Positions 1 through 64,000 of a DNA stretch of 64,000 bases are shown here, in pieces. Both the position numbers and the translations under genes were made by a program. The stretch comes from a virus. Position 1 is the stretch's first letter. The number at the start of each line of letters is the position of its first letter. The stretch is taken from the IMG/VR virus record IMGVR_UViG_3300024996_000004, one strand, 5' to 3'. Under the pieces are notes generated by a model. The model saw nothing but the letters and a program-made list of their open reading frames with translations. It ran no database searches and was not told where the DNA came from.

Positions 1-360
1 CGAGTGCTGCCCATAGCTTTGCGAAATGCTGCTAATGCTAATCCTGAACATGCTGAAGCATTGAATAAAGCTGCCAAGAATTGTGAAGAACTCGGCACTT
101 TGGATGCTGCTAATGCTGCCTATGATGCTGCTAATGATGCCTATGATGCTGCTGATGCTGCTTATGCTGCTTATGCTGCTTATGCTGCCTATGATGCTGC
201 CTATGATGCTGCTAATGCTGCTTATGCTGCCTATGATGCTGCTCATGCTGCAAGATATGCTGGCGATGATTCCAGCTTGCTTATCGGTGCTGATATTGCT
301 TTGCAAGCATTGATTCAGCTGGACTCACCGGGCTGCAAATACTTGCATCTTTGTGATTGA
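1..360 (+). CDS. Hypothetical protein with Ala/Tyr/Asp low-complexity repeat (5' truncated by window)
   Basis: Open frame from base 1 to TGA at 358-360; AAYDAANAAYAA repeats. Confidence 0.75.
   Translation, partial: RVLPIALRNAANANPEHAEALNKAAKNCEELGTLDAANAAYDAANDAYDAADAAYAAYAAYAAYDAAYDAANAAYAAYDAAHAARYAGDDSSLLIGADIALQALIQLDSPGCKYLHLCD
103..250 (+). repeat. Imperfect 9/12-bp tandem repeat (GCTGCYTATGAT / GCTGCTAAT) within ORF
   Basis: Directly visible tandem units. Confidence 0.9.
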
Positions 361-366
361 AAATGG

Positions 367-395
367 TTGCATGTCCATCGAAAATGCATTACACT
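367..395 (+). promoter_or_regulatory. Sigma70-type early promoter
   Basis: TTGCAT-17 bp-TACACT. Confidence 0.55.
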
Positions 396-421
396 TAAGG
401 CTCAATCAAGAGTAATTCAAC

Positions 422-532
422 ATGAAAAAGCGTATGGCAGAATGGTTCATGGGTGAAGGCTCCAAGGTGGATGTTGTCCTGTTCATCATCATTCTTGCAG
501 CATGTTACTACGTCGCTTCGCATCCGATTTGA
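422..532 (+). CDS. Small membrane protein (36 aa; not in ORF track)
   Basis: MKKRMAEWFMGEGSKVDVVLFIIILAACYYVASHPI; one hydrophobic helix; lies between two promoters. Confidence 0.6.
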   Translation: MKKRMAEWFMGEGSKVDVVLFIIILAACYYVASHPI

Positions 533-557
533 CATTCTGTAAAACCTGTAATACAAT
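529..557 (+). promoter_or_regulatory. Sigma70-type early promoter overlapping upstream TGA stop
   Basis: TTGACA-17 bp-TACAAT. Confidence 0.8.
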
Positions 558-588
558 ACACTCACCAACACAAACGAGGAATACAATC

Positions 589-801
589 ATGGCAATCAAG
601 GGTACTGTCGCGGAACTGTCCGGCAAGATTCGTTTCAACGGTCACACTCTCAGCGCGGCACAGTTTTCGGTGCTGACCAGTCTGGGCTTCGGCGTCAAGG
701 TGGGCGAGAAGGAAAAGGCTCCGAACACTCGCGGTCGTGCTGCGGCGATCTGGGAACTCGGTGACAGCTTCACGGCCAGCGTCGAGGTTGTGGAAAGCTG
801 A
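589..801 (+). CDS. Hypothetical early protein
   Basis: GAGGA RBS then ATG at 589; GC-rich codon use. Confidence 0.8.
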   Translation: MAIKGTVAELSGKIRFNGHTLSAAQFSVLTSLGFGVKVGEKEKAPNTRGRAAAIWELGDSFTASVEVVES

Positions 802-819
802 TCCAAAGTAGAAAAGTAA

Positions 820-907
820 AAAAGTAAAAAAGCCTAGCATGTCAAAGTGCTAGGCTTTTCTATGCTCTAAATTTCAATAACTCGATTCTCTATTCTCCCA
901 TCCTCCA
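820..907 (-). ncRNA. Candidate small RNA copy 1 (5' GGAGGAUGG)
   Basis: Minus-strand TTGACC-17-TAAAAT (940-912), invariant AGTGTGGAGGATGG, then terminator with U-tract; no useful ORF. Confidence 0.45.
827..859. terminator. Bidirectional intrinsic terminator
   Basis: AAAAGCCTAGCA-loop-TGCTAGGCTTTT; longer U-tract on minus strand. Confidence 0.85.
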
Positions 908-1000
908 CACTATTTTATTACATATAATAGAATTGGTCAAGAACTTTTTTTATGAACGAAAAAATGCTTGCAATGCTATTCCATTGCTGTATAATTCATT
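893..1000. repeat. ~110-bp direct repeat copy 1 carrying back-to-back divergent promoters
   Basis: Near-identical to 2236-2340; leftward TTGACC/TAAAAT, rightward TTGCAA/TATAAT. Confidence 0.9.
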
Positions 1001-1021
1001 TATTCCAACGGAGAACGTACC

Positions 1022-1903
1022 ATGTCCAAGGTTACGCAGTATCTGAATGATCGTGTTACTTCCATGCTCACCAATGGCATGATTCCGTGGCGCAAAACGT
1101 GGACAAGCAAAGGCTTGAAGCCCATGTCGATCACGGGACATGCCTACCGTGGCATTAACCTGTTTCTGTTTTCCATGCTCGGCCATGCTGTCCCGGTCTA
1201 TATCACGTTCAATCAGATCAAGAAAATGGGTGGCACGATCAAGGATGATGCGAAAGACAAGTATTATCCGGTCTACTTCTATTCCATGCTGGAAAAGGAT
1301 AAGACTGATCCTGCTGCGGGCAAGATTCCGATTTTCCGCTATTTCAATGTCTGGAACATCGAAGATGTTGACGGTATCAAGCTTCCGCCAAAGATTCAAA
1401 AGCAACTGGAATGGAAAGCTTCGCATGATGCTTCGCCCATTGAAGATGCCGTGAAACTGGTGGATGGTTACAAGGATGCCCCTACCATTGCACATGGTGG
1501 CGACGCTGCCTGCTACTCGCCTACGCTGGACAAAATTTCCATGCCTGCACCGGAAATGTTTGAAAATATGGGTGAATATTACGTCACTCTGTTTCATGAA
1601 ATGGGGCATAGCACGGGTCATGCCAAGCGTCTGAACCGTGAAGAACTGATGAAGATGACTGGCTTCGGCTCGCATGAATACAGCCGCGAAGAACTGGTAG
1701 CGGAAATGACTGCGGCCATGTTGGCAGGCGAGTGCGGCATCACCACGGAGTTTATGCTGGACAATTCTGCGGCATATCTGGCGGCATGGATGAAGAAAAT
1801 CAAGGATGAACCAAACATCCTGATCACTGCCGCCAGCCGTGCACAAAAGGCTGTCGATCATATCATGGGGACAACCTTTGATAATGGGGAAAGTGCCGAT
1901 TAA
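1022..1903 (+). CDS. ardC: ArdC-like antirestriction protein (ssDNA-binding domain + zincin-like metallopeptidase)
   Basis: PWRKTW, YRGIN, TFNQ, YFNVWN, ACYSP, HEMGH, YSREELVAE, SAAYL..W motifs. Confidence 0.9.
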   Translation: MSKVTQYLNDRVTSMLTNGMIPWRKTWTSKGLKPMSITGHAYRGINLFLFSMLGHAVPVYITFNQIKKMGGTIKDDAKDKYYPVYFYSMLEKDKTDPAAGKIPIFRYFNVWNIEDVDGIKLPPKIQKQLEWKASHDASPIEDAVKLVDGYKDAPTIAHGGDAACYSPTLDKISMPAPEMFENMGEYYVTLFHEMGHSTGHAKRLNREELMKMTGFGSHEYSREELVAEMTAAMLAGECGITTEFMLDNSAAYLAAWMKKIKDEPNILITAASRAQKAVDHIMGTTFDNGESAD

Positions 1904-1907
1904 TTGA

Positions 1908-1936
1908 TTGACAGATTGGAAGCATTGTATTATAAT
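1908..1936 (+). promoter_or_regulatory. Sigma70 consensus promoter
   Basis: TTGACA-17 bp-TATAAT. Confidence 0.9.
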
Positions 1937-1966
1937 GCTTCCGATCCAACAAAGAGAGCATACACC

Positions 1967-2182
1967 ATGTCATTACAATCGGACGCCGAAGCAAACTGGG
2001 GCAAGGATGAAGGTAGAGCAGCCATGCGCCAATATGAAGAATTGGCGCAAGATGAAGGCATCATTTATGCCGCAAATCAGCTGGAAAAGACTCTCAAGCA
2101 TATCAAGTCTTTCCTGCCTGATGATCAATGGCAACATTGCAAGGATTATGTCAAGTCTCAAGGCATCATCATCGAATTCTGA
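1967..2182 (+). CDS. Hypothetical early protein
   Basis: ATG at 1967 downstream of promoter. Confidence 0.7.
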   Translation: MSLQSDAEANWGKDEGRAAMRQYEELAQDEGIIYAANQLEKTLKHIKSFLPDDQWQHCKDYVKSQGIIIEF

Positions 2183-2184
2183 TC

Positions 2185-2250
2185 CATCCAATCCCTAGCC
2201 TAATCCGCTAGGGATTTTTTATTTTCATACTCTCATTCTCCCATCCTCCA
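2185..2250 (-). ncRNA. Candidate small RNA copy 2
   Basis: TTGACC-17-TAAAAT (2283-2255), AGTGTGGAGGATGGGAGAAT, hairpin; weak minus-strand U-tract. Confidence 0.35.
2190..2225 (+). terminator. Intrinsic terminator
   Basis: AATCCCTAGC-loop-GCTAGGGATT followed by T-run. Confidence 0.85.
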
Positions 2251-2340
2251 CACTATTTTATTATATGTAATGGAATTGGTCAAGAACTTTTTTATGAACA
2301 AAAAATGCTTGCAATACTGGAACATTCTGTTATAATTCAC
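2236..2340. repeat. Direct repeat copy 2 with divergent promoters
   Basis: Near-identical to 893-1000. Confidence 0.9.
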
Positions 2341-2359
2341 CTATCCAAAGGAGATCATC

Positions 2360-2689
2360 ATGGCATCTGAAATCCAATTCACCCATGCGCAGTACATGAA
2401 TGGGGAGTGCAGTCATAATGATTACTATGCGCAGTTTGTCACTCTGGCTCTGATTTATTTGGTCAGCACTGCTGTAGGCAAGCGAATCATTGCCAGCACT
2501 GATGAACACTTCAATGATATCCCGCTGTCTATTTGGGTTAATCTGTCGAATCGAGTATCGGATTGGCAACGCATGGCACGAGCAAATGATGGCCGAGCAT
2601 CTTTGTCTGACATGGTTTGCTTGTTGAAAGCTGCTGCACGTTGCTACAAGAATTCGGCAAAATTGATTGTCGATTATCCGCCATTGTGA
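2360..2689 (+). CDS. Hypothetical early protein
   Basis: AAGGAG RBS; promoter upstream. Confidence 0.8.
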   Translation: MASEIQFTHAQYMNGECSHNDYYAQFVTLALIYLVSTAVGKRIIASTDEHFNDIPLSIWVNLSNRVSDWQRMARANDGRASLSDMVCLLKAAARCYKNSAKLIVDYPPL

Positions 2690-2701
2690 TATCATACTGC
2701 C

Positions 2702-3034
2702 ATGAACATTCCTGAACAGCTTACTTTCCTTTTCTCGCATGATGAAAACACTGAATCCTATCAATCTGGATTACAGTCTGGGTTGACATGGGATGCTGAT
2801 TGGATGCCCGGTGGACCTTACGTGGAAACTTTCCGTCCAAGTCTGTCGGAAGAAATCTGCAAGCAACGTCTTGCTATGGTTGCGGAAAGTCGTCGCAAGT
2901 ATGATCTGTGGCATCGAGGATTCAAAACGGGACTGGAACAGCGCATGATCGCTTGTCCGGCTTTCGCAGCATGGTTCAAGGCTGGCCCTTATCCCTTCAA
3001 TCACAATCGTTTTGTGGAAGCTGTAGCAGCCTGA
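2702..3034 (+). CDS. Hypothetical early protein (possibly leaderless)
   Basis: TTGTCG-17-TATCAT ends 6 nt before ATG; no SD. Confidence 0.7.
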   Translation: MNIPEQLTFLFSHDENTESYQSGLQSGLTWDADWMPGGPYVETFRPSLSEEICKQRLAMVAESRRKYDLWHRGFKTGLEQRMIACPAFAAWFKAGPYPFNHNRFVEAVAA

Positions 3035-3103
3035 TAAAGACTATTGCATAGCTTCAAAACATTCTGTTATAATATCAACAATTCATCCAATAGGAGCGTT
3101 AAT

Positions 3104-3313
3104 ATGTCGGCTCTCGAAATTTTCAAGGTAGTGATCTACGCAGTTTCTGTCTACAATGCGGCATATGCTATCTATGGGCTTGTCTCACAGTTCGCTCTTT
3201 CTATCGTGATTCTATACAACAAGAGTGGTACGATTCTTTACAAGCTTATGGGACTCTATGCTGCACTGCTATTCTTGAGCCTGCACACTCTCAACATGCT
3301 TGAATTCCGTTGA
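3104..3313 (+). CDS. Small two-TM membrane protein
   Basis: AGGAG RBS; hydrophobic; promoter TTGCAT-18-TATAAT at 3044-3073. Confidence 0.7.
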   Translation: MSALEIFKVVIYAVSVYNAAYAIYGLVSQFALSIVILYNKSGTILYKLMGLYAALLFLSLHTLNMLEFR

Positions 3314-3338
3314 CAGTCTAGACATTCCGTTATATAAT
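3310..3338 (+). promoter_or_regulatory. Sigma70 consensus promoter overlapping upstream TGA
   Basis: TTGACA-17-TATAAT. Confidence 0.9.
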
Positions 3339-3362
3339 GCTTGTCAGACATGGAGACATACC

Positions 3363-3605
3363 GTGAGCAAGATGATTGAAAACTTCACGCAGTTCCGTGC
3401 TTTCCACTATGCGATGAAGCCTACCGATAATCTGCGCATGGGTCAACGTTTCATTAACATGTACATCAAGAATGATAGCGACCATTGCGAATGGTTCAAA
3501 GGCATGTATCAGGCGGATGATGCCAGAGCGTACTATCTGATTCTGAATTGGTTGTTGGATCATAACTATTATGATACCATGCCAACTCCATTACATCCCT
3601 GCTAG
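3363..3605 (+). CDS. Hypothetical early protein (LRMGQRF motif)
   Basis: GGAG RBS; GTG 3363 or ATG 3372 start. Confidence 0.7.
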   Translation: MSKMIENFTQFRAFHYAMKPTDNLRMGQRFINMYIKNDSDHCEWFKGMYQADDARAYYLILNWLLDHNYYDTMPTPLHPC

Positions 3606-3615
3606 GACAATAGCC

Positions 3616-3843
3616 ATGCAAATGTCTCAAGATATGTTCGATGCCATGATGAAACATCATGATGAATATTTCAAGAATCATGGACTTGTTCACTCTTTCA
3701 AGAATGAACAAGCATGGGAACAGCATCTCACCAAAGCATGGCTTTTCGACTGGCGCGAACAATGGGGCATCCTGCGCACCGTGCGAAATTCCATCGGCAT
3801 TACGGAAGCTTTTCACCAGTTTCGCAACTATCAAAAAATTTGA
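3616..3843 (+). CDS. Hypothetical early protein
   Basis: AGGA RBS, ATG 3616. Confidence 0.7.
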   Translation: MQMSQDMFDAMMKHHDEYFKNHGLVHSFKNEQAWEQHLTKAWLFDWREQWGILRTVRNSIGITEAFHQFRNYQKI

Positions 3844-3868
3844 CAGACTCTAGCAGTTCTGTTACAAT
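3840..3868 (+). promoter_or_regulatory. Sigma70 promoter overlapping upstream TGA
   Basis: TTGACA-17-TACAAT with extended TG. Confidence 0.85.
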
Positions 3869-3895
3869 CATCACACAATCACAAAGGAGTTCTCC

Positions 3896-4207
3896 ATGAA
3901 CAGTGCCGATATGTTGGCGATCATGAACGCGAAAGACACCATCCGTGCTAATTTTGATCGTTTCGTTGAAAGCATGGTCAACACCTATCCTACTGAATTC
4001 ATGGATATGCTGCGAAAGCTGTCAGACTTCAAGGTGACTCTCGATGGCATTAATCGGTATATCTCTGTTGATAATATGTCCCGATTGAAGAAATTGTGGC
4101 TGGCTGACGATAAAGTCGAGGCCATCAAACTGTTTCGCAATTTGACCCATTCTACTCTCTATGATGCCAAGCATTTCATGGAAACTTTTGCATGGGATAA
4201 TTGGTAA
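3896..4207 (+). CDS. Protein with ribosomal L7/L12 C-terminal-like domain
   Basis: KVEAIKLFRNLTHSTLYDAKHFME resembles the bL12 CTD motif K..AIK..R..T...L.EAK..VE. Confidence 0.7.
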   Translation: MNSADMLAIMNAKDTIRANFDRFVESMVNTYPTEFMDMLRKLSDFKVTLDGINRYISVDNMSRLKKLWLADDKVEAIKLFRNLTHSTLYDAKHFMETFAWDNW

Positions 4208-4389
4208 TGTCTTTTCCAGCCGTTTCAGAGCCTGCTGGCGACGTTTCTAACCTTGTTCCGCTACGTCGCTCCCTTGAGTATCAGCAAGGCTACTGGAACG
4301 GTTTTATGGGCGAACCAAAGACTATGACAACGGAACGCTACTTGATCGGCTATGCGGATGGCATGGCCGATTCTTTGTTGACAGACTAA
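4207..4389 (+). CDS. Hypothetical early protein
   Basis: TAATG coupling; Y..GY..G repeats. Confidence 0.6.
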   Translation: MSFPAVSEPAGDVSNLVPLRRSLEYQQGYWNGFMGEPKTMTTERYLIGYADGMADSLLTD

Positions 4390-4406
4390 CCATCCTGTTA
4401 TACAGT
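4378..4406 (+). promoter_or_regulatory. Sigma70-type promoter
   Basis: TTGACA-17-TACAGT. Confidence 0.65.
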
Positions 4407-4434
4407 ATTCCCTAACATAATGGAGCATTTCATC

Positions 4435-4611
4435 ATGACTTACGTATGGATCATGGCCTTTCTGTTTTCATGGAGTCTCAGTATTTTGTGTCAGTTTAAT
4501 CGTGACCTATACAAAAGATTTCTGAATTATTGGATTGATCGTGCCATTACCAGTCTGCTGATGCTGACTTCTTTTCTCATGATCGTTGCTTCGCTATTGC
4601 CAAAACATTAG
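4435..4611 (+). CDS. Small two-TM membrane protein
   Basis: GGAG RBS; two hydrophobic segments. Confidence 0.65.
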   Translation: MTYVWIMAFLFSWSLSILCQFNRDLYKRFLNYWIDRAITSLLMLTSFLMIVASLLPKH

Positions 4612-4625
4612 CAGTCTGTTACAAT
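4597..4625 (+). promoter_or_regulatory. Sigma70-type promoter
   Basis: TTGCCA-17-TACAAT with extended TG. Confidence 0.75.
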
Positions 4626-4656
4626 GCTTTCATTCTCACAAGCAAAGGTGTTGACC

Positions 4657-4944
4657 ATGTTTAATGGCAAAATAATGCTCAAGAACATGAAAGCGATTGA
4701 AGGCAGCTACCGCCAGCTTGATTGGTCAGATGAATCCCAGAGCATCATTCCCATTGAATATGATGGTGAACTGACTCCCGAAGTCTGCAACGCTGCTGTC
4801 CAAGCGCTACAAAAGCATATCAATGCTCAACCTCAAGAATCCAGCTACGGTAAACTGCGCTGGTCTACTCCTGATGTTATCAATGGCGTTGACGTTGAAC
4901 AGCGTGGCATCATTGTAACTCACGTCACCCGAATCACGGATTGA
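4657..4944 (+). CDS. Hypothetical early protein
   Basis: AAGGTG RBS, ATG 4657. Confidence 0.7.
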   Translation: MFNGKIMLKNMKAIEGSYRQLDWSDESQSIIPIEYDGELTPEVCNAAVQALQKHINAQPQESSYGKLRWSTPDVINGVDVEQRGIIVTHVTRITD

Positions 4945-4969
4945 CAGACTGCTCATTTCCTTGTATCAT
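4941..4969 (+). promoter_or_regulatory. Sigma70 promoter overlapping upstream TGA
   Basis: TTGACA-17-TATCAT. Confidence 0.8.
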
Positions 4970-4992
4970 TAACTCATCATCGGAGCATCATC

Positions 4993-5139
4993 ATGGACAA
5001 ATGTCGATTCTGTGGCAAGAGCGACTGCGATGATGATTGCGAGGAACTGGCGTCCATCTATCGTCAACAGCAACGTGAAAAACTGCGAGACATTGATGTT
5101 GATGAATTGGACTTCGATGAATATTATATGGAAAACTGA
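4993..5139 (+). CDS. Small Cys-rich acidic protein (48 aa; not in ORF track)
   Basis: GGAG RBS; MDKCRFCGKSDCDDDCEELASIYRQQQREKLRDIDVDELDFDEYYMEN. Confidence 0.7.
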   Translation: MDKCRFCGKSDCDDDCEELASIYRQQQREKLRDIDVDELDFDEYYMEN

Positions 5140-5149
5140 TCTGGCATAG

Positions 5150-5178
5150 TTGACATGACGGACATTTCTTAATATAAT
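5150..5178 (+). promoter_or_regulatory. Sigma70 consensus promoter
   Basis: TTGACA-17-TATAAT. Confidence 0.9.
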
Positions 5179-5205
5179 ATTCTCACTCTCAACGGAAACT
5201 CCATT

Positions 5206-5463
5206 ATGTCGAAAACTTATCGTTTTGAAGTGATCGAGCGCAAGTTTTGGAAGAATGTCCAGACTGGTCAGACTGCCTCTATCTATGGCGCGATTCCGGC
5301 TGGTGAAGGGTGGAAGATGGTGAAAGATGGTTTCACTTTCCGTGACAATCGCTTCAACAGTGTCGGTTCCTATGGTTCCCGCGATTTGCGTACCGTGGAT
5401 GAAATCGAAGCCTATTTGTGCAAACACAATGGCCCTACTTGGGCATTGCAGCACATTAATTGA
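5206..5463 (+). CDS. Hypothetical early protein
   Basis: ORF behind own promoter. Confidence 0.75.
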   Translation: MSKTYRFEVIERKFWKNVQTGQTASIYGAIPAGEGWKMVKDGFTFRDNRFNSVGSYGSRDLRTVDEIEAYLCKHNGPTWALQHIN

Positions 5464-5473
5464 CAGTCTACTA

Positions 5474-5502
5474 TTGCATAGACTCGTCACATAAGGTATA
5501 AT
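5474..5502 (+). promoter_or_regulatory. Sigma70-type promoter (an extra TTGACA at 5460 overlaps the upstream stop)
   Basis: TTGCAT-17-TATAAT. Confidence 0.75.
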
Positions 5503-5526
5503 ACCTTCACATCATGGGAGCATAGC

Positions 5527-5742
5527 ATGACTCGCAAGAATCTGTATCAGTCTGGTCGTCTTTCCATTCGCTATGGTGTGAAGTCCCTGACCTATCATCG
5601 TCAGCCGACTCCCAGTGAAATCAAGGCAGGTTACGGTGCGATCCACTACCGCGACTTCACCATTGAAGAATGTTGCTATAAGGGGACAAGGATCAACAAG
5701 CGCTGGTTCAAGGCTGATGACGGACTGCGCTACTATCGCTAA
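5527..5742 (+). CDS. Hypothetical basic early protein
   Basis: GGGAG RBS; YHRQPTPSEIKAGYGAIHYRDF. Confidence 0.75.
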   Translation: MTRKNLYQSGRLSIRYGVKSLTYHRQPTPSEIKAGYGAIHYRDFTIEECCYKGTRINKRWFKADDGLRYYR

Positions 5743-5773
5743 GTCTATTCTCAGACTCACAGGAATATTCACT

Positions 5774-5974
5774 GTGACACTTCCCACTATCGAACAACTT
5801 CGCACTGCAATGAAGAATGTTGAACACTGTCTGACCATCACTGACGTGTCCAGTTACAATGTTGAAAAACAATGTTACATGGTCAGTGTAACAGGACAGA
5901 TGGAAAAGACTGAACGGAGAACTGATGGAATTAAAGTTTTATCAGCTTTACAATCCGTTCTAATCCATTGTTGA
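5774..5974 (+). CDS. Hypothetical early protein
   Basis: AGGA RBS, GTG start. Confidence 0.6.
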   Translation: MTLPTIEQLRTAMKNVEHCLTITDVSSYNVEKQCYMVSVTGQMEKTERRTDGIKVLSALQSVLIHC

Positions 5975-5999
5975 CAGATTGATCATTCTATAATATAAT
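5971..5999 (+). promoter_or_regulatory. Sigma70 consensus promoter overlapping upstream TGA
   Basis: TTGACA-17-TATAAT. Confidence 0.9.
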
Positions 6000-6029
6000 A
6001 CCTCCAACATCCAAGCGAGGATTGATGAT

Positions 6030-6278
6030 ATGATCGTCATGGAAATCAAGCATGATACTCTCCACCGCACATGGCATAGGCTGAGTGTCGGCCTCAAGGA
6101 TGTTATCGCGGAAGCTGGCAATCGTGAAGCATTGCAGCATGGTTGCCGCCTCCATCTATGGCAGTATGCCGTTGACCACCAGATGAATCATCACATGCTT
6201 GCCGTGCGAGCCGTGAAGAAAGAAACTGGTGAAGTGATTGTCACCTATGCTTCCGATGCAATGGTCAATCGTCAATAG
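6030..6278 (+). CDS. Hypothetical early protein
   Basis: GAGG RBS. Confidence 0.75.
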   Translation: MIVMEIKHDTLHRTWHRLSVGLKDVIAEAGNREALQHGCRLHLWQYAVDHQMNHHMLAVRAVKKETGEVIVTYASDAMVNRQ

Positions 6279-6299
6279 TCAATCGCACAGTGTAACACA

Positions 6300-6361
6300 T
6301 TGGATAAGGCTAGTCAAGTGCTAGTCTTATTCTTTTATAGTGTTGATCTTTCCATCCTCCA
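6300..6361 (-). ncRNA. Candidate small RNA copy 3
   Basis: Extended -10 TGATAAAAT (6374-6366), AGTGTGGAGGATGG, hairpin. Confidence 0.35.
6303..6337 (+). terminator. Intrinsic terminator
   Basis: ATAAGGCTAG-loop-CTAGTCTTAT followed by TCTTTT. Confidence 0.7.
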
Positions 6362-6519
6362 CACTATTTTATCATAGACATACTGAACGTAAGCTGAATG
6401 AAATATGTTCAGGTTCTATTCAGGTTAGCCATGCTATAATCTTGTAATGCTAAAACAAGTTTGACAATTTTAAAGAATGCTTTTTTATTTTACTGGAATA
6501 CTAGGGTATAGGTATGGCT

Positions 6520-6770
6520 CAGCACTTAAAAAATGTTAACTATGTTTTAAATTTTTTTAAAAATTTTTTATAATATTCATCGAGCACTTAAAATACACTA
6601 ATTATATTTTAAAAATTTTTCCATAATATTCACACAGATCATTTTAAATTTTTTTAAAAATTTTTATAATAATTTCCAAATTTTAAAAAGAAGAGTGTAC
6701 ATCATGTATTCATAGATCAATAGTATATGATACATCGTTTCAAAAATTTTTTAGAAAATTTTTTCAATAT
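6520..6770. repeat. Non-coding A/T-tract repeat array
   Basis: Four related units of TTTTAAA(T)n AAAAATTTTT(T) ATAAT; AGCACTTAAAA twice. Confidence 0.8.
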
Positions 6771-6833
6771 GACTATCATCGTTGTACATAATAGTGTATA
6801 CTATCAAGCCTCATTTTAACATTAGGAAAGTCA

Positions 6834-7157
6834 ATGAAATTATATGAAGTAAAAGAGGATGATACGATAGAGAGTATTGCAGAATATTGTTCAATATCGG
6901 TTAATGTTTTATTGTATGCTAACCCTGATTTGAAACATAGATATTACAACAATATCAAATTAACAGTAGGTCAATGTCTTAACATTCCAGATATGTATAT
7001 TAAACCTGTGAAGATTGATTATCAAGATTACTTGGCATGGACAGAATCTGCTTATATAGAAAAGGAAATTCCAAAGAAAACAATCATGGATCGATTGAAA
7101 GACTTTAAGCATAAGATGATGACAAAACTTTTTAAGGAATGGTATCAAAATGACTAA
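6834..7157 (+). CDS. LysM domain protein
   Basis: YEVKEDDTIESIA...LLYANPDL...LTVGQCLNIP. Confidence 0.85.
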   Translation: MKLYEVKEDDTIESIAEYCSISVNVLLYANPDLKHRYYNNIKLTVGQCLNIPDMYIKPVKIDYQDYLAWTESAYIEKEIPKKTIMDRLKDFKHKMMTKLFKEWYQND

Positions 7158-7658
7158 TACTAATAAACATCTCTTAACTAAAAAGAATATAGTGTTTTAG
7201 GTTCTGATCAAATTACAGTTAAAGAATCTAGAGTCATACGTAAAAAGTTTGAAAAACGAGTGGATTATCTAGTAAACATGTTATGCAAATGTTTGAAAAT
7301 AAAATTGTATTGGTTTGATTATTTTATGTAAAATTTTTACGATTCGTTATTTTCCGAAAAATTTTTTCATGCTATCCTAGTTGAGTATGAAGGAGAATAT
7401 AACTGTGATGAATTAGAAGTGATGGAAGCTAAGGAAAAAATCATACAGGCAAAGTATGCAGATTTTGATTATCTTGATAATGTCATGACATTGCCGTTGC
7501 TTTGGTTAATAGAAGATATTGATGATGAAATACAATCTAGAGTAGCATCCATTAAAAAGAAAAAGAAAGCAGTGAAGAAAGATCATTTACAAGTTTCCAT
7601 TGAGAAAAAGTTGACGAAAGAAGAATTGGCATTTATTGGATGGTGTGGAAATAAATAG
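7150..7658 (+). pseudogene. Disrupted hypothetical gene (frameshift + internal stop)
   Basis: Coupled ATG at 7150; shift in A-run at ~7180 and TAA at ~7329 link it to ORF 7419-7658. Confidence 0.5.
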
Positions 7659-7675
7659 AAGAAACCTTGGACTAA

Positions 7676-8053
7676 ATGCATATGAAAATTGAGACACTTG
7701 TAGAAGCTTTTGATGATACGATGAGTTATGATAGTAAAGTAAAGATGGACATTCCATTAAAGAGTGGAACGGTTATTCCGATGGGAACCGTTGTAAAATG
7801 TGAATTTGATGCTGAGAATACTAGAGTGTTTCGTGTCACTGTGGTTTTGCAGGGTGATGAATTTAGTTTCAAGATGCCTTATAGAGCGGCTAACAAGTAT
7901 TTGAGTGGATTTACGAAAGAGCCTAGCATGCGATCTTTGGAGAAGTATAACAATGATGGTATTTGTCCTAGTGTGTTGGGGGCACGGGTTGAACCCGATG
8001 GTCATGGTCCTCATGGCGAACCGAGTTGGATGTTGGTCTTAGGATTGATTTAA
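7676..8053 (+). CDS. Conserved hypothetical phage protein
   Basis: C-terminal VEPDG..PHG.PSW...LGLI motif; MKIETLVE N-terminus. Confidence 0.8.
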   Translation: MHMKIETLVEAFDDTMSYDSKVKMDIPLKSGTVIPMGTVVKCEFDAENTRVFRVTVVLQGDEFSFKMPYRAANKYLSGFTKEPSMRSLEKYNNDGICPSVLGARVEPDGHGPHGEPSWMLVLGLI

Positions 8054-8088
8054 GAACGATATTGTAATGCTCAGGGAAGAGAATACGA

Positions 8089-9159
8089 TTATTCTCTTCC
8101 TAACACTTTATTTTTAATCTGTTTTAAATCTCTAATACTATCTTCAATATACTTGACTTTATCTGTTGGGATCAAGGTTTTCCAATCAGGATGATCTTCA
8201 TTAAGAAAAAATATATCATTTAAAACATCATTTATATGTGAAGAAAGATTGGATTTAACTTTCATTTTATAATCATATTTAACACCATCAATATCCTTGA
8301 TAATACTGTTTGCGACTGCATTAAGTATGTCAGATTGTGCTTGTTTTCTTATAGATTCTAATTGTTGAATTTTATCTTTATCAATAGCTTTGTATAGTAA
8401 AGGATCATCTAACAGTCTATTTAATATATCGTTTGTCACACGAAATAATGTAGTTTTTGTTCCAATGTTATGAATGGTAGCTAATACATCATCAATCTCA
8501 TCTTTAAGATTAGCAATTTTACCTTCAGTTCTTATATCTTTAATTTTAGTTTGTTTGAAAGCATTCTTAATGATTTCAACGTATTGTGTGATATTTAAAC
8601 CGATAGATTTTAATAATTCGCGTTCACTGATATGACGATCAGCAGGATTGAAATACTCAAAATCCTCTCCTTCGAAGATAGCTGCAGCATATTTTTCACC
8701 TGTTGATTTATTAATAAAATAAATTAATGTAACATTTTGATCAAGAAAATAGGAATCAAAATAATTTTTAGATTTTGTGGCAGCAGTGCACCATTCTGTC
8801 CCCTTTCCGTAGAAACAGGAGGCTTCTTTAGATAATGGAATGAGTGCTACCCAATCTCCCCACGTTTTTAATATAATAGAATTGTCTTTTACCTGTCGTT
8901 TAGCTTGTTTATTGGATGGCACATTTTTAATAGAGTTGACGTAATAATTAAATTGGCTAAAAGGAACTTTAGCCCATCTGTTAATATCTTTATCTTCTGC
9001 AGGAATACGATGTTTATCATTTAACTCTTTAAATGATTTTAATGTATCATCAACAAGAGAAGGGTCGATATTTTGATTAATAAAGGATTGTCTTGCATCC
9101 TTATAAGATTCGATAACAATATAAGATTCTAGAAGAAAAGTTTTGAAGGATTTATGCAT
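8089..9159 (-). CDS. Putative internal head protein with YGKGTEWCT domain
   Basis: KSFKTFLLES N-terminus resembles T4 capsid-targeting sequence; paralog of next gene. Confidence 0.75.
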   Translation of the reverse strand: MHKSFKTFLLESYIVIESYKDARQSFINQNIDPSLVDDTLKSFKELNDKHRIPAEDKDINRWAKVPFSQFNYYVNSIKNVPSNKQAKRQVKDNSIILKTWGDWVALIPLSKEASCFYGKGTEWCTAATKSKNYFDSYFLDQNVTLIYFINKSTGEKYAAAIFEGEDFEYFNPADRHISERELLKSIGLNITQYVEIIKNAFKQTKIKDIRTEGKIANLKDEIDDVLATIHNIGTKTTLFRVTNDILNRLLDDPLLYKAIDKDKIQQLESIRKQAQSDILNAVANSIIKDIDGVKYDYKMKVKSNLSSHINDVLNDIFFLNEDHPDWKTLIPTDKVKYIEDSIRDLKQIKNKVLGRE

Positions 9160-10249
9160 ATTTTCTATTATTCTCTCTTTGCTGTTTATCTATGGCATTA
9201 AAAACTTCTTTAATTTTAGCTTTGGCAGCATTTATTTTTTGAACTTCATCAGGCTTGACGTATTTCTCATAACCTGCAGGAAGTGCTCTCGTGCTTAACA
9301 TGAAAATTCTAAATGATCCTTGAACATATATTCCAACAGAAGCTAAATCATCCACAGGTTTTTCTAGAGTTTTTTCTATAACTTCTAAATTGCCCATAAC
9401 TCGTTCCATGGTGTTTCTAACAAATTGTCCATAATTATCGTCACGTTTTTTCTTTAATTTTTCTATAGTTCTAATATCGGCAACTTTAGATAGATTGGGG
9501 TTATCTAATAAGTCACCGATATCTAGATATCTATTATATGCTCCACCCTCACCTATACTGTAAGATAGTTCTTTATCAATCTTAGCTTTTAAAGGTTTGT
9601 ATTTATTATTTTCTCTTGCTATATCTACTGCTCCAACATTAAGAGATTGTCTTATAATATCTCTGATATCTGATACAGATATATCCAAATTTTCGGCCAA
9701 TTCATGTGATGAAATAGAATTATCACGTTCATCAAAATATTGTAATTCTATTCCATCATATTCGTCGGGTTTTTTTACTGCAATAGCATATCGAGTTCCA
9801 TCAACTTTATTAATAAAATAAATTAATGTAATTCCATTGTCGAAATAATTATCAAAATAATTATCAGATTTTGTAGCAGCAGTACACCATTCTGTCCCCT
9901 TTCCGTAGAAACAGGAGGCTTCTTTAGATAGAGGAATAAGGGCAATCCAATTACCAAAAGTGGTTAATGTTATGGCATTCTTTTTTACATCTTTTTTAGA
10001 TTGTTTATTTGATGGTGTCGATTCTAATTGATTGACAAAATGTATCAAATCGTCAAACGGTCTTTTAGTCCATTTATTAATATCTTTAAATTCAGGTTTA
10101 ACACGATTAGCATCAACTAATCGTTTAAACTTTTTTAAATAATCTGCTACGGTGGTTTCATCATTATCTTTGGAAAAGATACGTTCGGCATCTTTGTAGG
10201 ATTCGAGAATAAGAGATTCGATAAGATATTTTTTGAAAGAATAAGTCAT
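9152..10249 (-). CDS. Putative internal head protein with YGKGTEWCT domain (paralog)
   Basis: YSFKKYLIESLILES N-terminus; identical ALIPLSKEASCFYGKGTEWCTAATKS; late promoter upstream. Confidence 0.75.
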   Translation of the reverse strand: MTYSFKKYLIESLILESYKDAERIFSKDNDETTVADYLKKFKRLVDANRVKPEFKDINKWTKRPFDDLIHFVNQLESTPSNKQSKKDVKKNAITLTTFGNWIALIPLSKEASCFYGKGTEWCTAATKSDNYFDNYFDNGITLIYFINKVDGTRYAIAVKKPDEYDGIELQYFDERDNSISSHELAENLDISVSDIRDIIRQSLNVGAVDIARENNKYKPLKAKIDKELSYSIGEGGAYNRYLDIGDLLDNPNLSKVADIRTIEKLKKKRDDNYGQFVRNTMERVMGNLEVIEKTLEKPVDDLASVGIYVQGSFRIFMLSTRALPAGYEKYVKPDEVQKINAAKAKIKEVFNAIDKQQRENNRKYA

Positions 10250-10269
10250 GATGAATATAATGTTTATCA

Positions 10270-10277
10270 TATTTATA
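10270..10277 (-). promoter_or_regulatory. T4-type late promoter
   Basis: TATAAATA on minus strand 21 nt before ATG. Confidence 0.75.
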
Positions 10278-10303
10278 ACAATTATGCTCAAAAATGTTAA
10301 CGA

Positions 10304-10332
10304 TTGACATGATAATAATTAAGCTCTAAAAT
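10304..10332 (+). promoter_or_regulatory. Sigma70-type promoter
   Basis: TTGACA-17-TAAAAT. Confidence 0.75.
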
Positions 10333-10373
10333 GATACTTTATTGAAATATAATAATGTGTATAAGGATAAAAT

Positions 10374-10901
10374 ATGAATAATGGTCGCTTGATGAAAGAT
10401 TTTGTACCAAACAACCCGGTTGTTATTAATGGTAAGAAAGAATCTTATGTTTCCGATCCCAACGCCAAACAACGCCTTGGAGATTTTCAAGAAGAAGCTT
10501 ATATTATTCATCAAGCATTAGACAAGATTATATTAATGTTTGAAGAATTGCGTAATAGTGCTTCCGGCCGACCAGCGCAATATAGATTAGAAATTGGGCA
10601 AAATATTGAACCTTATATAGATTGGAGTTACAATGTTAATAAGCTTACTATGAACAAATTTTCTTATATATTTTTTAACAAATATAAATTAATGATACGC
10701 TTCAATGGAACCGATGCTACTAGCATTAGAGGCATCGAATGCTTTTCAAATAATAAAATGTTTTATATTTTCAATGAAAAACTAACACCAGAATTAAATG
10801 ATATTGTTGTTTCTAAACTTAAAAACATTTATGAACTTATTGAAGATTGCTTTGAAGAAAGTTTGTATGATATTTCAAATGGCATGTTGCTAATTTCATG
10901 A
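10374..10901 (+). CDS. Hypothetical protein
   Basis: AAGGA RBS; ORF. Confidence 0.75.
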   Translation: MNNGRLMKDFVPNNPVVINGKKESYVSDPNAKQRLGDFQEEAYIIHQALDKIILMFEELRNSASGRPAQYRLEIGQNIEPYIDWSYNVNKLTMNKFSYIFFNKYKLMIRFNGTDATSIRGIECFSNNKMFYIFNEKLTPELNDIVVSKLKNIYELIEDCFEESLYDISNGMLLIS

Positions 10902-11376
10902 ATAATTACAGTTTAATCTCAGATAAACCTGAATTTATAAACATTAAATCTTTTGAAGATGAATGGTCTTCCATTAGTGATACATTTATTTCTGAGTTTG
11001 AAGAGAAATATTTTGAGTGAGTAGATTGCATTAAAAGCATGGAGAATTTTTTGAATTGTAATTTAAGTAATATAGAAAATTTTTATGTTAAAAACCGTTA
11101 TTATTTAAAAAAGAAAAAGATAATGTTATTGCATTAGAATTCAATATACCAAAACATTCATCTCAACCAAATACGATTTGTCATATTGAGTTGGAACTTT
11201 CTAACATATATAAAATTCATGATATAAGTTTCAATATAAAAAACAAATTTATAAAATATGGACATTGGGATAAAGATACGTTACAGAAATTAGACAACAA
11301 ATATGTCGAATTAATGAATTACATCGAAGATATGACTTCTACATCATGGAATGATATAATCAGCATTTATGTATAA
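10898..11376 (+). pseudogene. Disrupted paralog of 11416-11940
   Basis: ATGA coupling; in-frame TGA at 11018; frameshift in A-run at ~11110; C-terminus LELSNIY...IEDMTS..W.DII.IYV shared with next gene. Confidence 0.7.
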
Positions 11377-11415
11377 TGTATTAACATTTAAAAATGGGAA
11401 ACTAAAATTACAATT

Positions 11416-11940
11416 ATGTCAACACAAATTAATGATTACTTAACAAAATATCACAAATCAAATTCTTCTACAATAGTTAAAGATATAGAGGATTTGTACA
11501 TTGAAAATCTTATAGATTATAAGGCATCTTTCGATAATTTTCAGCAGGAATATGCAAATTCGATAAATTATAAAGACCTTATTCAAAGATTTTTAAATTA
11601 CAATTTTAATTCAATAAGTTTTTTTAGTATAAAAAAGAATATATTTTTAACAAAACATTCTAAAGTCAACACTGTTACTATACAATTCGATATTTTAGGA
11701 TATTCTCCATCAATGTCATGCATAAAATGTGGAATTGTTTTGGAACTTTCTAACATATATGAAATATTTACGTTAACTTTGAATGGCACTACTGTAGTTG
11801 AACGCGATGAATTAGAATTGATATCAAAATTTAGTCCAGAAACGAACCAAAAAATACATAATAAATATATTGAATTCATGGATCATATTGAAGATATGAC
11901 TTCTAAACCGTGGTGCGATATTATCAATATTTATGTATAA
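11416..11940 (+). CDS. Hypothetical protein (tandem paralog family)
   Basis: ORF; paralogy with upstream pseudogene. Confidence 0.75.
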   Translation: MSTQINDYLTKYHKSNSSTIVKDIEDLYIENLIDYKASFDNFQQEYANSINYKDLIQRFLNYNFNSISFFSIKKNIFLTKHSKVNTVTIQFDILGYSPSMSCIKCGIVLELSNIYEIFTLTLNGTTVVERDELELISKFSPETNQKIHNKYIEFMDHIEDMTSKPWCDIINIYV

Positions 11941-12682
11941 TTTATTTAAGATTATAAAACAGAAAAATAAAATGAAACAATTAAAAACAAAATTTAAAGA
12001 TTCTATGTATGATTATGCTAACATAAATGAATATTTTTCATTTTATGGAAACGTCATATATATTTCCAGTGATTATCTATTAGATCAAGAATATTTCTTG
12101 ATTCTCAAAAAACATAACAAATATGCTTTCGTTTATATTGAAAAACCTACTTTAGATTACTTTTCATCATTAGATAATAGAGATGATTTGATAGAAGATT
12201 TGGAAAATATTGAACAATACATTCAGTTTGTTGAAGGATTTAATAATTTTACACTAAAGCTGAATTATTATTTAAATAATAAAGCTATGCATCTATCATC
12301 CAAAAATGAATTGATAGCTATTAAAAATAATCCAGAATCTTTTTGGAACACTATTCAGATAGAACATCTTATTAAATTGCATAAAAAGAATGGTACTATT
12401 AAAGACAAAGAATTATTACATGATAGTCATTTTGTAGGAAATAATGTTATTCGCAGTTTAACAACTGCTTCTAATGTTTATCATACACAATTCAATATTT
12501 TATTTGAATGGATAGTAGGCAATCCGTTTATGGATATTACTATAGTTCATTTTAACTCTAAAGTTGAACGTCGATTACACGTATATGATATCAAAGAACT
12601 ATCTAATGTACTATTAACAATGTCTAAACTCAATGATGAAACTAGCATGAAAGCTTCTTACGAATTTTCTCAAAACGGTTGA
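11933..12682 (+). CDS. Hypothetical protein
   Basis: Long ORF in AT-rich DNA. Confidence 0.75.
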   Translation: MYNLFKIIKQKNKMKQLKTKFKDSMYDYANINEYFSFYGNVIYISSDYLLDQEYFLILKKHNKYAFVYIEKPTLDYFSSLDNRDDLIEDLENIEQYIQFVEGFNNFTLKLNYYLNNKAMHLSSKNELIAIKNNPESFWNTIQIEHLIKLHKKNGTIKDKELLHDSHFVGNNVIRSLTTASNVYHTQFNILFEWIVGNPFMDITIVHFNSKVERRLHVYDIKELSNVLLTMSKLNDETSMKASYEFSQNG

Positions 12683-12729
12683 TCTGATCGTTATAATAAC
12701 GTAAACTAGTTTCATCAATAGGATCATAC

Positions 12730-13908
12730 ATGTCAATTAATTATAGTTGTACTAATGAGAATCAAGATTTCTCACATAGTTTTATAAACACTTACATAGA
12801 ATTATTCGGTGAAATTTATACACATGTTCATCGTCATTCATTCATAACAAAAAATAAAATTAATATCGATTTAATCCGAAAATTGGTTAAAAATTCATTT
12901 AAAAATTATAATTTTGATGTTGAATACTCGTCTATTATTAGAGGATTATCTGTATTTGATTATGAAGATATAACCGAAGATGATGAATTGTGTACAGCAG
13001 ATTCGCTTAAAAAAGCTTCTAATGAGATGGAATATGTGGATTATGTAGACTACATGTATTTTTTCGATAAAGTGAATAAACTTGGTGTAAATGTGCTTTA
13101 CACTAATCGTATATTACAAATTGGTGTAGTTTCTCACGAATATGAAAGTTCTAAAACATTATTTGATATACTTCATGATTCTGTACGACAATTGAAAAAG
13201 AATGATAAGTCTAAAAACAAAATCAATTTTATTTGTCGTAATCAACAAGGATTTTATTTAGAAGAATTGAAATTAAAATTAACTAATACTTTTGATATTG
13301 AAAACCATTATAATGATGCTTTCGTACCAGTATCTAATCATATTGAAGCTATGTTGAATAAAGATAATTCTAAAGGAATTATTCTTCTTTATGGAGTTCC
13401 CGGTACAGGCAAAACTTCTTATTTAAGATATTTGATTCAAGCTCTTAATAAAAATATTATTTATGTTTCGCCAGAAATGGCAACTGCTATTTCAGAACCA
13501 GCATTCCTTTCATTTTTGATGAATCATAAAAATAGTATATTAATTATTGAAGATGCTGAAAACGTATTACAAACAAGAGAATCGGGTGCTAATCAAGCGG
13601 TAGCTAACTTATTGAATGTTACAGATGGTATTTTAGGAGACGGTTTAAACTTCCAAGTAGTATGCACCTTTAACACTGAATTGATGAATATCGATAAAGC
13701 ATTGCGTCGTCCGGGAAGATTAATTGCAGAATATGAATTTACTACTTTATCTTTAGATAAAACTAATTCTCTTATTAAAATTTTATATGGAGAGGATTCA
13801 AAGAAAGTTGAAAAATGTATGACTCTCGCTGAAATATTCAATATGAAAGACCCCGAATATTTACATGAGACTAAAGTTGAATCCAAACCTTTTGGATTTA
13901 TTAGATAA
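12730..13908 (+). CDS. AAA+ ATPase
   Basis: Walker A GVPGTGKT, Walker B ILIIEDAE, SRH DKALRRPGRL. Confidence 0.92.
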   Translation: MSINYSCTNENQDFSHSFINTYIELFGEIYTHVHRHSFITKNKINIDLIRKLVKNSFKNYNFDVEYSSIIRGLSVFDYEDITEDDELCTADSLKKASNEMEYVDYVDYMYFFDKVNKLGVNVLYTNRILQIGVVSHEYESSKTLFDILHDSVRQLKKNDKSKNKINFICRNQQGFYLEELKLKLTNTFDIENHYNDAFVPVSNHIEAMLNKDNSKGIILLYGVPGTGKTSYLRYLIQALNKNIIYVSPEMATAISEPAFLSFLMNHKNSILIIEDAENVLQTRESGANQAVANLLNVTDGILGDGLNFQVVCTFNTELMNIDKALRRPGRLIAEYEFTTLSLDKTNSLIKILYGEDSKKVEKCMTLAEIFNMKDPEYLHETKVESKPFGFIR

Positions 13909-13940
13909 AAAATAAGCCCGGATATCCGGGCTTATTTTTT
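13907..13940. terminator. Bidirectional terminator between convergent genes
   Basis: AAAAATAAGCCCGGA-TA-TCCGGGCTTATTTTT. Confidence 0.9.
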
Positions 13941-14370
13941 ATCGCATGTTAAAACGTGATCGAGGTCGTTCAGGCTGTTGCTGACTTCTATCAAACTGTG
14001 TTGCAGTTCTATTAATTGGACGTTGATCAAACATTTGACGACCTTTCAACTGATCTTGCATCTCAGCTAAATCATTTTCTATAGTTTTAGTCAATCGAGC
14101 GACCAATCCACGTAATTGATTCAAGTTGCGGAACACGCGAGACTTTTGTTCAGGATCGCCTAATTTATTTGCAATCTTAACTGCGTTTTGAGCAGCTTGA
14201 AAACGCTTTTTAGCTTCATCAAACATGAATCCTAAATCATTACTATCAAAATCTAACACGCCTTCATTTAGACTTTTAACAGTTTTATGATATTTCTTAT
14301 GCAAGGATAAGATTGTATCCTTTATTTCTGCCAATTCATTTTCTATAATTATTTTTTGTAGTAATTCCAT
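13939..14370 (-). CDS. Coiled-coil protein, putative internal head protein
   Basis: MELLQKIIIENE N-terminus; in late-promoter cluster. Confidence 0.7.
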   Translation of the reverse strand: MELLQKIIIENELAEIKDTILSLHKKYHKTVKSLNEGVLDFDSNDLGFMFDEAKKRFQAAQNAVKIANKLGDPEQKSRVFRNLNQLRGLVARLTKTIENDLAEMQDQLKGRQMFDQRPINRTATQFDRSQQQPERPRSRFNMR

Positions 14371-14379
14371 GTCTATTCC

Positions 14380-14712
14380 TTAAAAAAAGTTAAAATCTTT
14401 AGTTGCATCATCTTGTTCATCATCGACATCATCAAATTCTTCATCATCAGAATCATCATCCCTATTGATAACTTCGATATTAGGATCATCTTCTAATGAA
14501 GTTTGTTCTTGATCAAATTTTTTATGATGTGGACAATTGCATTCACAATCCATTTCATCTTCTCTACTATCTCCTTGATCATCATCTACATCATCTCTTA
14601 CGCTAAAATCAATAATATCATCTTGATCTTCAAAAGAAGGTTCATCTTGAAAATCGGGAGCAGGCATATTAAATACCGCGAATTCGTTTATAAGTTCTCT
14701 TAAAACTTTCAT
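14380..14712 (-). CDS. Highly acidic protein, putative internal head protein
   Basis: MKVLRELINEF; D/E-rich; CECNCPHH; TATAAATA at 14739-14746. Confidence 0.75.
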   Translation of the reverse strand: MKVLRELINEFAVFNMPAPDFQDEPSFEDQDDIIDFSVRDDVDDDQGDSREDEMDCECNCPHHKKFDQEQTSLEDDPNIEVINRDDDSDDEEFDDVDDEQDDATKDFNFF

Positions 14713-14764
14713 TAGATTAAATCCTCAAAATCTACACTTATTTATAATCATTTGTTTAATGTTA

Positions 14765-15025
14765 TCAACTTCTGGTTAAAGCTTTGCCATAATGATAAAC
14801 GATTGCACTTTCACCGGGATGATGATCATGTTCAGCAATAGAATATTCTGTGGTATCGTGAGAAGTGCCTAGCTTATGAACCCCTTTGATAGTTCCATGC
14901 CCAATAGCTGAACGATAATGCCATGAAACCTGAGTACCATTCGCCCATGTTTTTACTTTATGATCTTGTTCTAAAATAGTATCAAACAAATTGAATTCGT
15001 TGATTAATTCATTTAAAACTGACAT
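14765..15025 (-). CDS. DUF2945/Hva1-Tudor-like small protein with capsid-targeting-like leader
   Basis: GTQVSWHY..GHGTI...Y.I...VYHYGKAL; MSVLNELINEF; TATAAATA at 15048-15055. Confidence 0.6.
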   Translation of the reverse strand: MSVLNELINEFNLFDTILEQDHKVKTWANGTQVSWHYRSAIGHGTIKGVHKLGTSHDTTEYSIAEHDHHPGESAIVYHYGKALTRS

Positions 15026-15068
15026 AATAACTCCTTATGATTAAAATTATTTATAATTGAGAGGAAAT

Positions 15069-15491
15069 ATGAGATTATATTCATTTGTTATGGGGAATTA
15101 TTTAAATGCTGGTCAACATGGTATTCAAACTGGACACGCTGCAGTTGATTTAACTTTGCAAGATAACTGTATTGCAAAAGAATGGGCCAGACATCACAAA
15201 ACCTTTATCATCTTAAATGCCCGTAATTATGCTGGCTTACGTGAGGTTAGTGCGTTATTAACGACGTATATATCTAGTTATAACAAAGTTTCTGCGGATG
15301 AAGATGAAATACCATTTACAAGTTTCTATGAAGATAAAAATTCATTGAATAACATTCAAACATGTTTTGCTTGTATCCTCCCAGAATCATTTTATGATGA
15401 TAAACATCATGATTATATTATGAATAATCAAACAGTGTGCAGAGACTTGATTAAATCATTGATTAAAGAGTACAATTTGGTTCAACTGTGA
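15069..15491 (+). CDS. Peptidyl-tRNA hydrolase 2-like protein
   Basis: YLNAGQHGIQTGHAA, EW..HHKTFIIL, FYED..L...TC motifs. Confidence 0.65.
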   Translation: MRLYSFVMGNYLNAGQHGIQTGHAAVDLTLQDNCIAKEWARHHKTFIILNARNYAGLREVSALLTTYISSYNKVSADEDEIPFTSFYEDKNSLNNIQTCFACILPESFYDDKHHDYIMNNQTVCRDLIKSLIKEYNLVQL

Positions 15492-15503
15492 GAATGATTA
15501 ATA

Positions 15504-16529
15504 ATGATTATAGACGATGATGTTAAGTTAGATTTTTGTGATGTAATGTTTGTTCCCAAGTATTCGGAATTGACTTCAAGGAAAGATGTTAATTTGAACG
15601 TTAGATATAAAACTTTACATTCAAATCAACGTATAGAAGGTGTCCCAATTATATCAGCTAACATGAGCAGTGTCTCAACCTTTTCAATGGCATTAGCATT
15701 GTCTGCTAATAATATGTTTTGTGCTTTGCATAAACATTATACAGTAAACCAACTTGTTGATTTTTTTGATAATCTTACTGAAAATGAACACAATCATATT
15801 TTTTATACTTTGGGTTTGCGTGATTATAACAAATTTTTAAATTTTATCAAAGCTTGGGGTAAAGCTCCAAAGTTGATTTGTTGCGATGTTGCTCATGGAG
15901 ATTTAGGAATTTTTCATGATTTCGTGCGTTCCATTAGAGAATTATCCAAATATAGCGTTATTATGGCTGGTAATGTTGTTACACCAGAGGGCTGTAAGAG
16001 AATTATTGATTCTGGCGCAGATATAGTAAAGTTAGGTGTTGGTAGTGGAAGTGGCTGCAAAACTAGAATAATAGCGGCCAGTGGATATCCGCAACTATCG
16101 GCCATCATGGAATGTGAATCTGTTGTTCATGATAATGGTGCATTATTATGCTCAGATGGTGGATGTAATACACCCGGAGACTTTAGTAAAGCTTTTGGTG
16201 CGGGTGCAGACTTTGTTATGGCGGGTGGTATATTTGCTGGTCATGATGAATGTGAAGGAAAGATTATTGATAAGAAAATGGAATTTTACGGAATGTCATC
16301 AGAATATGCTATGGATAAATATAATGGTGGTATGGATCATTATAGAGCTTCAGAAGGTAGATATACTATGGTAGACTATAAGGGTAAAGTAAAAACTACT
16401 ATCAATATGATTAAAGGTGGAATTGCAAGTACTGGTAGTTATATTAATGCTTTAAATCTATCAGAATTCCACGATAAAGCACATTTCGTTAAAGCTAACA
16501 GAATGTATAATGATGTTTTTGTGAAGTAA
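15504..16529 (+). CDS. guaC: GMP reductase
   Basis: KLDFCDVMFVPK.S.L.SR, PIISANM, AGNVVT, GVGSGSGCKTR, SDGGC, FYGMSS, YRASEG. Confidence 0.93.
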   Translation: MIIDDDVKLDFCDVMFVPKYSELTSRKDVNLNVRYKTLHSNQRIEGVPIISANMSSVSTFSMALALSANNMFCALHKHYTVNQLVDFFDNLTENEHNHIFYTLGLRDYNKFLNFIKAWGKAPKLICCDVAHGDLGIFHDFVRSIRELSKYSVIMAGNVVTPEGCKRIIDSGADIVKLGVGSGSGCKTRIIAASGYPQLSAIMECESVVHDNGALLCSDGGCNTPGDFSKAFGAGADFVMAGGIFAGHDECEGKIIDKKMEFYGMSSEYAMDKYNGGMDHYRASEGRYTMVDYKGKVKTTINMIKGGIASTGSYINALNLSEFHDKAHFVKANRMYNDVFVK

Positions 16530-16555
16530 ATAATACAAACAATTAGGAAAATAAA

Positions 16556-16843
16556 ATGAGTGAAGTTAAAGGTATATATTTTAATAATGGCATTCAGGCA
16601 GCTGCAAAAATAATGTCTGAAGATGATCGCTATATTGTTGTAGAAAATATGTTAGGTATTCAACTTAACATGCAAGACCCGGAACATCCAATGGTTTCAT
16701 TTGAAGATATGACACCATTCGCAGATATTGAAAAATATGGATTAGATACTAAAATTCCGCGTTCATCAATTATGTTTTTATTTCCATTGGAACGTCAACT
16801 AAGTGATGGTTATAATAAGAGAACAAGTTTAATATTACATTAA
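16556..16843 (+). CDS. Conserved hypothetical protein (Sm/SH3-like)
   Basis: AGGA RBS; beta-rich. Confidence 0.7.
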   Translation: MSEVKGIYFNNGIQAAAKIMSEDDRYIVVENMLGIQLNMQDPEHPMVSFEDMTPFADIEKYGLDTKIPRSSIMFLFPLERQLSDGYNKRTSLILH

Positions 16844-16847
16844 TTGT

Positions 16848-17156
16848 ATGACAGAAGTTACCACTGCTTATAAAAATAATAAAACCATCTATATGGGAAG
16901 CGTGGATTATGGATCAAAGTCAATAACAGATTTTGATCCATTTTTTTATGTGAAAAATGCTATGGATGATAAACATATTTACATCATTATGATAGATCGT
17001 GAATTACCATCATTAGAATTGTTTGAACTTGAAAAAATTCCATTATTAGATGCTAAAGGAATGTCGATGACATCTTCTGAATTGTCGAAAGATGAGTTAT
17101 TGAATATATCAAATAGAGTTCTTGAAATATTTCGCAAGTCTGTTGTTTATCATTGA
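16848..17156 (+). CDS. Hypothetical protein
   Basis: ORF. Confidence 0.7.
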   Translation: MTEVTTAYKNNKTIYMGSVDYGSKSITDFDPFFYVKNAMDDKHIYIIMIDRELPSLELFELEKIPLLDAKGMSMTSSELSKDELLNISNRVLEIFRKSVVYH

Positions 17157-17473
17157 GGGTTGTGATGTATGCCTAATCCGTGCACCTGTTCCAGATATTG
17201 ACGTTCCTCTTTTTCAAAGTCCGAAATAAGCCTGTTTTTATTCCAATGTTTAGGTTCAATGTTATACATTAATATGACTTGGTTATCATGTTCTTCTAAC
17301 CAAAAAGCGACTCCACCAAGATATAATGGAGTTTCTTTGTTATAATGTCTTTTAGTGTAAATAGCATAGTTATAAATGTATTCACCCACATTATTAGTGA
17401 ATTGTGAGAATGACATATTACTAACAATGTCATTTTCCCATTCTTTGTCTTTTAAATATTTTGTATTATCCAT
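17150..17473 (-). CDS. Hypothetical protein
   Basis: ORF. Confidence 0.7.
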   Translation of the reverse strand: MDNTKYLKDKEWENDIVSNMSFSQFTNNVGEYIYNYAIYTKRHYNKETPLYLGGVAFWLEEHDNQVILMYNIEPKHWNKNRLISDFEKEERQYLEQVHGLGIHHNPQ

Positions 17474-17475
17474 AC

Positions 17476-17757
17476 TTATACTTGTAGTGATTCGGGATAT
17501 TTATAGGTAAAATATGCAGCACGCTCATTCAATTGATTAAACAAGTTTATGTAAGCGAATTGTTTGCTATAACATTCAACATAATCTCTAAAAGACTCAA
17601 AATAACACAGATTTTTGTAACGTGGAAATTTGAACTGTAAATCTAGATTAAAATTACCATAATTGATGTGTAAAATATCTGTCACGATTCCATCAATTGA
17701 GCATGTAACATAATTCCAATAATTAATTCTATCAAAATCTAGATTGCTTAATTTCAT
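17476..17757 (-). CDS. Hypothetical protein
   Basis: ORF; AATAAATA late-like promoter upstream. Confidence 0.65.
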   Translation of the reverse strand: MKLSNLDFDRINYWNYVTCSIDGIVTDILHINYGNFNLDLQFKFPRYKNLCYFESFRDYVECYSKQFAYINLFNQLNERAAYFTYKYPESLQV

Positions 17758-17819
17758 GAACGAAGCCTTACTTAAAATTATTTATTGTCATAAATAACAA
17801 TATTAATGAAACGTTATCT

Positions 17820-18428
17820 ATGAGCCTTTTCGAAGACATAATTTTACAAGAACACCAGAAAGCTTCTCAAAAAGAACTTGAATATACGTGTTCTCTGATC
17901 AATAAAACTTATAATGAATGGCGTAAAATTCGTAGACGGATTAATGCAGTAGATATCATCACCACCACTGTTAATAGAATAATCAAAATAAATCCAGCAG
18001 CTATAAGTTTTCTTAATCATGAAATGAAATTGAAAGTTGCTATAATAATCATGCGATGCATGGACAATCCTTATTGGAAACCCATTGCAACTAAACAAAA
18101 AATATATGATAAATTATTTCCTTTATTAAAATCTGTAGAAAATATCAAACTTGATACTGGTACTGATGGCACTCTTAAACAAACTATATTAACTCGTTTA
18201 AGTGCCAATTTAGCGATGCAAGATGAGGATAACAAAGGAAAATACATGGTCTGCTATGAGCCTACGATGCCAAAAAGTTATTCAAGATATCTTTTAGGTG
18301 ATCATCATCCAGAAAAAATCTATAAAATGCAATCTCTGTCACTATCGGGAGATTTTGACACCATGATAGATACTTTAAAAATAGATTTAAAGAAAGCTAA
18401 GAAAAAATTTGAAGAAACTAAAAAATAA
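17820..18428 (+). CDS. Hypothetical late protein (putative head-associated)
   Basis: CATAAATA at 17789; MSLFEDIILQE N-terminus. Confidence 0.75.
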   Translation: MSLFEDIILQEHQKASQKELEYTCSLINKTYNEWRKIRRRINAVDIITTTVNRIIKINPAAISFLNHEMKLKVAIIIMRCMDNPYWKPIATKQKIYDKLFPLLKSVENIKLDTGTDGTLKQTILTRLSANLAMQDEDNKGKYMVCYEPTMPKSYSRYLLGDHHPEKIYKMQSLSLSGDFDTMIDTLKIDLKKAKKKFEETKK

Positions 18429-18455
18429 TAAATATAATATATTGAGATTTGAATT

Positions 18456-19184
18456 ATGACAACTCCACAACTCCCATATGGTTTAGGCCATGTCATTACT
18501 ACTGATGAAAGAGATAAGAATTTCTTGCTTTCGTCTATTTTACCACCGGAAGAACCATTTATTACTGAAAAAACTTGGTGGGAAGATGGTTGGTGGGGTG
18601 ATCAAGGTCAGACTTCAGAATGTACAGCTTATTCTTGGTCACATTGGTTAGAAGATAATCCTATGCAACAAACTGAAATACCAAATTGTCCAAAACCGTT
18701 GTATAAACCGGATCAATTGTATAGAAAGTTTCAAGCTAATGATGGTATCCCCGGTCCACATGAAGGATCAACCATTCGTGCAGGCGCTAAAGTTCTTAAG
18801 GAAACTGGTTTGATTTCTCAATATCTATGGGCTTCTAATATAGGTGATATTATTAAATGTTTGTTAACATTAGGTCCGATGGTTGTAGGTACTTTATGGT
18901 ATACTAATATGTTTAAGCCTAATGCTCAAGGTTTAGTGACTCCTACGGGTAATATTGCTGGTGGTCACGCTTATCTTCTTAATGGTGTTGATACTGTTAA
19001 GAGATTAATCCGTATAAAGAACAGTTGGGGACGTTCTTATGGAATTAATGGTAATGTTTATATTTCATTTGATGATTTTGAAAAATTGTTTATTCAAGGT
19101 GGACAAGGATGTATGGCATTAGCTCAAAAAATTACTTCACTTCCTTCATTAGATTCTATAGCAAATAGTGTTGATGCACCATAA
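18456..19184 (+). CDS. Papain-like (C1) cysteine peptidase
   Basis: DQGQTSECTAYS, GGHAYLL.G, IKNSWG. Confidence 0.88.
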   Translation: MTTPQLPYGLGHVITTDERDKNFLLSSILPPEEPFITEKTWWEDGWWGDQGQTSECTAYSWSHWLEDNPMQQTEIPNCPKPLYKPDQLYRKFQANDGIPGPHEGSTIRAGAKVLKETGLISQYLWASNIGDIIKCLLTLGPMVVGTLWYTNMFKPNAQGLVTPTGNIAGGHAYLLNGVDTVKRLIRIKNSWGRSYGINGNVYISFDDFEKLFIQGGQGCMALAQKITSLPSLDSIANSVDAP

Positions 19185-19211
19185 AATGTAGAATCAATTG
19201 ATTCTACATTT
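19185..19211. terminator. Palindrome between convergent genes
   Basis: AATGTAGAATCAATTGATTCTACATT. Confidence 0.65.
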
Positions 19212-20514
19212 ATTTCAATTGTTTAATGAGTTGTTCAATATTTAACATATATTCTTTATTTGCATTAGTTGATTTGCAGTAATGTAGACGATCATTTAAT
19301 GTCAAATATTTTGATCCAAGTTTGTCAATTTCTTCTACAGTCAAATGATAAAAATTCATAGATAATAATGCATCAAGATGATCAACATTGAATTTTAATG
19401 ATATCAGATCGTCGGAAAGTATTTTCTTGGACTTATTCTTAAATTCTATCTTATTTTCCAATACAAGTTCAATAAATTTCATTTTGGCTTTCAATAATGC
19501 CATATCAGCAATTAAACGTGATATTTCAGTTTTAATGCGTAAATCAACATATGTTATTCTGAAATCACAAAAATCTTTAATTAATTGAATAGGATTATCA
19601 TATTCTTTTAATTTACCATTTTGATCAATTACATTAAGATTTTCTGTAATGCTGCGTCGAAGTTTAAAAATTTTTTCGATATCTCCTTTAAAACCTCTAC
19701 GCAATTTAATTATAAATCTAAATCCATCATCGCACGGATCATCATATCCTGCAATAATACCCTTTTCCTCAAGATCGTCCAGAACTTCAATATAATGCTC
19801 TCGATCATATTGATAAGGAACTTCATTAATTTCCAATTTAGTTTCAGAAATTTTAGTGTAATTACCAATTAAATCAAATCCGCCTTTTGCGTTCCTTTCA
19901 ACCTTTCCCGAAAATTGTGGAAACTTTGGTATCAAACTATAATTATCAATATTTTTACCGCCTAAATAAGCTTTGCAGAGCTTCGCAATCTCTAGAGCAT
20001 CGTAGGGAAGGATAAGAGTTGCGTAGCCTGTGGCAGTCCCCTTTACGCCGTTAACGAGTACAAACGGAATGATAGGAAGATAAAACTTTGGGATGAGAAT
20101 TTCTTCGTCGGGATGCTCGGGAGCTAAATCATCATCAATAAAGAAATTAGTATAATTTTTATGTAATTTAGCAAACACGTATCGTGCTGCTGAAGCTTTT
20201 GGTACTAATCTAGTACCAAAATTACCATCACCTTCTAACAATGGATAATTATTCTGCCATTCTGCCGCCATATTGATAGCTGCATCTTGTGCAGAAGTTT
20301 CAGCGTGATGATATCCATAAGAACTTACTGAACCAGCAATTTCAGCAACTTTTTTGAATTTATCTTTAGCATTCTTCAAAGTGGAATAAAGAATGAATCG
20401 TTGACTTGGTTTCAAGCCGTCTATTACATTAGGAACTGCTCGATCTTCTAGATTATAAATTGCAAACTCAAGCCAATCATGGTGAGTCATTTGAGTTAGT
20501 GTTTTAATATTCAT
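19210..20514 (-). CDS. 52: DNA topoisomerase II medium subunit (T4 gp52-like)
   Basis: DGLKPSQR, YHHAE, GNFG, SAARY active-site Tyr. Confidence 0.95.
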   Translation of the reverse strand: MNIKTLTQMTHHDWLEFAIYNLEDRAVPNVIDGLKPSQRFILYSTLKNAKDKFKKVAEIAGSVSSYGYHHAETSAQDAAINMAAEWQNNYPLLEGDGNFGTRLVPKASAARYVFAKLHKNYTNFFIDDDLAPEHPDEEILIPKFYLPIIPFVLVNGVKGTATGYATLILPYDALEIAKLCKAYLGGKNIDNYSLIPKFPQFSGKVERNAKGGFDLIGNYTKISETKLEINEVPYQYDREHYIEVLDDLEEKGIIAGYDDPCDDGFRFIIKLRRGFKGDIEKIFKLRRSITENLNVIDQNGKLKEYDNPIQLIKDFCDFRITYVDLRIKTEISRLIADMALLKAKMKFIELVLENKIEFKNKSKKILSDDLISLKFNVDHLDALLSMNFYHLTVEEIDKLGSKYLTLNDRLHYCKSTNANKEYMLNIEQLIKQLK

Positions 20515-22367
20515 TAATTGTTCATCATAAATTGTTTGCGTAATTCTGGATCATCTCCATACATCATTTTGAACAATGATGGATCATCAATTGATACAGT
20601 AATCAAATTTGGTTTAGTTATCATATCTCTATATTCTGATAATCTCAAGCTTCCCAATCCTTTGATATAAGCTAAATCATATTCTTTTGTATTTCCTTTG
20701 AATTTTTCTAGTTCTTCTTTAGAATAAAAATAATGACTATTCTTTTTTCCGCGAAGGATATATCGTGGAGAATTCAAAATTTTAATACGCTCTTGTTCGA
20801 ACAATTCAGGCCAATTATAAAAGAAATTTAGAAGCAAACATCGAATAGCTCCACCATCTACATCTTGATCCGTCATAATTACTATATTATGGTAATTCAT
20901 ATTTTTGGATGATTTACCCAATTCTAATCCTAGAATTGCCATAAGCTCACTTAATTCTTTATTCGATAGAATCGTACTTGGTTTTTCACCATAAGTATTC
21001 ATGATCTTTCCGCGCAATGGAAATGCGCCTTGAGTTTTTCCATTTCTCACTGATATGAAAGGTGCAATAGCACTATCGCCTTCGGCCAAGAATAATGAGG
21101 TTTCTCCAATGATTTTTGATGATGCTGGAATATGTTTAGCCACTTTCAAAGTTTTTAATTTCTTACCAGCTGCACGTTCTAATTTTGCATCTTCCAATAA
21201 TTGTTTGGCTAACTGTGTTTCAATAATTGGAGTGATGATTGATTCATTTTTTAATATTTGCTTAGCAATATTTTCATAATCAATATGTCCAAGATGAGCA
21301 GCTATCTCTGTATTTGAATTAGTCATGCGTTCTTTAGCTTGAGAATCAAATTTCAAATCTGGAAAATTTCTAATGATAGAAATGAGTTGAATATGAGATT
21401 TTATCTGTGCTGGAGACACATCGAATTTATGTTTCTTTTTAATTCCTTCTCGTAATGTAGAAACTAAATTATTCATTATATAATCAATATGTGATCCACC
21501 GTTATACAATATTAAGCCATTAACAACACTATGAAATCTAACATCACCATCACTAGATGACATAAATCCTAGAACAACATTTTTATCGTTATACACAATA
21601 GCATGAGGATCATAATGTTCCATGTAATGTTTAACAGTTTCCATTTTAATTAGATTACCATTAAATTTAATGGATATGCTTGGAAAAGCCATAATAAGAT
21701 TTCGCAATCTATCCTCAACTAAATTAATAATTACGTCGTCAAAGTTTTCAACATTGAACCGAGCAAAATCGGGTTCTATAACCACTTTTGTAAATTTTTT
21801 GGTAGAAGTTTTTACTTTAATGGATTGAATAATGGCATTGTTTTTACAAACCACTTTAAAATGATGTTTACCGTCTGAAGTTTCGCCTTCAAATAATTTA
21901 CTATAGCAGTTTGATAAAACTGCGCCCAAACCGTTCATACCTGCACCAGTTCTATTGACATCATCGTTGAAATTTGTACCAGCTTTGGTACGACACCATG
22001 CAGCTTCTGGACGATAAATTATTTTGTCATTAGTATCTTTTATTTTCTCAACAGGTATGCCTCTACCATTATCTCTGATAGAAAACATAGTTGGAGTCAT
22101 TTCAATTTCAATTTTATTAGCAAATTTTCCCGAAGTTCGTACAAATTCGTCTGTAGCATTGTCTATCAATTCATTGACAATCTTGAATAAACCGGGAACA
22201 TAATTTATTTCAGTGTATTTGTAGTTTAAAAATAATTTTTTTGGTTCTTTTGCAATAGAACCAATATACATTGAACTTCTTAATAGAATATGTTCAATAT
22301 CCGTAAGTATTTTAAATTCGTCAGTTTTCAACGTTATTCCTTTATCAAATAAAAAATCTGGAATCAT
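20514..22367 (-). CDS. 39: DNA topoisomerase II large subunit (gp39+gp60 in one ORF)
   Basis: EHILLR, ELIDNA.D, DNGRGIP, EGDSA, PLRGK, MTDQDVDG, YIKGLGS. Confidence 0.95.
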   Translation of the reverse strand: MIPDFLFDKGITLKTDEFKILTDIEHILLRSSMYIGSIAKEPKKLFLNYKYTEINYVPGLFKIVNELIDNATDEFVRTSGKFANKIEIEMTPTMFSIRDNGRGIPVEKIKDTNDKIIYRPEAAWCRTKAGTNFNDDVNRTGAGMNGLGAVLSNCYSKLFEGETSDGKHHFKVVCKNNAIIQSIKVKTSTKKFTKVVIEPDFARFNVENFDDVIINLVEDRLRNLIMAFPSISIKFNGNLIKMETVKHYMEHYDPHAIVYNDKNVVLGFMSSSDGDVRFHSVVNGLILYNGGSHIDYIMNNLVSTLREGIKKKHKFDVSPAQIKSHIQLISIIRNFPDLKFDSQAKERMTNSNTEIAAHLGHIDYENIAKQILKNESIITPIIETQLAKQLLEDAKLERAAGKKLKTLKVAKHIPASSKIIGETSLFLAEGDSAIAPFISVRNGKTQGAFPLRGKIMNTYGEKPSTILSNKELSELMAILGLELGKSSKNMNYHNIVIMTDQDVDGGAIRCLLLNFFYNWPELFEQERIKILNSPRYILRGKKNSHYFYSKEELEKFKGNTKEYDLAYIKGLGSLRLSEYRDMITKPNLITVSIDDPSLFKMMYGDDPELRKQFMMNN

Positions 22368-22407
22368 TACAATTCCAGATTTTCATATTATCACAATTAA
22401 GCAGATA

Positions 22408-22749
22408 TTAGAAGTGTGACTTCATCAACTTTTCAAGTGAAACGCGCTTACGAACTACACCACTCTTTGTAGTCTTTTGTAAGCGTACTGAAGATATTCT
22501 ATCCTGTTCAAGATATGCATTCTTCGTGAATGACCATACACGACCATCTGGCGTAATTGCATAATTACTAAAACCTTTCACAATCCTATCAAGAGGAACA
22601 TCTTTCCATTTATTACCGGCAACAATATTGTTAACGTGACGAACGCTAATTCCAAACTTTCTTGCTAACTGTTCTGAAGTAGTACCAATACTATGAAGTC
22701 TACGAATATCAATTACATCCGATAGAACTAATTTTGTTTCTTTATTCAT
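22408..22749 (-). CDS. HTH + NUMOD4-like DNA-binding protein
   Basis: EQLARKFGISVRHVNNIVAGNKWK then KGFSNYAITPDGRVWS; no HNH. Confidence 0.7.
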   Translation of the reverse strand: MNKETKLVLSDVIDIRRLHSIGTTSEQLARKFGISVRHVNNIVAGNKWKDVPLDRIVKGFSNYAITPDGRVWSFTKNAYLEQDRISSVRLQKTTKSGVVRKRVSLEKLMKSHF

Positions 22750-22792
22750 TTCACTCTCCTATAATTTTTAGAGTGATTACATTATCTAAGAA

Positions 22793-23191
22793 TTATAAAC
22801 CATTGTCAATATCTTCGTTTAATACTGTCGGTTGTGGACTGTTTTTATTTTCGGTAGGAAACGCTATAATAGAACTGTACATTCTCACAGCTATTAATTC
22901 TGTTAGAATTCCTTTAAGTAGATCGTTGTGAACTCTGATGTTATCAAACAATGAATCAATAGAGAACTCAAATAATAACATGGTTAAAAATGCACTAATA
23001 AAATTTATTGGTGGAATTGACGTAAAATTGGATAATAAAACATAATTCCAAAACAAAAATAATAGGAATCCTTTGATAGCAGCTTTAACAAATATTTTAA
23101 ATACAACTCTGGTTAAAGTTGTAAATGGGTTTGGGATTTGGGGTGATTCAATAAATAATTTTTGCATTACAGCGTTCCTATTTTGAGACAC
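22793..23191 (-). CDS. Hypothetical membrane protein
   Basis: Two hydrophobic segments. Confidence 0.65.
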   Translation of the reverse strand: MSQNRNAVMQKLFIESPQIPNPFTTLTRVVFKIFVKAAIKGFLLFLFWNYVLLSNFTSIPPINFISAFLTMLLFEFSIDSLFDNIRVHNDLLKGILTELIAVRMYSSIIAFPTENKNSPQPTVLNEDIDNGL

Positions 23192-23208
23192 TATAACATA
23201 GATACGAT

Positions 23209-23568
23209 TTAAATGTTAGGAGTTTCTGTTTGATAATTCCAAAAATCTAAATTTTCTGGCATTCCATAATAACCAATATAATTTGGAGTTACGACAGGTG
23301 ACGGACATGGGCCAGTAAGAATAGTTTCTAGTGCTGTAATAGCATCATTCATTGTAGGAAATGCTAATGCATCATCTACTGTATAAGTTCCTGCGTTGCA
23401 AGTTAATAAAACAATATATGATATTTTTGATTCATATCCCGGAGAAGTATCAGTCGGAATAATTTGGATTTTTGATTGTAAACACTTACCTTGTTCCACT
23501 TTGTTATCAGTCGTAATCAGCCATACAGTATCACCCGGATTAAATTGATAAGATATTGAACTACTCAT
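23209..23568 (-). CDS. Small structural protein with FNxGD anchor-like domain
   Basis: YQFNPGDTVW resembles N-termini of 37442 and 40631 proteins; PSPVVTP tail. Confidence 0.7.
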   Translation of the reverse strand: MSSSISYQFNPGDTVWLITTDNKVEQGKCLQSKIQIIPTDTSPGYESKISYIVLLTCNAGTYTVDDALAFPTMNDAITALETILTGPCPSPVVTPNYIGYYGMPENLDFWNYQTETPNI

Positions 23569-23591
23569 AATTATATGTCTCTTTAATATAT

Positions 23592-24260
23592 TTATGATAT
23601 AGAGGGTGGTAGTAAGAAAATATCTCTACTAACAGTTTCCGCACGACTACTAAAAGTAGTATATCCATATTGATTATATTTCGCAGTAATATCTTTTATA
23701 TCAGTGGAACCTGCGACTTCAAAAATAATGATAGGACGGTGAGAAATATCATGATCGATATAACGTAACAATCCTTCCAATATTAATATATCATAACCTT
23801 CCGCATCAATTTTAATTAAATCAGGCTTTAATGCGGGATAAGATTGTAACAATAAATCACTTAAGTTGATGGAAGTGAATCGTAATAGTGATTCGTCTGT
23901 CATGTTATTGTTTTCTTTAATTACTCTTGATAAACCTAAATTTATTGGAGTTTGATCAAAATATAAACATACTGGTTCAGGAACATTTCCAACAACTCCA
24001 TTAATGTAAATATAATTATCTGGAAATTTATGTTTTGAATATTCAAGTAATTGTGGAATAGGTTCGATTAATATGGCATCAGATATTGAAACATGTTCAC
24101 TTATTAATTCTATGAATTTTCCAATATTAGAACCAACATCAAGTACCGTGTATTGACGTTCTGGGTTTAGAAAAGTTACAGTTTCTTTAGCTAAACCTAT
24201 AACATGTCTAGTGCATTCGACATCCCAATTTTTTATTACATCATCTGATAGTTTTGTCAT
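23592..24260 (-). CDS. FkbM-family methyltransferase
   Basis: VLDVGSNIG, IEP, LIKIDAEGYD..IL.G, P.IIFE. Confidence 0.9.
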   Translation of the reverse strand: MTKLSDDVIKNWDVECTRHVIGLAKETVTFLNPERQYTVLDVGSNIGKFIELISEHVSISDAILIEPIPQLLEYSKHKFPDNYIYINGVVGNVPEPVCLYFDQTPINLGLSRVIKENNNMTDESLLRFTSINLSDLLLQSYPALKPDLIKIDAEGYDILILEGLLRYIDHDISHRPIIIFEVAGSTDIKDITAKYNQYGYTTFSSRAETVSRDIFLLPPSIS

Positions 24261-24262
24261 AA

Positions 24263-25003
24263 TTATTTCAAAGATAGATCATTATCAATAGCATTCTTTT
24301 TAAGGTCGGATAATTTTTGCAAATATCCATTATTTCTTAAAGTTTTAAACACTAAATTTTCCATGGAGAATTCTCCACCGCGTACAATGGAAGCTTTACG
24401 CATTTTTGCAATTTTATCTTTTAATCGTTGAATAGTTTCTTCGGAGCTATTTTTATCTAACATATCAACTTCACTCATTAACTCTTTAGCTTTTCTTTTT
24501 ATTTGTTCAGTATCATATATTAAATCGTCTTCTTTTGTTGGAATTTGAATCCATTCTTGTTTAGCTAAAGAATAGACTCCAGCATTGCCTGTAATAGGCG
24601 AATCTTTGGGTGCAACAAAAACTTCCACATTTTGTTTTTTAATTGTAATATCATGTTCGTCATTCCATAAACTTTTTTTAGCCATAAAACAATCATTCAA
24701 ATCGAATCCTGAACTATTATCATCGCAGTTTTTACAAATTGCAGTGTAATCTAATATGATATGTAAGTCAATGTCTGATAATTTTGACCAATTATAGTTA
24801 GCATTTGATCCTGTAAAAATAACATCAATAACTTTAGAAGCTTCAACTTTAAGATATTCTAAAAATGCATTAGTAATGTTTTGTAATGCTTCTTCAACGT
24901 CAGGAAGAAGCTCCATTGTTTCAATGTCCCATAACTTTGGATTTAAAGTTTTATGATACTCAAGCTTGGTTTTAAAATTTTTTGATATTTCATTCAATAA
25001 CAT
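24263..25003 (-). CDS. Pol-beta-superfamily nucleotidyltransferase
   Basis: TGSNANYNWSKLSDIDLH; GEFSMENLVFKTLR; MLLNEI leader. Confidence 0.8.
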   Translation of the reverse strand: MLLNEISKNFKTKLEYHKTLNPKLWDIETMELLPDVEEALQNITNAFLEYLKVEASKVIDVIFTGSNANYNWSKLSDIDLHIILDYTAICKNCDDNSSGFDLNDCFMAKKSLWNDEHDITIKKQNVEVFVAPKDSPITGNAGVYSLAKQEWIQIPTKEDDLIYDTEQIKRKAKELMSEVDMLDKNSSEETIQRLKDKIAKMRKASIVRGGEFSMENLVFKTLRNNGYLQKLSDLKKNAIDNDLSLK

Positions 25004-25027
25004 TAGAAAAAATTTCCATAATTCTTT

Positions 25028-25690
25028 CTATTTATTCGATAAATCCTGTAATTCCTTTATTCCAAGTTCAATTACACCTTCAATGTTATCTCGTGCAAGC
25101 TTTTCATAATTCGAATAAAAATAATCAGTATAGAATATATTGGATTTCTTTAATAAGGTAGACAAAAATTCTATTCTTTTAGTTAAAAAGATTTTTTCAT
25201 CTAAAGCTAATGGAGCAAATTCTTTAAATATTTTGCCAGAATCGTTATAAACTTCTTGAAATGGTTTAGAAAATCCAACTAAATCCACATCGAGAATAAT
25301 AGGCGTTGTCGGATATTTGAACTCTTTAATATCTTCTAAATGTCTTGCAGTGTATTGAATGTTATAAACTATCTCATCAAACTTTTTGTGCAATGTTAAT
25401 CTTTGATTATCAGACATAGAATTTTCGTCATATAACCATTCTCTGAATAAAGATGCTGACTCTGTTTCATTATTTGAATCATAATAAGGATATATGGAAT
25501 ATATCGCATCATGGAACCACCATGAATATAGAATGGTGTGTTCTTGGGAAGATGTTAAATACACATTATTTTTATATTCTGAAATTTTAGAAATGCCATA
25601 ATGAATATGATTTAAATTATGATAATATCGTTGCGGAGAATTGTATAATGGAACTAACAATGATATGGCAGATGGATGAATATTATACAT
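25028..25690 (-). CDS. HD-superfamily phosphohydrolase
   Basis: RYYHNLNHI, WFHDAIY, NETESA, T..H, LDVDL. Confidence 0.88.
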   Translation of the reverse strand: MYNIHPSAISLLVPLYNSPQRYYHNLNHIHYGISKISEYKNNVYLTSSQEHTILYSWWFHDAIYSIYPYYDSNNETESASLFREWLYDENSMSDNQRLTLHKKFDEIVYNIQYTARHLEDIKEFKYPTTPIILDVDLVGFSKPFQEVYNDSGKIFKEFAPLALDEKIFLTKRIEFLSTLLKKSNIFYTDYFYSNYEKLARDNIEGVIELGIKELQDLSNK

Positions 25691-25734
25691 AATTTTTCTC
25701 TAATTATGTTATTAGCATATCATTTCAAAACAAA

Positions 25735-26385
25735 TTATGCAATGGGATCATTAATGACGGGTTGAACTCCGAGAGAAGTTCTTCGAAACATTAAATTATC
25801 ATTATGTAAATCGTATGAATATCCCAAATTGTCAACTAATTCGCTTATTAATTCGCATGCTTGTTTGAGATTGTCATCAATAATGTAACCATATTTTTTA
25901 TCTTTACATGTGAGTATAATGGAATCACGTAACGTGCTTTGGAATCTATCTACATGACCATTTCCATTAATTATATCTTCAATCATTTCTTCAGCATTTC
26001 TAAAAGTTCTTCGAAATATAGCTTCAAATTCTTTTATAGATATTTCTTTATATGGAATTAGCTTCTCTATAGTAAAACTTCGAATCTTTCTCTCTCCAGT
26101 CCCTATATAATCTTTGATTGCATATACTCGCGGAAACCATGGATTATTGGTAGATTTAGTGTCAATAATTGTATCTATATAATCATGGAAAGGATCATGC
26201 TTGTCAGAGCGACCATTATATTTTTTAATCATATGTGGGTCTTTTCTATCCGCATGGACTACAGAAAAATATCCATATTGACTTGGATCATCATAATTTA
26301 CTTTTGATCTTCTATCTAGGTTTCTATTTACAATTTTTTCAGAACGAACAGGTTCGATATCTTCTAATAATTCTAAAATTTTCAT
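25735..26385 (-). CDS. Protein kinase-like protein
   Basis: GYFSVV loop, IKK, IEKL, DLHNDNLM, INDP; MKILELLE leader. Confidence 0.7.
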   Translation of the reverse strand: MKILELLEDIEPVRSEKIVNRNLDRRSKVNYDDPSQYGYFSVVHADRKDPHMIKKYNGRSDKHDPFHDYIDTIIDTKSTNNPWFPRVYAIKDYIGTGERKIRSFTIEKLIPYKEISIKEFEAIFRRTFRNAEEMIEDIINGNGHVDRFQSTLRDSIILTCKDKKYGYIIDDNLKQACELISELVDNLGYSYDLHNDNLMFRRTSLGVQPVINDPIA

Positions 26386-26407
26386 ATAATAACATTTTTT
26401 AATATAT

Positions 26408-27532
26408 TTATTTAAGAAATTTATTCAAATCCTTTAAAATTTGTCGTTTATCTTTAGCTTTATCCAACCCACCTGTAATGTAACTAATTGATTCATTTTC
26501 TTGGTTTGCTACTTGAATATCTCTACCCGAAATCCAACTTTGTGTCCATGGTAAAGGATTGGCGTTAGGAACTGAATATGGCAACTTAAGTCCAATTGAA
26601 TCCATACGTTTTTTGGCTATCCAATCAACATAATCTCCAAGAACATTTTCATTCAATCCTAATATAGAACCATGCTGGAATAAATAACCCGCCCACATTT
26701 TTTCTTGTTTAATGCATTCTAGAAACATATCAACAGAATATTGTTCCAATTCTTTAGATATGACATTAAATTCTTCGTCGTCTTGTGGGAGCGTTTTAAT
26801 TAAATATTGTGTAAATCCCAAATGAACGTTTTCATCTCTACAAATAAGTTTAATAATATCCGCATTGCCTACCATTAATTTTTGTTCAGCAAAAGCCCAA
26901 GAACATGCGAACGAAACGTAAAATCTTATTCCTTCTAAAATATTTGCAGCAATCAAAGCTTTCCAAATTTTTATTTTATGTTCATATTTGTTATGACCAT
27001 TAGTATAACCATTTAAATCAACATATTGATTATAATGATGTAATTCATCATAAGGTTGTGAAATATCTTTGGCTCGTTCAATGATTTCATCAATTTCTGT
27101 AACAGTATCAAATACTTCTGTAGGATTTGTGATAATGTTTCTTAAAATGTGAGAATATGAGTTCGAATGAATAGATTCAAAAAACGCCCACGCTTTACAA
27201 AAATGTTCGACTTCTGGCAATGTTGTGATAGAAGCAAATAATGTTTCGGGTGCGCGGCTTTGAACGCTATCTAATAAAGTTTGAAACTTTAAATTGCTAG
27301 TGAAAATGTGTTTGGCCGCATCTGAAAGAGTATTGTAGTCTCTTTCGTCCTTCTCCAAAGATATTTCTTGTGGTCGCCAGAAAAATCCTTCTTGTATTTC
27401 TCTAAGCTTTTGAATTCTCGGATATTTTATCTGTTCAAATCTTGATAAAGTAACACCATTATTATCATCATCCAAGAATATTTTACATTCCATAGGAGAT
27501 TTTTTGTTTTCTAAATTAAATACTGATTTCAT
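26408..27532 (-). CDS. nrdB: Ribonucleotide reductase class Ia beta subunit
   Basis: FFWRPQE, QTLLDSVQ, ESIHSNSY, LEGIRFYVSFAC, RDENVH. Confidence 0.97.
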   Translation of the reverse strand: MKSVFNLENKKSPMECKIFLDDDNNGVTLSRFEQIKYPRIQKLREIQEGFFWRPQEISLEKDERDYNTLSDAAKHIFTSNLKFQTLLDSVQSRAPETLFASITTLPEVEHFCKAWAFFESIHSNSYSHILRNIITNPTEVFDTVTEIDEIIERAKDISQPYDELHHYNQYVDLNGYTNGHNKYEHKIKIWKALIAANILEGIRFYVSFACSWAFAEQKLMVGNADIIKLICRDENVHLGFTQYLIKTLPQDDEEFNVISKELEQYSVDMFLECIKQEKMWAGYLFQHGSILGLNENVLGDYVDWIAKKRMDSIGLKLPYSVPNANPLPWTQSWISGRDIQVANQENESISYITGGLDKAKDKRQILKDLNKFLK

Positions 27533-27544
27533 TTTTATTTTCCC

Positions 27545-30001
27545 TTATAATTTACATGCACTGCAATCATCTTCTTCAACTATTTCATCTTTTTCTATTT
27601 CAATTGATTTTTTTGGAATAGATTGTGTTGAAGTTTCTTTTAGATAATCGTCAGTTGCGCCGTCATAAATGTTGTTATAATACAAAGTAGTTCCACCTAA
27701 ATTATAATGCATAAAAATATCTGATATAATAGTATCAAATGGTATTTTTCCATTAAATTTTTCAGGATTATACGATGTATTGACAGATGTAGCTTGATCA
27801 ATCCATTTTGATATGACACCAATAACTTTTAGATAATTAGTTGCACCCTGTTGATCCCACAAAAGATCATATTTGTTTTTTAATCTAATATATTCTGGAA
27901 CTACCAGTTTAAGAACACCATCTTTTGATTTCTTTTTGGACACTAAAGTTCTCGGTGGTTCGACACCATTAGTAGCTCCAACTAATTGACTAGAACTCTC
28001 ACTAGGCATATTGGCTAGTAATGAAGCGTTTCTTATACCATAAGTCAACAAATCAGTACGCAATGATTCCCAATCCATCCTAAGCTTCATCGGTACTAAC
28101 TTATCAATCGCTTTAGCACGGCGTTCCCAAGGAAATTCTCCTTTAGCCCATTTTGTACGTTTCCATGCTTTACATGGACCAAATTCTTTGGCTAATTGTA
28201 CAGAAGCTTTTATAGCATAATATGACATAGCTTCCATATATTCATCTACTAATTCTAATGCAGAATCATCATATTTGACTCCATGTTTAGCCAAGAAATA
28301 CGCAAGATTATTAATACCTATACCTAATGTTCTAAAATCTTTTGTAGATAATTCTGATTCGATTAATGGATAATCTTGATAAGTGAGAATTGCGTCTAAT
28401 GCTCTAATAGCAGCTTCCATAGGTTTTTCAAAATCTTCGGGTTTCTTAATATTCCCCCAATTTATAGCACTCAATGTGCATAAGAAAATTCTTCCACTAT
28501 TTAAAGTTACACCATAAACAACACCATCATTAGTAACTTCTAATCGTTTATATTTAACAATCTCTTTATCGTCATTCCACTTTAAAATGGTTTCTAATTC
28601 AATATTTAATGGAATTTTTACTATTGTTTCATTTTGGGTTCCTAAAGGTTTAGAATTTAGTAATATTTCTTGACACAAGTTTGATTGCTCAATAGGATCA
28701 ATATCAGGATCATAAGGACTATGATAATTAGCATTATCAATATTCAATAAATAAATTCGTCCTGTGTTGACACGTTCTTCAATGAATTCATCCATTAATC
28801 CATATGCTGATATTCTCTTGGCATTGGCGAATTTTGGATCATTTTCATATTTTTCATATAACTTTTCAAAAGCATCGTTATCTGAATGATAAAAAGCTTT
28901 CATTAAGTCTGGAACATCGGATGGATTAAACAATGTAATGACGCCATCTTCTGCTACACGCTTATAGAATAATCTATTGACAGTAAATGAATAATCCATT
29001 TGTCGTACACGATTATCTTCAGTACCTTTATTATTCTTAAGAACCAATTGATTTTCGATTTCTGGGTGAAAATAGATAATATGAGTTGTCATAGAACCAT
29101 TACGCACCGCACCTTGTGAGCATGATTTTAGTGAAGCTTGGAAAGTTTTCAAAAAAGGTGTAACACCAGTATGCACAGCATTGCCGCCACGAATGGCAGA
29201 ACCTTGGGCACGAATTCTTCCAACGCTTAAGCCAATACCGGCCTTTCTAGAAACATAATCAATAATGGCCGCATTGCCAGCTTTGATACTAGTCAGAGAA
29301 TCATCGACACTAATACCGACACAGGAACTAAATTGACGTTCACTTGTTCTTAGTCCAGCTAATACAGGAGTTGGAATAGTTATATAAAATTGACTCAATG
29401 AATTATAATAATCTTTTACGCATTTCAATCTAATATCTTCAGGGTAAGCATTAAAAGCTGTTGCAGCTATAAGCATATATGCAATTTGTGGGGTTTCATA
29501 TTTTTGCTTAGTTACGCGATTTTGTACAAGATATTTGCTAACCCATTGTTCCATACCAGCATAAACTATGTCAAAATCTCTATTATGCTTTATGGCTTTA
29601 TTTAACTCTTCAAATTCTTCAACAGTATACCAATTTAACAATTCGGCAGTATAAACTCCATTTTCAACATTATTTTTGACGATAGTATACAAATCAAAAG
29701 GTAAAGATTGACCATATATTTCTTTTCTTAATTGATAATTTAATAACCGTGAGGCAACTAATTGATAATTGGGAGCTTCTTCTGAAATAAGATCGGCAGC
29801 AGTTTTAATCAATGTATTATGAATTTGATTGGTTGTAATATCTTCAAAGAATTTTAGTTGACTTTTCATTTCTAATTCTGAAATAGAAACGCCGTTTATT
29901 CCTTCGCATGCCCATGTCACCACTTTATGTATTTTATCTAAATTAAGTTTTTCTCTTTCACCGCTTCTTTTCACCACTAAAATTTTACTATCATCAACCA
30001 T
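27545..30001 (-). CDS. nrdA: Ribonucleotide reductase class Ia alpha subunit with ATP cone
   Basis: VVKRSG, QFSSC, SNLCQE, LCTL, MPSESSSQ, TLYY, C-terminal CSACKL. Confidence 0.97.
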   Translation of the reverse strand: MVDDSKILVVKRSGEREKLNLDKIHKVVTWACEGINGVSISELEMKSQLKFFEDITTNQIHNTLIKTAADLISEEAPNYQLVASRLLNYQLRKEIYGQSLPFDLYTIVKNNVENGVYTAELLNWYTVEEFEELNKAIKHNRDFDIVYAGMEQWVSKYLVQNRVTKQKYETPQIAYMLIAATAFNAYPEDIRLKCVKDYYNSLSQFYITIPTPVLAGLRTSERQFSSCVGISVDDSLTSIKAGNAAIIDYVSRKAGIGLSVGRIRAQGSAIRGGNAVHTGVTPFLKTFQASLKSCSQGAVRNGSMTTHIIYFHPEIENQLVLKNNKGTEDNRVRQMDYSFTVNRLFYKRVAEDGVITLFNPSDVPDLMKAFYHSDNDAFEKLYEKYENDPKFANAKRISAYGLMDEFIEERVNTGRIYLLNIDNANYHSPYDPDIDPIEQSNLCQEILLNSKPLGTQNETIVKIPLNIELETILKWNDDKEIVKYKRLEVTNDGVVYGVTLNSGRIFLCTLSAINWGNIKKPEDFEKPMEAAIRALDAILTYQDYPLIESELSTKDFRTLGIGINNLAYFLAKHGVKYDDSALELVDEYMEAMSYYAIKASVQLAKEFGPCKAWKRTKWAKGEFPWERRAKAIDKLVPMKLRMDWESLRTDLLTYGIRNASLLANMPSESSSQLVGATNGVEPPRTLVSKKKSKDGVLKLVVPEYIRLKNKYDLLWDQQGATNYLKVIGVISKWIDQATSVNTSYNPEKFNGKIPFDTIISDIFMHYNLGGTTLYYNNIYDGATDDYLKETSTQSIPKKSIEIEKDEIVEEDDCSACKL

Positions 30002-30112
30002 GTTTCTTAATTTCCTTTATGTTCTTATTTTTGTTTCGTATATCTTTGAGTGGAAATATTTAGAGGCTTCCAGAGAAACCCTAAAATTCCAATCTAAATC
30101 ATCATCTTGGGT

Positions 30113-30634
30113 TCAACTTAAAAATTTTTCATAATCTTCTATTAGAGAATATCGAATAGCATAATAAAATGGTATATTATAAATGATTATTTCACTGTTA
30201 GAAGATATACCTTCTAACAAATTATCGAAAGAATATTGATACTTCAATATTTCTTGAAATAAATTTATACCATTTTGTCCATAGTTATTAACAAGCTTAT
30301 TCAATGTGCTTTTATGTTCATCTGTATCTGTAACATTCTTTGAGAAGATATATTTGTATCCATTAATAGGAAATATAAAAAATGGTTCTAATCCGTCATC
30401 TATAATGGGATCAAATCCATTCATTCCATGTGCGAATATTGAACGATTAATCAAATCTTTATATTCCGAAAAAGTATTATTAAATACTTTTACAAATTCA
30501 TCATTTAATTTTTTCTTCTTTCTTACTTTAACTTTTCGAAATCCATATTGATTTCTAGGCAAGTTTTTGAGCAAAGGAAATCCATGAGAATTTTCCAAAA
30601 ATTCTGAACATTCATTAGCTATGGTCGGTAACAT
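30113..30634 (-). CDS. Conserved hypothetical protein
   Basis: ORF. Confidence 0.75.
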   Translation of the reverse strand: MLPTIANECSEFLENSHGFPLLKNLPRNQYGFRKVKVRKKKKLNDEFVKVFNNTFSEYKDLINRSIFAHGMNGFDPIIDDGLEPFFIFPINGYKYIFSKNVTDTDEHKSTLNKLVNNYGQNGINLFQEILKYQYSFDNLLEGISSNSEIIIYNIPFYYAIRYSLIEDYEKFLS

Positions 30635-30687
30635 TTGTGTCTCATATTTCTAAATATATAGTAATTTATCCGAGTAGGACCAAGAAC

Positions 30688-31335
30688 ATGAATAATAGCA
30701 AAATGCGTCCATCGTTGCAAGAATTTTATAATAAAGTTTCGGGACGCACAGTTTATGTTATTGGTGGTGGTCCAAGTTATAATGAGATTGATAAATCTTT
30801 GTTAAAGGATAAATCTATTATATGTATTAATACTGCCTATAAAGAATTTCCAGATGCTACAGCATTGTATTGGTGTGATGAAAGTTGGGTAGCTAAGCAT
30901 TATGATAACATTATGAACCATCCATGTCCATTAAGATTTACCGCTAGACATTCTGCAGATGGTTATATACAAAAGAATCTTTGTGTCACAGGAAACGCTA
31001 CTGTGTTAAAACGTAGTGGAGATTATGGATTAGATATGGATGTTAATAATGTTAGAGGAAATAATAGCGGAGCGCATGTAATAAATTTATTAGCCAACAT
31101 GAGAGTTCATAGAATCGTGCTTATAGGATTTGATATGTCGTTACAAAACAGGAAATCGCATTGGCATGAAGGTCATGGATTGCCTATGGGAAATCATATC
31201 TATGATGAATTATTCATTCCATCTATTAATAGCATGGCACCGGGATTGAAAAACATGAAAATAGACGTTGTTAATTGTTCATTAAAAAGTGCTCTTAACT
31301 GTTTCCCCAAAGTCGAATTTAAGGACTGTGTTTAA
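30688..31335 (+). CDS. MAF/DUF115 (GT29/42-like) sugar transferase-fold protein
   Basis: VYVIGGGPS, ICIN, NSG..VINL, IVLIGFDM..HW. Confidence 0.75.
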   Translation: MNNSKMRPSLQEFYNKVSGRTVYVIGGGPSYNEIDKSLLKDKSIICINTAYKEFPDATALYWCDESWVAKHYDNIMNHPCPLRFTARHSADGYIQKNLCVTGNATVLKRSGDYGLDMDVNNVRGNNSGAHVINLLANMRVHRIVLIGFDMSLQNRKSHWHEGHGLPMGNHIYDELFIPSINSMAPGLKNMKIDVVNCSLKSALNCFPKVEFKDCV

Positions 31336-31336
31336 T

Positions 31337-31993
31337 ATGTGTGATAAAGTTACTATCGCAATGGTATTGAAAACGGGTGGCGTATATGATCATACTTATG
31401 TTAATGCATTGGCCAAATCTATCAAAGATAATGTTACTATAGATCATGAATTAGTATGTATTACTGATGACCCAAAAGGATTTTCTTCTGATGTCGATAA
31501 AGCAATTAGATTGTCAAATAATTTTCCGACATGGTGGAGTAAAATTGAACTGTTTAAAAAAGATAAATTTGAAACAAATAAAGTGTTTTATCTTGATTTA
31601 GACACTGTGGTTATTGATAACATTGATCATATCCTCAAATATAATGGATATTTTTTAGCATTGAAGGATTTTTATAATTTGTATAATCTCGGTAGCGGAT
31701 TAATGCTATTTAATCCTAATGAAGTTAATCAAATATATGATAAATTTTTACCTAGAGCTAGAGAAATTTCGGTAAATTATCGAGAAGGGGATCAACGATG
31801 GATTGGAGAAACTTGTGGAAAATTTAAATTTTTTCAAGATTTATTTCGCGATGAAATTGTTTCTTTTAAAGTCCATTGTAGAGATGAAATTACTAAAGAC
31901 ATAAAAATTCCAGATAGAGCTAAAATTGTATGTTTTCATGGATTGCCTAGACCACATATGATAGATCATCCTATTCTCAAAAAATACTGGTAA
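31337..31993 (+). CDS. GT-A (GT8-like) glycosyltransferase
   Basis: WWSKIELF, YLDLD, GSGLM.F, GDQ.WI, VCFHG.PRP. Confidence 0.85.
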   Translation: MCDKVTIAMVLKTGGVYDHTYVNALAKSIKDNVTIDHELVCITDDPKGFSSDVDKAIRLSNNFPTWWSKIELFKKDKFETNKVFYLDLDTVVIDNIDHILKYNGYFLALKDFYNLYNLGSGLMLFNPNEVNQIYDKFLPRAREISVNYREGDQRWIGETCGKFKFFQDLFRDEIVSFKVHCRDEITKDIKIPDRAKIVCFHGLPRPHMIDHPILKKYW

Positions 31994-32000
31994 TAATCTT

Positions 32001-32008
32001 TATAAATA
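32001..32008 (+). promoter_or_regulatory. T4-type late promoter
   Basis: TATAAATA. Confidence 0.75.
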
Positions 32009-32029
32009 TGATCATAATTGGTTTATTCA

Positions 32030-35000
32030 ATGGCAACAATCTCATATACTTGCAATGTTTGCGATAGAAGTATTGATCTTCTGGAAAATCCTACTGGATT
32101 AACAACATTTTTTAAATGTATAATTACAGCTGGATGCAGAGGCAAACTTGTCACGGTTAAAAGAAATCCAGATAATTTTAGGGAAAGCTTTCCCGCAGAA
32201 GTGAGTGGTCTTATTGATTATTCTCCAAGAAATATTTTATTCAATTATGAACAACAATCTCCTAATAATACATGGAGCATTCAACATAATCTTGGAGTAT
32301 CACCTGCTGTTACTGTATATGTAAAAGCCGTTGATGGTACATTATCAGAGCTTAATCCTAATGATTATCAAATAAATTTTATAAATTCTAACAAAATTAT
32401 TATTACATTTAATGCATATTATAGTGGTGAAGCTCAATTAGTTGCTAGAACTTCTGCTAAAAGCATTCCATCATCAGTTCCACAAAGTGTTTCTTTATCT
32501 CAAGCAACATCAAATGGTTATTTTGTATTTGCCATTCCAAAATATTTAACACAATTTACATATCCACCACAACTATTGCCAACTCCACCACTACCCTATG
32601 ATCTTGCTAATAATACAAATATTAGAATAGAAATTACTATCACTAAACCTAATCAAGAACCTGAAATATGTACAGAATTCTTGTCATCATCTTTGATTAA
32701 CACGCCTTGGAATGGTTGGAATGAAATATTAGTTCGTCGTCGTAAAAATTGTTATTTATTTTCCAAAAGCATCTTAAATTTAAGAACTTTAGGTGGAGAA
32801 ACTATTAAATTCTCAGATATTCCTAATGGGACTCAATTAACTATAACAAGAATTGATTATGGTATGGGAACTTTACAACCTATAGATAATGAAGGGTTAT
32901 TTATTTTATTAGCTAACCCACCTTATACGCCTAATGATAAAATCAAGGATAAAGTCATTGATGTTGGTGACATGGTAACTAATACATACAACAGTTTTTC
33001 ATATCTAACATCTGATTTCTTTACTAATCCATTGAATGTTAATAAAATATATCCTGAAATAATTCAAGTTAAGCCTGTATTTCCTATTCCGCCTAGCGTC
33101 ACGCCATATCCTACATCGACACCTACACCATCAGCTATACCATCTATGCCAAGCAATTTATATGTTGGTGGAGATTTTTATTTAACGCCGAATGCAAAAT
33201 ATTCGCCAAATATAGGAGTTCTTGATTCTACAGGTGTGCCTGTATCAAGCAACTTATCTATATTCTCATATAATAGTTCCAATCCATATACCTATTTTCA
33301 AGCTTTAGATGGAAAGATGTATATAGGTGGTAATTTTTATCCAGATCAAATAAATTTTTGGGGATTATTAAGATTGAATTCTGATGGAACTTTAGATAAT
33401 TCTTATACTAATTATGCAAGTGGAGCAGTAGGCAAAATTATTCAAGTTACAAATGGTAAATTGTATATTGCAGGAGGTACTATAAGTGATGGTACACACA
33501 ATTATTCAGGATTAGCTAGATTAAATTCTGATGGAACTTTGGACACAACTTTTGTTGGGTTAACATTTGATGCTGGAGGTATATATGACATGATAGAAAC
33601 GTCTGACAGTAAAATATATATTGTTGGATCATTTTCTACAGTAAATTCATCTCCATATAAATCGGTGGCTAGATTAAATTCTGATGGAACTTTGGATACG
33701 ACTTTCAGTAATTTAGCGTTTAGTAATGGATATTGCAAAAGTACATTACAAACGGATGATGGAAAAATTTATATAGGTGGATATTTCGCTTTAGTCTCTG
33801 GATATACTTATTCTTGTCTCGTCAGACTAAATTCTGATGGAACTTTGGATACGACTTTCGTCAATATTGATGCAAATGATATTGTAAACGATATGATTCA
33901 ATCATTAGATGGCAAAATATATATTGCTGGTGCATTTGCTTCACCAACAAATAGAATAGCACGTCTAAATTCTGATGGATCATTAGATAGTAGTTTCACT
34001 GGAGTACCTTTCAATCCAGTTTCATCTATATTTCAAACGTCTGATAATAAAATATATGTCGGTGGACAACTTTTATCAACATACACAGGACTTGCACGAC
34101 TGAATTCTGATGGTACTGTGGATAGTACATTTGAAGATGTACATACATATGTTGATGATTCTAACGATGGAAATATTACTGACATTGGTCAAGCTGCAAA
34201 TGGTAATATTTACATTGTAGGTAATATTGCATATTTAAATTATTCGGTTTCTGGTGTTGCATTTAACAAATTTGATAGTAATGACAACCTAGATTCAAAT
34301 TATTCTATTATACCAGATTCGAATGATTATCCACGTCCCACAGTTTATTGTTCTACCAAATTTAATGACAAAATATTTATTGGCGGTAATTATACTGATA
34401 ATAGTGGTTATACTTGGTTAAGTCGATTGAATACTGATGGAAGTATTGATGACACGTTTGGTATGCACACATTCACTGGGTCTGGTGAAAGTGGTGGTGC
34501 TATATTTGCATTGTTAAATATTTCGAACACAGTACTTTATGTTGGTGGAGCATTTAGTGATGTAGATGGCATATCTAATTCTTCAGGTTTAATGAAATTA
34601 GATTCTTCAGGAGAAATAATAACATATAAATCACCTTTTAATTATATTTCATTACGTAGTTTATTACATTCATCAGATGACAAAATATATGTTGGTGGAT
34701 ATTTTACGGATACTTATGATAGTTCTAGTAATTTTTATGAATATGATAATCTGTGCAGATTAAATGTGGATGGAACGTTAGATACTACATTTACCAATAT
34801 TACTGTGGATGGACAAAATTTGACTGATGTCGTATATGCATTATTGCAAACTGTTGATGGAAAAATTTATGTTGGTGGTAATTTTTATAATGATATTTGT
34901 TCTTATCTTCTTAGATTAAATTCTGATGGAACTTTGGATACAACATTTACACCTAATGTTAATCTTGGAATTGACTCTAGTGTTTTTGCTTTATTACAAA

Positions 35001-35326
35001 CTAATGATGGTAAAATTTATGTAGGTGGCTCCTTTGCATCAGTATTCGAAGGTACATATAAAAACTTATTCAGATTAAATTCTGATGGAACTTTAGATAC
35101 TTCATTTAATCCAATAGATTTTGAAGGTGATAATTTAGTAGTTAATAGTTTACATGTTAATTCCTTGGGTTATATATACGTTGGAGGAAGTTTCTCCACT
35201 GTTGATGGTCACACTTATACCTCATTATGTAAATTAAATCCTGATGGAACATTGAACACAAGTTTTGCAAATACCTCATATCCAACTATATCACAACCAT
35301 CTGTTTACACTATAGTAGAAACTTAA
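32030..35326 (+). CDS. Virion structural/fibre protein with delta-60 (DUF5122) beta-propeller repeats
   Basis: N-terminal CxxC...C..C; WSIQHNLG; Pro/Thr linker; about 14 units of Q.DGKIYVGG...RLNSDGTLDTTF. Confidence 0.85.
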   Translation: MATISYTCNVCDRSIDLLENPTGLTTFFKCIITAGCRGKLVTVKRNPDNFRESFPAEVSGLIDYSPRNILFNYEQQSPNNTWSIQHNLGVSPAVTVYVKAVDGTLSELNPNDYQINFINSNKIIITFNAYYSGEAQLVARTSAKSIPSSVPQSVSLSQATSNGYFVFAIPKYLTQFTYPPQLLPTPPLPYDLANNTNIRIEITITKPNQEPEICTEFLSSSLINTPWNGWNEILVRRRKNCYLFSKSILNLRTLGGETIKFSDIPNGTQLTITRIDYGMGTLQPIDNEGLFILLANPPYTPNDKIKDKVIDVGDMVTNTYNSFSYLTSDFFTNPLNVNKIYPEIIQVKPVFPIPPSVTPYPTSTPTPSAIPSMPSNLYVGGDFYLTPNAKYSPNIGVLDSTGVPVSSNLSIFSYNSSNPYTYFQALDGKMYIGGNFYPDQINFWGLLRLNSDGTLDNSYTNYASGAVGKIIQVTNGKLYIAGGTISDGTHNYSGLARLNSDGTLDTTFVGLTFDAGGIYDMIETSDSKIYIVGSFSTVNSSPYKSVARLNSDGTLDTTFSNLAFSNGYCKSTLQTDDGKIYIGGYFALVSGYTYSCLVRLNSDGTLDTTFVNIDANDIVNDMIQSLDGKIYIAGAFASPTNRIARLNSDGSLDSSFTGVPFNPVSSIFQTSDNKIYVGGQLLSTYTGLARLNSDGTVDSTFEDVHTYVDDSNDGNITDIGQAANGNIYIVGNIAYLNYSVSGVAFNKFDSNDNLDSNYSIIPDSNDYPRPTVYCSTKFNDKIFIGGNYTDNSGYTWLSRLNTDGSIDDTFGMHTFTGSGESGGAIFALLNISNTVLYVGGAFSDVDGISNSSGLMKLDSSGEIITYKSPFNYISLRSLLHSSDDKIYVGGYFTDTYDSSSNFYEYDNLCRLNVDGTLDTTFTNITVDGQNLTDVVYALLQTVDGKIYVGGNFYNDICSYLLRLNSDGTLDTTFTPNVNLGIDSSVFALLQTNDGKIYVGGSFASVFEGTYKNLFRLNSDGTLDTSFNPIDFEGDNLVVNSLHVNSLGYIYVGGSFSTVDGHTYTSLCKLNPDGTLNTSFANTSYPTISQPSVYTIVET

Positions 35327-35336
35327 GGATAAGAAT

Positions 35337-36281
35337 ATGCAATTAAATTTTCGACAAGGTATTGTAGCTAATCAACTATTGCCTAAATTTTTACAAAAAA
35401 ATATTAGAGGAAATATAAATTTTGATGCATCCGTATCACAGACTGTTTTAAATTTTATAGATGGTTCTTCAAATTATTTGAAATATGAATCCATTTCAAT
35501 TGAAGATGCGTGGATCGTTCCTCAAAATCAAGCATGTTGGCTGTATTGGGATATAAACATAGAAGATGCATCTAGAACTTTTGGATATACTTTACAAAAT
35601 CCATTTTTAACTACTATACCAAGTAATCCAGAAATAGATCAAATGTTTTTTGATACTGATAATAACGTTTACAAAGCTTGGAATGGAATAAATTGGGCTA
35701 AAGTTATTCGAATTATTGCAGGTTATGTTGATGCGTCTGGTAATGTATTAACACAAGCTACAGGATCGCAAGTAAATTTATATATCACTTGTGTAAGCGA
35801 TCAAATTGTATTCGATGATGTAGACCTTCCGATCAAGTTATATACTGATAATGGATTTGAGTTTTATAACAAGACTACTATATTAAACTTTAAAAATACA
35901 TCAGTTGATTCATTTACTTATGATAGATTATTAAAATCTTGTGGAATAAGCGATGTAGACATTACTAAACATTATTGTGTAGTATGGTCAACTGAAAATC
36001 ATTTAACTGTGGCCGATCCTTCTTTAACTACTCAACCAGCTTTCGCATTGGCTGAACGATCATCACTTACAGGAGAGTTAGTTAATCTTATTTTTGAAGG
36101 ATTCGTAGTGAATAAAACAGATTGGCTTTGGACATATCCTTCAGGAACCCCATTATTCTTGAGTAATGATGGGACTTTATCTGTATCAGTCGATGCAACT
36201 TTATCTATTCAGAGAGTTGGATATATCGTATCGCCTAATACAATATATATAAATTTTGATACACAATACATCAAACATTAA
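35337..36281 (+). CDS. Virion structural protein (tail/fibre-associated)
   Basis: MFFDT....K.WNG..W; C-terminal capsid-fibre-like domain; late operon. Confidence 0.7.
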   Translation: MQLNFRQGIVANQLLPKFLQKNIRGNINFDASVSQTVLNFIDGSSNYLKYESISIEDAWIVPQNQACWLYWDINIEDASRTFGYTLQNPFLTTIPSNPEIDQMFFDTDNNVYKAWNGINWAKVIRIIAGYVDASGNVLTQATGSQVNLYITCVSDQIVFDDVDLPIKLYTDNGFEFYNKTTILNFKNTSVDSFTYDRLLKSCGISDVDITKHYCVVWSTENHLTVADPSLTTQPAFALAERSSLTGELVNLIFEGFVVNKTDWLWTYPSGTPLFLSNDGTLSVSVDATLSIQRVGYIVSPNTIYINFDTQYIKH

Positions 36282-36331
36282 TCAAGATTGACGTATTATT
36301 TTATAAATAATGTAATAATATAGTATTTAAT

Positions 36332-37126
36332 ATGGATGTATATGGCAATCTAAAATTATTGGGTAATTCCTCAATAATTAATACGCGACTAGAAAATAAA
36401 TCTGCCGACCCAACTTTTGATGCTACTGAAGTTGGGTTAATTTATTTTAATTCGGTTTCATCAACTATACGATTGAACAATGGTACAGAGTTCATTGATA
36501 TCACACTCCCAACAGGATTCAATAATCTAATAACTACATTAGGATCGAATTGGATTGGTAGTCAATACAATTTTATTCCTAGTGCATTTGATGATTTTGA
36601 ATATGTTTCCGATTTAACAGCTAACAGCACATTATTTGATGTTCTCAAACAGTTTGATACTGCTATTAAAAACACCAATGTAACAAAACTTGTTGATCTT
36701 TCAGATGTTATTGTCACTAATGATGTCACTGCTGGCGATGTTATGATTAGCACTGGTGCAGAATTTACATTTAGTTCTATTGCAGATGCAATTCAAGCTT
36801 ACGGCAATGTTAATTTATCCGATCTTAAAGATGTTAATAGTAGTGAATTATCTGATGGTAATGTGTTAATATGGAATGATACGTCTTCCAAATATCTTCC
36901 AGCAAATATGTATCAGACCATTGAAAGTTTTGGTTCTGTAACATCACACACTATAACACATACTTTAAACGTTTTATATTGTCAAGTAACTATTATTGAC
37001 ATGAATACTCAAAATGCTATCAATGATGCTGAAATAAATTTCTCTGCCATTAATGAAATCACTATCACATTGCAAAGTGCTGCGCCTATTACAGTATTAG
37101 TATCAGCTACACCAACTTTTATTTAA
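36332..37126 (+). CDS. Virion structural protein (fibre-like)
   Basis: GLIYFN, L.DLSDV repeats, ITHTLN; TATAAATA at 36302. Confidence 0.75.
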   Translation: MDVYGNLKLLGNSSIINTRLENKSADPTFDATEVGLIYFNSVSSTIRLNNGTEFIDITLPTGFNNLITTLGSNWIGSQYNFIPSAFDDFEYVSDLTANSTLFDVLKQFDTAIKNTNVTKLVDLSDVIVTNDVTAGDVMISTGAEFTFSSIADAIQAYGNVNLSDLKDVNSSELSDGNVLIWNDTSSKYLPANMYQTIESFGSVTSHTITHTLNVLYCQVTIIDMNTQNAINDAEINFSAINEITITLQSAAPITVLVSATPTFI

Positions 37127-37337
37127 CTTTTACAACGGCTCCATTCTTACATTGAACGGAATATATGGCTCCTGAAAATCCCACTTTGATTTGTGTTATA
37201 GGCTCATCACCACAAAGTGCTTGATAAGCTTTTATATTTTCTGGATTTAATGGATATCTTATAGTTATTCCTATCAACATTCCCAGAAATATACCTAATA
37301 AAAACGACACGATAAAATTCTCTAAACGATTATGCAT
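37119..37337 (-). CDS. Small membrane-anchored protein
   Basis: N-terminal TM helix, two Cys. Confidence 0.65.
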   Translation of the reverse strand: MHNRLENFIVSFLLGIFLGMLIGITIRYPLNPENIKAYQALCGDEPITQIKVGFSGAIYSVQCKNGAVVKVK

Positions 37338-37441
37338 AATTTTTTCATTTTTAATGTTTTATTTATGAATTTCATTTTAGTGTTAGGTTATATGGTTTTC
37401 TATTAAAGTTTAATAAATAATGTAAACTTATTGGAAATATC

Positions 37442-38236
37442 ATGTTTAATATTGGCGATCTTATTTATTTTTTAAATACTGGAACAGTTACATATGGCGT
37501 TTGTACATCTATAAACTACACTAGTGGCGCTATTGTTAGCTATAATGTTACAACACTTGATTCACCTTCTTCAGATTATACTGTACTTGTTGCTAATGCA
37601 TATCCATCGGGAACTATTTTAGTTACACCAAGTCCTACAATAACCATTACACCTACTATAAGTAATTCGCGGTCTGTTACCCCGACTCCTACAGTAACAA
37701 TGACGCCAAGTGCTTCAAATCCACAGTATCCAAACTTATTTCCGTCAAACGATACTTCAGGTTGGACAGCTACTAATGCTACTCTTTCTGTAGTATCCAA
37801 TGAATTAAATTTATTAAGTGCTTCAACTGATCAAAACAGTTATCCCAAATTCACCAAAACATTTACAGTTAATGCATATTCATATTATAACTTAAATTTC
37901 AAACATGTTCAAGGAACTGGACGGTATTTCACTCTACAAATTGATGCTAATGGTCCAATCACTTTTTCGTTAAATAATAGTGGGATGGGATCGGCGTTTT
38001 CTAATCCCATCCCACTTCATGATAGTGGAACGGTGAATGTAACAATGCTTCTTCGCAATGTTACCAGCATCACAGTAACCATAGTGATGTATGAAGATTC
38101 TAATTATAACTCTCCTATGTCTTCGGGATATAATTATATTTTATCAAATACATTGTTACAAGAAATATTCACTAACGTTTCTCTGACGCCTCCACCGTCA
38201 GTAACTCCAACCCCTACACCGTCATCTAGTGGTTAA
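37442..38236 (+). CDS. Structural protein: FNxGD domain + TP linker + CBM-like domain
   Basis: Short paralog of N-terminal part of 40631 protein. Confidence 0.8.
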   Translation: MFNIGDLIYFLNTGTVTYGVCTSINYTSGAIVSYNVTTLDSPSSDYTVLVANAYPSGTILVTPSPTITITPTISNSRSVTPTPTVTMTPSASNPQYPNLFPSNDTSGWTATNATLSVVSNELNLLSASTDQNSYPKFTKTFTVNAYSYYNLNFKHVQGTGRYFTLQIDANGPITFSLNNSGMGSAFSNPIPLHDSGTVNVTMLLRNVTSITVTIVMYEDSNYNSPMSSGYNYILSNTLLQEIFTNVSLTPPPSVTPTPTPSSSG

Positions 38237-39211
38237 CTGGACAGCTACAATATAGCGAACGTATGAAGGACCACCAGCTATCACTTCATCAACAAAATCT
38301 GATAATGTAAAAAATTCAGAAGTATGTTTATCTTTTAAATCTCGTATAAATTGTCCTAATGGTTTACCCGTTAAACCTGTCAATTCTGAAATTATTTCAC
38401 CATTAAACAATTTTTTGAATTTTTGGTGTTTATTATATTTTTCCTTTTTCAGATTTACTTCATCATCAAAACTAGAACCAAAAATTTCTATAGCTCGGTG
38501 ATAATGCATCATCCGTTCTTCATCCGTTAATTTAGGTTTTGATATTAAATTATTATCTTCGATATATTTAATCATCTTTTGATACATTTTTCTCTTTTTA
38601 TTTCGTGTTCTATCATTATGCGATTGATTTTCTAAACTGAAATATAGTGGATTAAAATATTTGCTAGACGTTGCATATTTAAATATATCTTCTTCAGTAT
38701 CAAATCCATTAAGAAATTTTTTACTATCATAACCCAAAAATTCCAAAGCTTTAATCATATCACGAGTAACTATAACAGAAAGTTTGTAGGAATCATCTAA
38801 GTGACATTCATAACTCAACCCATCATGACCATATTTAAAATTTAAACTTCTGGCTACTCTACCAATGAAGTTTCCCAAGTCTCCTTTACCTGTATAATAA
38901 TACATAGACAAATATTCTTCAGGGCTAGCAAAATTGAAATCGATTTGAACATTTTTATAATTAAAAGAAAAGAAACAATTATTATCTTTATATTCTAAAT
39001 CTTCACCCAAACGATCTTTGATTAATTGTTTTATGTCAAACTTTGAAGTTTTTTCTACAATGAAATCTATATCACCAAAGTCTGTTTTATCTCTGAAAGT
39101 TTCAGAAACGATCATCCGAATTTCAGGAAATAAATGCATGATTTCTATCACTATTGAATTGTGTTCAATAAGATTAATTCGTCTAGAATTTTTTATAGCA
39201 TTGCCGCCCAT
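38222..39211 (-). CDS. Pol X/beta-like nucleotidyltransferase
   Basis: MGGNA, KTDFGDIDFIV, VQIDF, KYGHDGL. Confidence 0.75.
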   Translation of the reverse strand: MGGNAIKNSRRINLIEHNSIVIEIMHLFPEIRMIVSETFRDKTDFGDIDFIVEKTSKFDIKQLIKDRLGEDLEYKDNNCFFSFNYKNVQIDFNFASPEEYLSMYYYTGKGDLGNFIGRVARSLNFKYGHDGLSYECHLDDSYKLSVIVTRDMIKALEFLGYDSKKFLNGFDTEEDIFKYATSSKYFNPLYFSLENQSHNDRTRNKKRKMYQKMIKYIEDNNLISKPKLTDEERMMHYHRAIEIFGSSFDDEVNLKKEKYNKHQKFKKLFNGEIISELTGLTGKPLGQFIRDLKDKHTSEFFTLSDFVDEVIAGGPSYVRYIVAVQLTTR

Positions 39212-39366
39212 GTTTATTCCTTATTTTAAATAATAATTACCAATATAATAGCATACTATATTCATTTAAATCACATCATTAAATAAAAATTAATTTACGT
39301 TAAGCTAAATTTCATACAAAAGTTATAGATGCAAAAATGTGATAAATAAAAGAAATATGAGATTAA

Positions 39367-40563
39367 ATGATGAATAATGATTTGTTTAATGTGTCTGTTA
39401 AAGGCCATGTTAAGATAGAAGATAGAACAGCAAATAAAATTCTATTAGATAAGTTTAATAGAATCCATCCACAAAACATGGCTCGTGTCATTGCACGCGC
39501 ATTATCGCATGAACCGAACTCTTACATATACAGGTTGGCTCTGGGTAATGGAAGCAACACTTGGGCTTCGGATGGTACTGTTATCGTAAAACCTGCACTC
39601 GACGGTACTGACGGTAGCACTTGGGAAACCAGATTATACAATGAAACATATTCGGAAATAGTTGATGGAAGAAGTTCATTAGTAGGTACTGATCCGGGTG
39701 ATTCAGATGCTAATAGTGGTGTTAGACCGGGTGGTGGTGCTGTTCCTGCAGATGATCCAGCTTCTGATAGTGTTGTATCTCAAGAAGTGGGCAGTAAATC
39801 GAATGTAACAGTTACTATGTACATAAATGGTAATGAACCTACCGGCCAAGCTAATACTACTTCACCTATTATTGGATCAGATACTACATTAGAATTTAAT
39901 GAAATAGCTTTGTATACTTCAGGATCACAAGCTAGAGATTCTTCTGGTTATAGTTCAGTTAATGTAGGAAATGCTACGTCCAGTGATGTATCTACTTTGG
40001 CTATCAATACAAGTTACAATATTAGCATGACGGTTAATGGAGTAACATATAGTTCAACGCTAATTACTCCATCAGCTGGAACAGGACCATCAAGCACATT
40101 AACTTATGGTGATATATGTGAAGGCATAAACACTGGATCATGGATTGCTAGTGGTGATGTATTAAACAATTACATATACGTGTATATCACAGATAATTCC
40201 GGTGGACTTTATCCATCTATATTAAATAAACAATCTTATGGTTATTTAAATTTTTCAAGTTTACTTACTGGTTCAACCTCTACAGTAAATTTATCATGTT
40301 CTTCGGGAGTCACTTCAGATTTTTTCAATATATTATCAGGTGGTATTTGTGGAAATGTAAACTTTACTGTTGTTAATGGTTTAGCAGCTGGCGTAGCTAA
40401 TGATCCATTATCTCCAACGAACGAAAGAGAGCGCATGTTGACTATGTTGACTTTTCCTTCAATATATAAATCTGCTGGTAATCAGATTGTTATTACATAT
40501 ACATTAACAGTCTCTGTCAATCCTTCCGTTTCTACAATAGAAAATGAAATTCCAGCTGCTTAA
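39367..40563 (+). CDS. Virion structural (baseplate/tail) protein
   Basis: VKGHVKIED, FNEIAL, LT..F.SIYKS....ITYTL; GATAAATA upstream. Confidence 0.7.
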   Translation: MMNNDLFNVSVKGHVKIEDRTANKILLDKFNRIHPQNMARVIARALSHEPNSYIYRLALGNGSNTWASDGTVIVKPALDGTDGSTWETRLYNETYSEIVDGRSSLVGTDPGDSDANSGVRPGGGAVPADDPASDSVVSQEVGSKSNVTVTMYINGNEPTGQANTTSPIIGSDTTLEFNEIALYTSGSQARDSSGYSSVNVGNATSSDVSTLAINTSYNISMTVNGVTYSSTLITPSAGTGPSSTLTYGDICEGINTGSWIASGDVLNNYIYVYITDNSGGLYPSILNKQSYGYLNFSSLLTGSTSTVNLSCSSGVTSDFFNILSGGICGNVNFTVVNGLAAGVANDPLSPTNERERMLTMLTFPSIYKSAGNQIVITYTLTVSVNPSVSTIENEIPAA

Positions 40564-40630
40564 TATTAACATTTATAACCTATTGTGGTTATCTAACCGA
40601 TAAATAGTGTAAAATGTACTGAGACAGTTT

Positions 40631-43600
40631 GTGAATGTAAATATCCATGGTTATGCCTACAATGTTGGCGATACTGCATATGTTCTAGATGAAAATCTAG
40701 ATTACATTTATTGTATTTGTGTTTCAGTAGATGGTGTAATAAATGATGAATTAACTTACCATTTTAATATTATCGGTACTGATATAATCAATGTTTATAC
40801 ACAAAATGATTTGTATCCACTTTTTAGTAATGCCGAAATTGCTAGAAATAGATTAATCACACCTACTCCTACAATTACTCCTACACTTACACCATCTATA
40901 ACTCGTTCACCTTTTCAAACACCTACTAATAGTCCTACACCTACAGTTACAAGAGTTATTCCCGTAAATTTATTAAATGCTAATACAAATCCTTGGACAG
41001 CAATTAATGGTGTAGTTACTGTAAATTCAGACAATTCGATAACATTAATTTCCACCAGTTTACATTCTGATAACATGGTTATGTTTTCTACTACTGTAGA
41101 TACTGTTAATGATACAAAATACACTTTATCATTTGACTATAGACAAGGTTCGTGTAGAAATTTTATAGTTTATATTATATCAGATACGGACGTAATGTTT
41201 GTGGATGATAATAGTACTTATTTGACCAGCATATATTATGCTATCACTTCTGATAGCGGACGTTTAAAAGTAGATTTTGAAACGATAAATTCGGGAATAA
41301 TATCTATTGTTATGATATTATATGATGATGCTAGCTTTAGTTCATATGCAACAGGTAGCAAGTATTATAAACTAACTGATTTATCAATGCCATATAGATC
41401 GTTTGGGCCGCCTACTCCTACTCCTACGATTTCTGTTACACCAACCATTACGCCTACTATAAGTATTACTCCAAGCATTACTAATAGCATATCGTTAACA
41501 CCAACAACAACCGCGACGCCGACAATTACTGTTACACCTACACATAGTGCAACGATGCCACCATCGTTTAGTCCTACTATTAGTGTGACTCAAACTCCGA
41601 CAGTAACACCGACCAGTACTGCAACGCCAACGATTACTGTTACACCTACACATAGTGCAACGATGCCACCATCGTTTAGTCCTACTATTAGTGTGACTCC
41701 AAGTTTAACACCGACGAATACAATTACACCGACTCAAACCTCAACACCAATGAGCACGGTAACACCAACGGTAACTGTCACACCTGAAGTCACCATAACT
41801 CCAACATTGACGGCTACAGTAACACCAACAATGACCAATACTACAACGGTTACTGTAACACCACCAATTTCGAATACGCCCGAAGCTACAGTGACTCCAA
41901 CAATGACAGCTACAAACACGCCAACATTGACCGCTACTGTGACTCCAACCACAACTATTACTCCTGAAGTTACTATAACTCCGACGATATCAGTTACCCC
42001 TACTATTACTGTGTCACCAACAATAACATCCACACCTGAAGTCACTGTTACACCTACAGTAACTAACACTGTTACACCAACAATGACCAATACTACAACG
42101 GTTACAGTAACGCCACCAATTTCGAATACGCCTGAAGCTACAATGACTCCAACAGCGACAGCTACTGTGACTCCAACATTAACAATATCAAACACACCCG
42201 GAGTAAGCATTACTCCTACAGCAACTGTTACACCAACGATATCAATTACACCAGAAATTACTATAACACCAACTAATACTACTACAGTAACGCCAACAAT
42301 GACTGCAACTGTAACGCCAACATTTACTGCTACTACAACGCCGCCTGTTACTATTACGCCAACAATGACAAGTACTGTAACACCTACAGTAACTCAAACG
42401 ACGACAGCTACAGTGACTCCAACAATATCTATAACACCTACGATTTCTGTGACACCGGAAGTCACTGTGACACCGACAATGACAGGAACCCCAACATTTA
42501 CACCTACAAGTACGCCAGTAGCTACAATAACGCCCACACTGACAGTAACTTCTACTGCAACAATTACTGCTACTATAACTCCAACGATTTCAATAACGGC
42601 TACAGTAACACCAACATTTACAGCCACTGGAACACCAGTAGCTACGGTAACTCCAACAGTTACAGCAACTTTAACCAATACTGCAACTGTTACACCTACA
42701 GTGACAGCTACTACAACACCACCAGTGACCGTAACGCCAACAATGACAAGTACTACAACACCACCAGTGACTGTAACACCAACAGTGACAAGTACTACAA
42801 CACCACCTGTTACTATTACGCCAACAATGACAAGTACTATAACACCTACAGTGACAAGTACTACAACGCCACCAGTGACTGTAACACCAACAGTGACAAG
42901 TACTGTAACGCCAACATTTACTGCTACTACAACGCCGCCTGTTACTATTACACCAACAATGACAAGTACTACAACGCCACCAGTGACTGTAACACCAACA
43001 GTGACAAGTACTGTAACGCCAACATTTACTGCAACTGTAACGCCAACATTTACTGCTACTACAACACCACCAGTGACTGTAACACCACCAGTGACTGTAA
43101 CGCCACCAGTGACTGTAACGCCAACAATGACAAGTACTATTACACCTACAGTAACAGCCACAAATTCCGGTGTTACTACATATGCTCCATTCTCCACAAC
43201 TCGTAAAGCTTCAGGAACAGTATTATCGAATAGTAATTTCTCTGCTGCTTTGGATAGCACGATCAACTCAACCATTGCAGCAACAGACTCTTCATGGGCA
43301 GTAGATGGTACAACAGCTAACAAATATTGGGAAATATCTTGGTCAACATTAAGCGGTATTGGTGGTGTTGCATTAGTCGCTGATACCTTTAGTTCATTTA
43401 CAGGAAGCGTGATTTGTGGTGTGGATCATATAGGTTCTATAGGTTTGTGGTCTGATGGTTCCGTAGATTATTGGATTACTGGCTCCACATTTACCGAAAC
43501 AACTGGTGGTAGAGGATTCTCTAGTACTGATATAATTACATTATGTCTTAAAAATGGAAATCTCTACATGGGTACTGTAGCAGCTGGCTGGGAAGGAAAC

Positions 43601-46318
43601 CCTGAAACTGAAACAGGTTATAAAGTTTCAGGAATTACTGGAAATTGGAGTCCTGCCGTATGTAGCTATGGATCAGGTACTCGTAATGCCAATTTAAATT
43701 CTGGACAAACAACATGGAGTGGCGTGCCACCTACTGATAGCGAAGGCTGGTTCACATCAGCATCCCCTACACCTACACCAACATCTACAGTGACTCCTAC
43801 ATTTACACCAACATTTACACCAACAATGACTGTTACACAAACTTCTGGACTTGTTGTTACACCTACAAGCACAAGTACTACAACGCCTACAAGCACTGTA
43901 ACACCTACAATTTCAATAACACCTACAACTATAGCTTCATCGACATGGACAGCATGGAGTACAACTCGTAAAGCTTCAACCATTACTGTTTCTGGATTAC
44001 AAGCTACTATACCACAGCAAGGTGCCATTGCGGGTGATATGTCAGTAGATGCTACAACGGCTAATCGATATTTTGAAATAACAGTAAACAATTCTACTGG
44101 ACAAGTGTCCGGAATAGGAATACTAAGAGAAGATTATACTAACTATAGTGGAGTTATGGGATATTCATCTGTAGGCTCCGTGGCATATTATGCAGATGGA
44201 TCACTTGATTATTTCCTTTCTGGAACAAATGCTGCACCAGAAATCACAGGATTAACAACTTGGGCTACTGGTGATGTGATGGCTGTCTGTCTTAAAAATG
44301 GAGCATTATATTTTGGCAAAGCTAGCGGTGGAGTAACAACTTGGCTCAACGGAAATAATCCTGAAACAGAGACTGGATCACAAGTTACAGGTATTACAGG
44401 TCGTTGGAGTCCAGCTGTATGTGGATATTCATCAGGAACCCGAGTTATGACAGCTAACTTTGGCGCTAGTGCGTGGGTAGGTGCTGCTCCTACCGATGCT
44501 ATTGGCTGGCCTCATGCTCCTACATTAGGCAGCCATACAATGTATAAAGGTGAAGATTACAACACTGCTACACCTGTTATTAGTACAGCTATAACTACAA
44601 GAAGTGGAAGTAGTTATCTAATATCTAGAGGTGGTTTTGCTACTGTGACGCCCGTACCTACAGATAATATGAGTAATACATTTACGTTAAATGCCGTTTC
44701 CGATTATGTTGGATATAGTGGAACTTTTGATGCACGTAATTTCACTTGCTTGAACGGTGCCGGTGGTACTGACTATCAAGTGACATTAGATAATAGCGCT
44801 GCAAGTACTCGTGAAATTACTATGGGAATAGTAGAAATAATTAAAGATGCAGATGGCAATAATGTACGTCTAGAAGATGTCAGTTTCGTATATCCTGCCG
44901 ATGCTCCTACTATTACAAGTAATGCTGTAACTACTAGTGGACCTGCATTGCTAGTTGCTATATGGACAGGTGATGCTGGTGGATTAAATCACACAGCAGT
45001 GCCTAGTGACGGATGGCATATCATTGATAGCTTCCTAAGTTTGCCACCTAATAGTGCGGTACAATATGCAATTGCCGTCAAAGATGTAGATAGTGCCGGT
45101 TCATATTCTATAAGTTGGGCGCAAACACCTACTCAAAGCTCTCCATTGTGGATATACGCTTTCCAAAGTGATACAACCCCTTCTGTAACGCCTACAGTTA
45201 CTCCAACACCTACTGTAACATCTACTATTATTGGTTCACCTACCGTAACACCTACGACAACTGTAAGTATTACTACAAGTCCAACTGTAACACCTACAAA
45301 GACAAGTACAGTGACACCTACTATTTCATTGACTATTACAGTGACACCAAGTATTACACCAACACATACACCAACGCCTACAAAGACTATTACAATTACA
45401 CCAACAATTACACCGACAAGAACTAAAACGCCTGCTGCTGGTTCGACAGTAACGGTAACGCCTTCAGTTACTCGAAGCGTTACAAGAACACCTACTAAGA
45501 CTCCGACACCATCACCTACTATTTCATTGACTATTACAGTGACACCGAGTATTACTCCTACAATTACAGTAACACCTTCAGTGACAAGAACTGCAACAAC
45601 TTCTATCACACCTTCTATCACTGCTTCTGTTACAGGTTCATTAGGTGCCAGTGTTACACCGACACCTACGCCAACAACAACAATAACACCTACTATTACT
45701 TCAACACCAACAGCAGTAATAAATTATACAACATGGGATTCGGCAGATACTTCATATGGAATATCTTTTAGTAATGGTGATTTAACCGTTTTGTGTGCGG
45801 GAGATAATAGAGGTACTTCTTCATTGGCGGCGAGTGCGGTTGACGTGTCAACTGCACATAATTACTACGAACAACATTTGGATGCTTTCGTAGCATCTGG
45901 TGTATCTTATGTTGGATTTGCTACAAGTGCATGGGCTAAAGACAGTCCTCCCGGAACAGGATATGCAGCTACACCTAATGCATTCTCTGTTAATAAAACT
46001 GGTACAATGTGGTTAAGTCAGGCTAATGTGGGTTCTACTGGTCTTACTTTCACTACAGGTGATTATGTATTGATGTACTTAGCAGCCGGTGGCGGTGTTT
46101 ATATCGGAAAAAATAGTGGAGGCACAGTGACTTGGGCTTCAGGACACAATCCAAATACAGTGGGTGATACTCCAAATTATACACTACCAGCAGGTACATG
46201 GCGTCCCGCTTGTGGTGGTGATGCTTCTGGCTCTAACCAAGTAACAATGACCACTAACTTCGGTGCTTCTGCATGGTCTACAACCCCTCCAACCGGAGCT
46301 ATCGGTTGGACTGATTAA
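40631..46318 (+). CDS. Giant mucin-like Thr/Pro-repeat fibre protein with CBM-like and three SPRY/ConA-like domains
   Basis: ~800 aa of TPTxTx repeats; YWE/YFE/YYE...TGD....L.....Y.G...W.PA....NFG domains; GATAAATA upstream. Confidence 0.88.
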   Translation: MNVNIHGYAYNVGDTAYVLDENLDYIYCICVSVDGVINDELTYHFNIIGTDIINVYTQNDLYPLFSNAEIARNRLITPTPTITPTLTPSITRSPFQTPTNSPTPTVTRVIPVNLLNANTNPWTAINGVVTVNSDNSITLISTSLHSDNMVMFSTTVDTVNDTKYTLSFDYRQGSCRNFIVYIISDTDVMFVDDNSTYLTSIYYAITSDSGRLKVDFETINSGIISIVMILYDDASFSSYATGSKYYKLTDLSMPYRSFGPPTPTPTISVTPTITPTISITPSITNSISLTPTTTATPTITVTPTHSATMPPSFSPTISVTQTPTVTPTSTATPTITVTPTHSATMPPSFSPTISVTPSLTPTNTITPTQTSTPMSTVTPTVTVTPEVTITPTLTATVTPTMTNTTTVTVTPPISNTPEATVTPTMTATNTPTLTATVTPTTTITPEVTITPTISVTPTITVSPTITSTPEVTVTPTVTNTVTPTMTNTTTVTVTPPISNTPEATMTPTATATVTPTLTISNTPGVSITPTATVTPTISITPEITITPTNTTTVTPTMTATVTPTFTATTTPPVTITPTMTSTVTPTVTQTTTATVTPTISITPTISVTPEVTVTPTMTGTPTFTPTSTPVATITPTLTVTSTATITATITPTISITATVTPTFTATGTPVATVTPTVTATLTNTATVTPTVTATTTPPVTVTPTMTSTTTPPVTVTPTVTSTTTPPVTITPTMTSTITPTVTSTTTPPVTVTPTVTSTVTPTFTATTTPPVTITPTMTSTTTPPVTVTPTVTSTVTPTFTATVTPTFTATTTPPVTVTPPVTVTPPVTVTPTMTSTITPTVTATNSGVTTYAPFSTTRKASGTVLSNSNFSAALDSTINSTIAATDSSWAVDGTTANKYWEISWSTLSGIGGVALVADTFSSFTGSVICGVDHIGSIGLWSDGSVDYWITGSTFTETTGGRGFSSTDIITLCLKNGNLYMGTVAAGWEGNPETETGYKVSGITGNWSPAVCSYGSGTRNANLNSGQTTWSGVPPTDSEGWFTSASPTPTPTSTVTPTFTPTFTPTMTVTQTSGLVVTPTSTSTTTPTSTVTPTISITPTTIASSTWTAWSTTRKASTITVSGLQATIPQQGAIAGDMSVDATTANRYFEITVNNSTGQVSGIGILREDYTNYSGVMGYSSVGSVAYYADGSLDYFLSGTNAAPEITGLTTWATGDVMAVCLKNGALYFGKASGGVTTWLNGNNPETETGSQVTGITGRWSPAVCGYSSGTRVMTANFGASAWVGAAPTDAIGWPHAPTLGSHTMYKGEDYNTATPVISTAITTRSGSSYLISRGGFATVTPVPTDNMSNTFTLNAVSDYVGYSGTFDARNFTCLNGAGGTDYQVTLDNSAASTREITMGIVEIIKDADGNNVRLEDVSFVYPADAPTITSNAVTTSGPALLVAIWTGDAGGLNHTAVPSDGWHIIDSFLSLPPNSAVQYAIAVKDVDSAGSYSISWAQTPTQSSPLWIYAFQSDTTPSVTPTVTPTPTVTSTIIGSPTVTPTTTVSITTSPTVTPTKTSTVTPTISLTITVTPSITPTHTPTPTKTITITPTITPTRTKTPAAGSTVTVTPSVTRSVTRTPTKTPTPSPTISLTITVTPSITPTITVTPSVTRTATTSITPSITASVTGSLGASVTPTPTPTTTITPTITSTPTAVINYTTWDSADTSYGISFSNGDLTVLCAGDNRGTSSLAASAVDVSTAHNYYEQHLDAFVASGVSYVGFATSAWAKDSPPGTGYAATPNAFSVNKTGTMWLSQANVGSTGLTFTTGDYVLMYLAAGGGVYIGKNSGGTVTWASGHNPNTVGDTPNYTLPAGTWRPACGGDASGSNQVTMTTNFGASAWSTTPPTGAIGWTD
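41410..43160 (+). repeat. Imperfect 18-bp tandem repeats encoding TPTxTx
   Basis: ACACCAACA-rich periodicity with larger internal duplications; second block at 45170-45715. Confidence 0.92.
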
Positions 46319-46350
46319 TTCTAAAAAATTTTATGATAATTTATAAAGTA

Positions 46351-47043
46351 TTAATTTAAGGGTAATCCTATATGACCATTGACATCCGTCATACGCATCA
46401 TTTCAATGATTGATGTATCACTTATATTGAAGATGGGATAGTTACTTTTTAATGCTGCCATTTGTACATCAATGGTTACAGTAAATTGAGATAAATTATT
46501 CAATTCATTGAATTCATAACCACATTCCCATGTTTTTATAAAGTTATGAATAGAGGGATCGACTTTAAATATCAAACATGCTTCTCGAAAGACATAATAT
46601 TGTTGTAATTTATCATTATTATGAGCTAATATTTTTTCAATAGTACATGGTGAATTTTTAAATATGTCTATGTGATATTTTAGTGAATCTTTTCCTAATG
46701 GTGCATTCAAACCATAATTAATAGATTGAAAAGCTTCTTCATTATAAGTTGATGTTAAGTAACAATCCGCATCTAACATAATAATAATGTCATCTGTATT
46801 AGTCAATTCATTAGCTTTTAATAAAGATTGATATTTTAGATTAGGTTTAAATAAATCTCCAGTATAATCCTTTCCTTTGCTCACTGTTAATACATCTGAA
46901 GTGTAAGAGCTATAAAATTCAATATTATCAGTGACAATATGAATTTTACTATCACTAGCATATTTTTTAATGCTATCTATCGCTCTTAAAGACAATTCAT
47001 GGTATTTTTCGCCATAAGCGATGATAGCAAATATAATCATCAT
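46351..47043 (-). CDS. GT-A-fold glycosyltransferase-like protein
   Basis: IHIVTD, LK...L, IMLDADC (DxD). Confidence 0.7.
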   Translation of the reverse strand: MMIIFAIIAYGEKYHELSLRAIDSIKKYASDSKIHIVTDNIEFYSSYTSDVLTVSKGKDYTGDLFKPNLKYQSLLKANELTNTDDIIIMLDADCYLTSTYNEEAFQSINYGLNAPLGKDSLKYHIDIFKNSPCTIEKILAHNNDKLQQYYVFREACLIFKVDPSIHNFIKTWECGYEFNELNNLSQFTVTIDVQMAALKSNYPIFNISDTSIIEMMRMTDVNGHIGLPLN

Positions 47044-48695
47044 TAATTCGTATAATGTCTATTTTCGCGACGAGTTTTTCCATCATAAAAAGTCTTACGT
47101 TCATGGTAAACAGGCGCAGCTAATAAAGTTCCAACTTTCAATTTACCATCCATCATGTAAGTTTTACATGCCGAACAAAGTGTTTGTTCGTACAGATGTT
47201 CATACACAATATTCAAAAATACTTTGCGATTGCCTTCTTTATTGAACATAATAGGCCAATTACTATAATGAAAATGACCTACAGCATAAGCTACATTTTT
47301 ATATTTGCCTAGATATTCAACTTTTGATTTCCATCTAAGTTCTTCATTTCCATCTTCACGAATTGGAAAATATAATTCTCTTTTATCTGCAGGAACATTC
47401 TTAAAAGACCAATCGCTTAAATTATCACCGAAGAATTCGATAATCGTAGCTCTTAAATAATCTAAATTGTTATCTTCAATGATGTCTATCATAACATTAA
47501 ACATATCTGGAACGTATCTAATAAACCCGTCTACATTTTGTACATTATCTGTAGAAGCAACTAATTTAAAATCTTCTTCAAAAAACATATAATATTTGTG
47601 ATCACTTGTGTCAAAATGAGTAGCGGCCTTCTGTCTACCATCTTGTATGCCTATGTTCGATCCTTCGTGGATTATTTCAAAATCATATTTAGTAAATAGC
47701 TTCCGATATTCTACTTTAGCATTTTTGTCAGTAGAATTATCTATGACATATTTTTTATGATTTGTGAAATCTTTAGGATAAGCTTTTTGATAAGATTCGA
47801 CAAACGATTTGAATTCAGAAGGGGTGTTATAAGTCAAAGCATAGACCGCTATGGGAAATTCTGGCTCCGATTCAATGATATTTTTAGACAAATCTTCAAA
47901 AAATTTATATAAAAGACCATTACTTTCTATCATTTTTACATTATATTTTTTCGGTTCCCGATAAGTTAATAATGTAAATATATTCTCTTCTGTCCCCATT
48001 TCATTTACGTTTAATGTTTCATGTAATAGTTGATAATATTCTCCATTACATGAGTTAATGGCGTCTCGACTTCCACCGAAAAATCCTCCGCGACACACAT
48101 ATTCCGTATCCTTGCCTGCGAATTTATTCATCCCAGCTTTAGTGAATCCGTGAACTTCATATTTTCCATCATAAGGAAAGGCTACAAACAACATTTTATT
48201 CAAATGTGGTGTCAATTTTTTCTCAAAATTATCATCAATATACTGATTTAAATTAACAGTATTAGCTAATCCAGCATCAATCCATGCATAATATTTTGTA
48301 GAAAATGTATTGAATATTGTGGCGTCATTCAACATAAACATCTTTGACATAACTAATGGATCATATAATTCTAACTTAGCTTGAGTGCTATCCTGTAACC
48401 AACTCGCTTGACTATACCATTTTGGATCATTACGTATTTTTTGAATTTTGTCATAAAATGGAAAATTCCTCAAATCGTCTAATGATTTGTGGATTACTTG
48501 TGTATTAGTTCTCGATCTATGTTTCCATACAATATGTTCATTCTCTTTCTCTATGTAAATGATCATAGGATAATTTACTTTTAAAAGCTTTTCAAAACAT
48601 TCTATATAATGGGAAAATGGACGTTTGAAATCCGTATCAAGTTGTCCACGACCTATATCAAATAAACCTGTGACTAATGTCAGTTTGTGTGTCAT
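47043..48695 (-). CDS. Two-domain glycosyltransferase (HtrL/YibB-like + GT2-like)
   Basis: TLVTGLFDIGR, SK, WIDAG, GGFFGG, GTEE; second domain VIDNS, NIG, FFEED. Confidence 0.82.
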   Translation of the reverse strand: MTHKLTLVTGLFDIGRGQLDTDFKRPFSHYIECFEKLLKVNYPMIIYIEKENEHIVWKHRSRTNTQVIHKSLDDLRNFPFYDKIQKIRNDPKWYSQASWLQDSTQAKLELYDPLVMSKMFMLNDATIFNTFSTKYYAWIDAGLANTVNLNQYIDDNFEKKLTPHLNKMLFVAFPYDGKYEVHGFTKAGMNKFAGKDTEYVCRGGFFGGSRDAINSCNGEYYQLLHETLNVNEMGTEENIFTLLTYREPKKYNVKMIESNGLLYKFFEDLSKNIIESEPEFPIAVYALTYNTPSEFKSFVESYQKAYPKDFTNHKKYVIDNSTDKNAKVEYRKLFTKYDFEIIHEGSNIGIQDGRQKAATHFDTSDHKYYMFFEEDFKLVASTDNVQNVDGFIRYVPDMFNVMIDIIEDNNLDYLRATIIEFFGDNLSDWSFKNVPADKRELYFPIREDGNEELRWKSKVEYLGKYKNVAYAVGHFHYSNWPIMFNKEGNRKVFLNIVYEHLYEQTLCSACKTYMMDGKLKVGTLLAAPVYHERKTFYDGKTRRENRHYTN

Positions 48696-48707
48696 AAAAT
48701 TCTCTTA

Positions 48708-49559
48708 TTATATCAAATCTTCAAAAAAACCACTAAAAGATTTCAGTTGTGGATTATAACAATCCCAATCTTCGTGATACCATGTTGTAAATGTTTCAAT
48801 GTTAAATTTATCTGGATGTTGTTGATAAATCAATGTTAATATCAATTCTTCAGGTAATAATGTATTATTTTCTAATATGTAAGAAATAATATTTACATAA
48901 TCCTGTGTTATGTCTTTAATAACAGATTCTGTTCCACCAAAAAGACCTGCAACAATGCTTCCAGTCAATCTAGATTTATTTGCATATAATTCTGGATATT
49001 GATGTTGCAGGCAATCACAGTAAAAGGTAAACATTTTGTCATTATCAGTTATTTTATCTAATTTTTCAATCAATTTATTTGAAAACGCTAAATCGTTTTG
49101 ATGAGTGCCTTCGACTGAAGTATCTTGAGTTGAATTGAACTTTTTAGGTAGAATTCCACAATGTGATATGCCTGCATCAATCCAGAATATTTTATGATCA
49201 GGATTTCCAATCATTTCATCATTCATCCATAATAACTTTTGCCACATAATTTCCACACAACGATGTTTCCATATCAAATCTTTTTCATATTCTTTAGCAT
49301 TAATAGTTTTTAACCGCGTAATATCTGTATGATATACACAGTTTGTTAAATCAAAAATTTTTAGTGTGACATTGGTGATATTATGCATGTCTAAATATTT
49401 TTGAATATTCTTCTCATCATTATCTGAAGTATAACATATGATATCTACACCCATTCCAGCCAAGCATCTTAAAGAATAGAGATACCAATTGTCTCTATTC
49501 AATCTTCCATTAAATGATGATGTATGTAAGCCATTATATATTGCAGTTACAAATTTCAT
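48708..49559 (-). CDS. HtrL/YibB-like glycosyltransferase
   Basis: FVTAIY, K..W, FWIDAG, GLFGG, EE.IL. Confidence 0.78.
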   Translation of the reverse strand: MKFVTAIYNGLHTSSFNGRLNRDNWYLYSLRCLAGMGVDIICYTSDNDEKNIQKYLDMHNITNVTLKIFDLTNCVYHTDITRLKTINAKEYEKDLIWKHRCVEIMWQKLLWMNDEMIGNPDHKIFWIDAGISHCGILPKKFNSTQDTSVEGTHQNDLAFSNKLIEKLDKITDNDKMFTFYCDCLQHQYPELYANKSRLTGSIVAGLFGGTESVIKDITQDYVNIISYILENNTLLPEELILTLIYQQHPDKFNIETFTTWYHEDWDCYNPQLKSFSGFFEDLI

Positions 49560-51811
49560 TATGTAGTCCAATATGAATATTTGTAAGGAGTATCTAATCT
49601 AGATAATTCTAGATAATCTGATTCTGTTTTAGCTTCTTCTGAAGTAAGATGCGACAGCATCATAGCTTCATAATGATTAGACATCCATTCCATGTTTTCA
49701 GTGTTTCCGGCAAAATATGATGAAATTAATCTATTAGATGAATCCGTTGATATGCAAATAGTATCATCTGTAAGTTTATTTTTAGTTTGTGACAATATAT
49801 CCATAATATTCTTTATAGGTATCGTATTAAAGTCAACAAATAAATGATATTTAGTATCATATATGTTATTGTTAACTATTTCTTTCATCCACAATAATTT
49901 AACATATTTTGCATAATCGTTAGTAGTTTCTAATCCCATATTATGTGATTCCCGTAATCTACTATCGTAATAATGCTGGTGTGGTTTTACTCTAAAATAT
50001 TGCAAAGACTCGGATTCTGGTAGCATTGTTTTATATTTCTGATAATTATATTGTGGTATAATTAATAATATATTTTTATGAACAGACATAAGTTTCTTTA
50101 TGGATTTAACATCTGCGTCGATATTATCTGCATCATTAAACATCATAATGTTTAATGAATATTGTGATGGTTCACTTTTTTTGTATGTAATAACTTTCTT
50201 TCTAAAAGAATCGTCATAATGTTTCAATATTAATTTACCATTAACATACAATGCATCCAATTCAGTCTGATTAAGGATTTTAAATGCATCTGATAATCTG
50301 GTTAGAATAGGTTTTCCATCTACATTGAATGAAGTGTTCAATATTACACCATGTCCGGTTAACTTATCTACTTCACCTAATAAATCATAGATAAATTTGT
50401 TTTGAGATTCTGTGACAGTTTGTAATCTGGCCGTATTATCTTCATGTGTAATGGCAGGTAACACTTTACGCCATTCTTCTCTAACTTCAGCCACAAACAC
50501 CATATGTCTAGATTCAACATCTTTGTCAAACTTGAAATATTTTGGACAATCTTCTAATCTAACAATAGGTGCGAAGGGTCTATACCATTCACGATGCTTA
50601 ACTTTCTTATTTAAAATATTTTTCATGTCTCCTACAGGATCACATATAATGCTGCGATTACCCAAAGCTCTAGAGCCATGTTCCGAATCACCTTGAATAA
50701 TTCCTATAATTTTTCCTGCAGCAACTAATTCAGCTATTTCAAAAGGTGTTACATTTTCATGCATAACTAAATGATGTTCTTGTAATAATGTTCCCATTTG
50801 ATTTTCATCTAATAAAGGAGTGCCGGAATAAGTTAAATCAATTTGAGTTTGAGGATTCATATACCATAAAATTCCGCCTACTGCTATGCCACAATCATTA
50901 ACGTTCGGTGGAACAAATACTTTATTGTCTCTCATTTTAAGCAACTTAGCATTCAATAATACATTGAGCGCACAGCCTCCTGTAAGCGCTACAGGCATTT
51001 GTGGATACTTATTTAAGTAAGACTGTGCATACTTGAAGAATTGTCGTTCAAAGGCTCTCTGTGAGGTCGCAGCGATATCCCATGCTACTTGTCCTTCAAA
51101 CCGTGTACTAGTCACATCAAAATTTTTTATTCCAATATTGTTAAACAATTGAATCAATGCTTCATTCTTTACTTCTGCACCACCAAGGTAAGATCGACCA
51201 GTATAGTTAAATTTCTCATAGAACTTTTCAAAATGAGGCAACCATTGATCATTGCATACGCCATAGCTGGTTATTCCCATTAATTTACCGCTCCACACCA
51301 AGTTTCCTATGTTTAATGGGTCTTTTTTAATATCAGCCAAATAATCGCCAAAAATCATATAGGCGAATCCTAAATCTTGTCCAAACTTTTCTAAGAGTTT
51401 AATGCCATCTTTACGATTAGCTAGATAAACGTTGAAAAACCCACCATCACCACCACCATCCCAAGAAAATATTAAAGCTTCTTGATATGGCGATTGATAA
51501 AATGCTGTTGCGGCATGTGCTGTATGATGATCAAAATGTTTGTGTTCTTTGTATTTGAATTTGGGAACAATGTCTTTAACATAATCAGTTAAATATACAT
51601 CCACTTCTTTTTTATCTACAGTGGATAATAAGTAATCAGTAATTTCATCGAATACTACTTGTGGATATTTACAAGGAAGATAATTAGTTAATCCTATATT
51701 TTTAGAATTTAACCATCGTTCGAGTTCGATATTTTTCCATACACCTTTGTAATGCATAGAAATACACGCATTGTGACTACCATAAGCGGAAATAATTAGT
51801 TTATCATGCAT
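49559..51811 (-). CDS. NodU/CmcH carbamoyltransferase fused to degenerate HtrL-like domain
   Basis: HHTAHA, DGGGD, GKLMG, GGCALN, RALGNRS, KHREWYRPFAP, LNTSFN; C-terminal K..W...YHLFVDF. Confidence 0.92.
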   Translation of the reverse strand: MHDKLIISAYGSHNACISMHYKGVWKNIELERWLNSKNIGLTNYLPCKYPQVVFDEITDYLLSTVDKKEVDVYLTDYVKDIVPKFKYKEHKHFDHHTAHAATAFYQSPYQEALIFSWDGGGDGGFFNVYLANRKDGIKLLEKFGQDLGFAYMIFGDYLADIKKDPLNIGNLVWSGKLMGITSYGVCNDQWLPHFEKFYEKFNYTGRSYLGGAEVKNEALIQLFNNIGIKNFDVTSTRFEGQVAWDIAATSQRAFERQFFKYAQSYLNKYPQMPVALTGGCALNVLLNAKLLKMRDNKVFVPPNVNDCGIAVGGILWYMNPQTQIDLTYSGTPLLDENQMGTLLQEHHLVMHENVTPFEIAELVAAGKIIGIIQGDSEHGSRALGNRSIICDPVGDMKNILNKKVKHREWYRPFAPIVRLEDCPKYFKFDKDVESRHMVFVAEVREEWRKVLPAITHEDNTARLQTVTESQNKFIYDLLGEVDKLTGHGVILNTSFNVDGKPILTRLSDAFKILNQTELDALYVNGKLILKHYDDSFRKKVITYKKSEPSQYSLNIMMFNDADNIDADVKSIKKLMSVHKNILLIIPQYNYQKYKTMLPESESLQYFRVKPHQHYYDSRLRESHNMGLETTNDYAKYVKLLWMKEIVNNNIYDTKYHLFVDFNTIPIKNIMDILSQTKNKLTDDTICISTDSSNRLISSYFAGNTENMEWMSNHYEAMMLSHLTSEEAKTESDYLELSRLDTPYKYSYWTT

Positions 51812-51832
51812 AGTGTTTGATTTTATTTACTA

Positions 51833-52207
51833 CTATTTATGGCTAATTTTTTCAATTAAATCATAGATATTTGATTCGTTTTGGGAATCTTTTAATCCAC
51901 GTTCATAGCCTGTTTCTTCTGCAATCTTTAGCTGTTCAACATGTTTGCTGTGCATTTTATCTATTGTTTGATGTAATTTAGCATTTTCGTCTATACAGTG
52001 TGCAAGTTGTGTTTCAACTTTACGTAATGACATTAATAAACCACGTTCTTCACCTAATTGTACGCGCTCTATGCAACCCGGTACAGCATCCGGTTTTGCT
52101 CCAAAATGATCGCGCGCATGTCCTATTGTAGTAAATGTTTCGCCACAATGAAAGCATGTCCATCCATGTTCAGGCTTTTCATAGGTATCACTATTATGTG
52201 ATGTCAT
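51833..52207 (-). CDS. Zinc-finger + coiled-coil protein
   Basis: WTCFHCGETF...H. Confidence 0.75.
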   Translation of the reverse strand: MTSHNSDTYEKPEHGWTCFHCGETFTTIGHARDHFGAKPDAVPGCIERVQLGEERGLLMSLRKVETQLAHCIDENAKLHQTIDKMHSKHVEQLKIAEETGYERGLKDSQNESNIYDLIEKISHK

Positions 52208-52644
52208 GTCCACAAATATTGTCTATATCTAATAATATTCAACAAATGTTCCGTATCCTTTTCATAAACATCAAGAACCCGTGCATAATTTTCAATATCA
52301 TTGCGAATTTTTGCCCAATCATAAGCTTTTTTCATCGTATCATAGATGTGTTTATGATGTGCTCTTTCTTCAATTGTATCATCTAATGATCTAATTTGAT
52401 CGCGCACTAAATCATCATAAACTTCATAACTATAGCGCAATGATGCTTCACCATCATCATTTTCCCAAAAATTAATCAAGCATTCGAATGTTAAATCTGC
52501 AATTAGATAATCAATATCACAAAAACTTTTAGGAATTGTATCAGTAAGCCATTTTTGACGTGGACGAAACTGTATAGATATTCCATATCTAAGTTTTGAC
52601 CACCAATATTTGTTAAATATAAACCAATTATTAAATTCTTTCAT
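52204..52644 (-). CDS. Hypothetical protein
   Basis: ORF coupled to next gene. Confidence 0.75.
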   Translation of the reverse strand: MKEFNNWFIFNKYWWSKLRYGISIQFRPRQKWLTDTIPKSFCDIDYLIADLTFECLINFWENDDGEASLRYSYEVYDDLVRDQIRSLDDTIEERAHHKHIYDTMKKAYDWAKIRNDIENYARVLDVYEKDTEHLLNIIRYRQYLWT

Positions 52645-52673
52645 TTCGTGATTCCAGTTTAATCACCCCTGAT

Positions 52674-54446
52674 TCAATCGTTTTTAATAAATTTTATTTT
52701 TCCAGCATCGTATATTTTTAAAAATCCATGACGATGCATATTTTTCGTTTCTGATAATGATGGATCATAATTTTCTAATTTACTTTTCATTCCAACATGT
52801 CTAAATCCAAATTTATGATATCTTCTTCCACTCTTAATCCAATAATAATCTGGATCAAGATTTTTGTCAACTATGAAGCCGTTTTTGTGATATAAATCAC
52901 CATTGCTCCATCTTAAGTCTGCAAAAGTTATAATTTTAGGATGATTCCATTCATTTTCAAAATGTTTTAATAATTTTGAAAATCCTCCAACAACATGACA
53001 TGATGTTGCATATCTATTCAACGTAAATGACTCATCATTATTGTTGATGAATCCTATAACAGCGATTAATTCATTATCATATATTAATCCGTAATTAATA
53101 GAGCTTGGACCATCACCTTGGATATGATGCCTGTCAAGAAAACCTTTTTTAATAGAAGAATCAATTTCTACAATTGTAGTTTTTCTAGCATGCACTTTAT
53201 TCATATTAGAAACGTTCAAAGCATATAACAATTTTTGTTCAACCAATTCTCTTTTATCTGTCCATTCATCTTCAAAAATTTGGATTAATTGAATTCCTTT
53301 CTCTTTACATTTTAAATATTTTTCATGATGATAGTTATCAGGTTTTTGAGCTTCAGAATGCCAATATAATCCATTAAATTCTATAGCAATCTGTTTAGAT
53401 GGGATATAAATATCAAGTTCGCTTGGGGAGATTATGACTTTCGTATTTGTCAATACTTCATCATCAAAATAAGTTTTTATAAATGCTGCAACCTCTTTTT
53501 CTGGGCCTGATGCATAATAATATCTGTGTTCGATGTCATAAAATTCCATTCGTGAACTAACAGTCCCATCACATACATTTAATAATTTTGCTATAGATGC
53601 CATCGACATTTGTTCATCGTGATGTTTTTGAATCAACCAATCTTTATCGTTTAATAATTTCATGGTTTCATCACTAATATGGCTATTCATATGATACTCA
53701 TAACCATATCTTTCTAGATTAGTTTGTCTGGCTTGCTCCACAAATCCATCAATTTCTGTGGCAAATTTAACTCCATATTTTTCAAGATTTGTGTCAATCA
53801 TCTTTTGTAAGATATCAGGATTTTGTGCAGGACGCTCCACACCATAACGTTTTAAATTAGTTTCTTTAATTTTTTCTTTAAATTCTTCGTATTGAAATGG
53901 ATTGTCTACGTTGTAACGCTCAAGGAATGTTTCGTGACGTTTTTCTTTAATAATATCGGAATGTGATGGATTTTCCACGCCATACTTTTCTAACATGGTT
54001 TCCTTGGCTTTAGCTGCAACATCCTCATTTTTTAATGAAAAATGATTACCATATCTTTCGATATTAGTTTCTTGAGCTTTTTTTAAAATATCGGGATTAC
54101 GTAAGGGAACTTCTGCTCCGAATCGCAAAATATTTGTTTGTTTACGTTTTTCTTTAGAACTATCACTAGATTTTGCACACTTTAAACAATATTCGGTATA
54201 TCGATCATTTTTGTGATTATCCCATCGACAATTTTTCCCACACATTCCGCATGTGGGAATTGTTGTTATATTGTTCAATATATGCCATGCTCTAGTCTGT
54301 AATCTTACAGTATCAGGGAGATAATCAGTTAATGTTAATATAGTTTCATACGCTGACATATGTTCTAATTTCTTTGAGCGAGATATGCCATACGTCCATT
54401 TTGGATACTTATTCCAATAGTTTTTTAATTCATCTACAGTTAACAT
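52674..54446 (-). CDS. hef: Hef-like homing endonuclease
   Basis: TNLERYGV repeats; ELDIYIP...AIEFNGLYWH; IFEDEW; ARK, HIQG, FADLRWS, IYDAG. Confidence 0.8.
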   Translation of the reverse strand: MLTVDELKNYWNKYPKWTYGISRSKKLEHMSAYETILTLTDYLPDTVRLQTRAWHILNNITTIPTCGMCGKNCRWDNHKNDRYTEYCLKCAKSSDSSKEKRKQTNILRFGAEVPLRNPDILKKAQETNIERYGNHFSLKNEDVAAKAKETMLEKYGVENPSHSDIIKEKRHETFLERYNVDNPFQYEEFKEKIKETNLKRYGVERPAQNPDILQKMIDTNLEKYGVKFATEIDGFVEQARQTNLERYGYEYHMNSHISDETMKLLNDKDWLIQKHHDEQMSMASIAKLLNVCDGTVSSRMEFYDIEHRYYYASGPEKEVAAFIKTYFDDEVLTNTKVIISPSELDIYIPSKQIAIEFNGLYWHSEAQKPDNYHHEKYLKCKEKGIQLIQIFEDEWTDKRELVEQKLLYALNVSNMNKVHARKTTIVEIDSSIKKGFLDRHHIQGDGPSSINYGLIYDNELIAVIGFINNNDESFTLNRYATSCHVVGGFSKLLKHFENEWNHPKIITFADLRWSNGDLYHKNGFIVDKNLDPDYYWIKSGRRYHKFGFRHVGMKSKLENYDPSLSETKNMHRHGFLKIYDAGKIKFIKND

Positions 54447-54509
54447 GTCCAAAAAATTCCTATAATTCTGGACATGTTAACTTAACAACATTGAAAAGTA
54501 AAGACTTTA

Positions 54510-55952
54510 TTAACTATCTGCGTAACGAACGATCCTATTCAACCATCCCTTGGATTTGCTGTGAGGCCACATAACATAAGTTTTTGCAGTTTTATCGGGT
54601 TCAGAAAAATATATGAATCTATAATCGATCCAATCACCTTTACTTAAATAATCGAATAGTTCTTGTTCGGATAAATCTTTACGGTGAATTTCTTTATCAT
54701 TTTCATCATGTGCACCAACGTAGCAAAAATCGAAATCTAAATCGGGATATGGTTCGTCAATATCAGTTTCTGGATTATGCCATGTAATATCGTTTTTATT
54801 GATGCACACTCTTATATCATTAGATTTAGTAATGGTTGCTTTCCATTCTTCTTCAGAATCATAATGTTTATAACCTGATAATTGTGGTTCAGTTCTATCT
54901 AATACACATTGTTGCACACCACGATATTTGAATGATACACCAGAAAATTCTTCAAAATCTTTTACAGTTCTAACAGTGCCGAAGCCATACTTACCAAAGT
55001 CTATTTGAGATTGATCTTCCCCATCCATACCAAATAGTATTCGATTGCGCTTGTGAGATTTTACATTCATTTCCCACCAATCTTCAGTAATCTTGCCTTT
55101 CTGTTTTTGCTGTGATGTAAAATCATCCCATACTTTAGTGCGTCCTGCTCTAGTAAATTCATGCCAACATATAACAATATTTGGATGATACATGTCATAA
55201 CCATGTGTATAAGCTCTTACGCCTATAGATACTTCTTCACCGTGGAAAAATAGATTTGGATCATGTTGAACTTCTGTTGCAAAAGTGCCATCAGCAAACG
55301 CAAAGTGTGCTGAATAAAATCTGGCATGCATAGGCTTGGTTCTACTTTTCCAATCATCAATTGTACTGGGGCGAGTAAAATGTGTCCCCTCAGGAATGAA
55401 GCGATCGAAGTCCATCTTCCATGGTTCTTTCACTCTTTCAGCAGGATCATTCATAGGATTAAAAGAAGGTACATAAGTCGTCAATAGAGGTTTCGGACTT
55501 ATGTCTCTTACAGATTCCAATTGTTCGATTAATAGCAAATCAAAATTATCTACGAATCTATGATGGGAATCTAATTGTAATGTATATTTTTCATTGTTGT
55601 AATGTTGTTGAATCTTATTTCTGGCCCAACAAGCACCTTTAGTCTTTAGATAATGAATATCTATTAGCTCTACTGTAGCACCATTCTTTTTGAGAACATG
55701 TACAGAATCGCCAAGCCTGTTTAAAGTTGCATCTACTTCAAATCCATTATCTAGAAAATCTTCAATGGTTTCATCCATTGCATGTTGCCAGCATACAACA
55801 ACACGGAGTAATTCAGGATGTTTAGCATGGTTAATCATGTCTACTAAAGTAGGAATTAACTGTGGATCACGATAACTAGCCATTTGTACAAATATGGTGT
55901 TCAGTGTTGAAATTTTTTCTTCTTTATTGTTTTCTTTATTATTTTTCTTCAT
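54510..55952 (-). CDS. Gnt1/GT60-like polypeptide N-acetylglucosaminyltransferase
   Basis: TIFVQMASYRDP, GACWAR, LQLDSHHRF (DSH), LLTTY, FYSAHFAF, DP.LFFHGEE...RAYTHGYDMYHP. Confidence 0.88.
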   Translation of the reverse strand: MKKNNKENNKEEKISTLNTIFVQMASYRDPQLIPTLVDMINHAKHPELLRVVVCWQHAMDETIEDFLDNGFEVDATLNRLGDSVHVLKKNGATVELIDIHYLKTKGACWARNKIQQHYNNEKYTLQLDSHHRFVDNFDLLLIEQLESVRDISPKPLLTTYVPSFNPMNDPAERVKEPWKMDFDRFIPEGTHFTRPSTIDDWKSRTKPMHARFYSAHFAFADGTFATEVQHDPNLFFHGEEVSIGVRAYTHGYDMYHPNIVICWHEFTRAGRTKVWDDFTSQQKQKGKITEDWWEMNVKSHKRNRILFGMDGEDQSQIDFGKYGFGTVRTVKDFEEFSGVSFKYRGVQQCVLDRTEPQLSGYKHYDSEEEWKATITKSNDIRVCINKNDITWHNPETDIDEPYPDLDFDFCYVGAHDENDKEIHRKDLSEQELFDYLSKGDWIDYRFIYFSEPDKTAKTYVMWPHSKSKGWLNRIVRYADS

Positions 55953-55981
55953 TTTATCCTCTATATTCAAATGTAAAAAAT

Positions 55982-56008
55982 GAAGGGAGTTAAATCCTAA
56001 CTCCCTTC
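55982..56008 (-). terminator. Intrinsic terminator
   Basis: GAAGGGAGTTA-loop-TAACTCCCTTC with A-run on left. Confidence 0.8.
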
Positions 56009-56030
56009 CATGTGAAGCACTGGTATTCTA

Positions 56031-56489
56031 TTAAGACTTATTCGCCTTGGGTGGACGGCCAGCCTTTCTAGGAGCTTCTTGATGTTGTAATGGAGTATCA
56101 ATTGTTTGCTGTTGTTGAGCATGTTTAGCAGCATCAGCAAATGATTGAGCATTAAGAAGCTTTGGTGCACCGCCAGCAGCACCGGCACGGCGCAAGTTAG
56201 GTGTCATAATTTCACCAGAACGAGTCTTTACTTTAACGAATTGATGGAAATATTCGAGAGCATTTACACCATTAGCAAGCGTTATTTGACCAAACAAATC
56301 CCATGCTTCATAGCGGGCTGCATCTCTGCGTGACAAAATCATTCCAACGCGCTGATAATCGATTTGATCAAGATAATCGGTGCGGATGAAATAGATGTCT
56401 CCATTAGCTTTATCAACTTTCATGATAACAACTTCATAGACGACACCATTGTTAAATAGGTCTAAAACGGATACGTGTGGAATACTCAT
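56031..56489 (-). CDS. Conserved hypothetical protein
   Basis: AAGGAG RBS; basic GRPPK tail. Confidence 0.8.
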   Translation of the reverse strand: MSIPHVSVLDLFNNGVVYEVVIMKVDKANGDIYFIRTDYLDQIDYQRVGMILSRRDAARYEAWDLFGQITLANGVNALEYFHQFVKVKTRSGEIMTPNLRRAGAAGGAPKLLNAQSFADAAKHAQQQQTIDTPLQHQEAPRKAGRPPKANKS

Positions 56490-56565
56490 AGACTATCTCC
56501 TTAAATTAAAAATGTTAGTCGTAATTATTTATGACCCTCAAAAAAGCGTGTCTCGTGGAGATAGA

Positions 56566-57393
56566 TCACAGATTATATCTGTGCATATTCATATCAAAAT
56601 TGTAATAAACCTCATTAATATTAGGTATAATAAATGCACCATTAATATCGTAAAATTTTTGAAAAACTATACTTAATTTATTACCCCAATCGTAAGCACT
56701 GTCAAAAATATATGCTCTTAACACATAAATGTTATCTTCTTTAATTTTATTTTTTATATCTTCGTCAAATCCTCTGAAGACTTTAAATAAGTATACATTA
56801 TTGGGATATTCTTTAGTCTGAGTTATAATCAAAACAGTTGATTGCTTGCGGATAGCTTCTATTTGATCCGTCAAGGATGTTGAACCCAGCCAATCTCTCC
56901 ATGAATACCATTGTCCGCCACGCATTAATTTTCGTTTTCCTTTAGCGGAACGTCCATAAGCGAAATCGGGTCTAGCTGGAATATCTTTTGGACGTTTCCC
57001 AGATCGACAATATTCTTGCCAATCTGTTTGTGTTGATAATCTTAATGATCGTGCAAAATTTCTAGCATCTTCAAAGCTTCTAAATTTCTGTGGTATATGC
57101 GGAAATATGTTCCATATTCCCAAGAAATCGCCCCATTTTGTCCATTCTTTTTTATAAGCTCTATCGGGACGTTTTGGGAGTCTAGCCGGTCTGTTATCCA
57201 TCCACCATTGTATATACTGGTCGCGAGATTGTAAATTTTCTTTCTTTACAACTTCTTTTGCTTCTTCATAGGAAACACATATACGAGGTCTTCCAAGTTG
57301 TCCATGATTAATCGTTTTCTTTTTAACAGGTGAAGAACGTTTAAGTTTTTTTAATGTTCTCTTTTTCTTTTTGGATAGTAACTCTTCTGTCAT
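56566..57393 (-). CDS. Integrase-repeat-containing DNA-binding protein
   Basis: Two S(Y/F)E.A.....L.....W....P..P...W..W.D.LG units. Confidence 0.75.
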   Translation of the reverse strand: MTEELLSKKKKRTLKKLKRSSPVKKKTINHGQLGRPRICVSYEEAKEVVKKENLQSRDQYIQWWMDNRPARLPKRPDRAYKKEWTKWGDFLGIWNIFPHIPQKFRSFEDARNFARSLRLSTQTDWQEYCRSGKRPKDIPARPDFAYGRSAKGKRKLMRGGQWYSWRDWLGSTSLTDQIEAIRKQSTVLIITQTKEYPNNVYLFKVFRGFDEDIKNKIKEDNIYVLRAYIFDSAYDWGNKLSIVFQKFYDINGAFIIPNINEVYYNFDMNMHRYNL

Positions 57394-57434
57394 TTTAAGC
57401 TCATTTTATAAATATATAATAACAATTTAATTCT

Positions 57435-57875
57435 ATGAACAAATTATCAAAATTTCGTAAAATGTCATTAGTATTGGCAGAAACTGTAGATGCTTGGCGG
57501 ATTATTCCACGAGTCATGCTATTAGCTTATGGTGCATTAGTAATGAATATGTATATGTGGTATAAATCTATACCAACATTTATACAAGAGAAATGCGATG
57601 CTGCCGTTTTACAGTTATTTATACAAGGTGGAATGGCTCTGCAACAGGCTCAATCACTAGCGTGTACAGTAGTTGATGTGGTAGGTGGTCCTACTGCAGC
57701 ACAATCTACATTTATAACCACCATAATTGGTTTATCTGCTGGAATCTTCGGATTATATACTGCTACTGGGAAACGTTGGGAAACTTTTGATTATTCTCAA
57801 AGAAATTTTGATGATAATATCCCACAGTACACGCCACCAACGACGCCACCAGCAACAACATCATCATCCAAATAA
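57435..57875 (+). CDS. Two-TM membrane protein (holin-like)
   Basis: DAWRIIPR, two TM helices; TATAAATA at 57407. Confidence 0.65.
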   Translation: MNKLSKFRKMSLVLAETVDAWRIIPRVMLLAYGALVMNMYMWYKSIPTFIQEKCDAAVLQLFIQGGMALQQAQSLACTVVDVVGGPTAAQSTFITTIIGLSAGIFGLYTATGKRWETFDYSQRNFDDNIPQYTPPTTPPATTSSSK

Positions 57876-58823
57876 CGTCACATCTTTTGATTTAGTAGAT
57901 AACATCTTAGTATAAAATTTAGGATTATCACTTATACGTTGTAAATCGTATCGACCACAGAATTTTAGAAACTCTTTAACGTTAAATTTGTTTCTTGATT
58001 TTAAAGCTTTATATATTGTTGTAGCTATTAATGTTTTGATTTCATCGGGTTGACTACGCAAATCAGTAAGCAAGATATTTTCTTTAAATAAATCTTCAGT
58101 CTTATAATGATATGTTTTAACTTTTCCATCAGCATCAATAGTGTCAACATCAAATTCATGTGCCATGATATTAGCTTTAAGAAAAGTATCACCATTATAT
58201 GCTTTATCTATTTTATCTTTCCTTAATCTTGGATAAGCTGAATGTACATTATCACCATTATCACCCCTTAAACATTTTTCAAACATAAAATATTTGGCAT
58301 CCATGTTCCAATCCATTAATGTTCGTTTTTCTTCTTTTGCGGGTTCTATGAGAGTGACATTTGGATTATCTAATAATTGAATAAAATCTTTATCAGAACT
58401 TATAATGATGTGTTTATCATCTTCATGTAAATCAACAAATCCAGCTACTAAATCATCACATTCTAAGAGATTTCGTTTTAATACGATTAGTGAACTATAA
58501 TCTCTCAAGTATTCATAAAATTCACAAATATGCTTATCGAAAACTTCTAATTGTTGTGCTTCTTTAGTAGTTAAATCCTGTCTACGTTGACCTTTATATT
58601 TTTTATGACTTATAGAAGCATATTTCGTATAATCTTTTCGCCATGAATGTGAATCAAATACTGCAACGATTTCATCTGGATTATATTTATTATTAAGATA
58701 TTGCATTGTTGTCAAACCGGAATGATGACACATGCTGATTAATATATCATCATTTTCCTTTATATTCGCATAGAATGTTCGATATAATAGGTTAGACATA
58801 TCTAATAATAAATATGTTTTCAT
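57864..58823 (-). CDS. rnh: T4-type RNase H / 5'-3' exonuclease
   Basis: LLD.SN, FD...WRK, YKGQR, ECDD, SSDKDFIQL, GD.GDN. Confidence 0.92.
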   Translation of the reverse strand: MKTYLLLDMSNLLYRTFYANIKENDDILISMCHHSGLTTMQYLNNKYNPDEIVAVFDSHSWRKDYTKYASISHKKYKGQRRQDLTTKEAQQLEVFDKHICEFYEYLRDYSSLIVLKRNLLECDDLVAGFVDLHEDDKHIIISSDKDFIQLLDNPNVTLIEPAKEEKRTLMDWNMDAKYFMFEKCLRGDNGDNVHSAYPRLRKDKIDKAYNGDTFLKANIMAHEFDVDTIDADGKVKTYHYKTEDLFKENILLTDLRSQPDEIKTLIATTIYKALKSRNKFNVKEFLKFCGRYDLQRISDNPKFYTKMLSTKSKDVTLFG

Positions 58824-58825
58824 GA

Positions 58826-59131
58826 TTATTCTTCATCCTTGGCAGTAGGATCAAATAATGTTTTCATGTAAGCCTTTTCGAATATTTTGTGTAAATATCC
58901 CTCAATAACTTGTTCATCAGTGATTCCTTCATATCCAAACTTACGTAATTCTTTAATAAAAGAATTATTCCAATCCATTTCAAGTTGAATACCGTTTTCT
59001 TTTAAATCTTTACTTTCCATAGTAAAATGTGGTTTTTCAGATGCTTGGATAAATCTATCTTTTTTATATTTTTCAAACTCCATTTTCATTTCTTTTCTGA
59101 GTTTAAAATATTCTTTAATTTTTTTAAACAT
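58826..59131 (-). CDS. Conserved hypothetical protein
   Basis: EMDWN..FI..L...GY.G motif. Confidence 0.75.
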   Translation of the reverse strand: MFKKIKEYFKLRKEMKMEFEKYKKDRFIQASEKPHFTMESKDLKENGIQLEMDWNNSFIKELRKFGYEGITDEQVIEGYLHKIFEKAYMKTLFDPTAKDEE

Positions 59132-59132
59132 A

Positions 59133-59867
59133 TTAATTTTCCGGTAAAATGTAAATATTGAATCCATTGACAGTTACTTTCAATACTCCGCGAGTCGAAA
59201 TGTGTACCGTTAATTGTCCATGCGTATCCATAACAGCTTTAAATAGAGGTAAAATAAATTTTATTTCATATGAAAATAGAAAATGTGGCTTGGGAGCTTC
59301 ATCGGTAATGGAATATTTCTTGGCTATGATATGTTCGAACATATCACCACCAACATCAGCAGTTTTAAATGTAATAGTTCCATCTTTTTCTGAAGAGAAA
59401 GTAATTTTCGTACTATCAATTGCCAATGATGCTTTACTCATTATCTTTAATGTGTCATTTTCAATGTCAAAAGAATAACATACGGGGTCTTTGAAAGATT
59501 TTGGAGCTTTAATTTTTAATGGATCGCTACATGTGAATTCAATTTTTGTTTTATTGCTGCTTAATTGTAATTTAGTGGCAATAATGTCACCATTATCTCG
59601 TTCTTTCGGCGCAAATGACATAATTAATTCAGATGAATCTAAAATATTTATGCGCGTTCCTAACGTTTTAACTCGACCAATGCCCATGCCATTAAATTCA
59701 AATTTTGGAATGGTTTCTGTCTCTAAGAGAAATGTTCCTCTAGAACTGTCAGTTGATTGCCCTCTGATAACATCACTTTGAATAGCAACCGCATCAATTC
59801 CACATAGAGAACATGTTTTGATAAGAGTTTGTAAGAATTCTACAGTATTTTTATTTAATTTTTCCAT
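59133..59867 (-). CDS. 45: Sliding clamp (gp45-like)
   Basis: Size, position beside polymerase, two-domain pattern with C.DP..I..P linker. Confidence 0.65.
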   Translation of the reverse strand: MEKLNKNTVEFLQTLIKTCSLCGIDAVAIQSDVIRGQSTDSSRGTFLLETETIPKFEFNGMGIGRVKTLGTRINILDSSELIMSFAPKERDNGDIIATKLQLSSNKTKIEFTCSDPLKIKAPKSFKDPVCYSFDIENDTLKIMSKASLAIDSTKITFSSEKDGTITFKTADVGGDMFEHIIAKKYSITDEAPKPHFLFSYEIKFILPLFKAVMDTHGQLTVHISTRGVLKVTVNGFNIYILPEN

Positions 59868-59906
59868 TATTATTTCCAATGTTTTTCGAGTCTATCACAT
59901 AACAAC

Positions 59907-62507
59907 TTAATATTCAAATAGATCGTCCATCATAACAGTTTTTGTTGTTGGAGCATATTCGTCAATAGCTGACAATATAGATTGTAACGGCATATCTACT
60001 AATCGCTTAATTTGATTCTCTCTATCTACCAATGGAGCAAAATGTGTTGTAAACCATTCGGGAGCAATTTTTGTATCAGTTGGTAATGCTATACTCTTAA
60101 ATTTCCCAAATGTTTGTTTCAAATAATAGGTTTTGATCTTCATTCCCGAAATAATCTTCGGTGAATTATGATCACCGTATTCTTCTAAACATTTATTATA
60201 AAACATTGCTGCTGCTACATGTCCCGGTAATCTCAAATTTGGTTCTTTGGCATTATATCGTGCAGTATAACTTTCAATACCTTTAATGCCCTTGGGAAGT
60301 CCAATATCCATCAAATCTTGATTAAACAATTCTTCTTTATATGCCACAATAAGTCGTGCGATATCTTTCCAATCTTGAACTTCTTTCAAGAAATTTTCTA
60401 AGAATTTTATTAATTTTTTACTTATGGGTTTAGGTATGCTGGTTTTCTTTAATTGAACTCCCATAACCTTCATTTTATCGGCTGGCATACCATCTGCATA
60501 AGCAAGATTCATTATATACATTTTCTTTTTAATAAAGATTGATTTTGGAGAAATAGTGTCCAATTCAGCATGCATAAGTTTTGATTGTTCATCTTGACAA
60601 AAAAACGTATTTTTACTAAATGCCGGGAATGATTCATTCACTTTATTCTCTATGAATTTGGCAGTTTCGTACATTTCTTTGACATCTGTTCCATAAGTTT
60701 TAAAATATGTTGAATCTGTATCACCATATACGATAGATTTCGATGGAAACTTATATTCACCATCTAAGATTTTTGCACATGTCTTAGCCATGTGGAATAA
60801 AAACTGTCTTCCAGTTAATGTAGTAGATATCGCCAAACGTATATCATAGAATTTGAAATATTTATTTCCTACCGCACCATAAGTAGAGTTTAACAAAATT
60901 TTCCTAACGAATTGTATTCTATTGTAATATTCGTACTCTTGTTTCAATCTCAAATATTCTTCTGATTCTTTTTCGACTGATGACATAGCTTTTTTAGCTG
61001 CTTTAAGTTTTTTCTTGTATTCTACGCGAGCAGAAAACCATTCGCCTAATATTTCAGGAATCAACCCCATTTTATGTTGATCAAATATCGTACCATGAGC
61101 ACTTAAAGCATGTTGTCTACTTTTGAAAATATCACCCCATTCATTAGCAGGATGCGTTTCTATACTACCATCTTCAAGCGTCAATGTTAATAATTTGCTT
61201 GTATTATCAAAAATTTCTGTAAAAGCATCTTCGGATGTTTGAAATTGTCCAACGATAGTCTCTGGGCTTGCATTCAACATTCTCATGGTAGTAGGATACA
61301 ATGAATTTAAATCGACACTACCTACACCTTCATGCAATCCAACGATAGGGTCAAATACATATGCGCCAGAGAATTTATCAACATTCAAATAATCGGGTTC
61401 TTTAGAATCTGGAACAATTTGATGCAATTCATGATGACATTTGTTAATAATGGCACATTCAACTATTTTCAATGTTTCTAATACATCATGTGGTAATGCC
61501 GTAGAAGATTGATATGTATCTAACGCAAGTTGTAGATAACCAAGCTTTTCTTCAAATCCTTTAAGAACCTCGGTATCTCTGACGTTATATCTGCAGAACA
61601 TTGGAAAATCATTATAATATAAATCGTATAATGATCCTTCATATTCAATTTTTTTCATTTCCGGTAATATTTCTTCGGAAATTGCATCTAATGTGAAAGA
61701 TGGACGTGTAGTAGTTTCAAACTTTTTGAAAATTTCTAAGTAATCTAAATGAACTCTTCCAAAAATATCGACTTGAGTTTGTGTTGATCCTACAAAAACT
61801 TCAACTTCTTTAGACTTAGGTTCGGGTGCATTGTGAAAAGATAATCGACTAGCCATTGATTTATTATATCGATGGCACATCCTACTGTACATATATGGAA
61901 TATCATATCCGGTGCTATTCCAACCACTAATTACATCAGTGTTTTCTATTTCATCTAAAAATCGTAATAATAATTCTTTTTCATTGCTACAAACAACAAT
62001 TTCCGCTATATCATACAAATCCTTCGGAATATCTGATTTAGTCCATTTATCATTATTTGGTAATACTACTAAAAGTATCATTCTATCATTATAATTGTGA
62101 TATAATGAAATAGCACTGATCGGAGCGTAAGGATTTTCTATTGTAGCGTATCCGATAGCAGGATCATAATCGGTTTCGATGTCGAAACATGATAAGTTTA
62201 ATTTTGTTGGAGTTTTGTTGTAATAATTATCAGACAACACTTTATAAATGGGATTTATGTCCGATTCAAACATCTCTATATTTTGTGATTTATAATTCTT
62301 TTTAGATTCGAAGAATTCCCATGAATTTGGAAAACTTTTTTTAATTAATTTGTTTCCGTGAATATCACTAAACGTTCCGTTATTATTTTTTATATAATAA
62401 AAATATGGAGCATCAAAATATTTTGTTACACGCTTTCCCGATTCATCGCGCTCCCAAACCATAACATGTTTACGATCATCGGATAACGTTGCTGATATAT
62501 ATGACAT
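59907..62507 (-). CDS. 43: Family B DNA polymerase (gp43-like)
   Basis: FDIE, GWN...YDIPY, YN..D, DLNSLYP, KILLNSTYG, YGDTDS. Confidence 0.97.
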   Translation of the reverse strand: MSYISATLSDDRKHVMVWERDESGKRVTKYFDAPYFYYIKNNNGTFSDIHGNKLIKKSFPNSWEFFESKKNYKSQNIEMFESDINPIYKVLSDNYYNKTPTKLNLSCFDIETDYDPAIGYATIENPYAPISAISLYHNYNDRMILLVVLPNNDKWTKSDIPKDLYDIAEIVVCSNEKELLLRFLDEIENTDVISGWNSTGYDIPYMYSRMCHRYNKSMASRLSFHNAPEPKSKEVEVFVGSTQTQVDIFGRVHLDYLEIFKKFETTTRPSFTLDAISEEILPEMKKIEYEGSLYDLYYNDFPMFCRYNVRDTEVLKGFEEKLGYLQLALDTYQSSTALPHDVLETLKIVECAIINKCHHELHQIVPDSKEPDYLNVDKFSGAYVFDPIVGLHEGVGSVDLNSLYPTTMRMLNASPETIVGQFQTSEDAFTEIFDNTSKLLTLTLEDGSIETHPANEWGDIFKSRQHALSAHGTIFDQHKMGLIPEILGEWFSARVEYKKKLKAAKKAMSSVEKESEEYLRLKQEYEYYNRIQFVRKILLNSTYGAVGNKYFKFYDIRLAISTTLTGRQFLFHMAKTCAKILDGEYKFPSKSIVYGDTDSTYFKTYGTDVKEMYETAKFIENKVNESFPAFSKNTFFCQDEQSKLMHAELDTISPKSIFIKKKMYIMNLAYADGMPADKMKVMGVQLKKTSIPKPISKKLIKFLENFLKEVQDWKDIARLIVAYKEELFNQDLMDIGLPKGIKGIESYTARYNAKEPNLRLPGHVAAAMFYNKCLEEYGDHNSPKIISGMKIKTYYLKQTFGKFKSIALPTDTKIAPEWFTTHFAPLVDRENQIKRLVDMPLQSILSAIDEYAPTTKTVMMDDLFEY

Positions 62508-62527
62508 AATTTCCTTTCAAAATAATA

Positions 62528-62555
62528 AGAGACAAGAATAACATTCTTGTCTCTC
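62528..62555. terminator. Hairpin upstream of DNA polymerase (terminator or operator)
   Basis: AGAGACAAGAAT-AAC-ATTCTTGTCTCT. Confidence 0.6.
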
Positions 62556-62581
62556 AAGATTATCATCTATCAAATTTTTAA

Positions 62582-62896
62582 TCAATCTTCATCACTATTC
62601 GATGAAGTTGTTATACCATTGATATCCATTACGCCATCATAGATGGTTTCAATCATTGAATGTTCTTCAGTTATTTCATCATAATTATGATCGAATACTA
62701 TTTTTGCAATTTTACCAATAAGTTTTTTTGGAATATGATGTTCTTCATGTAAGACTGCAACACAATCTTTAATATATTCATTTTTGTCTTGAATAAATTG
62801 TTTGGCTCCTGCAATTTCGTAGAACACATCTCTAATTTTCTTTCTGATTGCTGGATCACTTGGAAGTGAAAAACTACTATCGTCTATTTTTGTCAT
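62582..62896 (-). CDS. DsbA-like dsDNA-binding protein
   Basis: LPSDP..RKKI, helical pattern of T4 DsbA family. Confidence 0.65.
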   Translation of the reverse strand: MTKIDDSSFSLPSDPAIRKKIRDVFYEIAGAKQFIQDKNEYIKDCVAVLHEEHHIPKKLIGKIAKIVFDHNYDEITEEHSMIETIYDGVMDINGITTSSNSDED

Positions 62897-62905
62897 ATTT
62901 TTCCT

Positions 62906-63163
62906 TTATATTTGATTTTGTATACCTAACACATATTTTTTATTATCTAAATAATCTATTAAAATTAATTGGCAATAATCATTATCAACCTTGTGTAATC
63001 TGATCATTATTGGACTGTTATCATGTCCATCTCTTTTGTATTTCATTACACGTTTATAAATGCTATTAATTAAATTTTTTACTGGTGTTTTTTCCACCAA
63101 ATCTAAAATAAGATTGCTAATATATTCACTTCTAGTATTGGAATTTTTTTCGTTATTCATCAT
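62906..63163 (-). CDS. Hypothetical protein
   Basis: ORF coupled to upstream gene. Confidence 0.65.
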   Translation of the reverse strand: MMNNEKNSNTRSEYISNLILDLVEKTPVKNLINSIYKRVMKYKRDGHDNSPIMIRLHKVDNDYCQLILIDYLDNKKYVLGIQNQI

Positions 63164-63783
63164 TTAAACCACGTTCTTATGTCGCCCGGAAACTGTTTCG
63201 GATCATATACATAAGGAGTTTTAGCAGTAATTAATACTCTAACGTAGTTAAGATTTCCAAACATTATATTACTAAATGTATGTAAAAAATTTGAACCAGA
63301 CGGAAACATCAACATTGTTCCAGCTTTGGGTTTTATTGTCAAGTTATGATTGATGAATTCCATATCACCACCGAAACTTTCTAAAAGAGAATCGCGTAAA
63401 TCATTTTCTTTAGATGTTGATAAGAAGATAATAATGGTAAAATCTATGTCTTTTGATTTTACCCATTTACCATCAAAAAGCATGGAATTATCCGTTTGAG
63501 GAACGTGAGCCTTATAGCCTTCTGTCATCCATTCATAACTAAAAGGTGCAATATCACGAGTTTCAAACCCATAATAAGGTTCAGCAATATCTAACAAATC
63601 ATCAACAAAAGGCATTAACCTAGTTTCTTCTAGTTGATTATATTTAATTGTTTTAATTGGATTTAATTTAATATCATTATCAGGTAATGAATGTTTTAAA
63701 CTTAAAACAACTTCTTCACATTTTTCTAATGAAATAACATCTTCTTGTAAGATAAATGGAGATTTGATAATTTTTTGTACCAT
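63160..63783 (-). CDS. 2OG-Fe(II) oxygenase-fold protein (prolyl-hydroxylase-like; HxD degenerate)
   Basis: TIIIFL, FGGDMEF, IKPKAGTMLMFPS, distal H; QTD replaces HxD. Confidence 0.75.
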   Translation of the reverse strand: MVQKIIKSPFILQEDVISLEKCEEVVLSLKHSLPDNDIKLNPIKTIKYNQLEETRLMPFVDDLLDIAEPYYGFETRDIAPFSYEWMTEGYKAHVPQTDNSMLFDGKWVKSKDIDFTIIIFLSTSKENDLRDSLLESFGGDMEFINHNLTIKPKAGTMLMFPSGSNFLHTFSNIMFGNLNYVRVLITAKTPYVYDPKQFPGDIRTWFK

Positions 63784-63843
63784 AGTTAATATTCCACATA
63801 TTTTGTGAATATAACAGATGATATCTTGTATGTCAACTAATAA

Positions 63844-64000
63844 TTAAAATCCAGAAGCTGTTGATGTACTCATCTGTCCTTGAGTCGGAGCAGCCGTGTT
63901 GGGTGCTTGATTAGCTAGATTGTTAGTTTGGTTTGGTTGATTAGTTTGAACTGGTTGCTTTTTTTGATCATTAGTTTGATCTGACTTGTATTGGGCGTTC
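63844..64000 (-). CDS. C-terminus of a protein running off the window
   Basis: Q/N/T-rich open frame ending STASGF-TAA. Confidence 0.6.
   Translation of the reverse strand, partial: NAQYKSDQTNDQKKQPVQTNQPNQTNNLANQAPNTAAPTQGQMSTSTASGF

Follow-up and report, generated by a model that had tools for sequence, protein, structure and literature searches.

What do three perfect copies of a 21-nucleotide sequence, each standing close to a hairpin, do in the early region of a large phage genome? The window that we analyzed is a 64,000-nucleotide stretch of DNA from IMG/VR virus record IMGVR_UViG_3300024996_000004, and an earlier note on it had read the repeats as leftward promoters of a family of small RNAs, each with a conserved 5' end, a variable middle, and a terminating hairpin. 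Exact matching confirmed the 21-mer at the three sites named there (898, 2241, and 6352, plus-strand positions) against zero copies expected by chance (100 shuffles), and no further match was found in the window at up to three mismatches. All three copies lie in a GC-richer early-gene block on the plus strand (1 to 6400, about 44% GC vs. about 30% in the remaining window) that also holds a dozen plus-strand TTGACA-17-TATAAT promoters and small ORFs, and all three are oriented leftward, against the early genes.

On the minus strand, the 21-mer forms part of a wider motif, TAAAAT-AG-N4-G-N-GGATGG-purines, in which we recognize a -10 box, a G where transcription would canonically start (+1), and a fixed box at +3 to +8. 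Copies 1 and 2 show TTGACC and TAAAAT separated by 17 nt, each with a promoter score of 10/12, and are the sole 10-of-12 minus-strand promoter calls within positions 1 to 7000; copy 3 has an extended -10 (TGATAAAAT, 6374 to 6366) and no -35 box. This is the grammar of sigma-70 promoters, with hexamers 16 to 18 bp apart or a TGn-extended -10, and the leftward host-type promoters proposed earlier are very probably real.

The surroundings of the three copies differ. Copy 1 (886 to 962, minus strand) carries the -35 box at 940 to 935, a palindrome-like 17-nt spacer, the -10 box at 917 to 912 followed by AG, and the GGATGG box at 903 to 898, with an UP-like A-tract at 943 to 957 and a predicted +1 G at about 905. 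Its predicted RNA of about 80 nt (818 to 905) would have an unpaired, purine-rich 5' end and stop at a bidirectional terminator (862 to 825, hairpin 831 to 856) whose long minus-strand U tract agrees with the earlier description, and it would be antisense to the untranslated 3' end of the plus-strand gene at 589 to 801. Back-to-back with copy 1, and sharing an A/T tract with it, lies the divergent plus-strand promoter (968 to 995, TTGCAA-16-TATAAT) of an ArdC-like gene (1022 to 1903). Copy 2 (2229 to 2300, minus strand; -35 box at 2283 to 2278, -10 box at 2260 to 2255, GGATGG at 2246 to 2241) is likewise divergent from a plus-strand TTGCAA-16-TATAAT promoter (2309 to 2336) that precedes the ORF at 2360 to 2689. 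Its hairpin (2216 to 2190) has no U tract on the minus strand, and the transcript would thus run antisense into the gene at 1966 to 2182. Copy 3 (6345 to 6400, minus strand), which we call the boundary copy, has a TTCA-repeat box upstream (6399 to 6384) and GGATGG at 6357 to 6352 and faces the last early gene (6030 to 6278) and that gene's terminator (6302 to 6332), a hairpin that pairs better on the plus strand, which forms a G-U pair at the position of an A-C mismatch on the minus strand. Among the window copies, only copy 1 thus has a minus-strand terminator with a U tract. The hairpins left of the copies (831 to 856, 2190 to 2216, and 6302 to 6332), which stand about 41, 24, and 19 nt from the motif, are terminators of the upstream sense genes. 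The ORFs found below the promoters on the minus strand are shadows, antisense to plus-strand genes with promoters and ribosome-binding sites of their own.

A search for the motif in relatives, which the earlier note had suggested, extended the family to about 29 copies in five related uncultured jumbo phages. We compared the window with L116, G001, G002, and G003; G003 was found with the pattern TAAAATAG-N6-GGATGGGA, in a scan that also returned 92 identical unrelated matches from one sample, and the copies in G002 and G003 were located with a pattern fixing TAAAATAG and GGATGG, for which reversed-pattern controls gave no matches. Every copy lies inside a GC-richer early-gene block (40 to 53% GC vs. 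about 30 to 35% elsewhere): all nine copies of G002 fall within 30 kb of its 340 kb, and all those of G003 within about 30 kb of 350 kb. The motif was absent from cultured phages, where megablast with positions 1 to 7000 found no match and sensitive blastn with one type I and one type II module found only A/T-rich chance matches. Scanning genome contigs for the 21-mer gave no matches, the 113 loci returned for a boundary 15-mer were chance matches, and a search of viral contigs for the Ala-rich family protein gave no related loci. As a sequence marker, the motif sharply picks out the early block in this uncultured phage clade.

The earlier statement that no gene needs these promoters was not supported by the comparison. 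While 17 of the 29 copies are antisense, the other 12 are co-directional with the genes and sit 50 to 70 nt upstream of a second, gene promoter, and neither the lack of a dependent gene nor an RNA running into a hairpin can therefore define the family. L116 and G002 have homologous genes (56% amino-acid identity) that both follow a module and a gene promoter, although the two modules belong to different subtypes. The boundary copy occupies the same place in the window, G001, G002, and G003, although the DNA flanking it is merely 65 to 74% identical or not alignable between phages.

The conserved part of the family proved to be its core. The G at the canonical +1, which the search pattern did not impose, was present in all 27 aligned copies, and purines filled +9 to +12 in 25 to 27 of them, whereas positions -4 to -1 and +2 varied freely; one copy has a spacing of 7 nt instead of 6 nt. 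A count of the TAAAATAG sites in the early blocks, a check that removes selection bias only partly, showed G-N-GGATGG at the set spacing downstream of 27 out of 31 and GGATCG downstream of another one. By itself, TAAAATAG is not enriched in the window (7 found vs. 7.65 expected), and a promoter class defined by it alone was rejected. These patterns support strong selection on the predicted transcript start, although copies are more alike within than between genomes and gene conversion may inflate the apparent constraint. The invariant 5' end is G-N-GGAUGG and not the previously proposed GGAGGAUGG, and the perfect Shine–Dalgarno sequence ascribed to a conserved seed is a feature of type I copies: GGAGG is lacking in all G002 copies and most G003 copies, whereas GGAUGG is conserved.

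Upstream of this core, the copies follow two designs. The first combines an UP-like tract, a sigma-70 -35 box TTGAC(C/A) at 17 bp, and a palindromic spacer; the second has a TTCA-N7-TTCAG box (GTTCAG at about -29 to -24 and a second TTCA 11 bp upstream), often with an extended -10 but without a -35, and this arrangement hints at an activator. A -35 match of at least 4/6 at 16 to 18 bp was found in 12 copies and TGn before the -10 in 8 others, and the eight copies with neither would need an activator. T4 middle promoters have a MotA box (TGCTT core) near -30 and a -10 that is often extended, and the class without -35 resembles them in joining a -10, often with TGn, to a conserved box in place of the -35. 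The box is GTTCAG/TTCA and not TGCTT, however, its spacing differs, and half of the family has a normal -35. Profile searches of G001 and G002 detected no AsiA homologue, but the controls were silent too, making this search uninformative. As one core is served by two upstream control regions and used in both orientations, either its product or the core itself would be the thing selected.

From the observed motif, its distribution, and its conservation, we infer promoter activity, a start site, and a possible role for the transcribed tag. In what we tentatively regard as the best reading, the 21-mer spans about -12 to +9 and forms the core of a self-contained, clade-specific phage promoter cassette that would place one 5' tag on all its RNAs. 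Host sigma-70 RNA polymerase would read the cassette, and both upstream designs would set the start at the invariant G, seven bases past TAAAAT, so that every transcript would begin with G-N-GGAUGG and purines. The selected product would be this single-stranded, purine-rich tag, which folding predictions leave unpaired in copies 1 and 2, serving as a site for an RNA-binding factor, with a CsrA/RsmA-type protein recognizing GGAUG as a candidate, or as a 5' seed. Copy 1 would constitute an entire small-RNA gene with a product of about 80 nt, the transcripts of copies 2 and 3 would be tagged and antisense to the 3' ends of the upstream genes, and copy 3 would also collide head-on with early transcription at the border of the late-gene region.

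The proposal of a small-RNA family fits some units, which resemble short antisense RNA genes, but not others, which would fire into genes. The complete arrangement, in which a promoter and a conserved 5' end are followed by a variable middle and a terminator, is clean in window copy 1, the G002 copy at 185991, and the G003 copies at 59350 and 67786; with three imperfect cases added, at most 7 of the 17 antisense copies have a terminator 50 to 85 nt downstream. Window copies 2 and 3 have no efficient minus-strand terminator, and same-strand U-tract hairpin terminators within about 50 to 300 nt are absent for these and for all co-directional copies, where no discrete small RNA is expected before the next promoter. 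Among the closest known layouts are lambda OOP RNA and P22 sar RNA, antisense RNAs of about 70 to 80 nt made from a constitutive host-type promoter and ended by a terminator shared with the convergent gene, which copy 1 and several G002 and G003 copies match. Both of those are encoded once and pair in full with a single neighboring message, whereas the present family has many copies that share a 5' end but have unrelated bodies, and nearly half of these copies are not antisense.

At the RNA level, the tag recalls two systems. The CsrA SELEX consensus core is GGAUG and the CsrB repeat is CAGGAUG, and the conserved GGAUG of the tag is the same core; the classic design of 5'-seed Hfq sRNAs such as RybB and OmrA/B likewise puts a conserved, unpaired sequence at the very 5' end, followed by a variable body and a terminator. 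Sponges of the CsrB/RsmZ type carry several GGA motifs, mostly in hairpin loops and at spacings that a dimer can bridge, whereas each RNA here has two or three adjacent ones in the unpaired 5' end, too crowded and too near the end for a textbook CsrA site. A CsrA profile search of G001 and G002 found no match, and within the phage genomes we found no trans targets complementary beyond the modules themselves, a difference from seed sRNAs; the RNAs may act as CsrA sponges or as seed RNAs. Rfam gave no match in the window and only tRNAs in the relatives, and the seven predicted transcripts share no conserved fold beyond the sense-gene terminators, leaving no sign of a structured RNA family.

A stronger version of the tag reading, which we think rather unlikely, is a phage system that marks chosen early transcripts, both antisense small RNAs and mRNA leaders, with a 5'-terminal pppG-N-GGAUGG-purines tag read by a host CsrA/RsmA-like protein or a phage factor. 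If it were true, the phage could titrate the regulator or shield its own RNAs from 5'-end-dependent decay, and the two promoter versions could supply tagged RNAs before and after remodeling of the host polymerase. Repeated promoter cassettes and single antisense RNAs are already known in phages; a fixed start, spanning the first eight bases of the predicted transcript across five diverged giant phages, under two unrelated control regions and in both orientations, points to a reader that, early in infection, recognizes either RNA 5' ends or the DNA of the start site.

The possibility that this reader acts on DNA is a real one, if on balance unlikely. The stretch from -12 to +8 would be recognized by a protein of phage or host origin or by an altered polymerase, which would switch the promoter class on or off, for example shutting it down at the early-to-late transition, and the RNAs would have no sequence-specific function. 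TAAAAT and AG are invariant though other hexamers are equally good for sigma-70, conservation is bipartite and independent of orientation (8 bp and 6 bp around a free middle), the spacer palindrome ATTAYATRTAAT of the -35 class resembles a regulator site, and so do the direct TTCA repeats 11 bp apart in the class without -35. On the other hand, GGATGG has no symmetric partner, one copy has the 7-nt spacing, the invariant stretch starts exactly at the predicted +1, and no candidate binding protein was found, the empty AsiA search and its control being uninformative. An RNA-level role leaves the constant TAAAAT and AG unexplained, and here a DNA-level reader fits better.

We consider it unlikely that the modules are simply counter-transcription or insulator units acting in cis, in which antisense copies would back up the upstream terminators by head-on collision and pairing with read-through RNA, keeping early transcription from the neighboring unit and, at copy 3, from the late-gene region, while co-directional copies would be mere extra upstream promoters. 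Each window copy does lie 19 to 41 nt past a sense terminator and faces it, the boundary copy is retained at the early-block border in four phages, and G001 has a convergent module pair about 77 bp apart. Orientation is also polar, left-hand copies running with the genes and right-hand ones against them (++++------- in G003, +++--+--- in G002), but this polarity is syntenic between phages and may reflect a single ancestral arrangement. Such units would leave the invariant +1 to +8 and the fixed -10 unexplained, and under this reading the 12 co-directional copies would not share a role with the 17 antisense ones. As a head-on copy conserved at the early/late border, copy 3 is a test case for how large phages bar early transcription from late genes.

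Promoter-early stem-loop cassettes (PeSLs), documented in T4-type phages (Arbiol et al. 2010, PMC2839356; Comeau et al. 2014, PMC4122927), suggest that the modules could be recombination linkers, homogenized by gene conversion and shuffling early genes, with orientation accidental; this we find improbable. The modules and PeSLs have in common repeated units of about 70 to 100 bp in plastic, host-polymerase-transcribed early regions of large T4-related phages, strong sigma-70-like promoters with an A/T-rich upstream tract, adjoining stem-loop terminators, one cassette before unrelated small genes, and signs of recombination and homogenization. Concerted evolution is suggested by the variable middle, which is shared among the copies of a genome. 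Unrelated genes in the window and L116 follow one and the same cassette and 5' leader, and the two also differ by the inversion of a 72-bp segment. PeSLs, however, are all co-oriented with genes and end in the next gene's ribosome-binding site and ATG, and what they have in common is the promoter boxes plus a G/C stem-loop (PMC2839356, PMC4122927), whereas here the common part is -12 to about +12, the hairpins lie outside the unit and vary in sequence and distance, 17 of 29 copies, including all those of the window, are antisense, and the gene is served by a second promoter. Closer counterparts in this block are the ordinary TTGACAGWCT...TATAAT gene promoters. Homogenization within each genome cannot fix the same 8 + 1 + 6 positions among five phages that share about 70% identity or less in their coding DNA, and the terminal repeats and target duplications that would mark a MITE-like element, a reading we rejected, were not seen.

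Priming of replication from R-loops, as at T4 oriF/oriG, and 30S decoy RNAs with an anti-Shine–Dalgarno target are both highly improbable: the transcript start is G- and purine-rich, the replication genes are T4-like, and type I copies contain GGAGG, but nine to eleven copies per 30 kb are too many for origins, the copies converge instead of diverging, purine richness past +12 is not kept in G002, the early block shows no skew signal or other specific support for R-loops, and the loss of GGAGG from G002 and most of G003 weakens the decoy idea for the family as a whole.

Several further readings of the repeat were rejected. A plus-strand promoter for a T7-like single-subunit polymerase, based on the shared CACACTAT, would start with U/A, conflicts with the orientations in the relatives, and competes with an exact sigma-70 grammar on the opposite strand. 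A C-rich, G-poor Rho-utilization site on the plus strand was dismissed, since in co-directional copies the sense RNA carries the G-rich strand. A DnaA box (TGTGGAT) matches at just 6 to 7 of 9 positions and is lost in several subtypes, a Chi-like site leaves the -10 unexplained, and leaderless mini-ORFs from the AUG within GGAUGG run for 3 to 31 or more codons and are unconserved. To the right of copy 3, the plus strand carries non-coding blocks kept in four phages (6432 to 6519), consisting of TGCTATAAT at 6432 to 6440, a 22-mer at 6443 to 6464, a T run, and a 27-mer at 6493 to 6519; these probably form an element separate from copy 3.

The 21-mer CCATCCTCCACACTATTTTAT has three exact matches in the window, on the + strand at 898, 2241 and 6352 (copies 1 to 3). 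Allowing up to three mismatches brings in no others, and shuffled sequences predict none. Hairpins lie to the left of the copies at 831–856, 2190–2216 and 6302–6332, separated from them by 19–41 nt. The minus-strand sequence of copies 1 and 2 is TTGACC, 17 nt and TAAAAT, and these two are the sole 10-of-12 minus-strand promoter calls within positions 1–7000; that of copy 3 is TGATAAAAT, with no −35. Given the exact copies, the hairpin positions and these minus-strand reads, the earlier note, which had described three leftward promoters next to hairpins, was accurate in its description. Among the three, a minus-strand hairpin with a U tract follows copy 1 only; those at copies 2 and 3 terminate the upstream + strand genes and perform poorly in reverse.

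The window belongs to a large T4-related phage with genes for topoisomerase II and ribonucleotide reductase; its DNA polymerase shares 49% identity with the Xanthomonas phage XacN1 enzyme. Its GC content is ~30% overall and 44% in the early-gene block at 1–6400, which holds ~12 + strand promoters of the form TTGACA-17-TATAAT and small ORFs, one of them ArdC-like; copy 3 falls exactly on the compositional border. No similar sequence was found among cultured phages using window 1–7000 and two module types as queries, and Rfam gave no match in the window. Uncultured relatives raised the total to 29 copies: three in the window, three in G001 (a 175-kb viral contig, reached via L001), two in L116 (a 7.6-kb metagenome contig), one in L119 (a contig found via the Ala-rich gene family at the window start), nine in G002 (a 340-kb phage found, via L126, through an AAA protein downstream of the border) and 11 in G003 (a 350-kb phage from a pattern scan), the last number including two one-base variants, with TAAGAT as the −10 at the border and GGATCG as the downstream box, respectively. 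The window and G001 show synteny, with 65–74% DNA identity; what L116 has in common with the window is limited to the Ala-rich gene plus the cassettes. The final 127 nt of L119 equal window 1–127; as this common stretch is the flank of a repeated gene, L119 derives either from this phage or from a close relative, its contiguity with the window being unproven. The IMG/VR "direct terminal repeat" of G002 (1–130 and 340215–340344) is a (TAA)n simple repeat and therefore establishes neither completeness nor circularity of the record. The early blocks have GC contents of 44% in the window, ~44% in G001, 39–49% in G002 (163–193 kb) and 44–53% in G003 (42–73 kb). Since the block lies 10–20 GC points above the remaining genome (~30–35%) in all four phages, the jump is an old feature that has been maintained, as opposed to a recent insertion. 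A multicopy Ala/Tyr/Asp-rich repeat protein family with conserved ends is found at window 1–360, L116 2312–3007 and 7318–7581, and L119 10001–10717 and 14043 to the end; it counts 643 relatives in the database and lacks a Pfam domain, and its repeats appear to break assemblies, because the window and L119 both end inside a copy.

On the promoter strand, the copies align without gaps as TAAAAT-AG-N4-G-N-GGATGG-R-R-R-R. The canonical +1, seventh base past the hexamer, is G in 27/27 copies, and +9 to +12 are purines in 25–27 of the 27, all at positions outside the search patterns; −4 to −1 and +2 vary freely. Ascertainment is a concern, since the pattern that retrieved the copies of G002 and G003 fixes TAAAATAG and GGATGG. 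The early blocks contain 31 TAAAATAG sites; G-N-GGATGG follows at the fixed distance in 27 of them and GGATCG in another, and two G002 copies found independently via the spacer have the same box. Relaxing the −10 with GGATGG kept gave no extra true copies, TAAAATAG by itself is not enriched in the window, and reversed-pattern controls gave no matches throughout. The subtypes of the variable middle include TGTGGA, GGWYGT, TATGGC, ACTGGC, ATTGGC and AGACGA, and every G002 copy reads G-T-GGATGGGAAG.

Upstream of this core, the copies fall into two classes. Class (a), with 12 members including window copies 1 and 2, has a −35 of TTGAC(C/A), TTGATC or TTGCAA at 16–18 bp, often with an upstream A-tract and the near-palindrome ATTAYATRTAAT in the spacer. 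This 12-bp element lies in the 17-nt spacer of −35-bearing cassettes (window 918–934 and 2261–2277) and occurs six times in the 340 kb of G002, five of them inside cassettes (175499, 178947, 183829, 186004 and 187826); it looks like an operator. Class (b), to which copy 3 belongs, lacks the −35 and carries, from around −39 to −24 (6399–6384 in copy 3), a conserved TTCA-N7-(G)TTCAG box at fixed spacing to the hexamer. The layout resembles that of T4 middle promoters, but the box differs from the MotA box. TGn is present in 8 of the 16–17 class (b) copies; the eight copies with neither −35 nor TGn would need an activator.

Early genes share one direction in all early blocks examined; 12 copies point with the genes and 17 against them. 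Co-directional copies lie 50–70 nt upstream of a second promoter, usually of TTGCAA type, which directly serves a gene. Antisense copies of class (a) are arranged back-to-back with a gene promoter of that second type (968–995 at copy 1, 2309–2336 at copy 2), the −35 boxes being 24–54 bp apart. Between the window and L116, a 72-bp segment is inverted relative to the homologous gene promoter and leader, and genes of L116 and G002 that are homologous (56% identity) each have a module and a gene promoter in front. Orientation is polar along the early block in the phages compared, the order being ++++------- in G003, +++--+--- in G002 and, if L119 is contiguous, +--- in the window phage; the switch region is syntenic between phages, so the polarity may reflect a single ancestral arrangement. 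U-tract terminators, four clean and three imperfect, follow antisense copies, and those with terminators would give RNAs of 50–85 nt. At L001 12000–12125, two cassette cores face each other ~77 bp apart as a long inverted repeat, adjoined by a third GGAGGATGG; the group is flanked by a terminator and by G001's last early promoter.

When the right edge of the early block is aligned across four phages, the module stands out as a footprint in otherwise barely alignable DNA. To the right of copy 3 lie a + strand TGn-extended −10, the 22-mer TGTAATGCTAAAACAAGTTTGA, then a T run, and a 27-mer with GGGTATAGG inside. Each of these is kept in four phages, the blocks lying at 6432–6440, 6443–6464 and 6493–6519, and the core of the last, the 27-mer, appears reverse-complemented in G002. 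At this early/late border the elements could represent an independent small transcript or a site for protein binding. Beyond the G001 border, L001 10500–11200 is a dense array of short repeats of CTCCATYCTGT and ATATAAAGARAATAT types, and the window has A5T5-type repeats (6540–6780) in the same place; the arrays have their position in common and differ in sequence.

From these comparisons, the modules form a new, clade-specific family of putative promoters with a fixed predicted transcript start. Their exact grammar, the G at +1, the G at −5, a base that favors stable open complexes, and the upstream A-tracts make it very probable that they are host-type promoters. What is selected could be the 5′ end of the transcript, a tentative reading that we hold at somewhat below even chances and that draws on the orientation independence, the two kinds of upstream half on one core and an invariance starting at +1. 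The tag could then act as a protein site, GGAUG being the CsrA core, or alternatively as a 5′ seed. It is predicted to be unpaired in copies 1 and 2, and seven folded transcripts had no common structure beyond the sense terminators. Complementary sites in the window and G002 were confined to the modules themselves, no tRNA or Rfam genes lie downstream of the modules, and a profile search found no CsrA encoded in G001 or G002. Recognition of the core by a DNA-level reader would better explain the fixed TAAAAT-AG, and we give it about one chance in four. Slightly less likely still is a purely cis role as an insulator; it fits the border copy and all three in the window, but the invariant tag is not accounted for. 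Shuffling of the PeSL kind (PMC2839356, PMC4122927) would account for the spread and homogenization of the cassettes but leaves the constraint across phages unexplained, and we regard it as improbable. R-loop priming and a 30S decoy, proposed in the earlier note alongside the observation confirmed here, are poorly supported, the copies being too many and convergent and the perfect Shine–Dalgarno GGAGG being restricted to the window's subtype. Overall, the interpretation given in the earlier note is supported in part.

Some further observations were made on the related contigs. The sequence TAAAATAGTGAGCGGGATGGGA, unrelated to the cassette family, is identical across 92 IMG/VR contigs of sample 3300045988 (L156 onwards) and, judging from a few similar matches, probably corresponds to an A/T-rich stretch with the complement of a tRNA 3′ end behind it. 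ARAGORN predicts a tRNA with anticodon TTA at L119 5359–5437, which would read the UAA stop and scores only 32 bits with the Rfam tRNA model; it is a candidate suppressor tRNA of the early block. A very basic 41-residue peptide is 92% identical between L119 (12279–12404) and G002 (177362–177484), other early proteins of the two phages being ~50–60% identical, and may resemble the ribosome-rescue factor ArfA.

Follow-up and report, generated by a model that had tools for sequence, protein, structure and literature searches.

The window analysed here is a 64,000-nucleotide stretch of the viral record IMGVR_UViG_3300024996_000004. It is part of an uncultured, low-GC jumbo phage of ~295 kb from the lineage of Xanthomonas phage XacN1, a distant relative. 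The GC content of the window is ~30%, versus ~50% in XacN1, Xoo-sp13, and RAS14, the hosts of which are Xanthomonadaceae. At the locus under study, a plus-strand gene encoding a Thr/Pro-repeat protein of 1895 amino acids converges on a run of minus-strand enzyme genes, an arrangement that had been described in the initial annotation and that we recovered.

The Thr/Pro-repeat protein (P0001; 40631..46318, plus strand) starts at a GTG codon and contains 499 Thr, 184 Pro, and 189 Ser residues. It is a candidate acceptor of glycosylation. Thr/Pro tracts are located at nucleotides 40844-40981, 41393-43210 (606 aa), 43730-44002, and 45152-45760, and they total ~950 aa. In the main block (aa 256-860), Thr and Pro account for 43% and 17% of the residues, only 10 residues are charged, and Thr occupies every second position (lag-2 count of 201 vs a lag-1 count of 30). 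The window holds two (TP)3 codon runs vs none in 100 shuffles, which excludes a chance origin. From the N-terminus, the protein displays a ~75-aa module, a TP linker, a ~150-aa domain, and a (T-x)n/TP stalk of ~600 aa. The C-terminal part consists of three related domains of ~190 aa and one of ~220 aa, with TP tracts between them. The label SPRY-like, used in the initial annotation and kept here for the three related domains, depends on a Pfam match below threshold (E 1.4e-4, 22 bits vs a cut-off of 26). No virion assignment was obtained for this protein. Antisense open reading frames within the gene (e.g., 42394-43323, minus strand) are by-products of the repeats.

Upstream lies a gene for a 264-aa protein (37442..38236, plus strand) that matches the N-terminal ~270 aa of the fibre (30% identity in a 271-column BLASTP alignment, E 4e-11). 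Judging by its sequence, it is a short relative within the same protein family, with the shared N-terminal module, a TP linker, the shared ~150-aa domain, and a TP tail; its TP tracts lie at 37598-37753 and at the C-terminal end. Meanwhile, the fibre gene itself starts 67 nucleotides after a same-strand gene (39367..40563, plus strand) encoding a Ser/Thr/Gly/Asn-rich protein of 398 aa. This protein matched phrog_11259 (E 4e-99), had no match in Pfam or the PDB, and has no assigned function. It is 52% identical to XacN1 ORF329. The gene was found in 13 of 80 GT60 loci, every one of them among the 15 loci of the XacN1-like clade, in which it is the regular convergent neighbour of the enzyme cassette. 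The 1895-aa gene, in turn, has no homologue at the syntenic position in XacN1, Xoo-sp13, or RAS14, and this comparison of gene order identifies it as a lineage-specific insertion outside the conserved synteny.

The first enzyme of the minus-strand run is a member of GT60 (54510..55970, minus strand), a polypeptide HexNAc-transferase-like enzyme and the putative initiator. Its longest open reading frame starts from TTG at 55970; the ATG at 55952, where the initial annotation had ended its region of interest, gives a form of 480 aa and is likely the true start. The match to PF11397 (E 1.3e-74) spans profile positions 1-350 of 352, and phrog_24687 was matched with an E-value of 6e-163. The SYRD, DSH, and FHGEE motifs reported earlier are all present, and their core residues, among them D134-S135-H136 and F242-H243-G244-E245-E246, do not vary across 14 homologues. 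The catalytic GT-A domain (aa ~25-370) is followed by a beta-rich C-terminal domain of ~115 aa (aa ~371-486) that lies beyond the Pfam model. The solved folds closest to the model are mucin-type GalNAc-transferases (Foldseek E 5e-7). VIA-align gave Z 17.1 for GalNAc-T1 (270 aligned residues, rmsd 4.1) and 16.3 for Toxoplasma gondii GalNAc-T3, vs at most 14.8 for other GT-A folds, a modest margin of ~1.5-2.5 Z units, and sequence identity to GalNAc-transferases is just 13-16%. No Pfam GT2 or ricin-lectin match was found in this enzyme, and no transmembrane segment or membrane anchor was predicted in it, in the other enzymes, or in the Thr/Pro proteins. The prolyl hydroxylase family PF13640 is absent from all 10 GT60-positive genomes checked, which makes a Skp1-type hydroxyproline route unlikely.

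In the XacN1-like clade the cassette adjoins the replication module (RNase H, DNA polymerase) and faces the ORF329 homologue. The position beside replication genes hints that the enzymes might glycosylate hypermodified bases of phage DNA, and there are precedents for DNA hypermodification by viral glycosyltransferases (Pyle 2024, as cited in PMC12619734). We regard this as extremely unlikely. XacN1 DNA gave digestion patterns with BssHII, NaeI, and SpeI, digests that the legend of XacN1 supplementary Fig. S6C describes as used for terminal-repeat mapping. In other lineages, the neighbours of GT60 are Thr/Pro genes instead of replication genes, the substrates of GT60 and GT27 enzymes are polypeptides, and the scanned open reading frames of the window included no hydroxymethylase or base-modifying gene. 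Furthermore, a terminator-like hairpin (55982..56008, minus strand; a 12-bp stem followed by a T-run) sits between GT60 and the upstream replication-module gene, suggesting that the cassette is a separate transcription unit. This hairpin comes from a consensus scan in which the number of sites in the region was no higher than in shuffled sequence.

The initial annotation mentioned no interruption of the enzyme run. The enzymes are all there, but the run is split by a 592-aa HNH-type homing endonuclease (52674..54452, minus strand; phrog_3339 E 2e-135, phrog_559 E 1.5e-73, DUF7487 E 2e-34) and by two small open reading frames of 126 and 146 aa without assigned function (51833..52644, minus strand), located between the endonuclease and the carbamoyltransferase gene. 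The small frames had no Pfam or PHROG match and no tblastn match in the XacN1 and Xoo-sp13 loci. XacN1, Xoo-sp13, RAS14, and the loci L005, L007, and L009 have no homing endonuclease separating GT60 from the next cassette gene, and in RAS14 no gene at all lies between GT60 and the carbamoyltransferase. The endonuclease is a selfish insertion that parts GT60 from the remaining genes and stands outside the glycosylation system. It had escaped the initial annotation, as had the 264-aa fibre paralogue and two glycosyltransferase-like genes at 30637..31993 (plus strand; phrog_4603 E 3e-38 and phrog_1962 E 2e-39). The latter pair heads the plus-strand block whose last gene is the fibre. One of the two is MptE-like/DUF115 (of the flagellin 'Maf' type, with the PHROG name alpha-2,3-sialyltransferase), although its PF01973 match (E 3.4e-7) falls under the cut-off; the other is the phrog_1962 glycosyltransferase. 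Both may be part of the same glycosylation toolkit.

The next cassette gene (49559..51811, minus strand) encodes a 750-aa protein in which a NodU/CmcH-type O-carbamoyltransferase (aa 1-530) is fused to a C-terminal HtrL-like domain of ~210 aa. Profile matches (PF16861 E 1e-57, PF02543 E 3e-28, phrog_1601 E 5e-120) and structural matches of the tail to HtrL-containing clusters (TM 0.72-0.75) agree with the fusion of a carbamoyltransferase to a glycosyltransferase that had been proposed. The NodU model was matched under its equivalog cut-off (E 7e-50), and identity to XacN1 ORF333 is 50% over the full length. The NodU/CmcH likeness could mean that the product of the cassette is not a protein glycan but a carbamoylated oligosaccharide, either free or attached to a lipid, resembling a Nod factor or secondary metabolite; cyanophage clusters also pair carbamoyltransferases with enzymes that modify sugars and amino acids (PMC7824862). 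Such a product is very unlikely, since the carbamoyltransferase is optional (12 of 80 GT60 loci) while GT60 and the two-domain glycosyltransferase form the constant core, and neither Pfam nor PHROG searches found an acyltransferase, flippase, or exporter in the cluster.

That two-domain glycosyltransferase (550 aa; 47043..48695, minus strand) carries an HtrL_YibB domain at aa 1-268 (PF09612, E 1.8e-21), with a GT-A fold closest to the retaining families GT6, GT8, and GT24, and a GT2-like GT-A domain at aa 277-540 with an invariant E-D-D. Its AlphaFold model (pLDDT 92.7) was matched by Foldseek to the tandem-glycosyltransferase enzymes K4CP, mimivirus R699, LH3, and LARGE1 (E 2e-11 to 1e-9). 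In VIA-align, the C-terminal domain aligned with B4GALNT1 (Z 15.4), and the N-terminal domain with BoGT6a (Z 12.8) and PBCV-1 A64R (Z 11.1). A divergent HtrL-domain paralogue of 287 aa, a putative extra glycosyltransferase (48708..49571, minus strand), matches aa 30-254 of the 550-aa protein (BLASTP E 1e-7) and has the WIDAG, GGxFGG, and EE motifs in common with it. It is 33% identical to XacN1 ORF332, syntenic in the XacN1 clade, and present in 21 of 80 GT60 loci. The prediction of two HtrL-like enzymes, one fused to a GT2-like domain, thus held. So did that of a DxD glycosyltransferase, a 230-aa GT-A protein with a DAD motif (46351..47043, minus strand), whose structural matches in the atlas are GT8, GT6, and Nucleotid_trans clusters (TM 0.69-0.81). 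With a homologue in a single one of 80 GT60 loci, the 230-aa protein is lineage-specific, like the fibre gene.

A four-gene core of GT60, the carbamoyltransferase, the ~285-aa protein, and the HtrL enzyme is syntenic in XacN1, Xoo-sp13, RAS14, and metagenomic relatives. XacN1 ORF330-334, Xoo-sp13 genes 300-304, and the RAS14/CM1 orthologues represent the same cassette, with identities of 33-58%. Its content varies: an extra 246-aa gene lies inside the cassette of XacN1 and Xoo-sp13 and is absent from RAS14, and in locus L009 a Sulfotransfer_4 gene takes the place of the carbamoyltransferase, a kind of swap that is typical when a surface glycan is exposed to diversifying pressure. Across lineages, GT60 and the two-domain enzyme are no more than 10 kb apart in 68 of 80 viral loci, which represent at least three types of replication module. 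The two genes are a conserved pair that co-travels in several phage lineages, and they remain 43-76% identical across phages that span 26-43% GC and differ in their replication modules, which probably means that the hosts differ as well.

This conservation bears on whether the enzymes instead remodel glycans of the host envelope (LPS/LOS core, O-antigen, or capsule) during infection, either blocking superinfection or reducing re-adsorption of progeny to debris, with carbamoyl groups as glycan decoration. The HtrL_YibB family is known only from LOS/LPS loci of bacteria, in which its genes belong to lipo-oligosaccharide loci (PMC4172580), a review of jumbo phages takes phage glycosyltransferase clusters as modifiers of host surface polysaccharide or capsule (PMC7824862), and XacN1 ORF328 is a GT9 heptosyltransferase-like protein with its best match in Xanthomonas. 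We nonetheless find host remodelling quite unlikely. An acceptor carried by the phage better fits a GT60 pair so conserved over probably different hosts, the closest folds to GT60 are polypeptide transferases, all of the enzymes are without a membrane anchor, and the association with TP tracts would go unexplained.

That association was detected at several levels. In three GT60-positive cultured phages, the (TP)3 codon pattern was counted 19-29 times, vs 0 times in the five GT60-less jumbo phages. Ten further GT60-positive genomes contain 7-60 copies of the TPTPT pattern, vs 0-1 in GT60-less phages and 0-4 for the reversed control pattern. The co-occurrence that the initial annotation had put forward as a check was thereby found, with abundant TP codon runs in 13/13 GT60-positive genomes tested, in a contrast that has few negative controls (the five GT60-less phages) and includes close relatives as non-independent observations. 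In the reverse direction, PF11397 was detected in 9/42 viral records picked solely for a (TP)5 run vs 0/31 picked for (AP)5 (Fisher p = 0.008), and in 4/5 vs 0/7 of those contigs longer than 100 kb. GT60 is absent from the other 33 of the 42 TP-bearing contigs, indicating that TP tracts do not depend on it. In 31 of 59 non-redundant GT60 loci, a Thr/Pro tract 40 aa or more in length lies no further than 10 kb away, and in 14 no further than 3 kb, a proximity for which the control is weak, as 12 of 79 AP-selected loci have TP tracts as well. Often, in many unrelated loci, the Thr/Pro gene is immediately upstream of GT60 on the same strand (e.g., L073, L037, L044, L080). Five of ten complete GT60-positive genomes have no TP tract near GT60. 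The proposed priming of the phage's Thr/Pro tracts by its own GT60 therefore gains real comparative support, but the adjacency of fibre and cassette in the window is not a conserved synteny.

It is also conceivable that the cassette glycosylates phage proteins while the TP tracts are plain flexible linkers, the acceptors being structural proteins (for example, of the capsid, tail, or baseplate) or the 398-aa Ser/Thr-rich protein conserved next to the cassette. XacN1 virions contain at least two Schiff-stained glycoprotein bands; the authors proposed ORF328 and ORF334 as their source (PMC5852040), and ORF334 is the orthologue of the GT60 of the window. These glycoproteins exist though ORF325, the giant baseplate-adjacent protein of XacN1, has only short TP linkers. 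Likewise, the 398-aa gene invariably converges on the cassette in the XacN1-like clade, and in mycobacteriophages, glycans are carried at the C-terminal ends of capsid and tail-tube subunits (Freeman 2023, as cited in PMC12619734). We consider acceptors other than TP tracts unlikely. They would leave unexplained why GT60 is enriched in TP-selected and not AP-selected records, and why TP genes are placed immediately upstream of GT60 in lineages without the 398-aa gene. Long TP tracts, 195 and 69 aa in length, do occur in another XacN1 protein, ORF350.

Based on these findings, the reading that we favour, and hold to be reasonably probable, is that phage enzymes O-glycosylate the Thr/Pro tracts of phage proteins on Thr, possibly also on Ser, and would do so in the cytoplasm of the host prior to assembly. 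Because GT60 accompanies Thr/Pro repeats across many phages, the phage probably sugar-coats its own proteins. We counted in favour of self-glycosylation the family and fold of GT60, the soluble enzymes, the conserved core, the genome-level co-occurrence, the reverse TP/AP test, the Thr/Pro neighbourhood, the XacN1 staining, and the variable capping. GT60 would place the first HexNAc on Thr in (T-x)n/TPT tracts, as its family, fold, and co-occurrence suggest. The two domains seen in the model of the HtrL+GT2-like enzyme could then add two more sugars, and lineage-specific enzymes would diversify and cap the glycan. In the window, the capping set may comprise the second HtrL paralogue, the carbamoyltransferase-HtrL fusion, and the GT8/GT6-like protein. 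The most obvious candidate acceptors in the window are the 1895-aa protein and its 264-aa paralogue, in which the shared N-terminal module may serve as a particle anchor, with TP stalks and exchangeable globular tips beyond it. The stained glycoproteins of XacN1 virions are the sole observation from which we infer a virion location for the glycosylated products.

Parallels to this putative system exist in eukaryotes and their viruses. Gnt1, the cytoplasmic GT60 enzyme of Dictyostelium and Toxoplasma, modifies the hydroxyproline of Skp1 with alpha-GlcNAc, while the Golgi GT60 enzymes of Dictyostelium and Trypanosoma cruzi modify Thr/Ser of mucins with the same sugar. The phage enzyme shares with them the family (PF11397), the DxH (DSH) motif, and the GT-A fold; it is soluble like Gnt1 and tied to Thr/Pro-rich mucin-like sequences like the Golgi enzymes. 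Unlike them, it is encoded by a virus, would act in the bacterial cytoplasm, has the extra beta-rich C-terminal domain, and is paired with a two-domain HtrL+GT2 enzyme and not with a conserved prolyl hydroxylase. The GT27 GalNAc-transferases of animals and apicomplexans, the initiators of mucin-type glycosylation, act on Thr in Pro-rich tandem repeats and are the top structural match to the phage catalytic domain, from which they differ in their low sequence identity to it, their GT2 and ricin-lectin domains, and their membrane anchor.

Among viruses, chloroviruses and mimivirus likewise encode host-independent sets of soluble multi-domain GT-A enzymes, and the proteins that the two-domain enzyme resembles in structure include PBCV-1 A64R and mimivirus R699; in Nucleocytoviricota clusters, HtrL domains are fused to sulfotransferases. 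These are, however, viruses of eukaryotes, and PBCV-1 glycans are N-linked to capsid Asn. To our knowledge, neither a GT60 initiator nor a TP-tract acceptor has been described in them. Mycobacteriophages infect actinobacteria and carry their glycans on capsid and tail-tube C-termini, yet they offer a precedent for the self-modification that we propose. Their own glycosyltransferases modify virion proteins in the host cytoplasm, for which shielding has been proposed (Freeman 2023, as cited in PMC12619734). A further comparison is with XacN1 itself. Whereas XacN1, Xoo-sp13, and RAS14 have neither the giant TP protein at this site nor a homing endonuclease between GT60 and the carbamoyltransferase, XacN1 shares the orthologous syntenic cassette beside RNase H and DNA polymerase, and its virions contain glycoproteins.

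The enzyme that heads the minus-strand cassette (46351-55970) belongs to glycosyltransferase family GT60. Its gene (54510-55970), called Gnt1/GT60-like in the initial annotation, fits PF11397 with an E value of 1.3e-74 and 252 bits (cut-off 21) over profile positions 1-350 of 352, indicating full-length membership of the family. The SYRD, DSH and FHGEE motifs are present as described there, and their core residues are invariant among GT60 homologues. The predicted structure (pLDDT 72) displays the GT-A fold, which together with a DxH motif (D134-S135-H136, invariant in 14 homologues) characterizes the family. Its nearest neighbors are GalNAc-T1, GalNAc-T2, and GalNAc-T3 of T. gondii; polypeptide GalNAc-transferases ranked top in two aligners (Foldseek E 5e-7), with VIA Z-scores of 17.1 to GalNAc-T1 bound to a mucin glycopeptide and 16.3 to the T. 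gondii enzyme. This margin is modest, since further GT-A enzymes scored 14.8 or below. A beta-rich C-terminal domain (approximately aa 371-486) lies outside the Pfam model. The protein matched no Pfam family besides PF11397, and phmmer returned no match to PDB sequences.

The other cassette genes also encode the enzymes that had been proposed for them. The 750-aa carbamoyltransferase is of the NodU/CmcH type, with matches to PF02543 (E 2.6e-28) and PF16861 (E 1.1e-57), and scored 170 bits against the NodU equivalog, below its cut-off of 1000. The glycosyltransferase part of this fusion, the last ~210 aa, is HtrL-like by predicted structure, the Atlas structure (TM 0.72-0.75) being its only tie to that family. 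The 550-aa protein (47043-48695, minus strand), hereafter the two-domain enzyme, matched HtrL_YibB (PF09612) with an E value of 1.8e-21 and 77 bits (gathering cut-off 24), and reached 78 bits against the E. coli YibB equivalog, below the cut-off of 265. It was read as an HtrL-like enzyme fused to a GT2-like domain, and its high-confidence model (pLDDT 92.7) indeed contains two GT-A domains. The closest structures to the N-terminal HtrL domain are retaining enzymes of families GT6, GT8, and GT24 and A64R of PBCV-1; those to the C-terminal domain, which has an invariant E-D-D, are B4GALNT1, POMGnT1, GnT-I, and TarS. The second HtrL-like enzyme, of 287 aa, is a divergent HtrL paralogue whose only tie to the family is a BLASTP match of 1e-7, while the DxD enzyme, of 230 aa, resembles GT8/GT6-type GT-A enzymes and carries a DAD motif. 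No transmembrane segments were detected in GT60, in the other cassette enzymes, or in the Thr/Pro protein that we discuss as their acceptor.

Two further gene groups had been overlooked. A homing endonuclease of 592 aa (52674-54452; phrog_3339, DUF7487) and two small ORFs beside it (51833-52644) part GT60 from the remaining cassette; at that position, a gene of this type is absent from all six relatives examined. Meanwhile, two overlapping glycosyltransferase-like genes at 30637-31993 (MptE-like/DUF115 and phrog_1962) open the plus-strand block whose last gene encodes the Thr/Pro fibre. The MptE-like gene shares its fold family with the flagellin "Maf" nonulosonic-acid transferases and bears the PHROG name alpha-2,3-sialyltransferase.

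The proposed acceptor is encoded at 40631-46318 on the plus strand, in an ORF that specifies 1895 aa as first reported and stops 32 nt from the end of the minus-strand run. Its Thr/Pro tracts total about 950 aa. The main block (aa 256-860) is nearly uncharged; Thr accounts for 43% of its residues, Pro for 17%, and Ser for 7%, with Thr at alternate positions. With its tandem repeats of 18-252 nt, the block is a long Pro/Thr/Ser-rich tract of the mucin-like (PTS) kind. Between the tracts are an N-terminal module of ~75 aa, a domain of ~150 aa, three mutually similar domains of ~190 aa, and one of ~220 aa. The labels "CBM-like" and "lectin-like" given to such domains found no support, since Pfam and PHROG returned only sub-threshold or repeat-driven matches (SPRY, in the ~190-aa domains, and Laminin_G_3, both sub-threshold, and phrog_15511, driven by the repeat), and nothing informative above threshold, for the globular domains and for ten Thr/Pro proteins of other loci. 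Likewise, beyond the repeat itself, no informative Pfam or PHROG match linked the 1895-aa protein to virion proteins.

The first 270 aa of the fibre have a 264-aa paralogue at 37442-38236, which the initial annotation had missed. In addition, a 687-aa DUF285 protein (L015:89-2152), encoded on the same contig as locus L005 of the closest relative, has the same N-terminal module and TP linker as the fibre (37.5% identity over 176 aa), suggesting that the stalk proteins form a family in which the tips are exchangeable. The window also encodes a protein of 1102 aa in which DUF5122 beta-propeller repeats occur 11 times (32018-35326; E 8.5e-105), followed at 35337-37126 by ORFs with weak matches to "virion structural protein" PHROGs.

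The initial annotation had suggested testing whether GT60 and HtrL genes co-occur with TP-repeat genes, and at the level of genomes GT60 and TP tracts are associated. The (TP)3 codon pattern occurred 29 times in XacN1, 26 in Xoo-sp13, and 19 in RAS14 (reversed control pattern, 0-1), and never in the jumbo phages RsoM2USA, Atu_ph07, fHe-Yen9-03, SCTP-2, and XaC1, all five of which lack PF11397. Ten complete or near-complete genomes with GT60 contained 7-60 TPTPT runs each (control pattern, 0-4), against 0-1 in the phages above without it. Conversely, PF11397 was detected in 9/42 viral records chosen only for a (TP)5 run and in 0/31 chosen for (AP)5 (Fisher p = 0.008), and among contigs longer than 100 kb in four of five and none of seven, respectively. 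These are the tests on which we rely, since the AP-selected loci are a poor background for adjacency, with TP tracts also in 12/79 of them. With that weak control, a tract of at least 40 aa lay within 10 kb of GT60 in 31 of 59 non-redundant loci and within 3 kb in 14. At four loci (L073, L037, L044, and L080), proteins of 48-54% Thr+Pro are encoded directly upstream of GT60 on the same strand. Adjacency is not universal: in 5/10 complete genomes the TP tracts lie away from GT60. For the phage enzyme, the co-occurrence lends indirect support to the reaction typical of GT60, in which GlcNAc passes from UDP-GlcNAc, with retention, to a Thr, Ser, or Hyp hydroxyl of a polypeptide. Less likely readings are that the enzymes remodel the host envelope, which would leave the association with Thr/Pro tracts unexplained, or that the cassette makes a free glycolipid or metabolite. 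Among the papers searched, none linked PF11397/GT60 with phage Thr/Pro proteins.

The pairing of GT60 with the two-domain enzyme extends well beyond the window. An alignment-based scan recovered at least 537 relatives of GT60 on viral contigs (a single-sequence locus search gave none), and among the best 80 loci, 68 encode the two-domain enzyme at most 10 kb from GT60. Only about 15 of these 80 display the replication context of XacN1. The T4-like polymerase of some GT60-positive genomes is only 31-33% identical, and in others none is detectable, indicating that several phage lineages are involved.

The window itself comes from a jumbo phage, so far uncultured, that belongs to the lineage of XacN1: its DNA polymerase shares 46-49% identity with the enzymes of the Xanthomonas phages XacN1 and Xoo-sp13 and the Stenotrophomonas phages CM1 and RAS14 (about 35% with that of Ralstonia phage RsoM2USA), and its GT60 protein has been recorded on contigs of up to 295 kb. 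Besides this T4-type polymerase, the window encodes ribonucleotide reductase, gyrase/topoisomerase IV-like type II topoisomerase subunits, and RNase H. A megablast search of 50,697 phage records returned no near-identical phage DNA for the cluster. From 6.4 kb onward the GC content is about 30%. Positions 1-6400, with 43-46% GC, contain small ORFs only, repeated sigma-70-like TTGACA-N17-TATAAT elements (e.g., 3302-3339, 4370-4407, 5145-5179, and 5963-6000), and a 59-nt repeat at 892-950 and 2235-2293 (95% identical). No rRNA or tRNA that could cause the high GC was found there; this stretch resembles an early region made up of small genes and may be of different origin. It opens with an open-ended ORF (1-360) in which a 9/12-nt periodic repeat encodes 14 overlapping copies of Ala-Ala-x units (x being Asn, Tyr, or Asp), and at the GC boundary is an intergenic, AT-rich cluster of direct and inverted repeats (6520-6775 and 7321-7369) with five copies resembling ATTTTTTTAAAAATTTTT.

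Beside RNase H and DNA polymerase, the order GT60, carbamoyltransferase, ~285-aa protein, and ~550-aa protein is kept in XacN1 (ORF334-330), Xoo-sp13, RAS14, and the metagenomic contigs L005 and L007. In all five, the cassette is faced by a conserved gene of ~400 aa (39367-40563 in the window); neither its 398-aa product nor the two-domain enzyme matched the sequence of a solved structure. The 1895-aa and 230-aa genes have no counterpart at that place in the syntenic relatives. They have been inserted where the ~400-aa gene meets the cassette, which makes the adjacency of fibre and cassette lineage-specific. A further, less likely reading is that a different phage protein is the acceptor. The capping chemistry also differs between relatives: at L009:11375-15196, in a 345-kb relative, a 527-aa protein takes the place of the carbamoyltransferase and a Sulfotransfer_4 gene follows the HtrL enzyme, which suggests sulfate instead of carbamoyl capping.

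Purified XacN1 virions contain at least two Schiff-stained glycoprotein bands, and the authors proposed the two glycosyltransferases of the phage, ORF328 and ORF334, as their source (PMC5852040). ORF334 is the GT60 orthologue. Near a head-completion gene and adjoining a "structural protein" gene, XacN1 also encodes the hypothetical protein ORF350 (L001:932-2896; 654 aa). Its Thr/Pro tracts are 195 and 69 aa long, and it may well account for one of the stained bands. Glycosyltransferases might instead modify phage DNA. BssHII, NaeI, and SpeI digest XacN1 DNA (PMC5852040, supplement), a result that speaks against heavy glycosylation of its bases, and the GT60 genes of other lineages sit among Thr/Pro genes; DNA hypermodification is thus unlikely.

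Based on these findings, the best reading of the cassette is a three-step O-glycosylation pathway in the cytoplasm. The enzyme families and folds, the absence of transmembrane segments from the enzymes, the conserved pairing, and the statistical association are observed, and we infer what the enzymes act on, which sugars are donated, in what order the enzymes work, and that the product is on the virion. GT60 would attach the first HexNAc to Thr of the tracts, the constant two-domain enzyme would add two sugars, and variable enzymes would extend and cap the glycan, with carbamoyl in the phage of the window. More broadly, we tentatively postulate, at somewhat less than even confidence, that several lineages of large phages encode complete, soluble, cytoplasmic mucin-type O-glycosylation, in which GT60 initiates at Thr of (T-x)n/TP tracts and is followed by a fixed two-domain extender and interchangeable carbamoyl or sulfate caps, and in which modular stalks with a shared N-terminal anchor and swappable tips are the acceptors and form a virion glycocalyx.

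If confirmed, this would assign a function to HtrL_YibB, an uncharacterised family, explain the abundance of TP tracts in these large aquatic and soil phages, and provide a compact, membrane-free enzyme set for producing O-glycoproteins in the bacterial cytoplasm. It would also matter for how stable phages are and how they adsorb, and for their recognition by hosts and immune systems. Because XacN1, Xoo-sp13, RAS14, and CM1 are in culture, the idea can be tested directly in relatives.

Among known systems, the Skp1-type pathway, in which GlcNAc is attached to hydroxyproline, has a prolyl 4-hydroxylase partner for which we found no equivalent. The only prolyl-hydroxylase-type match in the window is a 207-aa protein (63160-63783) with a weak, sub-threshold hit to 2OG-FeII_Oxy_3 (E 4e-4). 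Its gene is kept beside the DNA polymerase in the XacN1 clade, and a search prompted by this ORF found PF13640 absent from 10 other GT60-positive viral genomes. With no prolyl hydroxylase traveling with GT60, a hydroxyproline route is unlikely. The likeness of GT60 to the GT27 GalNAc-transferases is at the level of fold only (13-16% identity); their GT2-type domain and C-terminal ricin-type lectin are not recognisable in its sequence. Virus-encoded protein glycosylation as such is already known. Mucin-type O-glycosylation of Thr/Pro tracts, encoded by bacteriophages and carried out by soluble relatives of the enzymes that initiate protist and animal mucins, would extend it beyond mycobacteriophage capsids and giant eukaryotic viruses, and would constitute a counterpart of eukaryotic mucins in viruses of prokaryotes, built with relatives of the same initiating enzymes.
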